This document shows, in pieces, positions 1-64,000 of a stretch of DNA of 64,000 nucleotides. Position 1 is the first letter of the stretch. Every line of letters begins with the position of its first letter. This DNA comes from Clostridiaceae bacterium (GTDB lineage Bacteria > Bacillota > Clostridia > Saccharofermentanales > DTU023), in NCBI GenBank assembly GCA_012841015.1, contig DUVN01000023.1, forward strand, positions 60,436 to 124,435, in the 5' to 3' direction. The translations under genes were made by a program, and so were the position numbers. The notes under the pieces are model-generated. The model was not told where the DNA came from. It was given only the letters and a program-made list of their open reading frames with translations, and searched no databases.

Positions 1-1778
1 TGTCGCGCGCATCCACGTCTCTTTTCCTGCGAGCCCTGATTGACGACGAGATCCTGCCCATGATCGCACAGGGAAGTCGCGATTTTACCGGTGTCGTTCG
101 CATCGTCGTTGCCATGGCGATCGTGTACGGTATCGGTATTCTCGCCGTTTGGGCTTACGAACGCATCATGGTTACCGTCGAGCAGGGTACCGTACGAAAT
201 ATCCGCGACAATCTCTTTGCGCACGTTCAGACATTGCCGGTGCGCTACTTCGATACACACGCGCACGGTGACGTCATGAGCCGTTTCACAAGCGATGTGG
301 ATACGCTGCGCGCCGCCATTTCACAAAGTCTTCCGGCGATGGTTTCATCGCTGTTATCGACGATGACGGCTTTCGGTACGATGTTGTATCTCAGCCTCAA
401 CTTGACTTTATTCGTCGTGTTGTTTGCTGTTTTTCTTTTCATACTCGTCAAGGCGATCGTACGGCGGAGTGCCAAATATTTCATGAGTCAGCAACTCGCA
501 ATGGGAGACGTGAACGCCTATGTTGAGGAGATGATTGAGGGGCAGAAAGTCGTCAAGGTCTTTAATTACGAGCAGAAGGCGATCAGGTCGTTTGGCGAAA
601 AGACAGAAGAGCTCTTCAAAAATGCCAGTGAAGCCATCAAATACGGAATGATCACGATGCCCGTCGTCTTAGGCATGGGCTTTCTCCTGTATGTGCTCAT
701 CGGCATCATCGGCGGCGCGCTGGGCATATTGGGCATTCCTAACTGGCGCCTGACAGGGTCGGAGGTGATGACAGTTGGCACGATCATCTCGTTTATCACG
801 CTGTCGCGCGGCTTTGTCAATCCGATCGGGCAAATGTCGATGCAGTTTAACATGGTCGTTCAGGCGCTTGCGGGCGCGTCGCGCATTTTCGAAGTGATGG
901 ACGAGGAAAGCGAACAAGACTGCGGTGTTGTCACACTCGTACATGCCACGAAAGAAAACGGCGTACTCACGGAGTGCTGCGATCGGACTGACGTCTGGGC
1001 GTGGAAAAAACCGCAAGAGGACGGGTCGTTTATCTATAGAGAACTTAAGGGCGACATTCGCTTTTATGATGTGAATTTTTCGTACGTTCCGGGGAAACCG
1101 GTTCTGCGAGATATCAATCTTTATGCAAAACCGGGACAGAAAGTGGCACTCGTCGGTGCGACCGGCGCCGGCAAGACGACCATCACGAACTTGCTCAACC
1201 GCTTCTATGACATTGATGACGGCGCCATTCATTACGACGGCATCGATATTCGTGAGATTAAGAAAGCCGATCTTCGAAAATCTCTCGGCGTCGTCCTCCA
1301 AGAGGTTCATCTCTTCACAGGGACGGTCATGGACAACATCCGCTACGGGAAACTCGACGCGACGGATGAAGAATGCATCAGGGCGGCGAAACTCGTCAAT
1401 GCTGACGGATTTATCCGCATGCTGCCGCACGGTTACAACACGATGCTGGAAGGCGACGGCAGCGGTCTTTCGCAAGGTCAGAGACAGTTGATATCAATCG
1501 CTCGCGCCGCCGTGCTCGACCCACCCGTTATGATCCTCGATGAAGCGACGTCATCGATCGACACGCGGACGGAATCGATCGTTCAGCAAGGCATGGACGC
1601 CCTGATGCACGGACGGACGAACTTCACCATCGCTCACCGGCTGTCGACTGTCCGGGACGCCGACGTTATCATGGTCATGGAGGACGGGCGCATCATTGAG
1701 CGTGGCACACATGAGCAACTCATCGAAGAGCGTGGGCAATACTATCAGCTGCACATTGGAGCCTTTGAACTCGCGTAG
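1..1778 (+). CDS. ABC exporter, fused permease/ATP-binding protein (5' end outside window)
   Basis: The frame is open from nt 3 through the track ATG at 60. A TM domain is followed by Walker A GATGAGKTT, signature LSQGQRQ, Walker B ILDEATS and H-loop AHRLST. Confidence 0.9.
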   Translation, partial: SRASTSLFLRALIDDEILPMIAQGSRDFTGVVRIVVAMAIVYGIGILAVWAYERIMVTVEQGTVRNIRDNLFAHVQTLPVRYFDTHAHGDVMSRFTSDVDTLRAAISQSLPAMVSSLLSTMTAFGTMLYLSLNLTLFVVLFAVFLFILVKAIVRRSAKYFMSQQLAMGDVNAYVEEMIEGQKVVKVFNYEQKAIRSFGEKTEELFKNASEAIKYGMITMPVVLGMGFLLYVLIGIIGGALGILGIPNWRLTGSEVMTVGTIISFITLSRGFVNPIGQMSMQFNMVVQALAGASRIFEVMDEESEQDCGVVTLVHATKENGVLTECCDRTDVWAWKKPQEDGSFIYRELKGDIRFYDVNFSYVPGKPVLRDINLYAKPGQKVALVGATGAGKTTITNLLNRFYDIDDGAIHYDGIDIREIKKADLRKSLGVVLQEVHLFTGTVMDNIRYGKLDATDEECIRAAKLVNADGFIRMLPHGYNTMLEGDGSGLSQGQRQLISIARAAVLDPPVMILDEATSSIDTRTESIVQQGMDALMHGRTNFTIAHRLSTVRDADVIMVMEDGRIIERGTHEQLIEERGQYYQLHIGAFELA

Positions 1779-2149
1779 TGTTTCAAACTGTGTGGAGTGC
1801 TTCCCTAGAAGAAATAGCCGATAAGATTTCTAAAACTGTCAGAACGGTTCAAAGAGTAAAAGTTTTTTTCTCGGAAATTTATCCGAAACAAGAGTATAAA
1901 GCTTTTCTGTGTTATAGCTGGATATTGTGTCCGCCCATACTGGAAAAGCTATCCGAAAAATCAAATATTAAGCAGTTTACTGATAAGTTCTCTATTATTG
2001 GGAATTGTCCTGATTCGGAGTAAGCAAAAGAATTTATTTCAGGTTATGGCAAGAACATGGTAATTCCTGAAAATGCAAGTTCTCTTCAAAAGTTGGTATT
2101 CGAACATCCTGAACTGCTGGGTTTTACGTGTGGAATTATTTGGACATAG
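1778..2149 (+). pseudogene. C-terminal remnant of a GNAT-like acyltransferase (GNAT_C-type), interrupted by an in-frame TAA
   Basis: The 81-aa ORF (..FLCYSWILCPPILEKL..SNIKQF..) continues in the same frame after TAA 2021-2023 as AKEFISGYGKNMVIPENASSLQKLVFEHPELLGFTCGIIWT*. It has no N-terminal domain and overlaps the ABC stop by 1 nt. The region is AT-richer than its flanks. Family recognition is from memory of the CxSWxL-type C-terminal motif. Confidence 0.35.
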
Positions 2150-2367
2150 ATTCTAGTCTGTTGTACCGGAGATTGCCGATACTCCTGATGTCAGACAAAT
2201 GCTAGACTCAGGAAAGCTTGATTTTACAGGGTTTTACAGGTTTGAAAATGAACAAAAACAGCGTTTTATTTTAGACCCCGCCACAGGCTCCGACTACCTG
2301 TTCATCGATGTTTCGAAAGGGATATGGTCACCTTGCTCTTATGGGGTAAAATGGGTTCAAAGGAGGT

Positions 2368-3063
2368 GTGCCCATGGTTCCTTTGATGGCGTACTCATTG
2401 GTGGAAGTGAACATCGTCTCAACGCTGCTGCGCATGGCTCTTGCCGTGGCATGCGGCGGGCTGTTGGGCTTCGATCGTGGGCGGAAGAAGCGACCTGCCG
2501 GCTTTCGCACGTACATCGTCGTGTGTCTCGGATCGACGCTCGTTATGCTCGTTAACCAGTACGTTTTTCAAATCTTCGATATGTCGGACCCGACGCGTAT
2601 GGCGGCGCAAGTGATCAGCGGCATCGGTTTTCTCGGCGCAGGAACGATTATCGTGACGTCGCACAACCAAGTCAAAGGTTTGACGACGGCCGCCGGGCTA
2701 TGGGCATCCGCAGCTATCGGGTTGGCGCTCGGTATCGGTTTTTATTACGGGGCGCTGATCGCGACAGCTTTTATCTTTATCGTGATGAACGCCTTCGGGT
2801 ACGTCAATTCTTTTCTCTACAAGCGCTCAGGAATTGCCGAATTTTTTATCGAGATGGACGTTGTTTCCAGCGTCGGCAAGCTGTTGGCGCATCTGAACGA
2901 AAAAGATGTTAACGTCAAAGATTTCGATCTTTTCAAGTCGCAGTCGAATGCGTCGACGTTTGCTGTACACATGACGGTTAAGTGCCATAAGGATTGCTCG
3001 ATTGATGATCTGATGAAATGGATTTTAGAGCTTGACGGAGTCGTCTTTGTTGAAGAAATCTGA
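2368..3063 (+). CDS. mgtC: MgtC/SapB family membrane protein
   Basis: GGLLGFDRGRKKRPAGFRTY and GIGFLGAGTII motifs, 4-5 TM helices plus a C-terminal ACT-like domain. AGGAGG lies 8 nt upstream of the ATG. Confidence 0.85.
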   Translation: MPMVPLMAYSLVEVNIVSTLLRMALAVACGGLLGFDRGRKKRPAGFRTYIVVCLGSTLVMLVNQYVFQIFDMSDPTRMAAQVISGIGFLGAGTIIVTSHNQVKGLTTAAGLWASAAIGLALGIGFYYGALIATAFIFIVMNAFGYVNSFLYKRSGIAEFFIEMDVVSSVGKLLAHLNEKDVNVKDFDLFKSQSNASTFAVHMTVKCHKDCSIDDLMKWILELDGVVFVEEI

Positions 3064-4537
3064 CGCATTGAGAAACGGGAACGAAGCGCGTGACAACGCC
3101 TGCCGCATAACACCCAAGACGCCTATGTTCGCGACGGCTGTTATTCTCGCTGGCGGTGCGAGCCGTCGCATGGGGTTTGACAAACAGACGCTGACGCTTG
3201 GCGACCGTCCTCTGATTGAGCGGACAGTCGAACAACTCGGCGTGCTGTTCGACGACATCGTAATCGTCACCGACCGACCGCAGCTTTATCGTGATTATAA
3301 CGTTCGCGTTATGGCGGACGTGTTCTCTGAAAGCGGCCCAATGGCGGGTATCCATGCCGGTCTGCTCCAAGCGAAAAGCCGCTTCGTCTACGTGATCGGC
3401 TGTGACATGCCATATCCCGACCGCGATTACATCAATCTAATGCTGCGCATGCTCGAGAATACCAAGTCGGACTCGGTTGTTGGATGCATGATGCAGCGCG
3501 ATGACGGGCGCCTTGAACCGCTCAACGCCTTCTACAGTACAGAGCTTGCAGAGGACATGGCAAAGTCGCTCGATGACGGCGAACGATCATTGCAGTTTTT
3601 CTGTCGTCATCAACCATTTCTGTGGATCACAGAAGAAGAAGGGCGTGCCATCTCGCCTGAGCTGCGCATGTTTCGTAATATCAATGACTTTGCCGATCTG
3701 CTCGATGTACGAGGATGTTCGGCGCTGTCCATGCCGGATCGCTCTGCGCACGTGCGGCCTGTTCGTATATCGCGCGTCACCTGGTCGGGCGAAGCGCGTT
3801 GCGAAGACTACGTCGTTCAGGAAGGATGTCTCTCTCTCGTTGTCAACGGTGAAGAGGTGTCGGAAATCCATGCGCTTCCGGAACGATGGCGTGATCTCGC
3901 CGTCGGATGGCTGTATGCACGGGGACTAATCAGTACTGCTGATGACGTACGATCGTTTCAGGTTGAGCCAATTGCTGGTAGAGCGGATGCTTTCGAGGCA
4001 AGGATTGTTCTCGGACAGATCGAACGCTCCATCGAGCATCAACCCATTGACCACTGCTCCTCATATGCAGTATTGACTGCGAGCGCAAACTCGATGACTG
4101 AAACGACCGTTGTCCGCGACCCTTCGTATATGGTGCCATACGGAACACCACCTTTTTCCCTTGATGTCGTTGGAAAGATTATGGGGCATCTTGATGGTGA
4201 AACATCGCTTTTTCGTGAGACGGGCGGGACGCACAGTATGATCATGTTCAATCTTGAAAATTATGATGTAACAGACGTCTGCGAGGACACATCACGCCAC
4301 GCATGTCTTGATAAACTGATTGGCCATGCGCTTCTCGAGCGACGCGATCTTTTGCATGAGGGCTTGGCAACGAGTTGTCGCGTGACGACAACGATCATGC
4401 AGAAGATAGTCCGAGCAGGTATCCCTGTCGTCATATCACGCACCGCGACGACGACTGCCGCTGTTCAGTTGGCTCGCAAGGCAGGAATCACGATGATTTG
4501 TTTCGCGCGCGGGCGGCGATACAATCTCATGACGTAG
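3032..4537 (+). CDS. Fusion of molybdenum cofactor guanylyltransferase (MobA-like) and formate dehydrogenase accessory sulfurtransferase (FdhD)
   Basis: The N-terminus AVILAGGASRRMGFDKQ is a MobA NTP-transferase motif. The C-terminus ETGGTHS...GIPVVISRTATTTAAVQLARKAGITMICFARGRRYNL is typical FdhD. The TTG at 3032 overlaps mgtC, so ATG 3125 (MFATAVILAGG) is an alternative start. Confidence 0.8.
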   Translation: MTESSLLKKSDALRNGNEARDNACRITPKTPMFATAVILAGGASRRMGFDKQTLTLGDRPLIERTVEQLGVLFDDIVIVTDRPQLYRDYNVRVMADVFSESGPMAGIHAGLLQAKSRFVYVIGCDMPYPDRDYINLMLRMLENTKSDSVVGCMMQRDDGRLEPLNAFYSTELAEDMAKSLDDGERSLQFFCRHQPFLWITEEEGRAISPELRMFRNINDFADLLDVRGCSALSMPDRSAHVRPVRISRVTWSGEARCEDYVVQEGCLSLVVNGEEVSEIHALPERWRDLAVGWLYARGLISTADDVRSFQVEPIAGRADAFEARIVLGQIERSIEHQPIDHCSSYAVLTASANSMTETTVVRDPSYMVPYGTPPFSLDVVGKIMGHLDGETSLFRETGGTHSMIMFNLENYDVTDVCEDTSRHACLDKLIGHALLERRDLLHEGLATSCRVTTTIMQKIVRAGIPVVISRTATTTAAVQLARKAGITMICFARGRRYNLMT

Positions 4538-4653
4538 GGCGTAGAAGTTTTAACGCTTAATCGTGTATCATAAAGAGTAGTGTCTGAACGATAACAGTAC
4601 TAAACTGTACAATATGATGAACGTACGAACGCGAATGTTCGCTAGGAGGTCAC

Positions 4654-7401
4654 ATGATTCGCATCACGATAGACGGGATTCCGCTCGAGCTTGAGAAGCC
4701 AATCAATTTGCTTGAAGCGGCTAAGCTCGTCGGCATCAATATTCCGAACCTCTGTTACAGCCCTGAATTGACGCCGTACGGCGGGTGTCGTCTTTGTCTT
4801 GTAGAAATTGAGGGACGCAGGATGCCAGTCGCCTCATGTTCGCGATTGGCGGAAGATGGCATGGTCGTACGGACGAATACGCCACAGATTCGTGAGATCC
4901 GACGGGAATTGTTGAATCTTCTCATCAGCAACCACCCGATGGACTGTCTGACGTGCGAGAAGGTCGGGACATGCGATTTACAACGTCTCTGCTATGAGTA
5001 CGGCGTCACGACACCTTCCTATCCTTACGATCCGCCGGACATCCCTCTCGACGACCAGAATCCCATTATGGTGCGCGACCAGTCGAAGTGTATCAAGTGC
5101 GGCAAGTGCGTCCGCGTCTGTCGCGAGATTCAGGTTTCAAATGTGCTCGAACACGTCGGGCGCGGTTTTTCCTCGACGGTGACAACGGCTGGCGATCGTC
5201 CCATCTCACGTGATTTCTGTCGCATGTGCGGTCAGTGCGTTGCGATTTGTCCGACAGGTGCGCTTACAAACAAAGAATTTGCCGGATATCGCCCGTGGGA
5301 GCTGAAGAAAGTGCGCACGACGTGTCCGTTCTGCGGGACAGGTTGTACGTTTGATCTCAATGTCGACGTCAAAAACAACCGTGTTGTCGGTGTCACGGCA
5401 TGTGAAGACGCGCCGATTAACGGCACACAGCTCTGTGTGAAGGGTCGTTTCCACACTGATTTCATCAGTTCAGAGGAACGGCTGACGACGCCTCTCATCA
5501 AAAAAGATGGAGAGTTCGTCCCTGCGTCGTGGAACGAAGCGATTAACTTGATCGCAACGCGTTTCGGAGAGATCAAGGCAAAGCATGGAGCAAACGCTTT
5601 TTCTGGACTCTCATCGGCACGATGTACGAACGAAGATAACTATACATTTCAGAAATTTATGCGCGCGGTGATCGGCACGAACAACGTCGATCACTGCGCA
5701 CGGACCTGACACGCCCCTACCGTTGCAGGTCTTGCAACAACGCTTGGCAGCGGAGCCATGACAAACTCCGTAAACGAAGTCCTTGATGCCGAACTGCTCT
5801 TTGTTATCGGTTCTAACACGACGGAAGCGCATCCGATCATCGGGAACAAAATGAAACAAGCCGTCCGCAATGGAACGAAGCTCATTGTCGTTGATCCGCG
5901 TACGACAGAGTTGGCTACGATGGCTGATCTCCACCTGCCTCTCCGTTCAGGAAGTGATGCCGCATTGATCAATGGGCTGATGCACATCATTCTCCGCGAA
6001 GGCTGGGAAGATCGCGAATACATTGAGACGCGAACGGAAGGGTTCGAGGCTGTCGAAGAGCTCGTCAAAAAGTACACACCGGAGGTCGTCTCCGCCATTA
6101 CCGATCTTCCCGAAGAAGACCTTTTCGAGGCCGCTAAACTCTATGCGAGCCACCGCAAAGCAGGCATTTTCTATACGCTCGGCATCACAGAGCACACATC
6201 GGGCACGTCGAATGTCATGAACTTGGCGAATCTTGCCCTGATCACCGGCCACGTCGGCATTGAGAGCGCAGGAATTAATCCGCTCCGCGGGCAAAACAAC
6301 GTGCAGGGTGCCTGTGACATGGGTGCGCTCCCCGACGTCTATCCCGGCTATCAGAAAGTCACCGATCCGGCTTCCATCGCCCGTTTTTCCGAGGCATGGG
6401 GTGTTCCTGTGAGCGATAAGCTTGGACTGCGCATTCCTGAGATGCTCGATGCCGCCGTGGCGGGAGACATGAAGGTCATGTACGTCATGGGAGAAGACCC
6501 CGTGCTCACCGATCCTGATGCCAATCACGTCAAAAAGGCGTTTGAGTCGATGGAATTCGTCGTCGTCCAAGAGATCTTTATGTCGGAGACAGCAAAACTT
6601 GCCGACGTTGTCCTCCCCGCTGCCTGTTATGCTGAGAAAGAAGGAACCTTCACTGCTTCAGAGCGCCGTGTTCAGCGTGTGCGCAAAGCCGTGAATCCGC
6701 CGGGGCAGGCGAAACAAGATTGGGAGATCATCGTCGCGATCGCAGAAAAAATGGGCGCCGAAGGGTTCGATTTCCTCAATTCTGAAGAAGTTTTTGAGGA
6801 GATGCGCAGCTTGACACCTCAGTATGCCGGCATGACATATGATCGTTTGGAAAATGAACGTGGGTTACAATGGCCATGTCCCACGCTGACGCATCCCGGG
6901 ACAAAATATCTCCACAAGGGTGTTTTCCCGCGCGGAAAAGCGACGATGGTTCCCGTCGAATACAAAGGACCTGCTGAACACGTCTGTGATGAGTACCCGA
7001 TTCTGCTGATCACGGGACGTAAGCTCGGTCACTACAACGTGACGACGCGCTATTCGGCACTTCTCGATTCGATCAACCCGTTCGAAGAAGCCGAGATCAA
7101 TCCGCGCGAAGCGGAAGCACTGGAACTTGTAGAGCACGATACGATTCGTGTGACAAGTCGTCGCGGAAGCATCGTGACGCGCGTGCAGATCACGGATCGC
7201 GTCAAGCCGGGCAGCATGTTCATGACCTTCCACTATAGAGAGTCACCCGTTAACGAATTGACACAGTCGGCCTTCGACCCGATCACGCTGACGGGAGAAT
7301 ACAAAGTCTCCGCCGTCAAGATTGAAAAAGTCGAGTGGAAAGACGAGCAATACGAGGACGAAATACATCGCTTCAAACGTCTGGAGCTCTTGACACATTA
7401 A
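4654..7401 (+). CDS. fdhA: Formate dehydrogenase catalytic subunit (FdhA/FdhF type with N-terminal 2Fe-2S and 4Fe-4S domains), selenocysteine at UGA 5707-5709
   Basis: Track ORFs 4654-5709 and 5758-7401 are in the same frame. Read-through gives ..[30 protein letters not shown].., the conserved Mo-ligand Sec/Cys motif. Also present: NuoG-like CxxC clusters, CIKCGKCVRVC, CGQCVAICP and CPFCGTGC. TAGGAGG precedes the ATG. Confidence 0.9.
5710..5745 (+). other. Bacterial SECIS stem-loop directly 3' of the UGA
   Basis: GTTGCA(5722-5727)-GGTCT-TGCAAC(5733-5738) starts 12 nt after the UGA. The core GUUGCAGGUCU matches the E. coli fdhF SECIS apical region as I recall it. Confidence 0.7.
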
Positions 7402-7448
7402 AAATCGTACGATAGAAAAAGGAAAGAATATTTTTTAACACTAGATGA

Positions 7449-7486
7449 AAAAAGGGCTGTCTCACAAATGGGGCAGCTCCTTTTTT
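7449..7486 (+). terminator. Rho-independent terminator after fdhA
   Basis: AAGGGCTG / CAGCTCCTT forms a stem with one G-U pair, followed by TTTTTT. Confidence 0.55.
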
Positions 7487-7599
7487 AATGGCAGCGCTTA
7501 AGGAAATTTGTTTTTTCACAATCCACCTCCTTACAACACGAGAAAATGAGCAAAAACACTGAACATGCGAAATTGTCCAGCAATCGAACCTTCAGCAGG

Positions 7600-7880
7600 A
7601 CTTAAAATCCAAAAAATCGATACTAACTGAAAAATTGCACACCGGAGCGCCGGGCGCCGGACAATGAGTCCGAAAATTCGAGATTAACTGAAAAATTGCA
7701 TACTGGAGCACTGGATACCAGATGCTGAGTCCAAAAATTCGAAATTAATTGAAAAACTGTACACCTGTTTTGAGCGTATAATTCAAGAATTTATTATTAA
7801 TTGAAAAACTGCGCACCGGCGTCAGACATAAATTTAAAAAATCAACTTTACTTGAAAAATTGCACATAAATCCCGGGTGT
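7600..7880 (-). repeat. Family-A structured tandem repeat array, about 5 units of 51-62 bp (reverse complement of the 57.4-58.0 kb array)
   Basis: The core (C/T)TGAAAAA(T/C)TG(C/T)(A/G)(C/T)AC starts at 7626, 7687, 7749, 7801 and 7852. Units end in AAATTCGA(A/G)ATTAA, the reverse complement of TTAATATCGAATTT in the other array. Confidence 0.85.
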
Positions 7881-8678
7881 TCGGATAAATGGCGTCACGC
7901 AAACGGAAGGTTATCTTGTTCTCGCTCTTTATGAGCGGTTTTGAGATAACCCCTTTAGCTTTTGTGCGAGGTTCAATTCTATGAAAGCCTTTCCTTGACC
8001 AATCCGTTCTCACTCTAGGAAAAGCGGTATGCGTTCTTCCGGGGTTTGATTTGATGACACGCATGTTCCCGTTTTCCCACACAATCGCAGCCTGATTGTC
8101 GATCGCAATCGCATCGGTTATTTGACCAATATAGAAGTCATCAAAACCTCTTCGGCTTTCCTCATCAAAATGGGGGCAGTGTAAGTAAGGGATAATGCCG
8201 AGGCCCTTAACCCATTTGTGCTTAGGATTTTCTACTCCTGCGATAAACCAACAGATGGAACCCGCACTTAGGCCGGCAAGGATTTTGTTATCCTGATAAG
8301 CCTCCAAGTGATATTGATCGACACGGCATTCTCGCCATACCGTCATCATGTGTTCGGTGTTTCCACCGCCCACGTAGATGATGTCAGCCTTTGCGATCTT
8401 GCTCTTTGCTTCTTCCGAAGTTGCTGTTTCTCCACATAAAGGCAAAGAATCGACCGTGCAGCCAAGACCGCGTGCAATTTGTTTATCGTCTCTATGTACG
8501 GTTGTGCATCTCTGCTGGCAGTTGGTATGAACAGAAAATTAGGATTCTCTTTTTTGAGGAAGCTACAATGTATCGATCAAGGGTATATGTTTCATTGTAA
8601 AGAACTTCGCCGCCGCCAATTGCGATGATCTTGGGATATTTTTCCTCTCTGCGGTGAGGTAGCTTAAAAACGGCTCAT
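7834..8678 (-). pseudogene. Peptidase E-like S51 dipeptidase, frameshifted
   Basis: The 203-aa ORF carries ADIIYVGGGNT and LSAGS motifs. The N-terminal half (KIIAIGGGE.., NPNFLFIPTASRDAQPY) is only recovered by shifting frame near the T6 run at 8550-8555, again near 8476-8486, and probably once more at the A5 run at 8666-8670 next to the ATG at 8678. The C-terminal tail reads into the repeat array. Confidence 0.7.
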
Positions 8679-8795
8679 GAACTACGAGCTCGGGACTGCC
8701 TTTTACGCCAAATTCAGATGGATTGTGGTCAAAAATTCCACTGAAACCACAAAGTGTTGATGCTAGCTGTTTTCATAGCATGTAATATGAAAGAA

Positions 8796-8838
8796 AGAGG
8801 GTGTCTAAGTCACTTAATCAAGTTGTGAGATACCCTCT
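8796..8838. terminator. Bidirectional terminator-like hairpin
   Basis: AGAGGGTGTCT ... AGATACCCTCT forms an 11-bp stem with one G-U pair. It is T-rich on both flanks and lies about 100 nt 3' of the Rpn-like gene. Confidence 0.5.
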
Positions 8839-8939
8839 TTTCCATTTTTCCATATCCTTCCAATCAAAAAGAAGGTGCCTCTTTGCTATGCTACCCCCAA
8901 ACCCATAATTTCCAAGATGGGGATTATCGTTTAACATGC

Positions 8940-9854
8940 TTATTCCAAAGTCTCGAGCTGTTCCCTATCGAGTCCCGTAGACTTTTGAACGATCTCCATG
9001 TCGACACCGTTTTGCAGCAAAGCTCTGGCAATCTTGATCGTGGTTTCTTCTCTGCCTTCCACTCTACCTTCTTCCATGCCTTCCATTTTTCCGCTCTCAA
9101 ATTTCTCCTGCATGATTGAGTAGTGATCCATCTCAGCGATGTGTTCGCGGATGTAGATCTCTCGTTCACTCGGAGTGTAAAAGACAGATTTCACTTTCTC
9201 ATTACATTCGCTCATAAGTTCATCTCCCTCCGATAGTACATTGCGCACTGCTTGGCTGTTCGTCCTGATGAACAGCAACCAACGTTCAAGTTCACTGATT
9301 TCACTTTGTAATAGATCTTTCGTTTCTTCAGGTAATCTCGTAAGGTCAAAGAAATGTAATTCCAAGACATCCGATAAGATGGAGCCGTCCTCCTCGCGTA
9401 TCGTGTACGTAGACTGCAGTTTCTCATTCAAGCGGAAGGTTTCGTTCGACAAGTGTATGCCGATGCACTTGCTAAGCCTATTATAGCTATTTCCTGCTAG
9501 GGATGTCTCCTGATACATGAACGACCAATAATAGATAGCTCGCTCGGGATAAAAAGGATGCCAGTGATTTTGCATCTCGATGTTAACTCTCTTGCCATCT
9601 TTCAATTTGATGTGGATGTCTAGAATGCCTCTTTTATCTCTTATGTTGCGGAACGGAAGATGCGGATCCGATATGGTCAAATCGATCACATCTTCCTTGC
9701 GAATGCCTGTTGTTAGGTGGATGAGATGAGCGACAGCGCTTTTGCTGTCTTCCGATCCGAAAATCTTCTTGAAGAGATAGTCGTTGCGGATACTTACGGG
9801 GATACCATCCAAGGTTGGATAGTCCACAGTGGGTGACGAGTTGTTCTTCTTCAT
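8940..9854 (-). CDS. Rpn-family recombination-promoting nuclease / PD-(D/E)XK putative transposase (PDDEXK_2)
   Basis: NDYLFKKIFG ... DKRGILDIHIKLKDGKRVNIEMQ ... ERAIYYWSFMY is the typical D..D/E-x-K core and family layout. Confidence 0.8.
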   Translation of the reverse strand: MKKNNSSPTVDYPTLDGIPVSIRNDYLFKKIFGSEDSKSAVAHLIHLTTGIRKEDVIDLTISDPHLPFRNIRDKRGILDIHIKLKDGKRVNIEMQNHWHPFYPERAIYYWSFMYQETSLAGNSYNRLSKCIGIHLSNETFRLNEKLQSTYTIREEDGSILSDVLELHFFDLTRLPEETKDLLQSEISELERWLLFIRTNSQAVRNVLSEGDELMSECNEKVKSVFYTPSEREIYIREHIAEMDHYSIMQEKFESGKMEGMEEGRVEGREETTIKIARALLQNGVDMEIVQKSTGLDREQLETLE

Positions 9855-10319
9855 GCTAATTTCCTCTTTCAGAATATTAGCCAGTGAAAATCAACTCAAA
9901 TCAACTCAAATAAAAATGGCTTGACTTAATTGTAGCATGATGGAAATCGCGTTCGCAAAAGGTCAGCCGCGGCGTTTAAAGTCCATCCGCTGACCTTCGG
10001 CGGCCGAGATTTCCACATGACATACGGTAGCTTGTTTCGCTGTCACAGAAGATAATAGAGAACGGATTGTTTGGAGCTGAATTAGAGTGAGGGCAGTTTA
10101 AGTAGGAGATGATTTCAAGACCATACCTTACGTGGAGGTTCCAGCTTTTTATTACTATTTTCCAAGATACAATGCCTGAACATCTTTATTGCTTGCCAAG
10201 ATTAATGAAGTCCCTTCTAGCCCGATCGTTCCTGTTTCCAAACATATCACTGCTTTTGAGAGCCGGGCAAGGTAAAGAATAAGCTCAGGCACGGGAAAAA
10301 CCAATACTTAATATTTGAC

Positions 10320-10620
10320 GTCAACATACAAGGTATGCAACTAGACGAAGCTAAGATCGAGAGCCAAGCTCGCTTTGACGGATATTATGCCACGTTGACC
10401 AATGATAAAGAGTGCACGACCGCAGAGGCCTGTGCGATGTTAGGGCAAATCGAAGAAAGTTTATGTGTGCTTAAGATTGATTTGAGAGGCAGACCTGTTA
10501 AAGAACATTAAACTTCTGTAAAATGCTTAATATCGGCATTACAGGTGTTTTATGCAAACACAAGTCATATACTCAGGAAGAATTACATGATCAGAATAAC
10601 AAGACACAACTGCTGACACT
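10320..10620 (+). pseudogene. IS4/IS1634-like DDE transposase C-terminal remnant
   Basis: Positions 10344-10511 translate to DEAKIESQARFDGYYATLTNDKECTTAEACAMLGQIEESLCVLKIDLRGRPV, resembling the conserved (K/R)FDGYYA...W.IEE.F...K.DL..RPV block. There is no intact ORF of 60 aa or more between 9855 and 11044. Confidence 0.5.
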
Positions 10621-11023
10621 TACCGAAAAGCAAAAGGAGATCTAAGCGCTAAAAGTTAAACTGGGCTAAAAGCATCGCTTCGTAGTCATTGGAAGCAACC
10701 GTATACTCTAAAACTACGGGAAAATAGGTTCAAAGGTTTTTAGGGATCAGCGTCCTAATGACGTAAACAAGGTGGCTCAAAAAGAGATGTGCTGTTTATT
10801 CGGATAGACTTCACATAATACTGAGAATTATGATCGAATCATATCCCCAAACAAACTCTAGACAGCACCTAATCGGTTGCACATGGGATACAATATACGC
10901 CTGTCACTTATTCAAAACCATCTGTGAGCCATGAATCATGATAAATGTCAAGCCTATTATCTTCAAAAAAGCAAAACCGTCCCTCCGTGGTCACGGACGG
11001 CCTTGCAGGTTTCCAGGCTTTAA

Positions 11024-11069
11024 CTGTCAGCCATCTCTTGATCTGTGGTAGAAAAGAGACGGCTGACAG
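11024..11069 (-). terminator. Long hairpin immediately 3' of the lipoprotein gene
   Basis: CTGTCAGCC-A-TCTCTT ... AAGAGA-C-GGCTGACAG pairs over about 15 bp. The downstream U-tract is weak. Confidence 0.4.
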
Positions 11070-11076
11070 TATGTAA

Positions 11077-11691
11077 TCATTTATATTCGTTCAGATCATT
11101 AATTTCCAAGGAATACACTTCATCATCACCATATAAAGACAGCTCAAGCAACAAAGGGGCATTCATATCATCGATTGAGACAGCGTCTTGTACTCCTATG
11201 ATTTGTTCGCCAGGCTTGACTGACGTAAGTATTTTTGTGAGGTCAACTTGCAAAGATAGCACAAACTCCTCAGTCTCAACGCCGTTTTGAAATGCTTTAA
11301 AGCGAACAGTGAATATAGGCCTTGTCTCATCTTTGTCTTTGCCCTCTGTGTTGGTAAAGTCGTATGTTATCCTAAGTGCATCCTTCTCTACCAAAGTGCT
11401 AACGACTTTCAGCTCCGTGATCACAACCTCGAAGCGACCAATTTGTATTGGTTTGCCGATGACAATCGTATGGTCGTCCACTTCTGAACTAGGTTTCTCG
11501 GTCGGCACTTCAGTTGGTTTCTCTGTAGGATCTCCCACTGGTTCTGTCTTTGGTTCTAGTTTTGAATCTTCCGCTTCTCGGCTTGATTCCGACGGCCTAG
11601 GATCGTTGAGATCACCTGGTTTGTTGCAAGCAACTAAAGAAAAAACTATGATCGCAATCAGCAAAAAAACGAAAACTTTGTTACTTTTCAT
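11077..11691 (-). CDS. Lipoprotein with Pro/Glu-rich linker and beta-sandwich (DUF4352/DUF5067-like) domain
   Basis: Signal peptide with lipobox LVAC (MKSNKVFVFLLIAIIVFSLVAC). The domain call is tentative. Confidence 0.7.
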   Translation of the reverse strand: MKSNKVFVFLLIAIIVFSLVACNKPGDLNDPRPSESSREAEDSKLEPKTEPVGDPTEKPTEVPTEKPSSEVDDHTIVIGKPIQIGRFEVVITELKVVSTLVEKDALRITYDFTNTEGKDKDETRPIFTVRFKAFQNGVETEEFVLSLQVDLTKILTSVKPGEQIIGVQDAVSIDDMNAPLLLELSLYGDDEVYSLEINDLNEYK

Positions 11692-11847
11692 TTTTAATCC
11701 TCCGGCTGCATCTAGCCTACTTGTATTTCTTAATGGTAATTCTATCAGTTATCACCATTGATGCGGTGAGCTGGTTAAAATGGAAGTCTCTGCCGCCGAA
11801 GTTCATTCTCGCTCTAAAAAGTCCGGGTGGGAATCAATTGGCGGCAT

Positions 11848-12933
11848 TCATGCGGTCGGGTAGCGTTCTATCGCTTCTTTGAGGAACGCGTCGCCCTCGA
11901 AATAGTTGATACGCATGGCGGCGCGGACGCGCCTGACGGTCTGATCTGCTTTACGGCTTGCGATCTTCGTCGATTCTTCGAGATAGCTGATGACTTCGGG
12001 GAGGCGAGATTCCCAGTAGCGGCGGCGCTCGCGGATTGGCGTAAGCATGTCTTCCAGCACATTTATAAGGAACCGCTTGACCTTGACATCACCTAGACCG
12101 CCGCGGCGGTAATGCGCTTTCATAGCGTCGAGATTCTCGTATTCGGGCAGGAAGCGCGCGAAATGTTCAGTCTTCGAGAAAGCGTCTAGGTAGGTGAAAA
12201 CAGGGTTCCCTTCGACGGTGCCCGGATCTTCCACGCGCAAGTGATTTGGATCGGTGAACATCGACATGACCTTTTTTCGCACTTCTTCCGGCAGATCAGT
12301 CAGGTAGATGCAGTTACCGAGAGATTTGCTCATTTTGGCGGAGCCGTCAAGCCCTGGAAGGCGCATGCCGGCTTCCGTTTCCGGCAACAAAGCTTTTGGC
12401 ATAACGAGCGTCTCGCCGTAGACGGCATTGAACTTGTGTACGATCTCGACACACTGCTCAAGCATGGGGAGCTGATCCTCGCCGACCGGCACGACGGTCG
12501 CGTCAAAAGCCGTGATGTCGGCTGCTTGGCTGATCGGGTAATTGAAAAAGCCGACGGGGATACTTGACTCAAAGCCTCTCATTTTGATTTCCGTCTTGAC
12601 GGTCGGGTTGCGCTGAAGGCGAGCGACTGTGACGAGGTTTGTGTAGTAAAAGCAGAGCTCAGTGAGAGCAGGGACACCCGATTGGATAAAAAGTGCTGTC
12701 TTTTCAGGGTCAAGTCCAGCAGAGAGGTTGTCGAGCGCGACTTCAAGGACATTTTCCCGTATCTTTTCAGGATTCTCTGCATTGTCGGTCAGTGCTTGGG
12801 CATCGGCGATCATGATGTAAATCTCATCGAAAGTGCCTGAATTTTGGAGTTCAACACGCCTGCGCAACGATCCGACGTAGTGGCCGAGATGGAGTCGCCC
12901 TGTTGGACGATCTCCGGTAAGAATAATATTCAT
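11848..12933 (-). CDS. trpS: Tryptophan--tRNA ligase
   Basis: TGRLHLGHY (HIGH-type) and KMSKSLGN motifs, with full-length class-I TrpRS-like sequence. Confidence 0.95.
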
Positions 12934-13310
12934 AAGCGTTTACAAGAATCCTTCCTGTTTGATTTAAATGACTGTTAGCGGCAATTGAGTACCAGCGATG
13001 CTTTATCTCACAGATTAACACATTTGTCTGATATGTAGATGCAAGAGTTGGCAATCATGCGATTTCGGACTCAACCTGATCAGCTCGTCCGATGACGGTT
13101 AGCTAAGATCTATGAACACTTGCGTTGTAAGCGTAACAACGTCCTTTTGTTCGATACCACGTCACAAGAATCAATAATCGTGTGATTTCGGACTCAACCT
13201 GATCAACTCACCCGATGTCGGCTCGTAAGAGTCTACGGTTATACGTTTTGAAGTGCTTATTTTAATTGTTCGTCCGATGTTGCATCGCAAGACCCTATAA
13301 AACAGAACAT
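12934..13310 (-). promoter_or_regulatory. Candidate T-box-type leader with a duplicated Stem-I-like module
   Basis: In gene sense, the module CATCGG(A/G)(C/T)GAG(C/T)TGATCAGGTTGAGTCCGAAATC occurs twice (forward coordinates about 13055-13100 and 13178-13222). It resembles the GAGCUGAUGGUUGGUGCAAAUC distal Stem-I region of B. subtilis tyrS. GCGATG lies near the 5' end, and GUGGUAUCG / GCUGGUACUC elements resemble the T-box core. No clean terminator was found. Confidence 0.35.
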
Positions 13311-13374
13311 TGCGGACTAAGCGTGACCAAATCGGACACGATCATTATGTTGCAAAAGTCTGTGACCTCGCGCT

Positions 13375-14145
13375 TCACGAACTCGGCTTTACTGATTCGT
13401 TACGAATCTTTAGAGCTTGCGCCGGGTCATCCGTTATCAGGGTGTCAATGCCCTGCCGGATCGCATATCGCATAACGCGAGGTGAATTCACTGTCCACAA
13501 GCGGACAGCGATGTTGTGACGCCTACACCGTGAGACAAATCCAGGCACAAACATATTGAGGAAATGCGGATGAAGTCCATCAAGCCCATACTCCAAAGCT
13601 GCGCTCAATGCGCGGTTAGGCCATCTCTTGAAAAGAAATGCACAAGAGAGATCAGGCGCAAGCCGTTTCATCTCGACGACGCTATCAAAATTAAACGAAG
13701 AGACGATAACGCGATCGCGGAGTCTATATTGGTCAATTGCGTAAAGGATTTCCGACTCAATAAGCGGATAAGGAAAGACGCTGTTTTTGATCTCAATATT
13801 GACTGTAAGCGACGTCCAAGCAAACCAGCTTAAGAATTCCTCTAACGAGGGGAATCTCACCTCCGGCGATCCCGGGAACGAGTATCCCGCATTCAGCTCA
13901 GATAGCTGGCGCCAAGTCATATCCTTTATGTTGATATCTATACCTGCCAGACGCCCCAAGTTTTCATCGTGGCAGATGACAAGCTTACCGTCCACAGTTC
14001 TCTGAAGATCAAGCTCAATTCCGTCCGCTCCAAGATCACATGCTGCGCGGAAAGCCGGCATCGTGTTTTCGGGGAATTGCAGTCGTGCGCCGCGATGCGC
14101 GAAGATGGTAGGTTTTATTGTTGGTTCTGTCCTACATGTCCTCAA
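13375..14145 (-). CDS. Glycerophosphodiester phosphodiesterase
   Basis: IFAHRGA..ENT, GADGIELD and ICHDENL are GDPD motifs. Confidence 0.9.
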   Translation of the reverse strand: MRTCRTEPTIKPTIFAHRGARLQFPENTMPAFRAACDLGADGIELDLQRTVDGKLVICHDENLGRLAGIDINIKDMTWRQLSELNAGYSFPGSPEVRFPSLEEFLSWFAWTSLTVNIEIKNSVFPYPLIESEILYAIDQYRLRDRVIVSSFNFDSVVEMKRLAPDLSCAFLFKRWPNRALSAALEYGLDGLHPHFLNMFVPGFVSRCRRHNIAVRLWTVNSPRVMRYAIRQGIDTLITDDPAQALKIRNESVKPSS

Positions 14146-14246
14146 GCGTTGACAACCCTTCTTTTTTAGTATCGCTCATATCCGCAACTCTACACTTTCA
14201 TAAGATTGGATCACTCTTTCTTATCAGTGTTGATCGCATCTGTGCG

Positions 14247-15641
14247 CTACATGTTTTCAAGTGCAGACAATCCTTCCTGATCGGGCTCTTTCTCGTCCGC
14301 AACTTCTCCGTGCTTGACGAACGATGTGCAAAGGAGAGCAAGGCCAAAACAGATGACCGCGTAGATGAATAACGTATTGTAGTTGTCGGTTATGTCACGT
14401 ATCCACCCAAAGAGAATAGGGCTGATGATCGACGCGGAAAACGAGAAGAAATAGTAGTAGCCCGTGAAGCGTCCGATCTTATCATGCGATGCGAGCTCAA
14501 CGACCATAGGGAGCGAATTGATGTTGACGCACGCCCAGCCGATGCCTGCACACGCCAGGAGTGCAATGACGACGATCTGTTTGATCATGACCGATGACAC
14601 ACTCAAGACATCGACACCGAACGCCGTCAGGATAGGATTGATGAAGACCATCGGCATAAGGAAGAGCAAGAGTAACACGAGCCCTGTGACGATCGTCTTC
14701 TTGCGCCCGCGCTTGCTTGCGATCACGCCTGCGGGGAGTGCAAAGGCGACAAACGTCAAAGAGAACGAGGTCAGCATCATCGTTGCCGTTCCTTCACCAA
14801 CGTGTAGCATATTCGTCGCAAAGAGTGTAAAAAAAGTCTCGATGGCGTTGTACGCGCAGAACCAGAAAAAGATTGCCCCCAAAAGCAGGAAAAGACTGCG
14901 TCGTTCAGCGGCTGTCAGTTTACGATCGACACCGCCCATGTCTTTAATTTCCTTAGCATCTTCTTGATCTTTTAAGTAGGTTGCAGCAAACTCCTTTGAC
15001 GTAAGGCGCCTTGTCAGAGATTCGCGCTGGGCACGCCGCCACATGTCAGCGACAGGTTCGCGGACGAACAAAAGCAAACAGACGAGAGCGGCAACCATGA
15101 CAACAGAGCCCATGCCAAAAGGGAGTCTACTCGTTTCGTCTCTTTTTGCAAGGTAACCACCAACGAGAAAGGCGATGATGCTGCCGATTCCGCCCATCAA
15201 GTTGATGAGACCGTTCGCCTTGCTGCGTAAGAGGCGCGGTGTGACGTCAGGCATGAGCGCGATGACGGGCGAGCGCCAGAACGACATAATTAAATTGAAA
15301 CAGATGATGAATCCCATCATGAGCCAAAGTGTTTTAGCCCACGGAATCAAAAAGAAAAAGAGAGCTGAGAGCGGGATACCGACGATAATCCATGGCATCC
15401 GTCGCCCATACCGTGTGAACGTTCTGTCACTCAATGTTCCGACCACCGGTTGAAAAATGATGCCGAATACATTATCGATTGTCATGATAGCGCCGATGAT
15501 TGTCGTGGAGAGCAGGAAGCGCTTCTCAAGAAGGATGGGCACTAAACTGTTATACAGGCTCCAAGCCAAAGAGCTTGCTAAAAAGCCAAAGCCCAATAGT
15601 AGCGTTTTCTTATAATCAAGTTTTCTAGCTGATTTTGACAT
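14247..15641 (-). CDS. MFS transporter (GPH/SLC45-like, 12 TM)
   Basis: Hydrophobic 12-TM profile with a central charged loop. GGAGG lies 5 nt upstream of ATG 15641 (MSKSARK); the track start at 15653 is a GTG inside the SD. Confidence 0.85.
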   Translation of the reverse strand: MSKSARKLDYKKTLLLGFGFLASSLAWSLYNSLVPILLEKRFLLSTTIIGAIMTIDNVFGIIFQPVVGTLSDRTFTRYGRRMPWIIVGIPLSALFFFLIPWAKTLWLMMGFIICFNLIMSFWRSPVIALMPDVTPRLLRSKANGLINLMGGIGSIIAFLVGGYLAKRDETSRLPFGMGSVVMVAALVCLLLFVREPVADMWRRAQRESLTRRLTSKEFAATYLKDQEDAKEIKDMGGVDRKLTAAERRSLFLLLGAIFFWFCAYNAIETFFTLFATNMLHVGEGTATMMLTSFSLTFVAFALPAGVIASKRGRKKTIVTGLVLLLLFLMPMVFINPILTAFGVDVLSVSSVMIKQIVVIALLACAGIGWACVNINSLPMVVELASHDKIGRFTGYYYFFSFSASIISPILFGWIRDITDNYNTLFIYAVICFGLALLCTSFVKHGEVADEKEPDQEGLSALENM

Positions 15642-16065
15642 GTACACCTCCACATATTACGTCTTCAACAATGATCTGCTACAAGACACCGATACGTCCT
15701 TCCGTATCTTCCTTGATTCTGTCGTGAGCAGTCGCATGGCTTCGTTACGGCGCACCTGTTTCCATACAACTCTCAGTGAGCAACCTAAAACTTGATCACT
15801 ACATGGTGGCTCTCTCAACGAATCATCGTCGAGAAGGAAAGTAGGACGCGACCGAAAACGTTGACATCTTGAGCTCATTGTACCAAATGAAATGAGAGGG
15901 CATGACAGCGGCAGGGATTCTTTGCTGTTTCATGTAAGATCTCTGTAAAGAGGTCATTCAAGCCTCATTAACACTGTACTACCGGGGTGCTTCTGCACTC
16001 TAAGTGCTCACAGGGACACATGCAAAGAAGTTGCAGAGCCACGGAACGACTCGGCTTTCATCCAT

Positions 16066-16300
16066 TGATTGCTGATGAATTTGCGAATGATAGGAGCTAA
16101 TAGCTGGACAGATAGCTGATGAATGGACGTCGTCTCTGCGAGATTGCCCTTGTATCGCTTTCAGTCTAAGCAGGTAGTTGATGAAAGGATGTCATTGTTG
16201 CGGGACCGCCCTAGCGTCGTTTGCTGTCTTGGTAGGTAGCTGATGAATGGACGTCGTCGCCGCGAGATCGCAACGATGTGGGTTGTTGTCTAGGAGGGGT
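16066..16300. repeat. Tandem repeat of 62 bp, 3 full units plus 1 partial
   Basis: G(C/T)TGATGAA(T/A)GG starts at 16071 (partial), 16115, 16177 and 16239. The first and third full units are nearly identical. Confidence 0.8.
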
Positions 16301-16316
16301 TCAGTTAGCGGATCAG

Positions 16317-16598
16317 TCAGATAATTTCGACGTTCCATTCCCGAATTTCGCCGTCGCTGTGGTCTTCAATCGTTTTGAGGATGGACTGTTCAAGTTCGCA
16401 CCCGCCAGCTTCCGTCAAGATAACGCCTGCGATACCGAGGCAAAGTGTTTGCTGGGCATCTTGGCAGTCAATTTCCTTGACGGAGATACGATGGCGACGT
16501 GTCAGCCGGTCGATTAAGCTGTACCTGACTTTGCGCTTGTCTTTGAGTGATGTGCTCCACGACAAGTGGATCACAACTTCTATCACAAGTACATGCAT
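16317..16598 (-). CDS. DUF503 (YlxP-like) protein
   Basis: The 93-aa sequence LSWSTSLKDKRKVRYSLIDRL...ISVKEID.QD is characteristic of DUF503. Confidence 0.75.
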   Translation of the reverse strand: MHVLVIEVVIHLSWSTSLKDKRKVRYSLIDRLTRRHRISVKEIDCQDAQQTLCLGIAGVILTEAGGCELEQSILKTIEDHSDGEIREWNVEII

Positions 16599-16694
16599 GG
16601 AATTTTTCTCTCATTCCTCGTCTTGATCTCACGGGCGGCAAAGGTGCGCCGGTCTCCTTTTCCGTCTTGAGCACTGCTGTATGCGAAGCGCTTG

Positions 16695-17540
16695 TTAAAC
16701 GGTCTTCGCAACAGTGTGCGTCTCGAGTTTATATTCCACGGTGACAAGGGAGGCGATCTCACCGGAATCAACGATACGCCCTTCGATAAACAGCCGATTA
16801 TTGTGCTCAACGTCGGGGATAACGTAAAAAATTAGACGCTCAAACAACCTAGCTTCGTTCATAAATTGGACGTGTAGTTTGTGAACGACAAGCTCCTCTA
16901 TTAACGGATCTATAGAAAGATAAGAAGCTGCGGCATCAATGGCAAGCCTCACATAATGTGAGCTGTGTAAATGCGTATTCGTATCGAGGTCACCGAGCTG
17001 TACTTGGTAGCGCATAACTTCACGTTCTTCAGGATTGTCGAGAACAGATTTCAGTCGCGGGATGTTATCCATGTTTCCGACGGCAGAATCGTTCACCTTC
17101 GCCATTTTTTCAAGATCGACGACAGATTTCGGTCGTAACGGTCTATGCTCATCAAGTGTACACAAGATCCATTCAGATGACGCCGCCCCGAAATAGTTGG
17201 ACTCATCGATGGAATTTCGGTAGAAGCGGTTTTCACGGAACAATCGGATACCGTGTGTTCCTCTAGGCCACGTGTCGACAACAAATGTTTCCTCTGCAGT
17301 TGGAAGCTCGCCCGTAAAAGAAAACGTGTTTGAGAGGAGTATCCAGCAGAAACCGCGTGCGCGAAGGTCTTCCGCTTTGCTGTCAAATCGACCACAGCTG
17401 TGGTCGTCACTGTCCTGTGCGAGATCCATCAAACGGTGAAGATGCACATGACAGTGCGGATTGCAGTCCTGAAAAAGAATTCTGTAACGCGCGATCGTGT
17501 GTCCATTGTCTAAGTGAGTTATTTGCTCATGTGATTGCAT
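16695..17540 (-). CDS. Acyl-ACP thioesterase family protein
   Basis: 281 aa with a double hot-dog layout. RYRILFQDCNPHCHVHLHRLMDLAQD ... GFCWILLSN resembles PF01643 members (recognition only). Confidence 0.7.
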   Translation of the reverse strand: MQSHEQITHLDNGHTIARYRILFQDCNPHCHVHLHRLMDLAQDSDDHSCGRFDSKAEDLRARGFCWILLSNTFSFTGELPTAEETFVVDTWPRGTHGIRLFRENRFYRNSIDESNYFGAASSEWILCTLDEHRPLRPKSVVDLEKMAKVNDSAVGNMDNIPRLKSVLDNPEEREVMRYQVQLGDLDTNTHLHSSHYVRLAIDAAASYLSIDPLIEELVVHKLHVQFMNEARLFERLIFYVIPDVEHNNRLFIEGRIVDSGEIASLVTVEYKLETHTVAKTV

Positions 17541-17854
17541 AACTGGCTATTGTCCTTTCGGATATGTGTTTTCGTCTCATATTTGCAAGCGTTGCAGCTT
17601 AAATGCAAAGCCGAACGCGGCTTCAGTCTAGCATCAGAATACGAAGCAATTATGACGAGAAAAAGCTTTTTCGTCACATTAATAGATTGCTCACATTTGA
17701 GTGCGATAATATCATCTATGTAATGAGCTCATCTGAGCTGGCGCTGACCTTACGAGTCGTCAACGGAGACTGACGTATCGTGTAGCTTACTAAATGACAA
17801 AGCTAGGAGAGCGCAAGGGGCTGGAGAGTTCTTCCGTACGAGGAGGTAGAAGAG

Positions 17855-20800
17855 ATGTTTGACATAGAAAAATTTGCGGATGAGTTAAGAAAAAATCCGG
17901 GTTACCGGACTATTTTCAAACAAATGACCCATTATACTGAAGAAGATGCCATTGAAATGTACACCCCAGAAGGTGTTGTGAAGATAACATATCCCGAAAT
18001 GCTCGGAATGGTTGACGAGACGGCGCGACGCGTATCAGCCTTTTTCGAGACGAATGAGATGAAGCGCGTCGTCGAAGCAAAGACGCGAACACTCAATCCA
18101 GATGATCCCGGTAGGCGCGGATGGGTCGGCCTAAAAATACAAAACAGTCCGAATTTTGCATGCCTCTTCTGGGGTGTGATGGCTTCGGGGCATCCCGTTG
18201 TCCTGATCGATTCGCGTGCGTCAGATCCTTTGACCGACATGCTTGCAAAAGAAACAGGCATCGTCGTGCTGATTGCGGATGAAGCTCCCAAACGTGAAAC
18301 ACCTTATCCAATTGTGACGGCTAATCGTTTCGTTCCCGATTGGCGCGATCCTCAAACAGTGCAGACATACGCTAGAAAAGAGGGAGACGTGACGCGCGAA
18401 AGGGCGGAAGATCGTCCCGGCTGGGCAGGTCATATTACCCTTTGCACGAGCGGTACGACTGGACTATCGCGCTGCTACGTGCACGATGATAACGGAATTA
18501 CTGAGCAGTATATGTGTCTGATCCCTTTGTCTCAAGAGACAGACCGTTGGGTACGTACGGGTGTCCGAGAAAAAACGCTCGCTTTCATCCCATGGCATCA
18601 CGTTTTTGGATTTATCGTCTGTTTCATTTTTCCGCAGATCATGGGTAATACGATGGTGATTCCGGCGAAGCCGTCACCAGAGGCTATTGTACAGGCTTGT
18701 CAGGGAAGTGGCGTGACGCAGCTCGTCGCGATACCTGCCGTGTGGAACGGTATCGCACGGATCGTCAAAAAACGTTTCGTCGAAGCGACGGGCAAATCGG
18801 AAGAAGAGTTCGATGCCATGATTGACCTTTCTCTTTCCTACCAGAGGGCAGGTGTTGACTTGCCCCCCATGGTCGCAGGCATTCTTAGCGTGATTCGCAG
18901 TCAATTATTTGGTGACACACTTTATCTCGGTGTCAGCGGCGGGGGATATATTTTGCCTGAGTCGCTCCGCACAATCAATGGTCTCGGATATTATCTCGTC
19001 AATGGTTACGGCATGACAGAGATCGGTATTTTCTCCGTGGTAAACAGTGAGGATGTTGAGATCCGCCTTGACGGGAATGTCGGACGTCCTTTCTATCCCG
19101 GTTCGTTGCAGATTGATCTCTTGGATGGAGTATCAGAAGAAGAGGATACAGACGGACACGGAGAACTGCTCGTTCGCAATGACGTTGTATTTGTCGGCAC
19201 GCTGAAAGGCGGGCGTTTCTTCAAGCGCGATCACAGAGAGTGGTTCCGGACAGGCGATATTGGCCGATACCAGAACGGTTACACTTATTTGGATGGTCGC
19301 GTGAAAGATATTATCCTGAAAGCCGACGGCGAAAACATTTACCCCGATGAGCTGGAGGGATCATATGAAACGATTCCCGGTGTGCAACGCCTTGTTATCT
19401 TTGGCTTGTCTGACGGGCATTATGATGAGATAGCCCTCATGATCGAGCCGGTTTCCGGTGCCGATCCAAGTACGTTCGCAGAAATGGTCGCTGATATCAA
19501 TGCCACGGTACCGATGAGCCAACAAATTCAGCGCTTATTTGTATCGGAAAAGCCCCTTGAGCTCTCCGCTTCGGCAAAAGTACGGAGAGGTCCTGTCGCC
19601 GAGGCTGTTGCAAATGGTGAATGGCCACTGCAGGAATACCCTCTTAATCCTCAGCAAGTTATTGTTGACGAAGAGATGCCGACAGAAATTGAAAAGCAAG
19701 TCTCTACTTATTTCATTCCGGAGCTCGCGGCAGATCCCGCTTTCTTTGAAGTGCGCAAATCAGTGCAGGAAATGGTTGCTGAAGTGCTGACGATCCCTAT
19801 CGAAAAAGTTAAACCGTCGTCATGGTTCGCCCAAGATCTTGGCGGTGATAGCCTGCAGAGCATTTCGTTGCTCACGTATGCGGAAGAAAAATATGCTTTG
19901 ACAATTGATGAGCGACTTTTTAACCGTGACCTGACAGTCAACGATATCGCGGCACTCGTCTACAGAAGAATAGGCGGCGAGTTCGCAGATGAGTCGCGCA
20001 CCATTGATAGCGCATACGGCGAGAGGCCCGTTCAACGTATTAAATCCTTTGAAGAGACTCCGGAGTTTAAAGCTTTTATGGCGCGCCGTGAGTCGCTCGC
20101 ATCAGCCATCGAAGCATTCGGGAATCCGTATTTTGTCGCACAAGACTCTTCGCTTCGTGATGTTTCTTACATTGGCGACAGGAAAATGATCAATTTCGCC
20201 TCTTACAATTACGTTGGCATGTCAGGCGATCCAGAAGTGAATGAGGCTGCAATTGAGGCCGTAAAACAGTACGGGACTTCTGCCAGTGGAAGCCGTCTGT
20301 TGGCAGGTGAGAAAACGATCCATCAGAAATTAGAGAAAAAGCTCGCAAACTGGAAGGGAACAGAGGACGCCATCGCGCTTGTAGGTGGACACTCTACGAA
20401 CGTCACCTTCATAGGCAACTTCTGTTCGGAGCAAGACCTTATCTTATACGATGTCCTGATTCATAATTCGATTACAGAGGGTATCCGTATGTCGCTTGCT
20501 GATGCGAGACCGTTCCCGCACAACGACGTCCGTTCCCTCGAAAACATTCTCGAGAGCCGTCGTGATCGCTACGAGAAAGTTTTGATCGTTATTGAAGGTG
20601 CATACAGTATGGACGGTGATGTCGCTCCTATTCCCGAGTTCGTCCGAATTAAGAAACAATATGATTGCTTTCTGATGGTCGACGAGGCACATTCGATGTT
20701 AGTCCTCGGTAAGACAGGACGCGGAGTAGATGAGCATTTCGGCATTGATCCGAAAGAGATTGATATCCACATGGGCACGCTGTCGAAAGGGTTCGGAACG

Positions 20801-21256
20801 TGTGGCGGCTATCTGGCAGGCAACCATAACCTGATCGAGTACCTCCGTTATAATTTGCCAGGCTTCGTCTTTTCTGTCGGCATCAGCCCACCGCTCGCTG
20901 CCGCCGTTGTGAAAGCGATTGAGATCATGGAGAGGGACAACAGTCGTGTTGAAAGATTGCACCGGAATATCGCTACCTTTATGCGCGAAGCGAAGCGCTA
21001 CGATTTTGATACGTGTCTTGCTGGCGAAACAGCCATTACGCCCATCTTAATCGGATCCGATGAACTTGCCTTTATGCTTTCAAAACAACTTGAAGAAGAC
21101 GGTATCATTGTTCCTCCTGCCGTCTTCCCGGCCGTGGCACGCGGACAGGCGAGACTGCGTTTCTGCTTGACAAGTGAACACACGGAGGAGCAAATTGTAT
21201 ATGCCCTTGAGTGTCTCCACAAGAGACTGGAACCACTGCTAGGCATGTTAAAATAA
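17855..21256 (+). CDS. Tri-domain fusion: fatty-acyl-AMP ligase/adenylation domain, carrier protein (PP-binding), and alpha-oxoamine synthase (class-II PLP aminotransferase)
   Basis: The adenylation domain has TSGTTG (T198), GYGMTE, TGDIGR and a terminal K. The carrier has GGDSL with Ser666 (nt 19850). The AOS domain has SGSRLL, DEAHS and GTLSKGFG with Lys978 (nt 20786). GAGGAGG precedes the ATG. Confidence 0.9.
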   Translation: MFDIEKFADELRKNPGYRTIFKQMTHYTEEDAIEMYTPEGVVKITYPEMLGMVDETARRVSAFFETNEMKRVVEAKTRTLNPDDPGRRGWVGLKIQNSPNFACLFWGVMASGHPVVLIDSRASDPLTDMLAKETGIVVLIADEAPKRETPYPIVTANRFVPDWRDPQTVQTYARKEGDVTRERAEDRPGWAGHITLCTSGTTGLSRCYVHDDNGITEQYMCLIPLSQETDRWVRTGVREKTLAFIPWHHVFGFIVCFIFPQIMGNTMVIPAKPSPEAIVQACQGSGVTQLVAIPAVWNGIARIVKKRFVEATGKSEEEFDAMIDLSLSYQRAGVDLPPMVAGILSVIRSQLFGDTLYLGVSGGGYILPESLRTINGLGYYLVNGYGMTEIGIFSVVNSEDVEIRLDGNVGRPFYPGSLQIDLLDGVSEEEDTDGHGELLVRNDVVFVGTLKGGRFFKRDHREWFRTGDIGRYQNGYTYLDGRVKDIILKADGENIYPDELEGSYETIPGVQRLVIFGLSDGHYDEIALMIEPVSGADPSTFAEMVADINATVPMSQQIQRLFVSEKPLELSASAKVRRGPVAEAVANGEWPLQEYPLNPQQVIVDEEMPTEIEKQVSTYFIPELAADPAFFEVRKSVQEMVAEVLTIPIEKVKPSSWFAQDLGGDSLQSISLLTYAEEKYALTIDERLFNRDLTVNDIAALVYRRIGGEFADESRTIDSAYGERPVQRIKSFEETPEFKAFMARRESLASAIEAFGNPYFVAQDSSLRDVSYIGDRKMINFASYNYVGMSGDPEVNEAAIEAVKQYGTSASGSRLLAGEKTIHQKLEKKLANWKGTEDAIALVGGHSTNVTFIGNFCSEQDLILYDVLIHNSITEGIRMSLADARPFPHNDVRSLENILESRRDRYEKVLIVIEGAYSMDGDVAPIPEFVRIKKQYDCFLMVDEAHSMLVLGKTGRGVDEHFGIDPKEIDIHMGTLSKGFGTCGGYLAGNHNLIEYLRYNLPGFVFSVGISPPLAAAVVKAIEIMERDNSRVERLHRNIATFMREAKRYDFDTCLAGETAITPILIGSDELAFMLSKQLEEDGIIVPPAVFPAVARGQARLRFCLTSEHTEEQIVYALECLHKRLEPLLGMLK

Positions 21257-21489
21257 GTCGTACGTATGCACACTAAAAGTTACTGAGAGGATAGCGGATG
21301 CGGTACTGTCAATTATATTCAGTGCCAAGGATTCACACGCACTTTGTGCTTTGAAGTGTGATGCAAGGAATGAAGCGATACCCTCAACGGCCTCGATCTA
21401 TTGTCATAGGTGCTTATGGGAGGAGTAAAAATGTTGTCACGGTACTACAATCCGGATAGACTTTAAGGTACAAGGAATGGAGTATTAGC

Positions 21490-21834
21490 GTGAGAAGAGA
21501 AGCAACATACACTATTTACTGGTTCTTTTCGCTTGCTCCGTTTCTGACTGCCGTTCCGCTTTTCTTTCTCATGCCAGAAAAGGTGCCTGCCCGCATATTG
21601 GCGCTCACAATGATTGAGCGCCACGGGACGAGGTGGGAAGTCTTTCTCATTCCACTGAGCTGGTTGATTGTCTCTGTCGTCATCGACGTCATTTTTCGCA
21701 TGATTGAACGATCTTCGGGCTCTGTGTTACCTATGCGGATGGCCGTGACGCGCATTTTAATGGCTATTATTTTCTGTACTCTTGCGATTTATATGGAACT
21801 GATTCTTTATCGTGCTGCGATGATCTATATTTAG
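21490..21834 (+). CDS. Small 3-4 TM membrane protein (DUF1648-like)
   Basis: Hydrophobic profile. MPEKVPAR....RHGTRWEVFLIPL resembles the DUF1648 N-terminal pattern. GTG start. Confidence 0.45.
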   Translation: MRREATYTIYWFFSLAPFLTAVPLFFLMPEKVPARILALTMIERHGTRWEVFLIPLSWLIVSVVIDVIFRMIERSSGSVLPMRMAVTRILMAIIFCTLAIYMELILYRAAMIYI

Positions 21835-21914
21835 CGACCTATCTTCAAAATCAGCGCGCGACACTGCCATTCCTCGATCAATTTTGAGAAAGTCTGCACT
21901 CTAGACGCCCCGTG

Positions 21915-21943
21915 TTGCTACAATCTGGGCGTCATTTCATAAT
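21915..21943 (+). promoter_or_regulatory. Sigma-A-like promoter embedded in a 7-bp inverted repeat
   Basis: TTGCTA-17 nt-CATAAT. GACGCCC (21904-21910) and GGGCGTC (21927-21933) bracket the -35. Confidence 0.4.
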
Positions 21944-22284
21944 CTCCAAAGAATAAAACTGAGCTTCCTTTTGGGGTTACAAGTGGCGGCGGGGACGCGG
22001 GGGCAGGCAAAGAACCGCTGATGTTGAATTGTTTCTTGCCATACCTGATCGTGCATACGGTGGCTAAGACCGTTGTTATATTATCTGAAAAAGCGGGAGT
22101 CTCACCTGATCACGGGCTGCCGAGGGGTTCAACGCCTTGGCCGTCGCGTCATCCAGTTCGTCTCAACGGACCGCGGGCGGCTGAGGGATTGGAGAGGGAG
22201 CTTTGCCGAGTTAACAACTTAATGACACACCCATTTGAGAGCTGTAGTATCATGGATTTATCGAAAAAGAGGGAAAGGTTGTCT

Positions 22285-23673
22285 ATGTTCAGCGATACAT
22301 TATTTGAATACAAACGATATTTTATTGACGGTGCGGAAAGTGAGTTGCGCGCTCAGCATAATACAGGAAGGCGTGTCTCTTTTTTAGATGGTCAGATGAT
22401 CGGTAATGTTCGCCAAGATTACAAAGGTGTGAGTGCGCGTGTTCGACGCGGTGGTCTTTACGGCTTCTCTTCAAAGGGTGACTACACGCGACGCTCCGTG
22501 GAAAGCGTATTAAAGGAAGCGTCGAACAATGCACTTTTTCTCGAACAACACGTCAGCCCGACCAAAGGTCGACTTTCGCCAGTGCCGATTGGCACGGTGA
22601 CGCGAGAGGAGTCCGTCAACGATGTGGAGCAGTCTTTTTATATCGAGCTCTGCCGTTCGATGGACGCGTACATCGTTGCTCATTGCCCGAACATTATCAG
22701 TCGACGAGTCAGCGCCTTTAGCGATTCGGTTGAGAAGGTCATCACTGTTTCGAACGGATATGATGCGCACATGGTCACACCGCGCAGCTACATCAGTGTC
22801 ATGTTGACAGCCGAGTCAGCGACGGGCACTCCCGTTGACGTGATGGCAGCGGTCGGTGGTTTTGGCACAATCGACAATCATTTCGTTGATCTTAATGAGG
22901 CGAAAGCGAAGGTTGACAAGCTATACGAGCAACTGCAGCAAAAGTGTGAAGGCATCTATGCGAAGGCGGGCGAGGCCACGTGTATTCTATCAGGTCATAT
23001 GGCGGGCATGCTTGCCCATGAAGCCGTAGGTCATACGGTGGAAGCCGATCTTGTTCAGAGCGGGTCAGTGTCGGCGTACTTGCTCGGCAAACAGGTAGCC
23101 TCCGAGAAAGTCTCGATGGTCGATTATGCGCATACTGTCTTCGGCGAGCCTGCGCCTCTTCCAGTCTATGTCGACGATGAGGGAGTGAAGGCGGAAGACG
23201 CCGTGTTGATTCAAGACGGCATCTTAACGGAGTATATGAACAATCGCCAGTCAGCCGATCTTTACAGTATGACGCCTCGCGGCAACGCACGTGCGTGGCT
23301 ATTCTCCGATGAGCCTCTCATCCGTATGCGCAATACGGCGATTGTGCCGGGAGACGATAAGCTCGAGGATATGATCGCTTCGGTAGACGACGGCTATTAC
23401 TTAGTTGATTCCGGCAATGGACAAGCCGATATGACGGGAGAATTCATGTTCGGCGTGACGATCGGATATGAAATCAAAAAGGGAAAGCTCGGGCGTGCCA
23501 TACTCGATACAACCATTTCGGGTGTTGCCTTTGAGATGCTGAAAACGGTCGATATGGTCTCCGATGAGTTGGAGTGGGTGAGCGCCGGTTTTTGTGGAAA
23601 GAAGCAACCGATGGCAGTAGGTCTCGGTGGCCCGCATATCCGCTGCAGGTTGACGATGGGAGGCAAAGCGTAA
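22285..23673 (+). CDS. tldD: TldD-family metalloprotease
   Basis: HEAVGHTVEAD (HExxxH) and the GGxxD..G C-terminal beta domain. ATG 22285 is preceded by AGAGGGAAAGG. The track ORF start at 22021 is an unsupported 88-codon extension. Confidence 0.9.
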   Translation: MFSDTLFEYKRYFIDGAESELRAQHNTGRRVSFLDGQMIGNVRQDYKGVSARVRRGGLYGFSSKGDYTRRSVESVLKEASNNALFLEQHVSPTKGRLSPVPIGTVTREESVNDVEQSFYIELCRSMDAYIVAHCPNIISRRVSAFSDSVEKVITVSNGYDAHMVTPRSYISVMLTAESATGTPVDVMAAVGGFGTIDNHFVDLNEAKAKVDKLYEQLQQKCEGIYAKAGEATCILSGHMAGMLAHEAVGHTVEADLVQSGSVSAYLLGKQVASEKVSMVDYAHTVFGEPAPLPVYVDDEGVKAEDAVLIQDGILTEYMNNRQSADLYSMTPRGNARAWLFSDEPLIRMRNTAIVPGDDKLEDMIASVDDGYYLVDSGNGQADMTGEFMFGVTIGYEIKKGKLGRAILDTTISGVAFEMLKTVDMVSDELEWVSAGFCGKKQPMAVGLGGPHIRCRLTMGGKA

Positions 23674-23800
23674 TGTGTCGAGTAAAACACTTGTTTATGG
23701 ATCGGCATTTCTCCCGTTCGCCACAATCTGCCAGAGTGATAGCGGGAAAGCAGTTTATGTACCTAAATGTACCAGATAGACAAAAGAGGGGAGTCATTGT

Positions 23801-25102
23801 ATGAGATCGATGGAAAAACTAGCTCAATTTGGTTTATCTGAGCTGCAAGAGGGCCGTGCTGATCAGGCCGTCTGCTCTGTGTCTCGCTCTGTGATGCGTG
23901 AATTGACGGCAGAGTGGGGTGAGTTTAGCTTATATCGAACGATTTTTGACGATTCCGTCGGCTTTATGGCGACAATCGGTGGAAGGCGTGGAGTTCTGTC
24001 ACAGAATTCCGTCGACGAAGATGCCATTCGAGAGGGAGCTTCCAATTGTTTAAAGTCGGCAGGAGCTGCAGATCCTGACGAGGCGTGGCAGCTCGCTCCA
24101 CCAGTGCCGGAGCAGAACTTCGAGTCTGGGCCGCTCACATGTGACGAAGAAAAGTTGTTTGAACGATGTGAGGAGCTTTTGGCAGATATCCGCGCGCGTT
24201 TTCCTCTCATAAGCGTCGGGTCACTCGTGGCAACGCATGTTCTAAGGGAGGGTGTGAGCCTCTTTTCTACAGGGAGTCGATTTTTCTCACGGCGCGGCGC
24301 CTACTCTGTCAGCCTGTTATTCAACGCGACGGAACAAGAAGCGACATCATCGTTCTTTTCGACATCGGTGGAAATACTCGATCTTGAGACTCCCTTTATT
24401 GAGCTCGGGAGTTTCGAGGCTGACCTTGCCTCCATTTCAAGACAAGTTTTTACGAAGCCGATGGACGACAAGTTTACAGGGACGGTGTTGCTGACACCAG
24501 ATTGTTTCGGCGATCTGCTCGCAACGTGCATCGGGACATACGCATCGGACGGCGTTATTCTAGACGGCACAAGCCTTTGGCTTGAAAAGATCGATCAACA
24601 AGTTGCGAGCGATAAACTGAGCCTGAAACTTGCCCCGTTACATCCTGATGTCGTCGCAGGGCAACGCTTCACGTCGGAAGGCTATATCGCAGAAGATTAC
24701 GACATGATCGAGCAGGGCATTCTGAGACAGTTCCGTCTCAGCGATTATGCCGCCCGCAAAACAGGCTATAAGAGGTCGCCTAATTCTTCTCTCGGCAGTT
24801 TCATTGTAGAACCTGGCGAGGAGCTGCTAGAGACGATGATTCGAGGTATTGATCGTGGACTCTTCGTCGCGCGGTTATCGGCAGGATCGCCCAGTGCATC
24901 GGGTGATTTCTCTGGTGTTGCGAAGAACTGTTTTCTGATTGAAAAGGGCGAAATTAAAGAGGCGTTGAGTGAGACAATGATCAATGGAAATTTGGCAGAA
25001 TTTCTTATGAACATTAAATCGCTCTCGAAAGAAATCGTAAAAGATGGTAGTTCCGTGTTGCCTTGGGTTACAATTGAAAGTGTCGGGATCGCAGGGAAGT
25101 AA
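23801..25102 (+). CDS. pmbA: PmbA/TldE-family protein (partner of TldD, lacks HExxxH)
   Basis: TldD/PmbA fold-family sequence (..SGDFSGVAKNCFLIEKGEI..). AGAGGGGAG SD. Confidence 0.85.
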   Translation: MRSMEKLAQFGLSELQEGRADQAVCSVSRSVMRELTAEWGEFSLYRTIFDDSVGFMATIGGRRGVLSQNSVDEDAIREGASNCLKSAGAADPDEAWQLAPPVPEQNFESGPLTCDEEKLFERCEELLADIRARFPLISVGSLVATHVLREGVSLFSTGSRFFSRRGAYSVSLLFNATEQEATSSFFSTSVEILDLETPFIELGSFEADLASISRQVFTKPMDDKFTGTVLLTPDCFGDLLATCIGTYASDGVILDGTSLWLEKIDQQVASDKLSLKLAPLHPDVVAGQRFTSEGYIAEDYDMIEQGILRQFRLSDYAARKTGYKRSPNSSLGSFIVEPGEELLETMIRGIDRGLFVARLSAGSPSASGDFSGVAKNCFLIEKGEIKEALSETMINGNLAEFLMNIKSLSKEIVKDGSSVLPWVTIESVGIAGK

Positions 25103-25322
25103 AGCGGACGTAAAGGTGACATCGACTTCTATATCTGTTTACTTTGATGTTCGAACACGTACGAAAAGAGATCAGCAGGCGGCATATGTGCTTACTTGTC
25201 TTTAAGATTAGGACACTTACGGGGAACAAGGTTACTAGCAGAGTAATATGTGCCAGTTCATCTTTGAGGATTGAAAGTACGCAGGGATTACGGGAATCAG
25301 TAGGTGCTAAAGGAGTTGCGAT

Positions 25323-25901
25323 ATGCTTGATAACGTAGAAAAAAAGGCGGGCAAGACGCCTAGGAGAGTGTTTTGGGAGTTGATGCTGATCGGTGTCGTT
25401 TTATTTATTGCAGGCATCTTTACCCTCGTGTATCCGCTGGTGACACTCAAGTTCATCTTGATTATTTTAGGGATTGTCTCCATCATCAGCAGCGTCGGTT
25501 TTCTCATGCGCTTTTTGCGAATTAAAGATGATGCGGGATGGGCGAGTTCTTTTGTGCTCGTATTGGCAGGACTCCTGTTCATATTTGGTATCATTCTTAT
25601 CATTAAACCGGATGAAACATGGAATCTCCTGATCTATTTAGTCGGTTTGTGGTTTGCTGCCTATGCCGTCTATTCGATCATCGCTTCGGTGAAGATTAAG
25701 GCTTTCAGCCAAGAGATGTTCGTCGTTACATTAGTGCTCGGCTTGTTGCTGCTTATCACCGGTGTTTTGTTGATTTTATCACCATCGATCGGCATTACGT
25801 TCGTCGGTACGTTGATCGGAATCGCTCTCGTCATCAACGGCTTAGAGTTTAGCATTCTCGCGATTGTAGACAAGCTGAACGATCGACAAAAGAGGGAATG
25901 A
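25323..25901 (+). CDS. HdeD/DUF308 family membrane protein
   Basis: Six TM helices in three tandem DUF308-like pairs. Confidence 0.75.
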   Translation: MLDNVEKKAGKTPRRVFWELMLIGVVLFIAGIFTLVYPLVTLKFILIILGIVSIISSVGFLMRFLRIKDDAGWASSFVLVLAGLLFIFGIILIIKPDETWNLLIYLVGLWFAAYAVYSIIASVKIKAFSQEMFVVTLVLGLLLLITGVLLILSPSIGITFVGTLIGIALVINGLEFSILAIVDKLNDRQKRE

Positions 25902-26045
25902 CATTTCCTGCGAGTGAAGCCATGCTGCGTGTTGCGTCAAAGATCTAAGCTTTTCTGAATGATTGCGGCACGCTCTTCAGGCACGGCATGCTGATTGGCG
26001 TGCTATAGTATTAAAAGACTGAATGGATGGGAGGAAGATTTTACC

Positions 26046-26201
26046 ATGTCAGATAAAAAGAGAGTTTTTACATTGCCAACACGCCAACTGATTGATGCCG
26101 ACAGGCGCGACGGTTGTGGCGAATGCCAGACGTCTTGCCAATCGGCCTGTAAAACGTCGTGCGGTGTCGCTAATCAAGTGTGTGAGCAAGAGCGCGAATA
26201 A
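26046..26201 (+). CDS. SCIFF (six-cysteines-in-forty-five) ranthipeptide precursor
   Basis: MSDKKRVFTLPTRQLIDADRRDGCGECQTSCQSACKTSCGVANQVCEQERE contains the invariant GCGECQTSCQSACKTSC core. GGGAGGAAG SD. The track start at 25995 is too early. Confidence 0.9.
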   Translation: MSDKKRVFTLPTRQLIDADRRDGCGECQTSCQSACKTSCGVANQVCEQERE

Positions 26202-26285
26202 GCGTATTCTGAGTGTGACAAAGAGTTTAAGGGACAGCGTGCACGTTTAGAGAGATTTGCGTACTGAACGCTTGCGGATAGTCGG

Positions 26286-27785
26286 ATGGTACATCAGTAT
26301 AAACTGAACGGCTTCAACATCGTGTTGGATGTCGATAGCGGTAGCATTCATCTCGTAGACGATCTCGTCTACGAGATTATTATGTTGTTCGAAAAAGCTG
26401 ATCGAGATGGTATCATTCGCGCTCTATCGGATCGTTTTGATTCTGACGACATTCGTTCAGCGCTTGATGAAGTACAAGAGCTCGTCAAACAACAAAAATT
26501 GTTTTCACAAGCAGATCACGCGGCGCGACTTTTTGAAGGACGCGAGTACGCGGTAGGCGCGGTGTCGCGGACAACGAAAGAGCGAGGCGCGGTTGAGAAG
26601 CGACGGACAGCTAAAGAGGAGTGTTCGACAGCAGACGGACGTCTCGACGCGCATGTCAATACGTCGAAGTATCATTGCTGGAATGAGAATGTCATCAAGG
26701 CGCTCTGCCTCAATGTCGCCCATACGTGTAATCTAGACTGCTCCTATTGTTTTGCCGGACAGGGCAAGTACAAAGGAGAGCAGGCGCTGATGGTGGTTGA
26801 AACGGGAAGAAAGGCGATCGACTTTCTTATCGAACATTCGGGATCACGACGAAACTTGGAAGTTGATTTTTTCGGTGGCGAACCGCTCCTCAACTGGCAG
26901 ATGGTCAAAGACGTTGTTGCTTACGCGCGTTCCATCGAAGAGCAATACGGCAAGCGCTTTCGTTTTACGCTGACGACGAACGGCGTGCTCATCGACGATG
27001 ACGTGATCGACTTTACAAATAAGGAGATGCACAATGTCGTCTTAAGTTTAGACGGCCGTCCTCATGTGCACGATCGCTTCCGTGTCGATATTGGTGGGAA
27101 TGGCAGTTATGCCCGTGTCGTTCCGAAGTTTCTTGAGCTCGTTCGCAGGCGTGATCAAGGCACGTATTACGTCAGAGGTACGTACACACATCTCAATGTC
27201 GATTTTCTGAACGATATCCTCCACATGCTCGACCTCGGGTTTCGCGAAATCAGCATGGAACCTGTCGTGTGCCGACCTGAGGAGCCATATGCGCTGACGG
27301 ATGAGGACATGCCGATCATCATGCGGCAGTACGAAGAGCTTGCAGAGGAAATACTGCGCCGCGAGCGTGAGGGGGACCCCTTTCAGTTTTACCATTTCAT
27401 GATTGATCTCGAACACGGACCCTGCATTTACAAGCGGATCATAGGCTGCGGCGCGGGAACAGAATATCTTGCCGTCACGCCTTCGGGTGATCTCTACCCC
27501 TGTCATCAGCTCGTCGACGATCCGTCTTTTCGAATTGGGAATCTCGAGGACGGCGTGACGGAGCATGACCTTCAGGACGCGTTTCGAACGTGCAATGTCT
27601 TCGCCCGTGAAGCGTGTCGTGCTTGCTGGGCGAAACTCTATTGCGCCGGCGGCTGTGCCGCGAACGCTTTCCACATGTCGGGCAGCCTTTTAGGAACGGA
27701 TGCCTTCGGGTGTGAACTTTTCAAAAAGCGTATCGAATGCGCCATCATGATAAAAGTCGCCAAGGCAGTTGCCTCGGCGACATGA
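26286..27785 (+). CDS. SCIFF radical-SAM/SPASM thioether-forming maturase
   Basis: CNLDCSYCF radical-SAM motif, a C-terminal SPASM Cys cluster (CRACWAKLYCAGGCAANAF), an N-terminal RRE-like segment, and a position directly 3' of the SCIFF gene. Confidence 0.9.
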   Translation: MVHQYKLNGFNIVLDVDSGSIHLVDDLVYEIIMLFEKADRDGIIRALSDRFDSDDIRSALDEVQELVKQQKLFSQADHAARLFEGREYAVGAVSRTTKERGAVEKRRTAKEECSTADGRLDAHVNTSKYHCWNENVIKALCLNVAHTCNLDCSYCFAGQGKYKGEQALMVVETGRKAIDFLIEHSGSRRNLEVDFFGGEPLLNWQMVKDVVAYARSIEEQYGKRFRFTLTTNGVLIDDDVIDFTNKEMHNVVLSLDGRPHVHDRFRVDIGGNGSYARVVPKFLELVRRRDQGTYYVRGTYTHLNVDFLNDILHMLDLGFREISMEPVVCRPEEPYALTDEDMPIIMRQYEELAEEILRREREGDPFQFYHFMIDLEHGPCIYKRIIGCGAGTEYLAVTPSGDLYPCHQLVDDPSFRIGNLEDGVTEHDLQDAFRTCNVFAREACRACWAKLYCAGGCAANAFHMSGSLLGTDAFGCELFKKRIECAIMIKVAKAVASAT

Positions 27786-27899
27786 TTAGATGACCTGTTT
27801 GTTGCTCTAATAGTCTTAGAGACTTTTCTACCTGCGTAAGCGATGAGCTTACTGTGTCCCAACACGTTAATCACGACTCTTGAAGCTTTCACTATCTAC

Positions 27900-28320
27900 C
27901 CAAGGTTTATATTCTGCCACAAACACAGAAAATTGCATGAAGCTGCTCTGAGCGAAATGCTTAGTCCGCTAAGGTGGTCAAAAAAGACGCTTTGAGTAGA
28001 AAATCCCAGCCCAAAGTGTAAATTTTGTCCACAAACCGCCTGTAATCGTCCGAATCTGGTCAAAAATGACGTTTGTGGTAAGGGGCCCGTGCTCAAAGCG
28101 TAAATTTTGTCCGCAAGCCGCCTGAAATCGCCCGAATCTGGTCAAAAATGACGTTTTGGGCAAGGACCCGTTACCCAAAGTGTAAATTTTGTCCACAAAC
28201 CGCCTGTAATCGCCCGAATCTGGTTAAAAAAGACGCTTTAGGTAAGGACCCCGTGCTCAAGGTGTAAATGTTGTCCATTAGCCGCTTAACAACTTGCGAA
28301 TCGGGTCAATAAGTCGGACT
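27900..28320 (-). repeat. Family-B tandem repeat array, about 5 units of about 82 bp (reverse complement of the 43.5 kb array)
   Basis: GTAAATTTTGTCC starts at 28018, 28100, 28182 and 28264 (82-bp period), with a degenerate unit from about 27905. Confidence 0.85.
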
Positions 28321-28417
28321 TGCAGCAAGAAATCGCTACTCAAATCCAAAAAACCGGCCAGAATCCATCGTATAAATCCACGAGACCAAGCGATTAAAAG
28401 TTTTCGTACAAGGCGAC

Positions 28418-29491
28418 CTAATAGTGCGGTACCACGGCGGCCCAGCCGTGTATGTCATCGACGGTCTGACGTTGAATGCCGGTGAGTATATCGTAGAACA
28501 TCTGTGCAACAGGGCCGATCTCGCTGTTGTTGATGATGATTGATTTACCCATATATTCGAGTTCGCCAACAGGTGAGATGACGGCAGCCGTGCCCGTTCC
28601 GAATGCTTCTGTGAGGCGCCCTTCAGCGTGTGCTTCGTACAGCTCACGAACAGCGATACGGCGCTCTTCAACGATCATGTCGCGCTCTTTTGCGAGCGTA
28701 ATGACGGAGTCGCGCGTTATGCCGGGCAAGATGGTGTCACCGAGTTCCGCCGTGACGAGTTTGCCATCGATGACGAACATCATGTTCATGGCACCGACTT
28801 CCTCGACGTATTTTTGCTCGCGCCCGTCAAGCCAGAGAACTTGGTCAAACCCTTCGTCCATTGCCTCTTTCGTAGCCTTAAAACTGGCGGTATAGTTACC
28901 GCCTGTCTTCGCGCGCCCCATACCGCCTTTGACGGCGCGGACGTAACGCTGTTCGATACGGATACGGACTGGTTTCATACCATTTTTATAGTACGATCCT
29001 GACGGAGCGCAGATGACAAAGTAGATGAAGCGATCGGCAGAATTTGCGCCGAGGCTGTTCCCGTCGGCGATCATCGTCGGACGGATGTAGAGCGACGTTC
29101 CTTCACTATTCGGTACCCAGTCGCGATCGAGGTCGATTAAACGTAAAATAGCCTCCACCTGAAAATCTTCGTCGAGGGCGGGCATGCAGGTGCGGTCAGC
29201 GCTGCGATTCATGCGACGCGCATTATCGATAAGGCGGAAAGAACCGACTTCTCCGTTCGCCAATCTGTAGGCTTTTGTTCCCTCGAATATTTCCTGTCCG
29301 TAATGGAAAACAGGGGATGCCGGGTCGAGGCATAAGGGGCCGTACGGGACGATGCGCGCATCGTGCCATCCTATGCCATTGTCGTATTCGACAATAAACA
29401 TGTGGTCGGTAAAAATACGCGCAAAGCCGAGTTTGCTCTCGTCAGTCGGTTTGGCTTTTGGGTTGTCAGTTCTTGTAATCTTGATGTCCAT
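28418..29491 (-). CDS. ilvE: Branched-chain amino acid aminotransferase
   Basis: FTDHMF, EIFEGTKAY and the class-IV aminotransferase layout. ATG 29491 has an AAAGGA SD; the track TTG is at 29509. Confidence 0.9.
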   Translation of the reverse strand: MDIKITRTDNPKAKPTDESKLGFARIFTDHMFIVEYDNGIGWHDARIVPYGPLCLDPASPVFHYGQEIFEGTKAYRLANGEVGSFRLIDNARRMNRSADRTCMPALDEDFQVEAILRLIDLDRDWVPNSEGTSLYIRPTMIADGNSLGANSADRFIYFVICAPSGSYYKNGMKPVRIRIEQRYVRAVKGGMGRAKTGGNYTASFKATKEAMDEGFDQVLWLDGREQKYVEEVGAMNMMFVIDGKLVTAELGDTILPGITRDSVITLAKERDMIVEERRIAVRELYEAHAEGRLTEAFGTGTAAVISPVGELEYMGKSIIINNSEIGPVAQMFYDILTGIQRQTVDDIHGWAAVVPHY

Positions 29492-29636
29492 TGTTTGTCC
29501 TTTCTTCAATCAATCTTGCGCTGGCCTTGTGTGTTGTACGTTTCTTCCATGCGTGATTGATCGCGGGTCGTTCTGAGTCGGAATAGGCTTGCGGCGCCCC
29601 CTCACGCTGCACGCCCCCTCGGTGTTTATTATTCTC

Positions 29637-30179
29637 TCACAGGCGTACGCAGGCTGCGCCTCGCTGGAGGGCAACTTCGTTTAGCTCGACGAGGTGAGCT
29701 TTTTTGCCCGTAAAGATATTGCGCAACATGTCTACGACGGTCTCAAACGCTAAATATTTTGTCGCCTCAATGTAGGCGCCAAGCATGGCCATGTTGGCGA
29801 CGCGCATGTTGCCGAGCTCCGATGCGATTTCGAGTGATGGGACGTACACAGCTTGAACGTCGTCGCGTTGGACTTTGCGTTCAACGATCGACTCGTTGAC
29901 AAGGATTAAGCCACCTGGCTTAACGGAAGGCTCGAACTTATCAAGCGATGGCAGATTCATGGCGATAAGCTCACTCGGTTCGAGGACGATCGGCGAGATA
30001 ATCTCTGTATCGGCAATGACGACACTGCAGTTTGCCGTTCCACCCCGCATCTCTGGCCCATATGAGGGAAGCCAGCTGACATTCAGCCCTTGCGCCATCG
30101 CGGCTTCCGACATCGTCGTGCCGATCGCCATGACGCCTTGACCGCCGAAGCCTGCGACGATGATTTCATGATAAGCCAT
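29637..30179 (-). CDS. 2-oxoacid:ferredoxin oxidoreductase gamma subunit
   Basis: [11 protein letters not shown] motif and size of about 180 aa. Confidence 0.85.
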
Positions 30180-30180
30180 C

Positions 30181-30930
30181 TCATGCCTCCTCTATTGTGA
30201 TGTCTTTATAGACGCCGAGCGGGAAGACGGGGATCATATTCTCGTTGAGCCATTCGAGGGCCTTAACGGGCGTCAGTCCCCAGTTTGTAGGACACGTTGA
30301 CAAGACTTCAATCATGGTAAACCCGCGTCCCTCAAGTTGCATTTCAAACGCCTTTTTTATAGCGCGTTTTGCCCTCATGACGTTCGCTGGTGAGGTAACG
30401 GTGACGCGCTCGATATAAGCTGAACCTTCGAGCGTTGCGAGCATCTCCGACATACGGATTGGCGAACCGGCGTGGCTCTTGTCGCGACCGAGAGGAGCTG
30501 TGGTGGCGCGCTGTCCGACGAGTGTCGTCGGCGCCATCTGACCGCCGGTCATGCCGTAAATGGCGTTGTTGACGAAGATGGTTGTGATGTTCTCACCGCG
30601 CATCGCCGCATGTGTGACTTCCGCTGTACCGATCGCAGCGAGGTCACCGTCTCCTTGATACGTGAAGACGACCTTATCCGGCAGTACGCGCTTGATGCCG
30701 GTTGCGACAGCTGGAGCGCGACCGTGTGCCGCTTCCTGCATATCGCAGTTAAAGTAGTCGTAGGCGAAAACGGAACATCCGACCGGCGCAACACCTATCG
30801 TCTTCCCGAGAATGCCAAGCTCTTCGAGCGTTTCAGCGACGAGCCTATGGATGATGCCATGGGTGCAGCCCGGGCAATAGTGAGTTTCAATATCGACGAG
30901 ACCTTTCGATTTCTGATAGACGATAGCCAT
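30181..30930 (-). CDS. 2-oxoacid:ferredoxin oxidoreductase beta subunit (TPP-binding)
   Basis: YCPGCTHG Cys motif and GDGD TPP motif. Confidence 0.9.
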
Positions 30931-30934
30931 AGTC

Positions 30935-32002
30935 TTACCTCCCCAAAGCTTTCAACGCGGCATCTGCCACTTCGCGAGGTGTTGGGACAACGCCACCCGC
31001 ACGCCCGATGAAGGAAACAGGTTTAATACCGTTGACGCCGATGCGCACATCGTCGATCATCTGTCCCATGCTCATTTCAACGGTCACAAGCGCCTTGACG
31101 CTTTCCTGTGCGGCGACCTTATGGAGTGCTTCATAAGGGTATGGCCAGACGGTAATCGGGCGGAAGACACCGGCTCTTATACCCTCCTTTTCGAGAAGGC
31201 CTGCAGCGGCACGTGCTAGACGTGCCGGAGTGCCATAGGCGACGAAGATGATTTCGGCGCCGTCCACGTCATTTGTCTCATAACGCTGTTCGTTTTCAAT
31301 GACGCGACGGTATTTTTCCTCCAGACGGTGGTTGTGGACATTGCACGCTTCCGAATCGATAAAAAGAGAATTGATGATGTTCGGTGCGCGCTTCTCGTTT
31401 GTGCCGGTTGTTGACCACGGTTTTTCAGGCAGATCATCTGGAGACAGAGCCGGTTTTTTCCATTCGATCGGCTCCATCATCTGGCCGATCATGCCGTCGA
31501 GAAGCATCATGACGGGCATGCGGTAATGGTCGGCCAATTCAAAGGCCTCCTGCATCAAGTCGACGACTTCCTGAATATTCGCTGGCGCAAATACGATCAA
31601 ACGATAGTCACCGTTGCCCCCGCCGCGCGTCGCTTGGTAATAGTCGCCTTGAGCAGGCTGAATTGTTCCGAGTCCGGGACCTCCGCGCATGACGTTGACG
31701 ATGACTCCCGGAAGCTCCGCGCCGCACATGTAGGAGATGCCCTCCTGTTTTAAGCTGACGCCGGGCGACGATGAGGATGTCATCACGCGTGCGCCCGCTC
31801 CCGCGGCTCCGTAGACCATGTTGATCGCGGCGATTTCTGATTCAGATTGTAGGAAGATGCCTCCTACCTTCGGCATGTGAAGAGACATATATTCAGGAAT
31901 TTCGCTCTGTGGTGTGATCGGGTAACCGAAATAGCATCGACATCCGGCGCGAATGGCCGCTTCTGCGATCGCTTCGTTGCCCTTCCAAAGTTCTTTTGCC
32001 AT
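30935..32002 (-). CDS. 2-oxoacid:ferredoxin oxidoreductase alpha subunit (VorB-like)
   Basis: [44 protein letters not shown] precedes ATG 32002. The track start at 32083 overlaps the delta subunit gene. Confidence 0.9.
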
Positions 32003-32016
32003 ACTGACACCCCCTT

Positions 32017-32241
32017 CTATGCACGTTCTACGGTGATAATGGAGTCGGGGCACATGCGCGCACAGCTGGCGCACCCGATGCATTTGTCCATTTCCTTAAC
32101 CGTGGCGGGGTGATACCCTTTGCGGTTCGTGATACTCTCATCGAGAAATATGATTTTTTTCGGACAAACCGAGATACAAAGACCACAACCTTTGCACCAG
32201 TCCTGCCGAAATGTTACTCTTCCCTTTGCCATGCGAGTCAT
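32017..32241 (-). CDS. 2-oxoacid:ferredoxin oxidoreductase delta subunit (2x[4Fe-4S] ferredoxin)
   Basis: CKGCGLCISVCP and CIGCASCARMCP. Confidence 0.85.
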   Translation of the reverse strand: MTRMAKGRVTFRQDWCKGCGLCISVCPKKIIFLDESITNRKGYHPATVKEMDKCIGCASCARMCPDSIITVERA

Positions 32242-32933
32242 CCACCTCCTTTATTGTCACTCAATTCCCATGGTTTTGTCATATACCGGTCTATCGGGAA
32301 AAAAGAGCCTTCTAGCCTGCCTTTCAATTCTACTCCAAATTTACGCTCACCAACGGTATAAATAAGCGGCAGGTTAACAGCCTTTGCGACATTCGCTGCG
32401 AATGCATCACCGCACAAAATGACATCTGCCGTTGTCTCATCGCCTAGATGTGTGTTGTTGACGATTCCCGTTATGCGCTGCTTGCTCATCGCCTCAGTCA
32501 TCCACAGGTAATGGCTGACCTTGTCGATTGTCGCATTTTCTACGCGATTTTTGTTGATCACAAACCAAAAATCAAAATCGATCTGGTCGAGCTGTGGCTG
32601 ATAAACGCCGAGAAGGCGTGCTCCCACAGGGTCGCCTCCGAGGTCGATGATGCTCTGCTGCTGTCGATTCACAAAAATTGACATAATGTCGGGAGGAAGA
32701 GACGGAATGTCAGCTTTTCCGAAGTTTGACGTCACGAAAACAGTAACCCCCTCACGCTCGAGTTCACGGCTCCGCTCATACGATCGAAAGTAGGGGTTGA
32801 TGATATCGAGATCGGCAAGCGCTGTCTTACGGCCGTCGCGCGCCATGGCAAAGGCGAGGTTAACGGCAAATTCCGTCTTCCCCGTCCCAAAATGTCCAGA
32901 GACGATCGTGATTTGTTTATCAGGCAGTTTCAA
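32238..32933 (-). CDS. P-loop NTPase of unknown role (MinD/ParA/CooC-superfamily-like, deviant Walker A)
   Basis: SGHFGTGKTE Walker A and DLDIINP. It has a 4-nt overlap with the delta subunit gene and a 4-nt gap to buk. Confidence 0.6.
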   Translation of the reverse strand: MKLPDKQITIVSGHFGTGKTEFAVNLAFAMARDGRKTALADLDIINPYFRSYERSRELEREGVTVFVTSNFGKADIPSLPPDIMSIFVNRQQQSIIDLGGDPVGARLLGVYQPQLDQIDFDFWFVINKNRVENATIDKVSHYLWMTEAMSKQRITGIVNNTHLGDETTADVILCGDAFAANVAKAVNLPLIYTVGERKFGVELKGRLEGSFFPIDRYMTKPWELSDNKGGG

Positions 32934-32937
32934 GCCG

Positions 32938-34008
32938 TCACTCCTTTTCGTAGATATGTATCGGCTCGTGTCCCGCTAACGCTTCACGAACGGCGTCCCC
33001 TAGCGCTGATAGTTCATCTTCTCCGGGATACACATGAACTGGAGCGATAAAATCAATGCGATCAACGATCCATTCGACGAACTGTTCGCTGTTGGCGAGA
33101 CCTCCGGTGAGCAAAATGGCTTCGACGTCGCCTTTGAGAACTGCTGCGGCACTGCCGATCTCTTTAGCTATTTGGTAGGCCATCGCCTCGTAAATAAGGC
33201 CTGCTTTCTCGTCGCCAGCATTCATTCTGTGTTCAACCTCACGAGCGTCATTCGTCCCGAAATATGAGGTTAGACCGCCTCCCCCGACGAGTGCTTTTTT
33301 CAGTTCTCTCTCGGAATATTGACCTGAATAACAGAGCTCGATAAGCGCAAAGATTGGAAGACCTCCGGAGCGTTCCGGCGAGAAAGGACCATCACCCGAC
33401 AGCGCGTTGTTGACGTCAATTACTTTTCCCTTTCGGTGCGCGCCGACGGAGATGCCTCCGCCCATGTGTGCGATGATCAAGTTACAGTCTTGAGGCGATC
33501 TGCCCGATTCACGACAAAAACGTCGTGCGACAGCCTTCTGGTTCAAAGCGTGAAAGATTGAAATTCTTTCAATCGTATGCCAGCCGGAGACACGTGCCAC
33601 GGGCTCCAATTCGTCGACGATGACGGGATCGGCGATGTATGCTTTGAGCCCGTAATTGATCGCAATGTTGTGAGCAAGGATGCCACCAAGATTACTTGAA
33701 TGCCATCCGTACCGGCACGTCATCATGTCGTCGATCATGTCGTCGTTGACCTCGTAGACACCTCCGTCCAGCGGGTGCAAGAGACCGCCACGCCCGACGA
33801 TCGCATCCATCGAATCGAAATCAATATTCTCTTCGTTTAAGATGTCGAGGATGAGCTTCTGTCTGACAGGCAGCTGACTTTCAAGGTCCTGCAAGTGCTC
33901 CATTTCAGCGCCATGGCGGATTGTTTTCGTGAAAGTGAGTTCACCGTTCTCGTGAATGCCAACCTTTGTCGATGTTGAACCCGGATTGATGATGAGTAAT
34001 CGTGTCAT
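32938..34008 (-). CDS. buk: Butyrate (branched-chain acyl) kinase
   Basis: LIINPGSTSTK and IIAHMGGGISVG motifs. Confidence 0.95.
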   Translation of the reverse strand: MTRLLIINPGSTSTKVGIHENGELTFTKTIRHGAEMEHLQDLESQLPVRQKLILDILNEENIDFDSMDAIVGRGGLLHPLDGGVYEVNDDMIDDMMTCRYGWHSSNLGGILAHNIAINYGLKAYIADPVIVDELEPVARVSGWHTIERISIFHALNQKAVARRFCRESGRSPQDCNLIIAHMGGGISVGAHRKGKVIDVNNALSGDGPFSPERSGGLPIFALIELCYSGQYSERELKKALVGGGGLTSYFGTNDAREVEHRMNAGDEKAGLIYEAMAYQIAKEIGSAAAVLKGDVEAILLTGGLANSEQFVEWIVDRIDFIAPVHVYPGEDELSALGDAVREALAGHEPIHIYEKE

Positions 34009-34094
34009 CGCTATCTATCCTGCTTTGTGATGTTAAAACTCTACCCTCTATCGTTGCATTTCGTATCTACGCCATGCCTCCTTTGCCGTGTACG

Positions 34095-35018
34095 TTATCT
34101 CTCAGCTTCGCGCCGTTCTTGTTCGGCGGCAAGGAAAAGGGCAAGCGTGATGGAGTTAAGTTTCGTTTCTTTTGTATCGCTTCTCGATGGCATAATGACA
34201 GGTGCTTTTGCCCCAAGAGCAATACCGGCTCCGGGGAACTCACACAAGAAAGCAAATGCTTTGTACAGCATATTCCCCGCTTCGATGTTGGGCATGAGCA
34301 AGATGTCCGCATGACCTGCAACCGGATCTGTGATGCCTTTGTGACGTGCCGCATCTTGGAAAAGCGCATTATCGAGTGCGAAAGGGCCGCCTACGCGGCA
34401 CCCTGTCAGCTCGCCATCCCTATTCATCTGGACAAGTGCTTCCGCATCGACGGTCGCTTGCATAGCAGGATTGACCTTCTCAAGAGCACAGACGCACGCG
34501 ACCTGAGGCTCGTCGATACCGAGCAGATGCGCGGCGTTAACGGCGTTCTCGATGATGAGTTTTTTCGTTTTGAGATCGGGAGCGATACAGATCGCCGTGT
34601 CAGTCATGATCAGGGGACGGTTAAATCTTGAGACAAAAAAAAGACCAATATACGACATCAAGTCTTTGTCTCGTATTCCCGTTTCGCGATTTAATATCGC
34701 CTTGAGTACATAGGCGGTACCGACAAGTCCTTTCATGATGGCATCAGCATATCCTTGCCGTATCAATCGAACAGCCAAGTTACATGCTGCAACGTCGTCC
34801 ACTTCATCGATGATTTCGTATTGTTCAGTTCTGACCCCGCAACGATTGCCGATTTCGATAATGTCCTTGCGTCGACCGATGAGGATCGGATCGACGATCC
34901 CTAAAGTCGCCGCCTTGTCAACGGAGAGTAGTACATTTTCATCCTGAGCGGCGACGACTGCCATGCGTCGCCGCCCCGAATCAAGAATTTTCTCAATCAG
35001 TAAATCGAAATACTGCAT
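34095..35018 (-). CDS. ptb: Phosphate butyryltransferase
   Basis: PTA_PTB family sequence (..AVVAAQDENVL.., ..IMPSRSD..), about 300 aa, upstream of buk. Confidence 0.9.
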   Translation of the reverse strand: MQYFDLLIEKILDSGRRRMAVVAAQDENVLLSVDKAATLGIVDPILIGRRKDIIEIGNRCGVRTEQYEIIDEVDDVAACNLAVRLIRQGYADAIMKGLVGTAYVLKAILNRETGIRDKDLMSYIGLFFVSRFNRPLIMTDTAICIAPDLKTKKLIIENAVNAAHLLGIDEPQVACVCALEKVNPAMQATVDAEALVQMNRDGELTGCRVGGPFALDNALFQDAARHKGITDPVAGHADILLMPNIEAGNMLYKAFAFLCEFPGAGIALGAKAPVIMPSRSDTKETKLNSITLALFLAAEQERREAER

Positions 35019-35352
35019 CGTAGATCCTTTCCGGATTGGTCGCTTCTAGGCCTAGTCGTCCTCTTGACACCTTTCCACCTCATTGACTGTGACGTAATCA
35101 CATCGGTGGTTGCCGAGCACGGCCTCTGCCAAACAACGTGACCAATATATTCTCTGACCCTTGCACATCACTCGTTATACAATCATTCACCGTATGATGA
35201 ATATAGGTCGATTATGATTTCAGTGTACTCTATTATGGAACGAGAGGTCAAACTGAATAGGTGTGCTGAGGCATGGCTCGTCATATAAAAAGGAGTCGAA
35301 TTGTCCTTCGACTCCCTTTCATCCATTTACTATCTTGTGATACTCGTCGTAT

Positions 35353-37212
35353 CTAATCTCTTTGTTTCGATGTCATCTTCTTGCGAGAGACGATCAACAA
35401 GGCTCCTGCCGACAAGAGCGCTACTCCCCGCCATAAGACGATTCCACGGCTTTCTCCCGTCGCCGGCAGTGGAGTGGGTTGATCAGCTTTATCAACCTTT
35501 GGGAGAGGTGTGGGGTTATCGCCGGTACCCGGAGGATTCTTGGGTGTTGCGCCCTCACTCGGAGGAATATCGGGTGTTTCGCCAGTTTCCGCAAGCGGAG
35601 GAAAGTAAAAAACAACGTGCAAGTAGTCTGGATAATAATGGATGTCGGCCTCTTCTTCATTTACATTAGCAGTCAAAACAGTATGATGTACAAGGGCATA
35701 ATCTGCCGTGGCATCTATAGCCATTTCAATTGCGTACTGCTTCCCAGCCTCAAAAGTCGCGCCTGACTCTAGAGGAGATAAGGTACTGTTTTCAGCATCA
35801 AACTCGCACCAAAATGATTCTCCGCTAACGAGCACGACACCTTCAGTTGCACAATTAATACCATCTACAGTCGGCAATGCGCCTACCGCAGGCGGGGTTA
35901 CCCCGGTAATGTCTACATGGTCGATCATTGTTAACGGAGTTTCAGGTTTCCAGAGTGCCTTCACTTCGATGTCTTTGGTGACCTTGATACTTTCGCTGGG
36001 CTGCTTTTCGGAGCCGTTCACTTCCCACGCTTTGAATGTCATCCCTGTCGGAGCTGTAAACTCACTCGCGGGCAAGACGTAGTCGGAATTAGGTTCGACG
36101 GGGATGTTGATCGGCGCATCAAGGCCGCCATTATTTGGATTGAGCGTAACATTGAAGAGAACCTGTTTGTATCTTAAACCGATGCTTACCTTCATGTATT
36201 TATCAGGAAATGTCTTAGCTTTTACATCATAGTGATAAATAATGTCGTTTAGTTTTTCAGACGGATGAATTTTTAAGATGCCGGTGTTCTTGTCATAACT
36301 CGCGCTTTCCGGAAGGGCGCTTTCGTCGAGAGCCAGTACTTGTACAATCCGTGAGATGTCGACGTCATGAATGCCGGATAGGTCAAACTCATAAAAGCCA
36401 TCGCGATATGTGCTGTTTAACTCTACGTCGGTAGGTTGCGTACCCAAATCAAGTCTTTCCAAGTTAACGTTCTTCTCTAGATCAAGAGCTGTGAGCTTGT
36501 TACCAAAGGCCTTTAAATGCGTCAGTTTCGTATTGTGGCTAACGTCGAGAGAGCGAAGATTGTTTGCTTGGCACGAAAGTACTTCCAGATTAGTACATTT
36601 GCTAAGATCAAGAGACTCGAGCTCGTTATCTTCGCAGAATATTTCCTTCAGCGTGTCGCTGTTCGGCAGCGTCAGAGAGCGGACGCCGGATTTTCTAAAC
36701 TCTAAAAACAGCAATTGGTTATTGTTCGTAAGATTGAGAGAGGTAAGTCTCCTATTGTTATTACACATTAATACTCCCAAGGCACTGCAACCGCTTACAT
36801 CAAGTTCGTAAAGCTCTCCGCAATTTTCACAAACCAATGTCTCCAAGTCAGGAAGCATACTCACGTCAAGGCTGGCTCCGTCTCCGGCGAGCGGATTATT
36901 TTGGGCATTAAGGGTTATTAGCTTGCTAAAGTGTTCAATGCCTTTGAAATTCTTGATCCCTTTTCTATCGCACCACAGGCCTCCTACATTATCTCGCTCA
37001 GCCTGCGACAATACGTTATCCATAATTCCGTCGGTATTCCCGTCGGCATTTTTTACGTATTCCCTAAAATTAACATCCGGGAAATTTATTGCGTTGATCT
37101 CCACATCATAGGGCGCCGCTGTGACGGGTACGGACTGATAGACCTGCACGACAAACGATGCCAATAGGGCTAATACGATCAGCATGGCTGTTCTTTGGGC
37201 TTTTCTCTTCAT
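35353..37212 (-). CDS. LPXTG-anchored leucine-rich-repeat surface protein with a Listeria-Bacteroides (InlB B-type) repeat
   Basis: Signal peptide, 22-aa LRRs (L..L.C..N.L..LD), FNVTLNPNNGG...FKAW, and LPATGE followed by a hydrophobic stretch and an RKK tail. Confidence 0.85.
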   Translation of the reverse strand: MKRKAQRTAMLIVLALLASFVVQVYQSVPVTAAPYDVEINAINFPDVNFREYVKNADGNTDGIMDNVLSQAERDNVGGLWCDRKGIKNFKGIEHFSKLITLNAQNNPLAGDGASLDVSMLPDLETLVCENCGELYELDVSGCSALGVLMCNNNRRLTSLNLTNNNQLLFLEFRKSGVRSLTLPNSDTLKEIFCEDNELESLDLSKCTNLEVLSCQANNLRSLDVSHNTKLTHLKAFGNKLTALDLEKNVNLERLDLGTQPTDVELNSTYRDGFYEFDLSGIHDVDISRIVQVLALDESALPESASYDKNTGILKIHPSEKLNDIIYHYDVKAKTFPDKYMKVSIGLRYKQVLFNVTLNPNNGGLDAPINIPVEPNSDYVLPASEFTAPTGMTFKAWEVNGSEKQPSESIKVTKDIEVKALWKPETPLTMIDHVDITGVTPPAVGALPTVDGINCATEGVVLVSGESFWCEFDAENSTLSPLESGATFEAGKQYAIEMAIDATADYALVHHTVLTANVNEEEADIHYYPDYLHVVFYFPPLAETGETPDIPPSEGATPKNPPGTGDNPTPLPKVDKADQPTPLPATGESRGIVLWRGVALLSAGALLIVSRKKMTSKQRD

Positions 37213-37547
37213 TGTTTATAATCTCCTTGATTCTTTGAGCCGGCTCTCTGCCGGCACGGCCGCTGTGTGTTATGCCTTACGGCTTAGTCTCTGAGATGCA
37301 AATCGGTGGGTTCAATATACCATAAAGAAATGCTTAGTAACCAAAAAGAATTGTAAAATATTGATGAGCTGAGAAATATAGCTTGTATAAAGAGTTGAAT
37401 GTTGTGTATATTAAATGTGGATTTTAAGCTTGAATACCAAAGTAAATCGGATCGCAAGACGTTCAGGGTGCTGTTTGCGTCGGCATTCTGCGGTGCCATA
37501 ACGGCTGATATAATGAATGCGCGATACATTCACCAAGGAGAGGCGAG

Positions 37548-38339
37548 ATGATGAATAATCCGTGGAGACTGTACGACGCCCTGATCGAGGGCGTCGATCC
37601 CTCATGGACAGTAGACTACTATTCGCAAGGCGCGACATGGTGTGAAGTCTTTTCCGGCGACCATTCGGGGATCGCCATGTGTATGCACGAACGCGGACCT
37701 GGCTCACAGTTTTCCGAACCCGTCGAAGGGATGTTGTTGCGGGACATGGCGGCGATGGTCAAATCATGGAATTTTCTCGAGGCATCGCTCGGAACGGCGG
37801 CGCTGAACTGCTACTACAACACCGTCGACAAAGTGAACAGGCTCGGTGGTTTTCGCGGGTTGGAGATCGGTACGGGCGCCATCGATTTAGAGAAACGCAA
37901 ACAGCTGAACGCTTTTATCGCTTTTCAAGACGAAATCGCCGGCAAGAAGGTCGCCGTCATCGGTCACTTTCCTCACATTGAGCGCAAGATCGGCGGCATT
38001 TCCGACTTGATTGTCATCGAGCGCCGCCCTCAAAGAGGCGATTACCCCGATCCCGCCTCTGAGTACATTCTCCGAGATCAAGATTACGTCTTTATCACGG
38101 GCTCTACCTTGACGAATAAAACGCTTCCGCGGTTGCTTGAAGTTACGGGTGACCACTGCAAAGTGAGTCTCGTCGGCCCTTCCGCCTGCATGGCGCCTGT
38201 TTTCTTTGACATGGGTGTTGACAATATTTCAGGTTATTGCGCCACCGATCAAAAGCTTATCGATCAGGCGATCCGCCGCGGCGACGTGATGGCGATCTAT
38301 GATGCGGGCTACATGGTAAGCATTGATCGTCCGTCATAA
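37548..38339 (+). CDS. DUF4213/DUF364 (Rossmann-like, putative chelatase-type) protein
   Basis: Family-like N-terminus (LYDALIEGV...) and VAVIGHFP Rossmann segment. AAGGAGAGG SD. Confidence 0.65.
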   Translation: MMNNPWRLYDALIEGVDPSWTVDYYSQGATWCEVFSGDHSGIAMCMHERGPGSQFSEPVEGMLLRDMAAMVKSWNFLEASLGTAALNCYYNTVDKVNRLGGFRGLEIGTGAIDLEKRKQLNAFIAFQDEIAGKKVAVIGHFPHIERKIGGISDLIVIERRPQRGDYPDPASEYILRDQDYVFITGSTLTNKTLPRLLEVTGDHCKVSLVGPSACMAPVFFDMGVDNISGYCATDQKLIDQAIRRGDVMAIYDAGYMVSIDRPS

Positions 38340-38741
38340 AATCGTTCCCGTCGTTTCAGGAAAGCCGGTCTCTAAACCACATCAATGACAATTTTAAGAA
38401 AATAATCATCGTCAAAGACGCCCCGAAGCATTGGCGGACGGAGACAGGTATTTTAGTCCTCGGTGTGTTTGAGTTTCTTCTCAATCAAGACAGCCTTGAT
38501 TGCTGAACGCGCTCTATTGAAAAAGAGTGACAGAACTGAAGAAAGTTTTCAATAGAGAGTACGTGTCAGTCGCGTTGTTCTGCTGTCATCTATGCAAGAC
38601 GAAGAGAAGTAAGAAGGGTGCAATGGGTTCAAGCCCATGCCACAACATTCAGGGCTTGACTAGATGCGCGACGGAACAGTGCTGGTAACACGGAATTTAC
38701 GTGTTATCAGCAAAGAGCACTTTGTAAGCCGTTTATCCTTG

Positions 38742-41189
38742 TTAAAGCCTTAGACCGCACCTGTTACAGAATGACGCTCGTGCTTTCATGGTCTTTCCAC
38801 ACCTAGGGCACGCCTTGGCGTCGGGCTGCACTCCTTGTTTTGATGCTATTCCCGAATCCGGCGCCATCTCCACGTCGAGCTTTTGCCTTGGCGGCGGCTC
38901 TGACACGAATGCTGATCCTGATGATGGTGAAGGCTCAATCTCCACCTTCAGGACTGGCTCTGGTAACGGCACAAACTCCGGTGTCATTTCCGGTTCTAGT
39001 GTCAGTATCTGTATCGTTTGTTGTCCCAGCTTCATCTCCGGCTCAGGTACCGACACCAGCTTACCTGCATCATTCTCAGCGAACGAGTGACCGCATCTGT
39101 TACAGAATGACGCACGCACTCTTATTGCATTTCCACACCTAGGACATATTTTCCTCTCGGGTTGCGCTTCCCGATCCGGTAGTGGTGGCGCAGGTTCTGG
39201 CACGAATACTGGTTCCCATGATAGCGAATGCTCTGGAGCAATTGCCACTTGTGGTTCTGGTGTCGTATCAACGTTTAGAACCTGCTCCTTCGTCGTAGGT
39301 AACCCCAGCTTCAACTCTGGATCAGTTGCCGGTGAAGGCGTCCCTGCATCGCTTTCTTTGATCGGATGACTCTTTAGAATGGAGAACGCACGCGCGCCCA
39401 TCATATTCCTATTCTCCGGTTGTGCTTCTTGCTCCGATGCCTGCACAGGGCCAAGCACAGATTCCGGTACCATCTCTAGCGTCCGTTTCATTGCTGGCTC
39501 GGGTGGCACTGTCTGTTTTCCTGTATCATTTTTTGTAATCGGGTTGTCTCTCTTTAAATAGAAGAACGCACGCGCGCCCATCATATTCCCATTCTCGGGA
39601 TACGCCATCGTCTCAGACTGCTCCTCTTGTACGGGTGCCTGTACCTCTTCCAGCGTTGGCTCTGATAACGGATCCGATGCCAATGTTATATTGAGTTCGA
39701 TTGTCGGTTCCTGCCCCATTGCTTGTTCCAGTTTCGTTTCTGGTCTGGATGTCGATGTCGGTGTGCCTGCGTCGTATTCTGCGAACGAGTTGCCACACCT
39801 GTTGCAGAATAATGCACTCGCCCTCATGATCCTTCCGCACACGGGACATATCTTTGTTTCAGGTTGCGTTGCCCGATTTGGTGCCGACGCGTGTTTGCGC
39901 GCCAACGCTGGTACAGGTTCAGGTGCGAATTCAGGTTCCGGTACCGGCTCAGACTCTGGAGCCACATCTGCTCTTGGTTCTGGTGCCAGCGCAGGTTCGG
40001 GCGCCTGTTTAAGCTCTGGGACAACTTTTGCTTTTGGCCCTGATGCCAGTTCCGGCGCCACATCTGCCTTTTGTTCTGCTTCTGCTTCTAGCACATTTTC
40101 CAGTTGAGGTGCTGCTTCCGATTCGTTTGTCGATGTCGGCGTTCTGGAGTCGTGCTCTGAGAGCGCGTCATCGCCGATGTCACTGTCTCTTTCTTCGGTT
40201 GTGGGCAAAGGAGAGCTGCCATTCGTTGAATCAACCACCGTTAGAGATGAAGCAAAGGCATTTTGCAGTCTAATATTTTCCCTGATTAAGAGGACGATAT
40301 ACGTTATCGCTGATGTGACAGCAAGTAAGAGAATCGCATAATAATAAAGAGCAAATAAGACCAAAATCCCCTTGCTGCCCAACATATAGCTAATGGTTGA
40401 GTAACCCGCTATTTTTCGCTGCAGAATGAGCGAGGCTGTAAACAAGATGAGACTAAGAACTTGACGTCGAAAATAGAGAATAAAAGCAATGACGTTGACG
40501 AGGACAAATATCACCAGGAGAACTTCCGTCAACACGTCATGTGGGCGATTGCGCAACCAATAATAGTAACTAGTTTGCTTAGTGTAGGCAGTAACAAAAT
40601 AGTCTGCCACAGGAAAAAGTGCTCCGAAAAACGTCAACAGCGACAGATGCAGTAACGGCGACAAGAAAGCCGGTCGTTTCGGTTCTCGAAATTTTGCGTA
40701 GACGGATGAGCCGTGGTACGGAAAATACGGGCGCTTAACGAATAGTAGATAGCTCATAAATAAGATATGCGCAATCATTGCAAGAATGAGAATGCTCCGA
40801 TCCATGCTTGTGACTGGCCATAGTACGGTAGGATCATTGTGATAGGCGATCATCAGAAAGGTGTTGCCGGCAACAAAAACGTAAAAATGCAACCAAATTC
40901 CTGCTTTACGTGATGACCAAATCTGACCAAGAGCGATCATGTTGAATACCACAAAGATGGCATGGAGCAAATAGACCTCTTCATTAGATACGAGAGGATT
41001 TGCTGATCGCACAAGCGAACGAATGAGATCGAGAGTGTAGCTTATAATACTAATCCATAGCCACGCCTTAAGTCCTGTCGTATAGTGAAAGCTCTGGATG
41101 CGACGCTCCTCCACGGCTTTAAACCCAGGGAATAAGTCAAATGCTGCTATTTTGTCTCGTTTAGTACCCATAATGACCTCACTGTTCAT
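38742..41189 (-). CDS. Polytopic membrane protein with a long Pro/Glu-rich tail carrying three zinc-ribbon modules
   Basis: About 9 TM helices in aa 40-330. Three copies of QPE.KICP.CG....A.FCNRCG.SF follow (DNA about 39790-39860, 39090-39160 and 38745-38810), plus a duplicated EN(G/R)NMMGARAF segment. Confidence 0.7.
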   Translation of the reverse strand: MNSEVIMGTKRDKIAAFDLFPGFKAVEERRIQSFHYTTGLKAWLWISIISYTLDLIRSLVRSANPLVSNEEVYLLHAIFVVFNMIALGQIWSSRKAGIWLHFYVFVAGNTFLMIAYHNDPTVLWPVTSMDRSILILAMIAHILFMSYLLFVKRPYFPYHGSSVYAKFREPKRPAFLSPLLHLSLLTFFGALFPVADYFVTAYTKQTSYYYWLRNRPHDVLTEVLLVIFVLVNVIAFILYFRRQVLSLILFTASLILQRKIAGYSTISYMLGSKGILVLFALYYYAILLLAVTSAITYIVLLIRENIRLQNAFASSLTVVDSTNGSSPLPTTEERDSDIGDDALSEHDSRTPTSTNESEAAPQLENVLEAEAEQKADVAPELASGPKAKVVPELKQAPEPALAPEPRADVAPESEPVPEPEFAPEPVPALARKHASAPNRATQPETKICPVCGRIMRASALFCNRCGNSFAEYDAGTPTSTSRPETKLEQAMGQEPTIELNITLASDPLSEPTLEEVQAPVQEEQSETMAYPENGNMMGARAFFYLKRDNPITKNDTGKQTVPPEPAMKRTLEMVPESVLGPVQASEQEAQPENRNMMGARAFSILKSHPIKESDAGTPSPATDPELKLGLPTTKEQVLNVDTTPEPQVAIAPEHSLSWEPVFVPEPAPPLPDREAQPERKICPRCGNAIRVRASFCNRCGHSFAENDAGKLVSVPEPEMKLGQQTIQILTLEPEMTPEFVPLPEPVLKVEIEPSPSSGSAFVSEPPPRQKLDVEMAPDSGIASKQGVQPDAKACPRCGKTMKARASFCNRCGLRL

Positions 41190-41587
41190 GTTAAAAGTTA
41201 ATGTCGTGTTTCACGTTCGTTTTGTTTTTTACCGTAATGCTACATCGCTGTACTGCAATGAATCGTCACTGACAATTAACCAGTCTTGCTGCAACATGCT
41301 ACAGCAGCAGTAAGAGGAGATAACGGCAGGGACAGTAGTAGGAAAAGCTATGTTTCCTATGCCTATAAGCGAGCATCTCTTATGGGTAGCATGATAAACT
41401 AGGATTATGTATCAAACAAGCAGTGAAGCGATTTGCAAAAGTTGAGTGTATCTAATAATACCGCTAGCCTGTTAAGACGAGACAAGAGGTCATGCCGACA
41501 AGTGAACTTCATGATCGGAAAAGCTTGTTTGCCGTGTGAAATCGCTACTTTTGTGCGCAGGATTAGGGTAGTAGTAAGGGGTTGAAG

Positions 41588-43333
41588 ATGCGTTGCAAGG
41601 TTTGTCGCCGTAAAATACCGACACATGCCCATTTCTGCCGATATTGCGGGACTGTGGTGGATGGTAAGAATGAAAACGTGCAGAGTGTCACAGAGAGTGC
41701 TCGTTCTGACTCGCACGTTTTATCTACACCTGAGAATCATCGTGACAATGAACACCACACCAATGCAACACCGCAAGTGACAAAGAGGGGGAGGAAGCGA
41801 TCCTACGTTTTTGTCTCAATCATCGTTCTCGTTTTACTTACCGTTTCTGTTGCTTTGTACGCACTGCTGGGAGGCTTGCTTTTTTCACGGCGCGAACAAG
41901 TGACGGAGGTAGACCGCTCTCTTCTCCACAGTGGTATCGTGCTGCCGGAAGTAGATGATTTTCCTTCTCACAGTGGCATCAAACTGCCCCATGAGAGCAG
42001 CTCGCCAGAGCATACGCAGGCAGTTGATGTAAAGGTTCCTCCTTCAACTGCTCTGCCCACAACGACTCCGGCGCCGATTGTTGCTAAAGCGCTCGATCTT
42101 ACTGTCAAACAGGTTGACGTTACAAGCTTTCCTGTGATTCGTCTGTATATGGATATACGTGATGAGTTCGGTGTAATACCGAAGGACTTGAGCGGAGGGA
42201 TGTTTTTCCTGTCGGAAAAGCGTGCGCATGATCCGGACTATATCAAAAGAAGCATCAAGCGTGTTGTGCAGCTCGATGAACAGGAACAGATTAATATTCA
42301 CCTCGTCGCAGATGTTAGTGGCAGTATGATGGGGACTCCTATCTACGATGCCATTTCTGTGATGAGGAGATTTCTTGATCATGTGCAGTTCGGCATTGGT
42401 GACATGATGCAATTAACAGCTTTTAATTCTCAAGTTACGGAGATCCAGCCGTTTACAAAAGATAAGGCTGCTTTGCAATATGCCCTTAATGATCTCGATG
42501 CATGGGGTGATACAGCCCTTTTCGATGCTCTGTATTTTGCGATCCACCACACGGCACTTCAGGAAGGCGCAAAATGTATCATCGCCTTTACTGATGGTGA
42601 GGATAATGCCAGCTCGGTCAGTTTCGAGACAGTCATTGAGGACAGCAAGCACTTTGGTATACCGATTTTTATTATCGGTGTCGACATGGACGAAAGTTAC
42701 GAGCTGTCTGTTTTAGAGAATATCTGCACGCAAACGGGCGGCAGTTATCATTCCATCAAAGAGATCGATGCGCTCGAAAGTATCTACAACCACGTTTACC
42801 GTGCTCAGAAAGAACAATATCTCGTTGAATATACGACTGAGTCGGATAAAGGGAAAATGAGTGACCAGTTCGATGTCCAAATTTGCCTTCAGACTCCTGC
42901 CTATACAGGAGAAGTAGATTTGAGTTTTGAGCCTCATCTTCTTTTAGACGTTGATGAGTCATACGCCGCTCAGGACGATATTGAGATGATACTCTCTTCT
43001 TATCTAAAGGGATTTGTCTCGGCGATGCGGACGAATAGGTTCTCTGATTTGAGCTGGACCATGATAAAAGATAGTCCGATCTACATTGAGCAGAAGCGGT
43101 TTACACAAAAGGATATAGACGAAGAGCTTATCTCGTACGAGATTCTTGAGAAAAAGATTAAAGGAGATCAGTGCACTCTCCTCGTCCGTGAGAATTATTA
43201 TATTCAATCAAAGCGCACAGCGCTTCACATGATGACTCAGATCGCACACTATCGATTGTTCAAAACGGCAGACGGTTGGCGCTTTCACTCGTTTGTCGAA
43301 CCGGTTATAGTTGTTCAAAAGATTTACCAGTGA
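41588..43333 (+). CDS. Zinc-ribbon / single-TM / vWA-domain protein with a TcaA/YvbJ-like NTF2-type C-terminus
   Basis: CKVCRRKIPTHAHFCRYCG, a TM helix (VFVSIIVLVLLTVSVALYALLGGLL), and the MIDAS motif DVSGSM with TDGEDN. An AAGGGG SD precedes ATG 41588. Confidence 0.8.
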   Translation: MRCKVCRRKIPTHAHFCRYCGTVVDGKNENVQSVTESARSDSHVLSTPENHRDNEHHTNATPQVTKRGRKRSYVFVSIIVLVLLTVSVALYALLGGLLFSRREQVTEVDRSLLHSGIVLPEVDDFPSHSGIKLPHESSSPEHTQAVDVKVPPSTALPTTTPAPIVAKALDLTVKQVDVTSFPVIRLYMDIRDEFGVIPKDLSGGMFFLSEKRAHDPDYIKRSIKRVVQLDEQEQINIHLVADVSGSMMGTPIYDAISVMRRFLDHVQFGIGDMMQLTAFNSQVTEIQPFTKDKAALQYALNDLDAWGDTALFDALYFAIHHTALQEGAKCIIAFTDGEDNASSVSFETVIEDSKHFGIPIFIIGVDMDESYELSVLENICTQTGGSYHSIKEIDALESIYNHVYRAQKEQYLVEYTTESDKGKMSDQFDVQICLQTPAYTGEVDLSFEPHLLLDVDESYAAQDDIEMILSSYLKGFVSAMRTNRFSDLSWTMIKDSPIYIEQKRFTQKDIDEELISYEILEKKIKGDQCTLLVRENYYIQSKRTALHMMTQIAHYRLFKTADGWRFHSFVEPVIVVQKIYQ

Positions 43334-43454
43334 CTAAATCATAGAGCCGATAACGATCTCTTTGGAGTAGGTGCTGTCAAACAGCAGTTGTCTTGAAGGA
43401 AGCAGTCAGCGATACAGCACAGCATACTGAGGTACAATAATTGTGCTGATTTCT

Positions 43455-43935
43455 TCTAATGGCTTGTGGTCAAAATTTACGCTTTGAGCACGGGCCCTTA
43501 CCCAAAACGTCATTTTTGGCCAGATTCGAGCGTTTACAGGCGGCATATGGACAAAATTTACGCTTTGAGCACGGGGTCCTTACCCAAAACGTCATTTTTG
43601 GCCAGATTCGAGCGATTACAGGCGGTTTGCGGACAAAATTTACGCTTTGAGCACGGGCCCCTTACCCTAAACGTCATTTTTGGCCAGATTCGAGCGTTTA
43701 CAGGCGGCATGTGGACAAAATTTACGCTTTGAGCACGGGCTCCTTACCCAAAACGTCATTTTTGACCAGATCCGGGCGTTTTCAAGCTGGTTGTGGACAA
43801 ATTTTCCACTTTGAGCACGGGGTCCTTACCCAAAACGTCATTTTTGACCAGATCCGGGCGTTTTCAAGCCGGTTGTGGACAAATTTCCCACTTTGAGCAC
43901 GGAATCATTACTCAAAACGTCATTTCTGACCATTT
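43455..43935 (+). repeat. Family-B tandem repeat array, about 6 units of 81-82 bp
   Basis: CAAAATTTAC(G/C)CTTTGAGCACGG starts at 43471, 43552, 43634, 43716, 43798 and 43880. Each unit contains the hairpin CCAAAA-cgtcat-TTTTGG. Confidence 0.9.
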
Positions 43936-44065
43936 TAGCACGCTAAGCGTTTTGATCTAGGCCAACACCGTGCAACTCTAGATTGACTGCAGTCAAGTTT
44001 TTTGCCTTGAGGCAAATCGTTTTAATTAAGACAACACCACTTAACTGCATTTTATTGATTTTATA

Positions 44066-44090
44066 GCTTGCCGGCGGATGACCGGCAAGC
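44066..44090. terminator. GC-rich hairpin between the repeat array and pck
   Basis: GCTTGCCGG-cggatga-CCGGCAAGC forms a 9-bp stem. Neither side has a clean U-tract. Confidence 0.35.
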
Positions 44091-44173
44091 CTCTACTTTA
44101 AGCGGGAATGTTTCGAGCTAATGAGCTCGTCGGCCTAGTTCCAGTACCGGTAGTTCCATTTTACTGTGAGTGA

Positions 44174-45961
44174 TTATAGCCTCTTTTCCACGGCATCGAG
44201 TTGGTCGAACAGCTCTTTCGGCATTTTCGGTCCGTAACCTTCGAAATGGCTACGAATCGCCTCAAGTTCACGTTGCCACTCGTCGCGGTTCACGGTTGTG
44301 AGAGCTTCGAGGTCTTCCGTCGGCAGATCTAAACCATCGAGATAGAGATCCTCTACGTTAGGCAGGTATCCGATGGCTGTTTCTTGTGCGCCAATGACTC
44401 CGTCGCAGCGTTCGACGACCCATTTCAGGACGCGGCTGTTTTCACCGAATCCAGGCCATAGGAAGTGCCCGTCTGCACCTTTTCTGAACCAGTTGACGGC
44501 AAAGATTTTTGGCAGTTTATCTGGATCGCCTTTTCTGCCGATTTCGAGCCAATGGTTAAGATAATCGCCGACATGGTAACCAATAAAAGGTAACATGGCG
44601 AACGGGTCACGGCGAACTTGTCCGATTTTGTCGGAGATAACGGCTGCCGTAATCTCTGAGCCCATAACGGCTCCTAGGAATACACCGTGTTCCCAGTTAA
44701 AGCTCTGGTAGACGAGCGGGATGGTTGATGGGCGTCGCCCTCCGACGAGAATCGCATCGATCGGCACGCCGGCGGGGTCATCCCAATTCGGTGCGATGGA
44801 AGGGCAGTTTGTCGCAGGCGCGGTAAATCGCGCGTTGGGGTGTGCGGCTTTTCCGTCTGATGCAGGACTCCAATCATTCCCATGCCAATCGATAAGATGT
44901 TCAGGTGCAGGCTCATCGATCCCTTCCCACCACACGTCGCCGTCATCTTTTAGAGCGACATTCGTGAAGATCGTATTGTGCTTGATTGATTCCATCGCGT
45001 TCGGATTCGATTCGAAAGAGGTGCCTGGCGCAACACCAAAGAAACCAGCCTCCGGATTGATCGCATACAGTCGTCCGTCCTCTCCAAAGCACATCCACGC
45101 AATGTCGTCACCAACTGTCTCGACTGTCCAGCCGGGCACGGTCGGTTGCAGCATGGCTAAATTCGTCTTGCCGCAAGCGGAGGGGAAGGCGCCACAGACG
45201 TAATAAACTTTCCCTTCGGGAGATGTCAGCTTGAGGATCAACATATGCTCGGCGAGCCACCCCTCGTCACGGGCGAGCACGGAGGCGATGCGAAGTGCAA
45301 AGCACTTCTTGCCGAGGAGCGCGTTGCCGCCATAGCCCGAACCGTATGACCATATCTCGCGCGTCTCGGGGAAGTGGCTGATATATTTTTTGTCCATGGG
45401 GGCGCACGGCCATGCGACATCCTTTTCGCCCGGCTCGAGAGGGGCGCCAACAGAGTGGAGACACGGGACGAATTCGCCGTCCTCGCCGAGTAGATCGAGC
45501 ACCTCTTTGCCCATTCGTGTCATGATACGCATATTCGCCACGACGTAGGAGCTATCCGTCAATTCTATTCCGATTTTTGCTGCTGGTGAGCCGAGCGGTC
45601 CCATGCTGAACGGTATGACGTACATTGTCCGTCCATGCATCGCACCACGGTAGAGTTCGCGCATCGTCTCTCTCAGCTCGGTCGGGTCGATCCAATTGTT
45701 GGTCGGGCCAGCGTCATCTTCACTTTCGGAAGCAATAAAAGTACGACCTTCGACACGGGCAACGTCAGACGGGTCACTACGGAACAGATAACACCCAGGG
45801 CGTTTCTCACAATTTAAACGGACGGCGGCGCCATTTGCGACGTTTTCTTCTAAAAGTCGTTCGTTTTCCTCTTCTGAACCGTCACACCAATGAATTGAGT
45901 CCGGTTCAAGTAAAGCGGCCATCTCTTCAACCCACTCCAATAGTTTCTTATGCTTTACCAT
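44174..45961 (-). CDS. pckG: Phosphoenolpyruvate carboxykinase (GTP)
   Basis: Full-length GTP-PEPCK-like sequence with the kinase-1a loop [11 protein letters not shown]. Confidence 0.95.
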
Positions 45962-46367
45962 TGATTACCTCACTTATAATTTGTTAAAAATCTTTTCGAT
46001 ACGATGATGTGCCTTGCGTATGACCGGGATACAATAAACAGCCGATCCAGTCGCTACGCTTTGATTGTTCTTCAGTGTAACACGATGGATGGCGATCTGT
46101 GAAAGTGCGTTTGTACGAATTACATATCGCAGCTACAGGCTGTCTCGTGATATGATGACTTAGAGATTAGGAAGACTGAGAGGGTGTTTAGGAGTTCCCG
46201 CTTTACTAGATCTTGGGTAGACTGCCTAGGCGTTAGAAAAAGCTTCTTTGTCAAGTCCTAAGAAGAATAACTGGGTATCAAGAAGCGTTCGCTTTGCGGG
46301 ATCTCAGTCGTCAGATAATCGAAAAATGATTGTAGGTCATACTTCGTATGCAATGAAAGGAAAATAT

Positions 46368-47552
46368 ATGGTTTCAGATCGTATCAGGAGGATGTCTCCG
46401 TCACAGACACTAGAGCTCAACGCCAAGGTTGCCGAATTGCGCGCAGAAGGGAAGAGCATTATTGCGCTCAACAGTGGTGAACCTGACTTCAATACGCCTC
46501 CGCCAGTGATCGAGGCAGCGCATCGCGCGATGCTAGAGGGAAAGACAAAGTACACGCCGACACCGGGTATCTTGCCCCTACGAGAAGCGATTGCGCGCAA
46601 GCTCTCAAAAGATAATCACATTGAGTACAACCCGAACGAAATCATCGTCTCGATCGGTGCCAAGTTTGTACTTGCTGCTGCGTTTCAAGTCTTATGCAAC
46701 CCGGGCGATGAAGTGATCATTCCTACACCGTGCTGGGTGAGCTATGTGGAGATGGTCAAACTGGCAGAAGGTGTTCCCGTTCTCGTCCCAGTTGCCGATG
46801 ACAATAGGCTAGACGTCGATGAGCTGGAGCGTGCAATTACACCGAAAACGCGTATCATTTTGATCAATTCGCCTAATAATCCGACGGGGGCTGTCTACAC
46901 GGAGGAGAGTCTTCGCCGTGTTGCGGAGCTCGCTGTCGAGCATGACTGCTTCATCATTACAGATGAAGTTTACGAGAAGCTCATTTATGGGACGACGCCT
47001 CACGTCAGTATTGCAGCTTTCTCGCCGGAAGTCTGGGAGCGAACACTGACAGTTAACGCTCTTTCCAAAGCTTACGCCATGACGGGTTGGCGTATCGGCT
47101 ATGCTGCCGGACCGCGGGATATCATAAAGGGCATATCAGCGATCCAGAGTCACACGACCTCCAATAGCACGTCATTCGTTCAATGGGCGTCGATCACAGC
47201 CCTAGACGAGTGTGATGAATACGTCGAGTTTATGCGCAAAGCCTTCGAAGAGAGGCGCAATTATATGTTTGAGCGCGTGAGTGCAATTCCCGGGTTCAAA
47301 TGTCCGTTCCCAGAGGGTGCGTTCTACTTGTTTCCAGATGTTTCTGGAACGTTTGGGAAACGCACAGGCGATCGTGTCATCACCGATGCGCCAGCGCTCG
47401 CTAACTACCTTCTTGATGAGGCAGGCGTTGCGCTCGTTCCGGGTAACGCTTTCGAAGCGCCCAACGCTATAAGACTCACGTACTCCAATTCGATGGAGAA
47501 TTTAACCGTGGCGATGGACCGCATCGAAGCTGCGATCAATAAACTTGTTTGA
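46368..47552 (+). CDS. Aspartate/aromatic aminotransferase (class I PLP)
   Basis: NPNNPTG and SKAYAMTGWRIGY (PLP Lys). ATG 46368 has an AAGGAAA SD; the track start at 46248 adds 40 unsupported residues. Confidence 0.9.
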   Translation: MVSDRIRRMSPSQTLELNAKVAELRAEGKSIIALNSGEPDFNTPPPVIEAAHRAMLEGKTKYTPTPGILPLREAIARKLSKDNHIEYNPNEIIVSIGAKFVLAAAFQVLCNPGDEVIIPTPCWVSYVEMVKLAEGVPVLVPVADDNRLDVDELERAITPKTRIILINSPNNPTGAVYTEESLRRVAELAVEHDCFIITDEVYEKLIYGTTPHVSIAAFSPEVWERTLTVNALSKAYAMTGWRIGYAAGPRDIIKGISAIQSHTTSNSTSFVQWASITALDECDEYVEFMRKAFEERRNYMFERVSAIPGFKCPFPEGAFYLFPDVSGTFGKRTGDRVITDAPALANYLLDEAGVALVPGNAFEAPNAIRLTYSNSMENLTVAMDRIEAAINKLV

Positions 47553-47745
47553 TTCACTGATGTCGTCCGATGTCAACCAACTCGACGTGAACGGTAGGGT
47601 TAAAATCTGTGCAGGGATCATCACGGAACACTTGTACGCAAATCTGTTCAATATAAAGGATAAAATGGTGGCGTAGACTTCTTAAACAGCAGATGTCTGT
47701 CATTTCGTAAGAGAGATGTCCGTATTTTTGCAGGGGAGGATCGTC

Positions 47746-50130
47746 GTGCGCCGTAATAAGAAAATTAGCTATCTTGAGGGAGACGGGTATTGGCTCCTTA
47801 AAGGCTCTCGGCTTCGCCTCTCCGACGGTCCTCACGGCGTTCGCAAAGAAACACCGCGCGGCACGCTTCAGGCGACGTGTTTTCCGACGGGTTCTGCACT
47901 TGCCTGTAGTTGGGACGAAAAGCTTATCGAACTTGTGGGGGAATCGCTTGCGACAGAATGTGTTGCCTCCGATGTCAACGTGTTGCTCGGCCCGGGCGTC
48001 AATCTACAAAGGCATCCTGCGTGCGGTCGCAACTTTGAGTATTTCGGCGAGGATCCCCTATTGAGTGGCAAAATGGCAGCGGCTTACATACGCGGCGTTC
48101 AATCGAAAAATGTGGCAGCGACGCTCAAACATTTTGCGCTCAACTCTCAAGAAATGGATCGCTTTCTAGTGGAAAGTATCGTTGATGAGAGGGCGTTGCG
48201 CGAATTCTACCTTATGCCTTTCGAAATCGCGATTCGCGAGTCGAACCCATGGGCCGTGATGACAGCTTACAACCGTTTTGAAGGTCTTAATGCCGGGGAG
48301 AATAAGCGACTGCTCGGCATCTTGCGACATGAATGGAAATATGACGGTTGCGTTGTGAGCGACTGGGGCAGCGTTGAAAACCGACTGCTTGGGCTGGAAG
48401 CCGGCATGGACCTCGAAATGCCCGGAGGGTCAAGTCCTTCAAGTAGCGAGCTTAAAAAAGCCTATAGAAAAGGTCGACTCGACGAAGAGCTTATCGATCG
48501 AGCGCTTGCGAACATTGCAAAACTTGCAGAACGTACCGGCGCTATAAAACGATCATCGCACCTCGGTCATTATCATGTCGCTGTAGAAGTCGCCTGTGAA
48601 TGCATGGTGTTGCTGAAAAATGAAGGTGATCTCTTGCCGGTTTCCTCGACAGAACGAGTTCTTTTGGCTGGAGCAATCGACGAAGCGCAAATCCAAGGTC
48701 TCGGATCATCGAGGGTAGAGCCATTGGTTACCAATACGCCGTTAAGACAATGGCGAGACAGTGATTATCCCTACACGATTGACTGTCTCTGTGCGGAAGA
48801 TGTAGAACTGCTGGAGGGAGAAGGCGAGGCTGTCAGAGGTCAACAGGACGGCCAAGTTCGATGTTCTCATGACTTGTCCGCGAGTGAAAACGAGCAGCGG
48901 CATGGCGCGCGTGTCTGTCTCTACTTTGCGAAATTACCGCCAGATGCAGAGGGATACGATCGCCTCTCGCGCGAGCTTTCGCTCGAAGATAAGTTGGCGA
49001 TAGATCGTCTGAATGACGCAGGGTATGCAATCGTTCTTGTTTTGCAGACAGGAGCTCCGATCGCACTTGGAGATGTACAGACTGATGCCATTCTCTTGAT
49101 GAATTATGCCGGAGAAGGCGCCTATGAGGCACTCCAATCGCTCGTCTACGGTCGACACAGCCCCTCGGGGAGGCTTTGCGCAACGTGGCCTTTTAAATGG
49201 GCAGACGTCGCATCGGACTCCTATTATCCAGCCAATGATTTTCTGGCTCAATATCGTGAGAGTGTTTTTGTTGGTTACCGCTATTACACAACGTTTGGCA
49301 AGTCTGTCGCGTTCCCCTTCGGATATGGGCTCACTTATGGGAAGTTTCAGTATGAGAAGATCGATGCCGAGTTGAAGGGTGAGAATGTTTTCTTGACAGT
49401 TCGTGTGACAAACATTGGAACACGCAGAGCAAAAGAAGTGGTGCAAGCGTACGTCTCTTTTCCGGAGAGCTCTGTGTTGCGACCTTTTTGCGAATTGAAA
49501 GCGTGGGCAAAAGTCGAGCTGAATCCGGGCGAATGCCGCGATGTCGTACTCAAAATACCGTACGATCGCCTCAAGACATATACTGCTCAGGGGGAGAAAA
49601 TATTCGAACGTGGTTTGTACTATTTTCTCTGTGGATCTGATTGTTGCAACATGCCTTTGATCGCGTCGTTGGAGCTTCGCGGCGAACGAGGAAGCGATCG
49701 CGTGGTTGTTGTACCGGAAGACCTTACGGTTGAGGACTTGAGGCAACGCCATCTTATGTTTTCAGGTCTCGACGAGTCCTCGAATATTCCCGCCATTTAC
49801 AGGACGATGGATCGTCCCGTCTCGTTGGAGGAGTTTGAACAGCTCCTCGGACGCAAGGTGCCGCAATCGGTCGGTTTACGGGGTGTCCACGCTCCGCTTT
49901 ACGCTATACGCGGACCTCTCAGGCCATTATTCTTGAAGATCGCATCGAAAAGAGCCGATGCGATGCCCGGCGATCGAGACATGAACCGTCGCGCCGTTCT
50001 CAGCATGCCTTTGCGAGCACTCGCTCGTTTAAGCGAAGGATTACTATCTCCCCGACTGCTGAAACTCATCGTCTTTTTTGGCCTCCGCGGACCATATCGG
50101 GCGAAAAGAAAAAGAAGGATGGAGGCTTAA
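47746..50130 (+). CDS. Glycoside hydrolase family 3 beta-glucosidase
   Basis: SDGPHGVR, the GRNFEYFGEDP motif, and the nucleophile motif VVSDWG. GGGGAGGA lies 6 nt before GTG 47746. Confidence 0.9.
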   Translation: MRRNKKISYLEGDGYWLLKGSRLRLSDGPHGVRKETPRGTLQATCFPTGSALACSWDEKLIELVGESLATECVASDVNVLLGPGVNLQRHPACGRNFEYFGEDPLLSGKMAAAYIRGVQSKNVAATLKHFALNSQEMDRFLVESIVDERALREFYLMPFEIAIRESNPWAVMTAYNRFEGLNAGENKRLLGILRHEWKYDGCVVSDWGSVENRLLGLEAGMDLEMPGGSSPSSSELKKAYRKGRLDEELIDRALANIAKLAERTGAIKRSSHLGHYHVAVEVACECMVLLKNEGDLLPVSSTERVLLAGAIDEAQIQGLGSSRVEPLVTNTPLRQWRDSDYPYTIDCLCAEDVELLEGEGEAVRGQQDGQVRCSHDLSASENEQRHGARVCLYFAKLPPDAEGYDRLSRELSLEDKLAIDRLNDAGYAIVLVLQTGAPIALGDVQTDAILLMNYAGEGAYEALQSLVYGRHSPSGRLCATWPFKWADVASDSYYPANDFLAQYRESVFVGYRYYTTFGKSVAFPFGYGLTYGKFQYEKIDAELKGENVFLTVRVTNIGTRRAKEVVQAYVSFPESSVLRPFCELKAWAKVELNPGECRDVVLKIPYDRLKTYTAQGEKIFERGLYYFLCGSDCCNMPLIASLELRGERGSDRVVVVPEDLTVEDLRQRHLMFSGLDESSNIPAIYRTMDRPVSLEEFEQLLGRKVPQSVGLRGVHAPLYAIRGPLRPLFLKIASKRADAMPGDRDMNRRAVLSMPLRALARLSEGLLSPRLLKLIVFFGLRGPYRAKRKRRMEA

Positions 50131-50135
50131 ATAGC

Positions 50136-51659
50136 ATGTTTGATGTGGCAATTATCGGGGCAGGTGTCGTCGGCTGTGCTGTAGCCTATGAGCTTTCTCA
50201 ATATAAGCTTCGCGCCGCGCTGATTGAGAAAGAAAATGATGTCGCGATGGGGGCGTCGCGCGCAAACACAGCGATTATTCACGGAGGCTATGATCCCGCG
50301 ACTCACACATTGATGGGGAGATTGAATGTCGAAGGCATGCGACGTTGCTTCGAGCTTTGCGAGGAGCTCGATGTCGAACACAAGAAAACAGGTTCATGGG
50401 TTGTTGCCTTTGATGCGACACAGCGCACGACACTCGAGATGCTTTTAGAGCAGGGCGTTGCCAATGGGTGTGAAGGGCTTAAGATACTTGAGGGCGATAT
50501 CGTCCGATCGCGCGAGCCGAACTTGTCGGACGACATCGTGGCGGCGCTTTGGATCCCGGAATCAGGCGTTCTCAATCCTTGGGAGTTTACGCTAGCGATG
50601 GCAGAAGTCGCTGTCCGAAACGGTGTCACCTTTATGCCTAACACGAAAGTCTGTGGTCTGACTTGGCGGCAGGATCACTATGAGATCAAATCGCATACAA
50701 TACGTTCTGCACTGAATATGAGCGAGGACAGTTCGTTTCAGCAAGAATATCATAGAGAGACCGACATCATTGCAATCCGCGCCCATTACGTTATCAATGC
50801 CGCAGGAGTGGGAAGCGACTTGATCCACAACATGGTAGCACCACCCGCTTTTGAGATTGTACCGACACGTGGCGAGTATTTTCTGCTTGACGGAACGGCG
50901 GTAGACCATCTTGTTGGCTCTGTTGTGTTCCCTTGTCCTACACGTGCAGGAAAAGGAGTTACCGTCTCACCGACCGTTCATGGTGACTTTCTGATCGGGC
51001 CGAACTCGGAAGTTGTCGCTGATCGAGAGGATACAGCCGTAACGGGTGGCGCTCTTAGGGACATCGCTCAAAAAGCCCATCGTGTTGTACCCAGTCTCAA
51101 TGTTAGGACGAGCATCAGGAATTTTGCTGGTGTTCGTGCGAACAGCACGTATGGAGATTTCTTCATTGAAAAATCGGCGACTAACTTTATAGACCTTGCT
51201 GCGATCAAGTCGCCAGGGCTGACATGTGCACCGGCAATCGCGCGAGTTGCGAGAGAGATGCTGCAAAAAGACGGACTTCTCAAGGAGAAGCGGGATGATT
51301 GGCGTGGCGGACGCCGTATCATCCGCTTTAAGGAGATTCCAGAGGAGGAACGTGACGCTTTCGTACGTGAGAACCCGCTTTACGGGAGGGTGATTTGTCG
51401 GTGTGAGACGATCACAGAAGGTGAGATTATCGCATCAATGAAGCGTGAGATTCCCCCCGTGTCAATTGATGGCATCAAGCGACGTACAGGAACGGGGATG
51501 GGGCGGTGTCAGGGCGGATTCTGCGGACCGCGCGTTATGGAGATTCTGGCACGCGAATCTGGGCGTGATCCCTTATCCATAGAAGAAGACGGGTGTGGGA
51601 GCACTATTTTGATTGGCAGGACAAAAGATCCAAGGTCTCGAGAAGTCTCGAGCGAATAG
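50136..51659 (+). CDS. FAD-dependent glycerol-3-phosphate dehydrogenase-like oxidoreductase with BFD-like [2Fe-2S] domain
   Basis: DVAIIGAGVVGCA dinucleotide fold. C-terminal CRCETITEGEI...GRCQGGFC. Confidence 0.85.
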   Translation: MFDVAIIGAGVVGCAVAYELSQYKLRAALIEKENDVAMGASRANTAIIHGGYDPATHTLMGRLNVEGMRRCFELCEELDVEHKKTGSWVVAFDATQRTTLEMLLEQGVANGCEGLKILEGDIVRSREPNLSDDIVAALWIPESGVLNPWEFTLAMAEVAVRNGVTFMPNTKVCGLTWRQDHYEIKSHTIRSALNMSEDSSFQQEYHRETDIIAIRAHYVINAAGVGSDLIHNMVAPPAFEIVPTRGEYFLLDGTAVDHLVGSVVFPCPTRAGKGVTVSPTVHGDFLIGPNSEVVADREDTAVTGGALRDIAQKAHRVVPSLNVRTSIRNFAGVRANSTYGDFFIEKSATNFIDLAAIKSPGLTCAPAIARVAREMLQKDGLLKEKRDDWRGGRRIIRFKEIPEEERDAFVRENPLYGRVICRCETITEGEIIASMKREIPPVSIDGIKRRTGTGMGRCQGGFCGPRVMEILARESGRDPLSIEEDGCGSTILIGRTKDPRSREVSSE

Positions 51660-51699
51660 CAATTAGCACTTGAGTCACGCGTAGAATGGTTGAAAACAA

Positions 51700-51865
51700 A
51701 CCACGGTTCCGTGCATGTAAGAGAATGGTGCTCTTCCCGTGGACGCAACGCCCTGCCCGTCTGAACGGCCCCGTGCATGTAAGGGAATGGTGCTCTTCCG
51801 GGTGATCGTAGGGCAAGCGGGGAACACGGCTCCGTACATATAAGGGAATGGTAGATATTGAAAAA
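51700..51865 (+). repeat. Tandem repeat of about 62 bp, 3 units, inside the glycerol operon
   Basis: CCGT(G/A)CAT(G/A)TAAG(A/G)GAATGGT starts at 51709, 51771 and 51832. The last unit abuts the next start codon. Confidence 0.75.
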
Positions 51866-53313
51866 TGCACGATGAATACGAACTGATTGTCATAGGCGGA
51901 GGGCCTGCCGGTCTCGGGGCGGCCCTAAGTGCCCGCGAACACGGCCTAGAACGAATCCTCGTTGTTGAGCGCGATGTGCAACTCGGCGGTATCCTGAACC
52001 AGTGTATTCACAATGGATTCGGGCTCCATTATTTTGGCGAGGAATTGACGGGTCCCGAATATGCTGCAAGGCTTATCGATCGACTCAACGGTCAGGCGAT
52101 TGATGTTCTCTGCGATGCGATGGTGCTTGAGATAATTCCCGGCGAAAACGGTCATACTTTGCGCCTTATGAGTGCTGATTGCGGTTATCGCACAGTCGGA
52201 AGTCAGGCAATTATTCTCGCCATGGGGTGCCGTGAACGGACACGCGGTGCGATTCAAATACCTGGAACGCGTGCAGCAGGTATTTTCACAGCCGGTACAG
52301 CCCAGCGCTATGTCAACATCGAAGGTTACATGGTCGGAAGGCGTATCATCATCCTAGGATCTGGAGATATCGGCCTTATTATGGCGCGACGCATGGTTCT
52401 TGAAGGGGCAACAGTCGTCGCTTGCGTGGAGATTATGCCTTATCCGGGAGGGTTGACAAGGAATATCGTCCAATGCCTCCAAGACTTCGATATTCCTCTT
52501 TATCTTTCGCACACCATCACAAGGATTGAAGGCAAGCAGCGTGTCGAGAAAGTGATTGTGCAGGAGGTGGACGATCGTTTTCATCCGATCGACGGAACGG
52601 ATATAGCATTTGATGTCGATACCGTCTTGCTGTCTGTTGGCCTGATTCCAGAGAACGAGTTAAGCCGTGCTGCTGGTGTAGAAATAGATTCAAAGACATC
52701 AGGTCCGATCGTCTATGAGAACGGCGAGACGAGCGTTCCCGGTATTTTTGCCTGCGGCAATGTGCTTCATGTCCACGATCTTGTCGATTTCGTCACGACG
52801 GAAAGCGAAGGTGCCGGTAAGGCCGCAGCCGAATACGTTCTCAGGCGTATTGACGTTCTTGAAAAGAGGATATATGAGAAAGTATCGCATGATGATGTTA
52901 ATCTGCAGTCTCCGAGCTATGATGACCCTCAAAAGGTTGCGTGTGAGGCAGAGCATGCGAGAGCATCGCACGACGATGTTGAACGATCGGCTTTGATTGA
53001 TGACCTTTCTAAAAAATTGGTGCAAGGGAGATCTTATTGTCTTTCAATTGTCAGAGATGAGACTATTTCGTATACGGTGCCACAGAGGATTAGAGTTCAG
53101 CGCGTCGATAAGCAAGTCAGTGTGTTTTTCCGAGTTAAAAACCCACAAAAGATGCCAAAGTGCATTGTCTTTCGTGACGGAGAGCGTATCGTGGCATCAT
53201 TCCGTCGACCGTATATGATGCCAGGAGAGATGGAACGCGTTACCTTGACAAGGGAACAACTCGATGACGTGTGCGGAAATGAATTGCTGATTTCGGTAGA
53301 AGAGATACGTTAA
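51865..53313 (+). CDS. NAD(P)/FAD-dependent (pyridine nucleotide-disulfide type) oxidoreductase, glycerol-operon partner
   Basis: LIVIGGGPAGL and IILGSGDIG dinucleotide motifs. Confidence 0.85.
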   Translation: MHDEYELIVIGGGPAGLGAALSAREHGLERILVVERDVQLGGILNQCIHNGFGLHYFGEELTGPEYAARLIDRLNGQAIDVLCDAMVLEIIPGENGHTLRLMSADCGYRTVGSQAIILAMGCRERTRGAIQIPGTRAAGIFTAGTAQRYVNIEGYMVGRRIIILGSGDIGLIMARRMVLEGATVVACVEIMPYPGGLTRNIVQCLQDFDIPLYLSHTITRIEGKQRVEKVIVQEVDDRFHPIDGTDIAFDVDTVLLSVGLIPENELSRAAGVEIDSKTSGPIVYENGETSVPGIFACGNVLHVHDLVDFVTTESEGAGKAAAEYVLRRIDVLEKRIYEKVSHDDVNLQSPSYDDPQKVACEAEHARASHDDVERSALIDDLSKKLVQGRSYCLSIVRDETISYTVPQRIRVQRVDKQVSVFFRVKNPQKMPKCIVFRDGERIVASFRRPYMMPGEMERVTLTREQLDDVCGNELLISVEEIR

Positions 53314-53574
53314 CGTGATTCATGAGAGAACCTAGAACAAAGAATGTATTTGCATTGTTTAGAGCGGCAATTTCTCTGACGGTACTTGCAAAGAAGACAT
53401 TTTCATGACTGACAATAAGGTGGTCTTTAAAGGATCGGAAGAATCTGAAAGATGAAGATAAGTTTTGGAAAATCTGTTTGTATCATGTCGTGCAGAGGAA
53501 TGAGAGAGCTTGAAAAACAGAGATGTCTTAGCATTTTTACATGAATTGTCCTGTGCGGAGGTTAGAAAGTTTAC

Positions 53575-53925
53575 ATGAAAGAGTACGTCTGCATTATTTG
53601 CCCGCGAGGTTGTCATCTCGCTGTCGATGAGGAGAACGACTATGCCGTGACAGGTAACGGCTGTCTACGAGGGGCGGCATACGGACGCGAAGAAGCCATG
53701 CACCCTACACGTATTGTGACGTCTTCTGTTCGTGTACGAAGTCGCATTCATCCGCGCTGTCCTGTCAAGACAGATAAGGCAATTGCTAAGTCAGATATTA
53801 TGAAAGCGATGCTCCTGCTCGATGATGTCGAGCTTTCCCCGCCCGTGCGCCGAGGCGATGTCGTCATTGCGTCCTTGTTCGGCGGTGAGGCGAACTTCAT
53901 TGCGACGCGCGATATTGATGAGTAG
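53575..53925 (+). CDS. DUF1667 domain protein
   Basis: MKEYVCIICPRGCHL.V......V.GN.C.RG is the characteristic N-terminus. Confidence 0.85.
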   Translation: MKEYVCIICPRGCHLAVDEENDYAVTGNGCLRGAAYGREEAMHPTRIVTSSVRVRSRIHPRCPVKTDKAIAKSDIMKAMLLLDDVELSPPVRRGDVVIASLFGGEANFIATRDIDE

Positions 53926-53953
53926 TTCTCTTTATTGTTGAGGAGGTGACGAG

Positions 53954-55441
53954 ATGCCACGCTATGTGATGGCGTTTGATGCTGGGACGACGAGCAACCG
54001 ATGTATCCTTTTCGAGGAGAAAGGAATCGTGTGCTCCGTCGCGCAAAAGGAATTTCGACAAATATTCCCTAAACCCGGTTGGGTCGAGCACGATGCGAAC
54101 GAGATCTGGTCGACCCAGATGAGCGTCGCCGCCGAGGCGATGAAACAGGTGAATGCAAAGGCGAAAGACATCGCGGCGATCGGCATCACGAACCAACGCG
54201 AGACGACGATCCTGTGGGATCGTAAGACGGGTGAGCCGATCCACCATGCAATTGTCTGGCAATGTCGGCGGACGTCGGAGATTTGCGATCGTCTAAAAGA
54301 AGAGGGGTTGACATCGATGATTCGGGAGAAGACGGGACTCGTCATCGACGCGTATTTTAGTGCGACGAAAATCATGTGGCTCCTTGATCATGTCTCAGGA
54401 GCGCGTGAAAAAGCGCGCCGCGGCGATATTCTCTTCGGGACGGTGGAGACGTGGCTTATCTGGAAACTCACGCGCGGAAAAGTGCATGTGACTGACTACT
54501 CTAACGCCTCGCGCACGATGCTCTTTAATATCCAAACGCTCTCATGGGATGAGGATATCTTGCGAACACTCGATATACCGCGAGAAATACTGCCAACGAT
54601 ACTCCCGTCAAGTCACATTTTCGGGATGACAGATAAATCTTTTTTTGGTGAACCCATTCCGATAGCAGGTGCTGCAGGAGATCAACAGGCGGCACTGTTT
54701 GGTGAAGCGTGTTTTTCTGCGGGAGAAGCAAAGAATACGTACGGTACAGGTTGTTTTCTTCTGATGAACACTGGTGAATCACCTGTTTTCAGTCAGAATG
54801 GGCTTGTGACGACGGTTGCATGGGGCATCAATGATCGAGTGTACTACGCTTTGGAAGGATCTATTTTCGTTGCGGGTGCTGCTGTCCAATGGCTTCGCGA
54901 TGAACTGGGCATCATCAATACAGCCGAGGAGTCAGAGACTGTGGCGTTGCAGGTTGAAGATACTAATGGTTGCTACATCGTGCCCGCATTTACAGGACTC
55001 GGCGCGCCTTATTGGGATCAGGATGCTCGGGGCTGCATTGTCGGACTTACACGCGGAGTCAATGCCAAACACCTTGTTCGTGCCGTGCTTGAATCGATCG
55101 CTTACCAGACAGCAGATGTTTTGGCGGTGATGCAGGAGGATTCGGGACTTGCTCTGACGGCGCTGAAAGCGGACGGAGGCGCAGCAAAGAATAATTTTCT
55201 GATGCAGTTTCAGGCTGATATCATCGATGTCGCCGTACACCGCCCGGCTTGTGTTGAGACGACAGCGCTCGGTGCCGCATATCTTGCCGGTTTAGCAGTC
55301 GGTTTTTGGGATAGTATTGAGACGTTGAAGTCTCATTGGAAGATAGACCGTATTTTTGAACCGTGGATGCCGGATGACGTGCGCCGGGAAAAATTGAGTG
55401 CTTGGAACAAGGCTGTTGCTCGGGCTCTGAACTGGTCGTAG
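53954..55441 (+). CDS. glpK: Glycerol kinase
   Basis: [16 protein letters not shown] and [12 protein letters not shown] motifs. Confidence 0.95.
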
Positions 55442-55521
55442 GTGATTGTATAATGATAGAAAAATGGGATTATTTATTTGCCAACAAAGTCATGTGATTC
55501 AGCTAGAAAAGGAAGTGTGCT

Positions 55522-57261
55522 ATGGATCATCAAGAACTAAAACATCTAATCAGTGTTGCAGCAGGACGTGAGCCTGCCGATCTCGTCATTAAAAATGTGA
55601 AAATTGTGGACGTTGGTGCCGGCATTATCCGCGAAGGAGATATCGCGATCGTCGATGGGTTGATCGCAGGCACAGGAACGTATACAGGAAAAGAAGAGAT
55701 TGATGCGACTGGGCTTTATGCTCTTCCCGGGCTCATCGACAGCCATATCCACATTGAGTCCGCTTACGTAACACCGGAGGAGATCAGTCGTCTTCTTGTG
55801 CCCTATGGGACGTCGACAATTATTGCCGACCCGCATGAGATCGTGAATGTCGCAGGGCTTAAAGGACTTGAGTATATGCTAGATGCGGCGGCGGAGGTAG
55901 CGCTCCGTATCGAATACATGTTGCCGTCATGTGTGCCGTCGACACCTTTTGAACATGCTGGAGCTGTCATCGAGGCGAAAGATATGGAAGCGCCACTCGC
56001 CGACGATCGCATCTTGGGACTTGCAGAATTTATGAATTGCCCGGGCGTTATTTACTGTGATGACAGTGTGATTGACAAAATCATTGCCGGTAAAAAATCA
56101 GGAAAGCCGATCGATGGTCACAGTCCTGGATTGACCGGACGAGATCTATGTGCGTATGCATCTGCGGGTATCCTCGCCGACCACGAGTGTTCAACGGCGG
56201 AAGAGATGAAAGAAAGGCTGTCGAACGGAATGTATATTATGATGCGTCAGGGGTCAGCGTGCCACAATCTGGAAGCTTTGTTGCCGGTCGTGACTCCGCT
56301 GAACAGTAGGCGCTGTCTTCTCTGTTCCGACGATCGCCAGCCGAAGACGATTTTGACGGAAGGTCACTTAGATGACCATCTGCGCCGCTGTGTACGTTTC
56401 GGCCTCGATCCGATAACGGCCGTTCAGATGGCGACGCTCAACGCGGCGGAAGCATTTGGTCTCAACGATCGCGGAGCGATCTTCCCCGGCCGTCGCGCCG
56501 ATATCAACCTCGTAAATAACCTTGAGGACTTCCGTTCGAAGCGTGTCTTCATTGGCGGTGTGGAGGTTGCCCGCGATGGTGAGTACTTGCTCGAGGTGAA
56601 ACGAGCCGATTATACGCCTGTCAAGAGCAGTATGCATGTGAAAGATTTTTCGATCGATAAGTTGAAGCTCAACTTAAAGAGCAACCGCGTCCATGTGATT
56701 GACATACTTCCTGGAGGCGTCGTCACAGGAAAGGGTATCGCCACAGTGACAGTCGATGAAAATGGTGATTTTGTCTATGATCCTGCTCAGGATATCGTCA
56801 AGATTGCTGTAGTTGAGCGACATCAGGAAACGGGCAATGTCGCTGTCGCGCTTCTGCGCGGCTACGGGATCAAACAAGGCGCTGTCGCCCTCTCGATCGC
56901 GCACGACTCGCACAACATCATCGTTGCCGGGACGAATGACGCCGACATGGCATTCGCAGTCGAGGAATTGATCTCTTTAGGTGGCGGCGTTGTACTCGTC
57001 AAAGACGCAGAAGTGTTGACGTCGCTTCCGTTGCCAGTCGGAGGCATCATGAGTGATCAATCGGGTGAATGGGTGATGCAGAAGCTGATCGACATCCATG
57101 ACATCGCTTGGCAAGAGCTCGGCGTTGAGGGCGACGTGGAGCCGGTGATGACGCTTTGCTTTATGTCGTTGCCCGTCATACCGGAACTCAAGTTAACAGA
57201 TATGGGACTCTTCGACGTCACCGCCTTCGACTTTATCTCACTAGAGGCCGACGAAGCGTAG
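55522..57261 (+). CDS. ade: Adenine deaminase
   Basis: PGLIDSHIHIES amidohydrolase metal motif, 579 aa, family-typical C-terminal domain. Confidence 0.9.
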   Translation: MDHQELKHLISVAAGREPADLVIKNVKIVDVGAGIIREGDIAIVDGLIAGTGTYTGKEEIDATGLYALPGLIDSHIHIESAYVTPEEISRLLVPYGTSTIIADPHEIVNVAGLKGLEYMLDAAAEVALRIEYMLPSCVPSTPFEHAGAVIEAKDMEAPLADDRILGLAEFMNCPGVIYCDDSVIDKIIAGKKSGKPIDGHSPGLTGRDLCAYASAGILADHECSTAEEMKERLSNGMYIMMRQGSACHNLEALLPVVTPLNSRRCLLCSDDRQPKTILTEGHLDDHLRRCVRFGLDPITAVQMATLNAAEAFGLNDRGAIFPGRRADINLVNNLEDFRSKRVFIGGVEVARDGEYLLEVKRADYTPVKSSMHVKDFSIDKLKLNLKSNRVHVIDILPGGVVTGKGIATVTVDENGDFVYDPAQDIVKIAVVERHQETGNVAVALLRGYGIKQGAVALSIAHDSHNIIVAGTNDADMAFAVEELISLGGGVVLVKDAEVLTSLPLPVGGIMSDQSGEWVMQKLIDIHDIAWQELGVEGDVEPVMTLCFMSLPVIPELKLTDMGLFDVTAFDFISLEADEA

Positions 57262-57320
57262 CACCCATTTGAGGCGGGCGCACTTATGACGATCTCGCTT
57301 TAACAATCAACATCCAAAAA

Positions 57321-57347
57321 GGGGAGGATGCAAAGTCCTCCCCTTTT
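57321..57347 (+). terminator. Rho-independent terminator after ade
   Basis: GGGGAGGA-tgcaaag-TCCTCCCC followed by TTTT. Confidence 0.8.
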
Positions 57348-57374
57348 ACGTCAGGCCATCTGTCCGAACACCCA

Positions 57375-58035
57375 GCTGCAATGTGCAATTTTTCAATTAA
57401 TATCGATTTTCTGAACTTTACACTTAATGTCAATGTGCAATTTTTCATATAAAGTCGATTTTTTGTATTTTATACTCAACTACAATGTTCAGTTTTGCAA
57501 TTAATATCGAATTTTTGTATTAGGTATCAGTCGGCCTCTCCGGACCGCTCAACACCGGTGTACAGTTTTTCAATTAATATCGAATTTCTGTATTAGGTAT
57601 CAGCCGGCCTCTCCGGACCGCTCAGCGCCGGTGTACAGTTTTTCATTTAATATCGAATTTCTGTACTAGGCATCAGCCGGTTATTCCGGACTGCTCAACA
57701 CCGGTGTACAGTTTTTCAATTAATAACGAATTTCTGTATTAGGTATCAGTCGGCCTCTCCGGACCGCACAGTGCCGGTGTGCAGTTTTTCAATTAATAAC
57801 GAATTTCAGTACTAGGTATCCGCCGGTTTTTCCGGACCGCTCAGCGCCGGTGTACAGTTTTTCAATTAATATCGAATTTCAGTACTAGGTATCCGCCGGT
57901 TTTTCTGGACCGCTCAACTCCGGTGTGCAATTTTTCAATTAATATCGAATTTCTGTATTAGGTATCAGCCGGCCTCTCCGGACCGCACAGTGCCGGTGTG
58001 CAGTTTTTCAATTAATATCGAATTTTTGAATTATT
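57375..58035 (+). repeat. Family-A structured tandem repeat array, 10 units (3 of about 52 bp, 7 of exactly 73 bp)
   Basis: GT(G/A/T)CA(A/G)TTTTTCAATTAATATCGAATTT cores start at 57383, 57435, 57487, 57560, 57633, 57706, 57779, 57852, 57925 and 57998. The long units add a GC-rich CCGG-rich hairpin. Confidence 0.9.
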
Positions 58036-58327
58036 TCAACAAAACCCAGTGGAAAAGGCTCCTGATACTGTAGTAACTGTTTGATCTGCGATGTTGATTT
58101 GCGAACAATTAACTTGAAATGACTGACACGTTCTCTGGCGGGAATAATTTGCTTGTTTCATATATAATCAATGTGCTTTTTGGACCATGTGTTGTTGCCA
58201 GTCATCATGCCGGGGCATGAGTCTTTGTGTTATGCTCTTTTCAGTTGAAGACATGCTAGGTGTTTTGCCTGCTTATACGCAAACTCATTGTCAGTACGTT
58301 GATGTGAGTAGAGGGGTATGATCGAAA

Positions 58328-59029
58328 ATGAAAAGAAAAATTGCACGGTACGCCTGTATCGGGCTGACCGTTATGATTGTTTTTAGCTTGTTTGCCCTTA
58401 CTGCCTGTGGTGAAAAACAGGAGAGTGAACCATCGGAGAGCCCCCAGGGGACGGTCGACAGCAAACAGACAACAGAAGGGAGTACGACACAGATGTCATC
58501 TTTACCTGTGAGTGGCTTTGTAAAAACAGAAGAAAAGACAAATTTTGTGGAAATCGTGATGGATAGTAGGAACTCAATCGTGATCGAGCTACGACCTGAT
58601 CAGGCGCCTTTGACGGTCGCGAATTTTCAAAAGCTCGTGAACGCGAAATTTTATGACGGATTGATTTTTCATCGTATCATCCAAGGATTCATGATCCAAG
58701 GAGGAGATCCGGCTGGAACGGGGATGGGCGGCTCAAACGAGACGGTCAAAGGGGAGTTCAGCAGGAACGGTATTGATAATCAACTGCTGCACAAAAGGGG
58801 TGTCGTCTCAATGGCGCGAACAAATGATCCAGACTCAGCAAGCTCACAGTTTTTTATCTGTGACGCCACGAGCCCACACCTTGACGGCTCTTACGCCGCT
58901 TTCGGCTCGGTCGTGTTCGGGATGGAAGAAGTCGATCGCATCGCTGCCTTGAAAGTTGATGCACACGATCGCCCACTCAATCCGCCGGTGATGGTGAGCG
59001 TCCATTTTGTGACACCAGTTGAAGAGTGA
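58328..59029 (+). CDS. Cyclophilin-type peptidyl-prolyl isomerase lipoprotein
   Basis: Lipobox LTAC, FHRIIQGFMIQGGDP, and SQFFI. Confidence 0.9.
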   Translation: MKRKIARYACIGLTVMIVFSLFALTACGEKQESEPSESPQGTVDSKQTTEGSTTQMSSLPVSGFVKTEEKTNFVEIVMDSRNSIVIELRPDQAPLTVANFQKLVNAKFYDGLIFHRIIQGFMIQGGDPAGTGMGGSNETVKGEFSRNGIDNQLLHKRGVVSMARTNDPDSASSQFFICDATSPHLDGSYAAFGSVVFGMEEVDRIAALKVDAHDRPLNPPVMVSVHFVTPVEE

Positions 59030-59041
59030 GGGGGACAGATT

Positions 59042-60097
59042 ATGAAGTTACGAAACGCGTGGCCCTATATCCGAGGTGCATGGCGTGCGGCGAGGAAGCA
59101 GGCTACCCGTTCCGATCGGTCACATCTTGATCTTTTCATCGATATGATGCGGTGTAAGTTCAAGTACGGGAGCACAGTCAGCAATTACTTGATGTTTAAC
59201 TTTACGAAGTATACTGACCCTGCTTTTCGCGATCAATACATTTACATTAAAGATTGGATCAGGCTCGTCAATGCGCTGAACCCGCCGCGATCGACGCTGG
59301 ATTACGTCCAAGACAAGGTCGTCGCCTACAAACGATACAGAAAGTATTTTTTCAGAGACATGCTGATTGTGGCGGAATCAAGCGATGAAGAAATACGCTC
59401 TTTCTTGGAAGATAAGGGGACCGTCTTTGCGAAAGATGCGATGGGCTACGCAGGTGTTGGCATTGAGAAGATTGCATACGATGCGCGTACCATCAATGAG
59501 ACGGTTGCGCGCATTCGAGAACAATATGATCTGCTCGAAGAGTTGATCGTGCAACACCCCCTGCTCGACACTGTTTCGCCAAGCGCCGTCGCCAGCTTCC
59601 GTTTTACTTTTTTGAAAGATAAAGGGAGAATCATGATGCTCCCCCTTTCTGTTCGCATCGCACTTTTTGATGACGTCGACATCATCAAAGTGGGGCAAAG
59701 TTCATCGTGCGTTGCCGTCGATGAGGAGGGGCGCTTCATCTCCCAAGCTGTTATCAACGATTCAGTCTTCGATCTCGATTTTGAGACTCGATACGACGTT
59801 CATCCAATGACGGGTGTCGCGATTTCTGACGGGAGTTTCCAAGTTCCGTACTTCAAAGAAATGGTCAACATGATGATGGAGATTATGGAAGGCGAAGATG
59901 AGTACGGTCATATGGGATGGGATGTGGCCGTCTCGGAGACAGGACCTTGTGTTATTGAAGCCAATCCGTGGGGAAGCTACGACTTCTATCAGTACTATGA
60001 CCATGTCAAGCGCGTCAACCAAGGTATCAGGCCGACAATTGAAGCGTTTCTGGGCTGTAAAATCGATGATTTGCCAAAGAAGGCAGACCGACAATAA
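59042..60097 (+). CDS. Sugar-transfer-associated ATP-grasp (ATPgrasp_ST) family protein, paralog 1
   Basis: N-terminal helical module (DLFIDMMRCKFKYGSTVSNYLMFNF), FAKDAMGYAGVGIEK, and GWDVAVSETGPCVIEAN. It starts 12 nt after the PPIase stop with a GAGGGGG SD. Confidence 0.7.
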   Translation: MKLRNAWPYIRGAWRAARKQATRSDRSHLDLFIDMMRCKFKYGSTVSNYLMFNFTKYTDPAFRDQYIYIKDWIRLVNALNPPRSTLDYVQDKVVAYKRYRKYFFRDMLIVAESSDEEIRSFLEDKGTVFAKDAMGYAGVGIEKIAYDARTINETVARIREQYDLLEELIVQHPLLDTVSPSAVASFRFTFLKDKGRIMMLPLSVRIALFDDVDIIKVGQSSSCVAVDEEGRFISQAVINDSVFDLDFETRYDVHPMTGVAISDGSFQVPYFKEMVNMMMEIMEGEDEYGHMGWDVAVSETGPCVIEANPWGSYDFYQYYDHVKRVNQGIRPTIEAFLGCKIDDLPKKADRQ

Positions 60098-60269
60098 GGG
60101 AAACGAAAAGACGCCTAGCTCTAATCGTTGATCTGTCATTTATGTGCGACCAATTAGATTAAAACAAATAGCAAAAAAGGCTATAATGCCCGTAATGCCT
60201 TAAGAAGGACACGATAGAGCGAAAGCTCCCGCGTGTCATTGTAATGGACGTGATTGATACGCTTAAAGC

Positions 60270-61433
60270 TTAAGGCTTGATGAAAATCATCACCCAGCAC
60301 CAGTACGGCCATTTATTCAAACTATAGCAGCCGACACCAACCTCCGTATACTCCTGATGCAACAAGTTGCGCTTATGTACGGGAGAGTTGTACCAGCCGG
60401 TGACGGCCGCTTCCGGCGATGGGCGATTCCCTCCCCACGCGATAATTTCCACAGACCGTGTGTAAGGTATGGTGATGGTTGTTCTGAACGATGTTCCGTT
60501 AGGTCGCGTGTGAGATTGCTTGATGGCGACCTCAGTGGCGCGAAGCTCTGCTGAACTCGTCAACGACGCATTCAGAGTCAGCGCGTGGAGACCTCTTTCT
60601 GCCCGTTTCTCATTCGCAAGCGTGAGAAGTTGGATCGCCAGATCGGGACGATTCGTTCCATTGACCGTCTTTGTTGTTGTCGGTTTGGGTGTCGTCGTTT
60701 CTGTCGAATGAGGCGTTGTTGTCGGTGTAGTCGTCGTCTTTGTGGTTGTTGTCACCTTTTTAGTGGTTGTTGGTTTAGGTGTCATCTTCTTGGTGGTTGT
60801 TGTTCTTTTAGTTGTCGTTTTTTTCGTTGTTGTTACTTTTTTGGTGGTTGTCGGTTTAGTTGTCGTTTTTTTCGTTGTTGTCACCTTTTTAGTGGTTGTT
60901 GTTTTTTTAGTTGTCGTCTTCTTGGTGGATGTCGTCGTTTTTCTCGTTGTTGTCTTTTTTTGTGCTGTCGTCGATTTTCTTGTCATCGTCTTTTTTTGTG
61001 CCGTTGTCTTTGTGGTCGTTGTTGTTTTGTTCGTCGATGATCTTTGTTTTGTCGTTTTCGGTTTCGTCGATGTCGCTTTTGTTGTCGAGGTCGACTTCTT
61101 AGTTGAAGTCGTTGTACTCGCCTCTGTTGTCGCCTCAGTTGTCGTTGCGGATGAGGTATCACTCGTCCTCTCTGTTGTGTATGGCGTTGTCATGACCGAC
61201 GACGGGGAGGAAGGAGTTGTCTGGTTGAGATGGGGCAAATCGCGATCAATCATCGGCAGGTCGTCATGATTGAGCTCAGAGAAATTTTCCTCAAGGTGCG
61301 GAATCGTGAGGGGATCAAAGGTTACTTGGAGTGGTTTTTGGCAACTCGAAATAACGGCGACCGACATGACGGCGGCGAGACACGCATATACAATTATGTT
61401 TTTCCGTTTTATCATGTCATTCCTATCGATCAA
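60270..61433 (-). CDS. Secreted/lipid-anchored CAP (SCP/YkwD-like) domain protein with an approximately 170-aa Thr/Lys-rich linker
   Basis: Signal/lipobox VISSC, (K/R)KTTTT repeats, and a C-terminal CAP motif (NEKRAERGLHAL...GWYNSPVHKRNLL...VGVG). Alternative start at 61415. Confidence 0.8.
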   Translation of the reverse strand: MIDRNDMIKRKNIIVYACLAAVMSVAVISSCQKPLQVTFDPLTIPHLEENFSELNHDDLPMIDRDLPHLNQTTPSSPSSVMTTPYTTERTSDTSSATTTEATTEASTTTSTKKSTSTTKATSTKPKTTKQRSSTNKTTTTTKTTAQKKTMTRKSTTAQKKTTTRKTTTSTKKTTTKKTTTTKKVTTTKKTTTKPTTTKKVTTTKKTTTKRTTTTKKMTPKPTTTKKVTTTTKTTTTPTTTPHSTETTTPKPTTTKTVNGTNRPDLAIQLLTLANEKRAERGLHALTLNASLTSSAELRATEVAIKQSHTRPNGTSFRTTITIPYTRSVEIIAWGGNRPSPEAAVTGWYNSPVHKRNLLHQEYTEVGVGCYSLNKWPYWCWVMIFIKP

Positions 61434-61628
61434 TTCATTTGATTCAGCATCGCGACCCTGAAATCATCGAGATGCAAATATCGCCGGAATCTTCAGACCG
61501 GACGTTGTGTATCATGTGCACTAATAATACTACGTGTGAAGGCGTGTCCGTTCAAGTAGGTGATACGTGACGGTTTTGTGACACTTTTGTCATTAAGACG
61601 TATTCTCTACCTTCAAATTACATCCTGT

Positions 61629-61657
61629 TTGACGCTCTTTCGCCTCGGACTTATAAT
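61629..61657 (+). promoter_or_regulatory. Near-consensus sigma-A promoter for ATP-grasp paralog 2
   Basis: TTGACG-17 nt-TATAAT, followed by a CTCTAG-ttttcggag-CTAGAG hairpin in the 5' UTR. Confidence 0.6.
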
Positions 61658-61720
61658 GTCTCTAGTTTTCGGAGCTAGAGGTCATCGTGACTTCGAATTC
61701 CGGGTGAGCAGGAGGTTCCA

Positions 61721-62719
61721 ATGAGTCTGCGTCGACTTTTTAAGATTGATTGGAAAAAGGTTTTCGGTTCTGCGAGAGCGATGGCGAAGCGAAGCGGTCG
61801 CACCACTCTTGGCATTTTTTTTGATCTGATCGATTGTTACTATAAGCGAGGGGCGACATGGCTTAATTACCTATGTTTCGGGTTTGATTTTCAGCGAGAC
61901 CCAGCTATTCGCGATACGTTTATAGCGGAATATAAAGACAATGCTATTCTGTTTCGTTGTAACGCACCCGAGATCTCACGTATCATCAAAGATAAAGGTC
62001 TTTTTAATGAAGAATACCGCGAGTTTCTCGGTCGAGATTTTATTGACTTGAGGAAAACAGATCGCGAGGACTATGAGGCGTTTGTCTCTAGATTTGATCA
62101 TGTATTTGCTAAGCCAGCACGTGGATTGGGCGGTGTCGGTATTGAGAAGTTGACGCGGGAACAGGCCTCGGGGCAATACGACCGACTCGTCCGTGAGGGA
62201 AAGGTCGTGATTGAGGAGGAGGCGCAACAACATAGCGAACTGAGTGCAATTAACGCCAATTCTGTCAATACGTTGCGCGTTTGCACCTGCATCAACGAGC
62301 GTGGCGAAGTTACTGTGATCTACATGGTTCTTCGTGTTGGCCGACAGGGTTCCTTTATCGACAACTTGAGCGCTGGGGGGTTGTACACGAGGTTATCGGA
62401 CGATGGACGCATTACTCATCCTTGCTACAGTGCGAAGGAGAGGTATGGGGCAGTTTATACGCATCACCCCGATACGAACCTTCCTTTCGTAGGTATTCAG
62501 ATTCCCATGATCGATGAAGTTAAAGAACTCGTCACGCGGGCAGCGTTGAAAAATCCCGGGGCGCGCTATGTCGGATGGGATGTTGCAATAACTCCTGATG
62601 GCCCCATTATCATCGAGGGGAATGACCGTCCCGGCTGCGATCTCGCGCAGACTTATGTGCATACAAAAATCGGTATTGTCGACGCTTGTGAAAAAGGGCT
62701 TTCAGTTAAATTGAGGTAG
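61721..62719 (+). CDS. Sugar-transfer-associated ATP-grasp (ATPgrasp_ST) family protein, paralog 2
   Basis: IFFDLIDCYYKRGATWLNYLCFGF, FAKPARGLGGVGIEK, SVNTLRV, and GWDVAITPDGPIIIEGNDRPGCDLAQ. AGGAGG SD. Confidence 0.75.
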   Translation: MSLRRLFKIDWKKVFGSARAMAKRSGRTTLGIFFDLIDCYYKRGATWLNYLCFGFDFQRDPAIRDTFIAEYKDNAILFRCNAPEISRIIKDKGLFNEEYREFLGRDFIDLRKTDREDYEAFVSRFDHVFAKPARGLGGVGIEKLTREQASGQYDRLVREGKVVIEEEAQQHSELSAINANSVNTLRVCTCINERGEVTVIYMVLRVGRQGSFIDNLSAGGLYTRLSDDGRITHPCYSAKERYGAVYTHHPDTNLPFVGIQIPMIDEVKELVTRAALKNPGARYVGWDVAITPDGPIIIEGNDRPGCDLAQTYVHTKIGIVDACEKGLSVKLR

Positions 62720-62797
62720 CGAAGAAACGCTACTTAATTTCATTCGGAGAACGGTTGAAGACCACATCGTGTCGAAAGGTGTCTATTGTTATCGACG

Positions 62798-63868
62798 CTA
62801 TTTTCTCCAATACGACGGGTGCACGTCGCCCGGCTTCAAGTTGACGAGCTGGCTGACGGTGACGAGTTTGATGCCGCGCTCCGCTAGCACAGGAAGCGCG
62901 CGGATGACACCGTCTACCGTCGTCTTATGTATGTCATGGAGCAATATCGTTCTGCCAGGTTTTGCGTTGTCGAGAATACCCCTGCAGACGTAGTCAGCAT
63001 TTCTGTACTTCCAGTCTACGGGGCCATTCGACCAGAGCACAAGAGCGAGGCCCTCTTGTTTTGCCAGTCCGGTGATGCGTCGGTTGAATGCGCCGTACGG
63101 AGGGCGCATAAGCTTTGGATTCTTCCCTGTGATTGCGGCGATGGCACTGTTTGTCTTTCTGATCTGGCTTTTCACATTTGCATCTGATAGTTTGCGCAAG
63201 TCGGGATGACTGAAAGAATGGTTCGCAACTTCGTGCCCTTCATTAACCATGCGCTTGATGAGAGCGCCATTACTGGCCACTCTGTTGCCAACTACGAAAA
63301 ATGTCGCTTTTGCATTGTATTTTTTGAGTGCATTGAGAAGGCGCGCCGTATGTGCTCCAGGGCCATCATCAAAGGTGATCGCAACGGCGCCTTTAACCTT
63401 AGGTTGCGCCGCGGAAGGCTTTGTCGTTTTAGACGCCTTCGTCTTTTTTGCTGTCGTCCGAGTTTTGGTGACGGAAGGTTTTGTTGCGGTTGGCTTAGTT
63501 GTTTTAGACACCTTAGTGGTTTTAGACACCTTCGTTGTCTTTTTTGCCGTTGTCTTAGATTTAGAGGCTGACGACCGCGTTGTCGTGGGAGCCGACGAGG
63601 TACTGCTCTCCTGCTGGTCTTCCGTTGTCGTTTCAGGGGTCGTCATGGACGCTTCGGTGGTGGGCGTCACGGAAGTATGGCTCGTAGACAAACTTGCCGT
63701 CTCCTGGGAACCTTCTGTTGTCGTGTGGCTTGCTTCACTGGAGCCACCACTAACTGTTTCATGTGGATGTTGATCCGATGACGACATATAGATGCCTGCA
63801 ATGACGAGAGCGATGCAGGCTACCGCTACCATAACAGTCGCAAGGCGTTTCATTTGAGGTGTTTTCAT
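62798..63868 (-). CDS. Membrane-anchored polysaccharide (peptidoglycan) deacetylase, NodB family, with Thr/Lys/Ser-rich linker
   Basis: ITFDDGPG, ANHSFSHPD and RPPYG NodB motifs. N-terminal TM helix. Linker KTTKVSKTTKVSKTTKPTATKPS. GGGAG SD before ATG 63868. Confidence 0.9.
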   Translation of the reverse strand: MKTPQMKRLATVMVAVACIALVIAGIYMSSSDQHPHETVSGGSSEASHTTTEGSQETASLSTSHTSVTPTTEASMTTPETTTEDQQESSTSSAPTTTRSSASKSKTTAKKTTKVSKTTKVSKTTKPTATKPSVTKTRTTAKKTKASKTTKPSAAQPKVKGAVAITFDDGPGAHTARLLNALKKYNAKATFFVVGNRVASNGALIKRMVNEGHEVANHSFSHPDLRKLSDANVKSQIRKTNSAIAAITGKNPKLMRPPYGAFNRRITGLAKQEGLALVLWSNGPVDWKYRNADYVCRGILDNAKPGRTILLHDIHKTTVDGVIRALPVLAERGIKLVTVSQLVNLKPGDVHPSYWRK

Positions 63869-64000
63869 GGCAACTCCCAATCGTAATGGTGGTTATGAGG
63901 TTGGCAATGTCCTTAATATGATTCTGCGCATTGAAGGAATCATTGCTGGCAATTCGATTGTTGCACAGACAATAAAATAAGTCAAAGCACATTTGACATT

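Follow-up and report, generated by a model that had tools for sequence, protein, structure and literature searches.

The 64,000-nt stretch of DNA analysed here (the window), which comes from a biogas-reactor Clostridia bacterium, encodes a 1133-aa protein that is probably a self-loading, CoA-independent α-oxoamine synthase (AOS) making a precursor similar to 3-ketosphinganine. If so, a building block of the sphingolipid type would be produced by one large enzyme through an uncharacterised route, in hosts that, to our knowledge, are not known to make such lipids. What can be read directly from the fusion is its domain order, its intact catalytic residues, its family placement, and its gene neighborhoods. 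An earlier note on this DNA had reached a similar reading, which is supported here in part: the three-domain fusion and the chemistry suggested for it (acid activation, tethering, and Claisen condensation with an amino acid) both stand.

From the features described below, we infer which acid and amino acid are used, what a neighboring thioesterase does, and what becomes of the product. The N-terminal domain would adenylate a carboxylic acid in its free form, most probably a fatty acid of medium or long chain length, and load the acyl group onto the protein's own carrier, where the phosphopantetheine arm attached to Ser666 would hold it. The pyridoxal phosphate (PLP) domain, through Lys978, would bind a small amino acid (most plausibly L-serine, with alanine or glycine possible) as an external aldimine and condense it with the tethered thioester in a decarboxylative Claisen reaction, releasing a 2-amino-3-keto-alkane, i.e., a long-chain base precursor resembling 3-ketosphinganine. 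The ketone might then be reduced to an amino alcohol by a KdsR-like short-chain dehydrogenase (SDR), which many relatives encode next to the synthase; in the window organism, the reductase is unlinked and may be encoded elsewhere in the genome or be absent. The precedent is the start module of Caulobacter and Rhodobacteria, where serine palmitoyltransferase (SPT) works with an ACP of its own that is charged by a dedicated synthetase (PMC9386255). There too, an adenylating enzyme loads the carrier and the AOS-family enzyme takes acyl-carrier rather than acyl-CoA. However, that module consists of three separate proteins, rather than one polypeptide, and belongs to Proteobacteria, whereas the fusion is found in anaerobic Bacillota and others and its AOS domain fails the curated SPT models.

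Domain architecture of the fusion protein

The fusion gene (positions 17855 to 21256, forward strand, stop codon included) starts with an ATG located 7 nt downstream of a GAGGAGG ribosome-binding site. It encodes, in this order, an adenylate-forming domain, a phosphopantetheine carrier (Ser666), and a PLP-dependent AOS domain (Lys978). All three score above the Pfam cut-offs: AMP-binding at residues 91-447 (E value, 1e-28), PP-binding (PF00550) at residues 637-702 (9e-10), and Aminotran_1_2 at residues 777-1119 (6e-44). These calls agree with the earlier note, every motif of which is present; most residues of those motifs, and all the core residues listed below for each domain, are invariant in 33 homologues. 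The catalytic residues are intact. The AlphaFold2 (AF2) model consists of three folded domains with short flexible linkers, modelled with low confidence, on either side of the carrier (aa 599-607 and 710-746).

The adenylate-forming (ANL) domain (aa 1-598; positions 17855 to 19648, forward strand) contains the core motifs A3 (aa 198-203), A5 (384-389), A7 (466-468), A8 (482-498), and A10 (Lys575). Its invariant residues include T198-T202 of TSGTTG; G384, G386, T388, and E389 of GYGMTE; D468 of TGD; R482 and K484 of A8; and K575 of A10. A helical insertion at approximately aa 294-350 is peculiar to this family; in the AF2 model of the domain (pLDDT of about 90), it forms helices 294-312, 316-332, and 338-350. 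The A4 region reads HHVFGF, which, together with the invariant G384 and G386 of A5, we take to fit the activation of an acyl or aryl acid rather than an amino acid or acetate. The domain is highly divergent and falls far below every family cut-off tested. Its best structural relatives are fatty acyl-CoA synthetases (FadD13, 8e-24), and the match to FadD32 is weak (5.6e-6). The alignment to the acyl-CoA synthetase FadD13 is gap-free across A5-A8 and leaves no space for the FAAL-specific insertion, so that the FAAL label used in the earlier note is not supported. The fusion resembles FAAL-ACP loading didomains (PMC11837247) in that an adenylating domain is joined to a carrier and acyl-AMP would be transferred to phosphopantetheine, not CoA; unlike them, it is without this insertion and has no PKS or NRPS downstream. 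Between clades, the ANL domain is only about 29% identical, compared with 60% for the AOS domain, suggesting that acid specificity may differ by clade.

The carrier (aa 610-706; positions 19682 to 19972, forward strand) belongs to PF00550 and contains a GGDSL motif, whose Ser666 (codon 19850-19852) is invariant in the 33 homologues.

The AOS domain (aa 747-1133; positions 20093 to 21253, forward strand; Lys978 codon, 20786-20788) is assigned by Pfam, NCBIfam, PDB alignments, Foldseek, and motifs. Residues His870, Asp943, His946, Lys978, and Arg1102 are invariant in the same homologues. The domain shares only 30-38% identity with the reference AOS sequences and scores below the curated NCBIfam cut-offs for BioF, KBL, SPT, and CqsA; for the SPT models, the scores and cut-offs are 305/640, 269/500, and 221/670. 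It forms a separate clade with other carrier-linked synthases, namely, planctomycete A-ACP-AOS, cyanobacterial ACP-AOS, and a KS-AT-ACP-AOS protein. Foldseek gives TM scores of 0.90-0.93 to ThAOS of Thermus thermophilus and to the SPT of S. multivorum; the latter is nearly superimposable (0.92-0.93). The domain has the SYNY, GSR, DEAHS, and GTLSKxxGxCGGY motifs in common with SPT or LCB2 but not with KBL or BioF. The best match in both sequence and structure is ThAOS (PDB 7POA; 248 bits, 35-38% identity), a promiscuous stand-alone enzyme of the KBL-like group that uses acyl-CoA substrates (PMC10230504). It has the same PLP Claisen chemistry as that proposed for the fusion but is without SYNY, GSR, and DEAHS. 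Bacteroidota SPTs are likewise stand-alone, whereas in the fusion the acyl donor is built in.

The divergent thioesterase and other neighbors

The gene divergent from the fusion (positions 16695 to 17540, reverse strand) encodes a 281-aa double hot-dog protein of the acyl-ACP thioesterase family. It scores above the Pfam cut-off for 4HBT_2 and just under those for Acyl-ACP_TE N (20.7 versus 23.7) and C (19.5 versus 21). In PDB searches, where it also has direct sequence matches, a profile built from 12 homologues finds only acyl-ACP thioesterases (2OWN at 2.6e-9, followed by 2ESS and 4GAK). The catalytic-type DLDTNTH motif (D184, D186, N188, and H190) and Glu229 are conserved. These matches bear out the assignment in the earlier note.

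In the close clade only, in which the fusions are 63-86% identical, this enzyme may provide the fusion with free fatty acid drawn from fatty-acid synthesis. It adjoins the fusion in all nine close-clade loci seen (L001-L003 and L081-L086), although the genes further out vary, and only 14 relatives of this highly divergent, lineage-specific variant are present in the databases. The divergent intergenic region (positions 17541 to 17854; 314 bp between the start codons) has no match in Rfam. In an alignment of six orthologous regions, it contains a conserved block (17653-17712) with the palindrome TGACGA-N12-TCGTCA, the repeat CTCAC-N6-GTGnG, and, oriented toward the fusion gene, an extended -10-like TGnGATAAT. 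This block is probably promoter- or operator-like, and the conservation of palindromes common to both promoters also argues for a functional link between the two genes. However, none of the more distant loci (roughly 40% identical) has the thioesterase gene within about 8 kb; the fusion evidently functions there without it, and shared ancestry alone could therefore explain the pairing. It is quite possible, if not the favored view, that the thioesterase does not feed the pathway: it might be a syntenic bystander, or an editor that clears mis-loaded acyl groups from the carrier, with the fusion using exogenous or Fak-derived fatty acids. DegV/FakB-like fatty-acid-binding proteins, encoded near the AOS gene in three loci, point to such handling of free fatty acids. 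The "self-contained route" of the earlier note is thus overstated, the pairing being kept only in the close clade.

On the same strand, the thioesterase gene is followed by a segment (positions 13375 to 16598, reverse strand) that encodes a DUF503 protein (16317-16598), a small ORF (15657-15878), a major facilitator superfamily (MFS) transporter (14247-15653), and a glycerophosphodiester phosphodiesterase (13375-14145), identified with Pfam and NCBIfam. The segment is syntenic in the close clade, with the same gene order in L081, L085, and L086. Its genes are uncertain candidates for the pathway. Downstream of the fusion, a predicted 114-aa membrane protein (positions 21490 to 21834, forward strand) has no match in Pfam or NCBIfam and is conserved in the close clade, with homologues in L002, L003, L081, and L082.

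Nature of the product

Evidence on the product comes from the relatives of the fusion. A classical SDR is encoded at -31 to +99 nt from the AOS gene in 17 of the 47 clade loci, or 18 (~40%) with L021, where it overlaps the start of the fusion. Among them are loci of two isolates, Clostridium thermarum and Clostridium sp. 19966, and of a Treponema metagenome-assembled genome. Of the 11 neighboring SDRs tested, 10 have NF049977 (3-ketodihydrosphingosine reductase, KdsR) as their best NCBIfam model, matched over the full length with 159-349 bits, below the cut-off of 400. Reduction of 3-ketosphinganine has been demonstrated for BT_0972-type enzymes (PMC9278070). The AOS-SDR pairing, with KdsR as the best model, thus resembles that of Bacteroides SPT and its reductase (NF047600 and NF049977), supporting a sphinganine-type pathway for the family and strengthening the sphingoid reading of the earlier note. 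Unlike in Bacteroides, both equivalog cut-offs are missed (305/640 for SPT and at most 349/400 for KdsR), and the window contains no SDR or other reductase, as noted earlier; no KdsR-like gene is found near the fusion in its close clade either.

This absence, together with that of N-acyltransferase and head-group genes from the window, would also suit a small diffusible signal or secondary metabolite, such as a CAI-1-like amino- or hydroxy-ketone or an α-aminoketone that dimerises to a pyrazine, with a short- or medium-chain acid and alanine, glycine, or aminobutyrate as its precursors. Nor do the related loci show a recurrent N-acyltransferase or head-group enzyme in the vicinity of the fusion. 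The patchy distribution of the fusion across phyla is as expected of an accessory trait, the GGDSL motif of the carrier is PCP-like, and the fast-evolving ANL domain suggests variable acids. Carrier-linked AOS domains do occur in natural-product clusters: a Bacillus plasmid cluster combines one with a glycosyltransferase, a methyltransferase, an ABC exporter, a ketosynthase, and a phosphopantetheinyl transferase (PPTase), and the TamD/PigH-type ACP-SerT proteins act on carrier-tethered acyl groups, in their case pyrrolyl-ketoacyl intermediates within large clusters (PMC4698589). Nevertheless, such a product appears unlikely. CqsA is a distant match to the AOS domain (174 bits, with an NCBIfam cut-off of 428; 98 bits in the PDB search), the SDR partner in relatives is most like a 3-ketosphinganine reductase, and fatty-acid-related neighbors exist (the thioesterase here and DegV elsewhere). 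No cognate sensor kinase is found in the related loci, and ABC exporter genes are isolated and present in only some of them. From missing window genes, the earlier note had suggested a possible free sphingoid-like base or CAI-1-like signal precursor rather than a ceramide, which is a weak inference, because the reductase seen in relatives may simply be unlinked here.

It is very unlikely that the fusion is a biotin-pathway enzyme, with the ANL domain loading pimelate and the AOS domain acting as BioF to yield 8-amino-7-oxononanoate. Among the NCBIfam models, bioF (TIGR00858) does give the AOS domain its highest score, some sources name the homologues "8-amino-7-oxononanoate synthase/acyl carrier protein," and BioW-BioF fusions occur naturally (PMC9544090). 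However, the score of 346.8 bits is below the cut-off of 426.45, and the BioF of Escherichia coli shares only 31% identity and falls outside the clade. Nesting of the AOS domain within BioF, named in the earlier note as grounds for refutation, is not observed. The N-terminal domain is a member of the ANL superfamily rather than of the BioW family, and the recurrent KdsR-like reductase has no role in biotin synthesis. As the earlier note had observed, the window is without biotin genes (bioA, bioB, bioC, or bioD); about 85 related loci contain no bioA, bioB, or bioC and a single BioD-like match, in a planctomycete.

Integrity and distribution of the fusion

The reading frame is confirmed as a real single protein. 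Split forms exist elsewhere, as stand-alone AOS genes (415-477 aa) and ACP-AOS genes (514-528 aa), but an assembly or frameshift artefact joining separate genes is refuted, with practically no probability left to it, by independent metagenome contigs from two other studies (X9, 20 kb, and X15, 13.6 kb), which cover positions 16000-22000 with 68 substitutions and no indels, and by 118 database clusters, isolate genomes among them, that have the three domains in a single chain, in keeping with the AF2 model. More than 100 full-length homologues are present in the databases.

No characterised member of this architecture was found in the literature. A survey of NRPS and PKS proteins had already listed the A-CP-PLP layout, along with CP-AOS proteins, in 2013 (Milano et al. 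2013, PMC3870968), with entries from Microscilla marina and Blastopirellula marina and a modelled Synechococcus "AMP-binding enzyme," but no product was assigned. The planctomycete type differs from the fusion in having an unrelated A domain, which scores about 40 bits with the A-domain profile of the fusion family, compared with 500-750 bits within the family.

The fusion protein and its distribution

The fusion gene (positions 17855 to 21256, + strand) has an ATG start with a strong GAGGAGG ribosome-binding site and encodes a 1133-aa protein. In this single ORF, Pfam searches detect an AMP-binding domain (residues 91 to 447), a PP-binding domain (residues 637 to 702), and an Aminotran_1_2 domain (residues 777 to 1119), which is the three-domain architecture proposed in an earlier note made from the sequence alone. 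The motifs and residue numbers listed there agree with the Pfam matches and with an alignment of 32 full-length homologs, on which the statements on residue conservation in the fusion protein are based. An AlphaFold model built from a 33-sequence alignment (mean pLDDT, 78.7) consists of three folded domains connected by low-confidence linkers at residues 599 to 607 and 710 to 746.

The same note had considered an assembly or frameshift artifact, but the fusion is a genuine single protein. Single contigs from two other studies cover positions 16000 to 22000 with 68 substitutions and no insertions or deletions, and the three domains are found in one chain in 118 clusters of the protein database. 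These clusters extend to Clostridium thermarum and Clostridium sp. 19966, which are isolates, and to metagenome-assembled genomes (MAGs) from Saccharofermentanales, Christensenellales, Oscillospiraceae, Treponema, and Prevotellaceae. The locus, which derives from the metagenome of a biogas fermenter, is seen again in metagenomes of digesters, sludge, and bioreactors. The single metatranscriptome of the source study provides no informative coverage. A search of plasmids retrieved relatives of the α-oxoamine synthase (AOS) domain and no full-length fusion.

Adenylating, carrier, and AOS domains

The N-terminal domain belongs to the ANL superfamily (PF00501; 100.6 bits) and contains the core motifs A3 (TSGTTG), A5 (GYGxTE), A7 (TGD), and A8 (GRxKD...GENIYP) and the A10 lysine. 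Its invariant residues include T198 to T202 in A3; G384, G386, T388, and E389 in A5; D468 in A7; R482, K484, and G492 to N494 in A8; and K575 in A10. Taken alone, this domain scores far under all NCBIfam cutoffs, the best model being that of a generic long-chain fatty-acid CoA ligase (118 bits versus a cutoff of 476). The HHVFGF sequence of the A4 region and the small A5 residues presumably fit a carboxylic acid bigger than acetate.

The earlier note referred to this domain as a FAAL. The FAAL-specific insertion is a stretch of ∼20 residues that follows A5, ahead of the hinge, and blocks the CoA-ligation conformation (PMC11837247). It is absent here, because residues 363 to 531 align with residues 292 to 459 of the acyl-CoA synthetase FadD13, from A5 through A8, without a large gap, and the A5-to-A7 spacing is that of FadD13. 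FadD13 is also the closest solved relative (8e-24), whereas the match to the FAAL FadD32 (5.6e-6) is confined to the 46 residues from 459 to 504. With the insertion missing, the FAAL label has to be dropped. Some 43 additional residues are located between A4 and A5, with three helices at residues 294 to 350 of the AlphaFold model. Foldseek searches with the full-length model return only AOS-domain proteins as top matches and carry no information on the class of the adenylating domain. Given the fused carrier, this domain likely transfers the acyl group to the carrier and not to CoA. Thus, with a fused carrier and no insertion, its mode of action would match that of a FAAL or an acyl-ACP synthetase, although it falls outside the FAAL family. 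Between distant members of the fusion family, the adenylating domain is ∼29% identical, compared to ∼60% for the AOS domain, so that acid specificity may differ among clades.

The carrier domain (PF00550; 39.2 bits versus a cutoff of 20.8) contains a GGDSL motif with the invariant Ser666, in line with the definition of a four-helix carrier with a (G)xDS(L/I) serine. In the AlphaFold model, carrier helices are found at residues 628 to 645, 666 to 680, and 695 to 706.

The C-terminal domain is a member of the AOS family of fold-type I pyridoxal phosphate (PLP) enzymes (PF00155; 151 bits). The family is defined by a Schiff-base Lys, a stacking His, PLP-binding Asp and His residues, and a C-terminal Arg for the amino-acid carboxylate. 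Lys978, His870, Asp943, His946, and Arg1102 are invariant and align with the corresponding residues of the S. multivorum serine palmitoyltransferase (SmSPT), the Thermus thermophilus AOS (ThAOS), BioF, and KBL. Foldseek aligns this domain with ThAOS and SmSPT at TM scores of 0.90 to 0.93.

Serine palmitoyltransferase (SPT) makes 3-ketodihydrosphingosine from L-serine and an acyl thioester of the C16 type. The NCBIfam models for SPT score below their cutoffs (NF047600, 305.1 versus 640; NF047599, 269 versus 500; NF047603, 220.9 versus 670), as do the BioF model TIGR00858 (346.8 versus 426.45) and the NCBIfam models for a BioF/KBL-related subfamily (326 versus 535), for KBL, the glycine C-acetyltransferase (304 versus 460 and 245 versus 493), and for CqsA/LqsA-type autoinducer synthases (173.8 versus 428). 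Comparison with solved structures ranks ThAOS first (248 bits), followed by SmSPT (234 bits), the eukaryotic LCB2/SPTLC2 (∼210 bits), KBL (198 bits), the Sphingomonas SPT (∼190 bits), BioF and cysteate acyltransferase (179 bits each), ALAS (176 bits), and CqsA (98 bits). In a neighbor-joining tree, the AOS domain clusters with planctomycete A-ACP-AOS proteins, cyanobacterial ACP-AOS proteins, and a KS-AT-ACP-AOS protein. It is found apart from ThAOS, KBL, BioF, SmSPT, and LCB2a (30 to 38% identity); with these five as the only references and Sphingomonas SPT, ALAS, and CqsA left out, the tree shows separation and not fine placement. Nesting within BioF, an outcome that the earlier note held to be incompatible with its proposal, is not observed, and the BioF reading is rejected: the domain scores below the BioF cutoff and lies outside the BioF branch, and no bioA, bioB, or bioC is found in the window or in ∼85 loci.

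The motifs SYNY(V/L)G, G-S-R, DEAHS, and GTLSKxxGxCGGY are common to the AOS domain and SPT or LCB2 and are not found in KBL, ThAOS, or BioF. They indicate resemblance to SPT, not membership, and are suggestive of serine as the substrate or at least of a pocket that is not restricted to glycine. Judging from these comparisons, the AOS domain represents a separate clade that has some features of SPT.

Several relatives differ in domain architecture. Four loci from Tissierellia and Clostridia MAGs (L034, L037, L040, and L043) encode stand-alone AOS proteins of 415 to 440 aa that fall inside the fusion clade (∼62% identity) and have no adenylating domain or carrier within 8 kb; therefore, the loading module has undergone both fusion and fission in the history of the family. 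In Pirellulaceae and other Planctomycetota (L049 to L078), A-ACP-AOS proteins of ∼1145 aa contain an AOS domain that is ∼50% identical and an adenylating domain that is unlike that of the fusion family, scoring ∼40 bits with its profile. This suggests that the loader was recruited independently in the planctomycete proteins. Another relative, 42% identical to the AOS domain, is an ACP-AOS-like gene in a cluster on the Bacillus tropicus plasmid pBEMB20-2 (L092; cluster locus, positions 7565 to 16396). The cluster, found on plasmids of the Bacillus cereus group, also has glycosyltransferase, SAM methyltransferase, ABC exporter, ketosynthase, and PPTase genes and looks like an uncharacterized amino-lipid or glycolipid gene cluster.

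Gene neighborhoods

Neighborhoods were compared by clustering the flanking ORFs of 80 related loci from species-representative genomes. In distant relatives, the recurrent neighbor is a classical short-chain dehydrogenase (SDR; Pfam adh_short), which is found −31 to +99 nt from the AOS gene, nearly always on the same strand, in 17 of the 47 clade loci (18 if L021, where the SDR overlaps the fusion start, is included). Clostridium thermarum and a Treponema MAG also have the AOS-SDR pair, and a KdsR-like SDR is located directly beside the stand-alone AOS gene in the Tissierellia loci L034 and L037 and ∼2 kb off in L043. For 10 of the 11 SDRs tested, the top NCBIfam model, with full-length coverage, is NF049977 for the 3-ketodihydrosphingosine reductase KdsR. 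Their scores, 159 to 349 bits, are below the equivalog cutoff of 400 bits; the highest belong to Clostridium thermarum (348.6) and Clostridium sp. 19966 (319.5). The reference activity for the KdsR family is that of BT_0972 from Bacteroides thetaiotaomicron (PMC9278070). As judged from gene content, the conserved functional unit of the fusion family follows the gene logic of sphinganine synthesis. A catabolic KBL/threonine dehydrogenase pair was considered and put aside, as the SDR belongs to the classical KdsR-like enzymes and not to those of the TDH type, and an adenylating domain and a carrier would be superfluous in a KBL role.

No SDR or KdsR-like gene is found in the 64-kb window, which bears out the earlier statement that it has no ketoreductase; the reductase is unlinked in the window's clade. 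This close clade, with a thioesterase and no SDR, is tied to the SDR-linked clades by 40 to 45% overall identity and 60 to 66% identity in the AOS domain. A DegV/FakB-like fatty-acid-binding gene is found close to the AOS gene in three loci (L027, where it lies directly downstream of the fusion at positions 11200 to 12159, L052, and L034), which hints at free fatty acids as the substrate. In L003, from an uncultured Mageeibacillus MAG with a 69%-identical fusion, a gene for a class I SAM methyltransferase (positions 9627 to 10256, + strand) is located between the fusion and a conserved 114-aa membrane ORF, starting 3 nt past the fusion stop codon. It possibly encodes a putative tailoring step.

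The 281-aa thioesterase ORF (positions 16695 to 17540, − strand) is divergent from the fusion gene, with 314 bp between the two start codons. It falls short of the Pfam gathering cutoffs for acyl-ACP thioesterases in both halves (PF01643 and PF20791; 20.7 versus 23.7 for the N half and 19.5 versus 21 for the C half), and in the single-sequence Pfam search it matches the generic 4HBT_2 domain (42.3 versus a cutoff of 25.5). A profile of 12 homologs retrieves acyl-ACP thioesterases only among solved structures (2OWN, 2.6e-9 over residues 18 to 238; 2ESS; and 4GAK), and the DLDTNTH (D-x-N-x-H) motif and E229 are invariant. Similarity to solved members and the catalytic motif thus place it in the acyl-ACP thioesterase family. 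Its AF2 model (12 homologs; pLDDT, 48) is too poor for a fold search. The lineage is narrow and divergent, with 14 relatives in the protein database.

The pairing of the thioesterase with the fusion, a central element of the earlier proposal, holds for the divergent arrangement, but it is conserved only in the window's own clade (L001 to L003 and L081 to L086); no thioesterase of the same kind is found within ∼8 kb of the fusion in more distant loci. In the close clade, gene order is maintained: one strand carries the 114-aa membrane ORF and the fusion, and the other carries the thioesterase, DUF503, a small ORF, an MFS transporter, GDPD, and TrpRS. An intergenic block at positions 17653 to 17712, kept in 5 of the 6 aligned orthologous loci and retained in part in L001, contains a palindrome (TGACGA-N12-TCGTCA), a repeat (CTCAC-N6-GTGnG), and, facing the fusion gene, a TGnGATAAT that resembles an extended −10 element. 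The block is possibly an operator for some regulator and is compatible with co-regulation of the two genes. That the thioesterase feeds the fusion pathway is a plausible, if somewhat doubtful, reading of this arrangement; alternatively, the adjacency might reflect plain synteny, or the thioesterase might have an editing role. Rfam searches at gathering thresholds find no match in the window, and the 5′ region of the fusion has only a chance-level match to GcvB; therefore, there is no riboswitch or T-box clue to the amino-acid substrate.

Proposed pathway and other features of the window

In the proposed mechanism, the adenylating domain would activate a free fatty acid as its adenylate and load it onto Ser666. 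The PLP domain would then join the tethered acyl group to an amino acid in a decarboxylative Claisen condensation, yielding a 3-ketosphinganine-like amino-ketone; serine is the most likely amino acid. In SDR-linked relatives (17 or 18 of the 47 clade loci), a KdsR-like SDR would convert it to the amino-alcohol. In the window's clade, where the reductase is unlinked, the end product may be the ketone or the alcohol, as a free base or in modified form. The general chemistry of the fusion is highly probable, the mechanism as a whole somewhat more probable than its converse, and a long-chain acid plus serine as the substrates an even bet. To our knowledge, Firmicutes generally have no long-chain acyl-CoA pools, so a built-in activation step and a private carrier would make sense, neatly sparing an SPT-like enzyme the need for acyl-CoA.

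More broadly, we tentatively suggest, at rather less than even odds, that anaerobic Bacillota and some Treponema and Bacteroidales make sphingoid-type long-chain bases by a single-polypeptide, CoA-independent synthase that unites acid activation, a private carrier, and Claisen condensation and is usually paired with a KdsR-like reductase. The Bacillota in question may include Saccharofermentanales, Christensenellales, Oscillospiraceae, and some Clostridium isolates. Among bacteria, Bacteroidota, several Proteobacteria, and myxobacteria are well-established producers of sphingolipids, and those of the gut and rumen are usually credited to Bacteroidota. If true, this would be another independent solution to the opening steps of sphingolipid synthesis, and sphingolipid-like lipids in digesters, rumen, and gut would not come solely from the recognized producers. 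Should the family make sphinganine-like bases, large uncultured groups of Clostridia would join the producers of host-active lipids. The family would also provide a one- or two-gene, CoA-free tool for turning free fatty acids into long-chain amino-ketones or amino-alcohols, and a natural case of ANL-carrier-PLP substrate channeling for structural study. The cultured carriers Clostridium thermarum and Clostridium sp. 19966 make the question directly testable.

The closest functional parallel comes from Caulobacter and Rhodobacteria, where an acyl-ACP synthetase, an ACP dedicated to the pathway, and SPT are separate proteins for the three functions that the fusion combines in one chain (PMC9386255). 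The nearest pathway logic to the fusion plus SDR is that of the Bacteroides SPT and KdsR pair (PMC9278070). The planctomycete proteins have the AOS domain in common with the fusion, whereas their adenylating domain is unrelated. A literature search found no characterized A-ACP-AOS enzyme and no report of long-chain bases or sphingoid lipids from these Clostridia. The layout appears only in a survey, published in 2013, on the PLP domains of NRPS/PKS-like proteins, which listed A-CP-AOS proteins of Microscilla and Blastopirellula and modeled a Synechococcus “AMP-binding enzyme” on SmSPT, with no product assigned to the A-CP-AOS proteins (PMC3870968).

Other parts of the window also deserve mention. 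Downstream of the fusion locus, positions 22021 to 25102 (+ strand) encode a TldD/PmbA metalloprotease pair, whose TldD-like protein has an additional N-terminal extension of ∼100 residues; nothing points to a link with the fusion. At positions 8000 to 12000, the G+C content is 0.43 to 0.44, versus ∼0.50 elsewhere; this region, possibly a small insertion, holds genes for a PD-(D/E)XK-family transposase (positions 8940 to 9854) and a DUF5067 protein. At positions 4654 to 7401 (+ strand), an Fe-S/molybdopterin N-terminal ORF and a molybdopterin oxidoreductase ORF lie in the same frame, split by one in-frame TGA (positions 5707 to 5709; context, DHCART*HAPTVAGL), and FdhD and MobA-like genes are located just upstream (positions 3032 to 4537). 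The pair looks like a selenocysteine-containing formate dehydrogenase and not a broken gene. Finally, a SCIFF-type six-cysteine peptide containing GCGECQTSCQSACKTSCGVANQVCEQ is encoded at positions 26046 to 26201 (+ strand), and the gene for its radical SAM/SPASM maturase follows directly (positions 26286 to 27785, + strand; TIGR03974, 689 bits versus a cutoff of 425).
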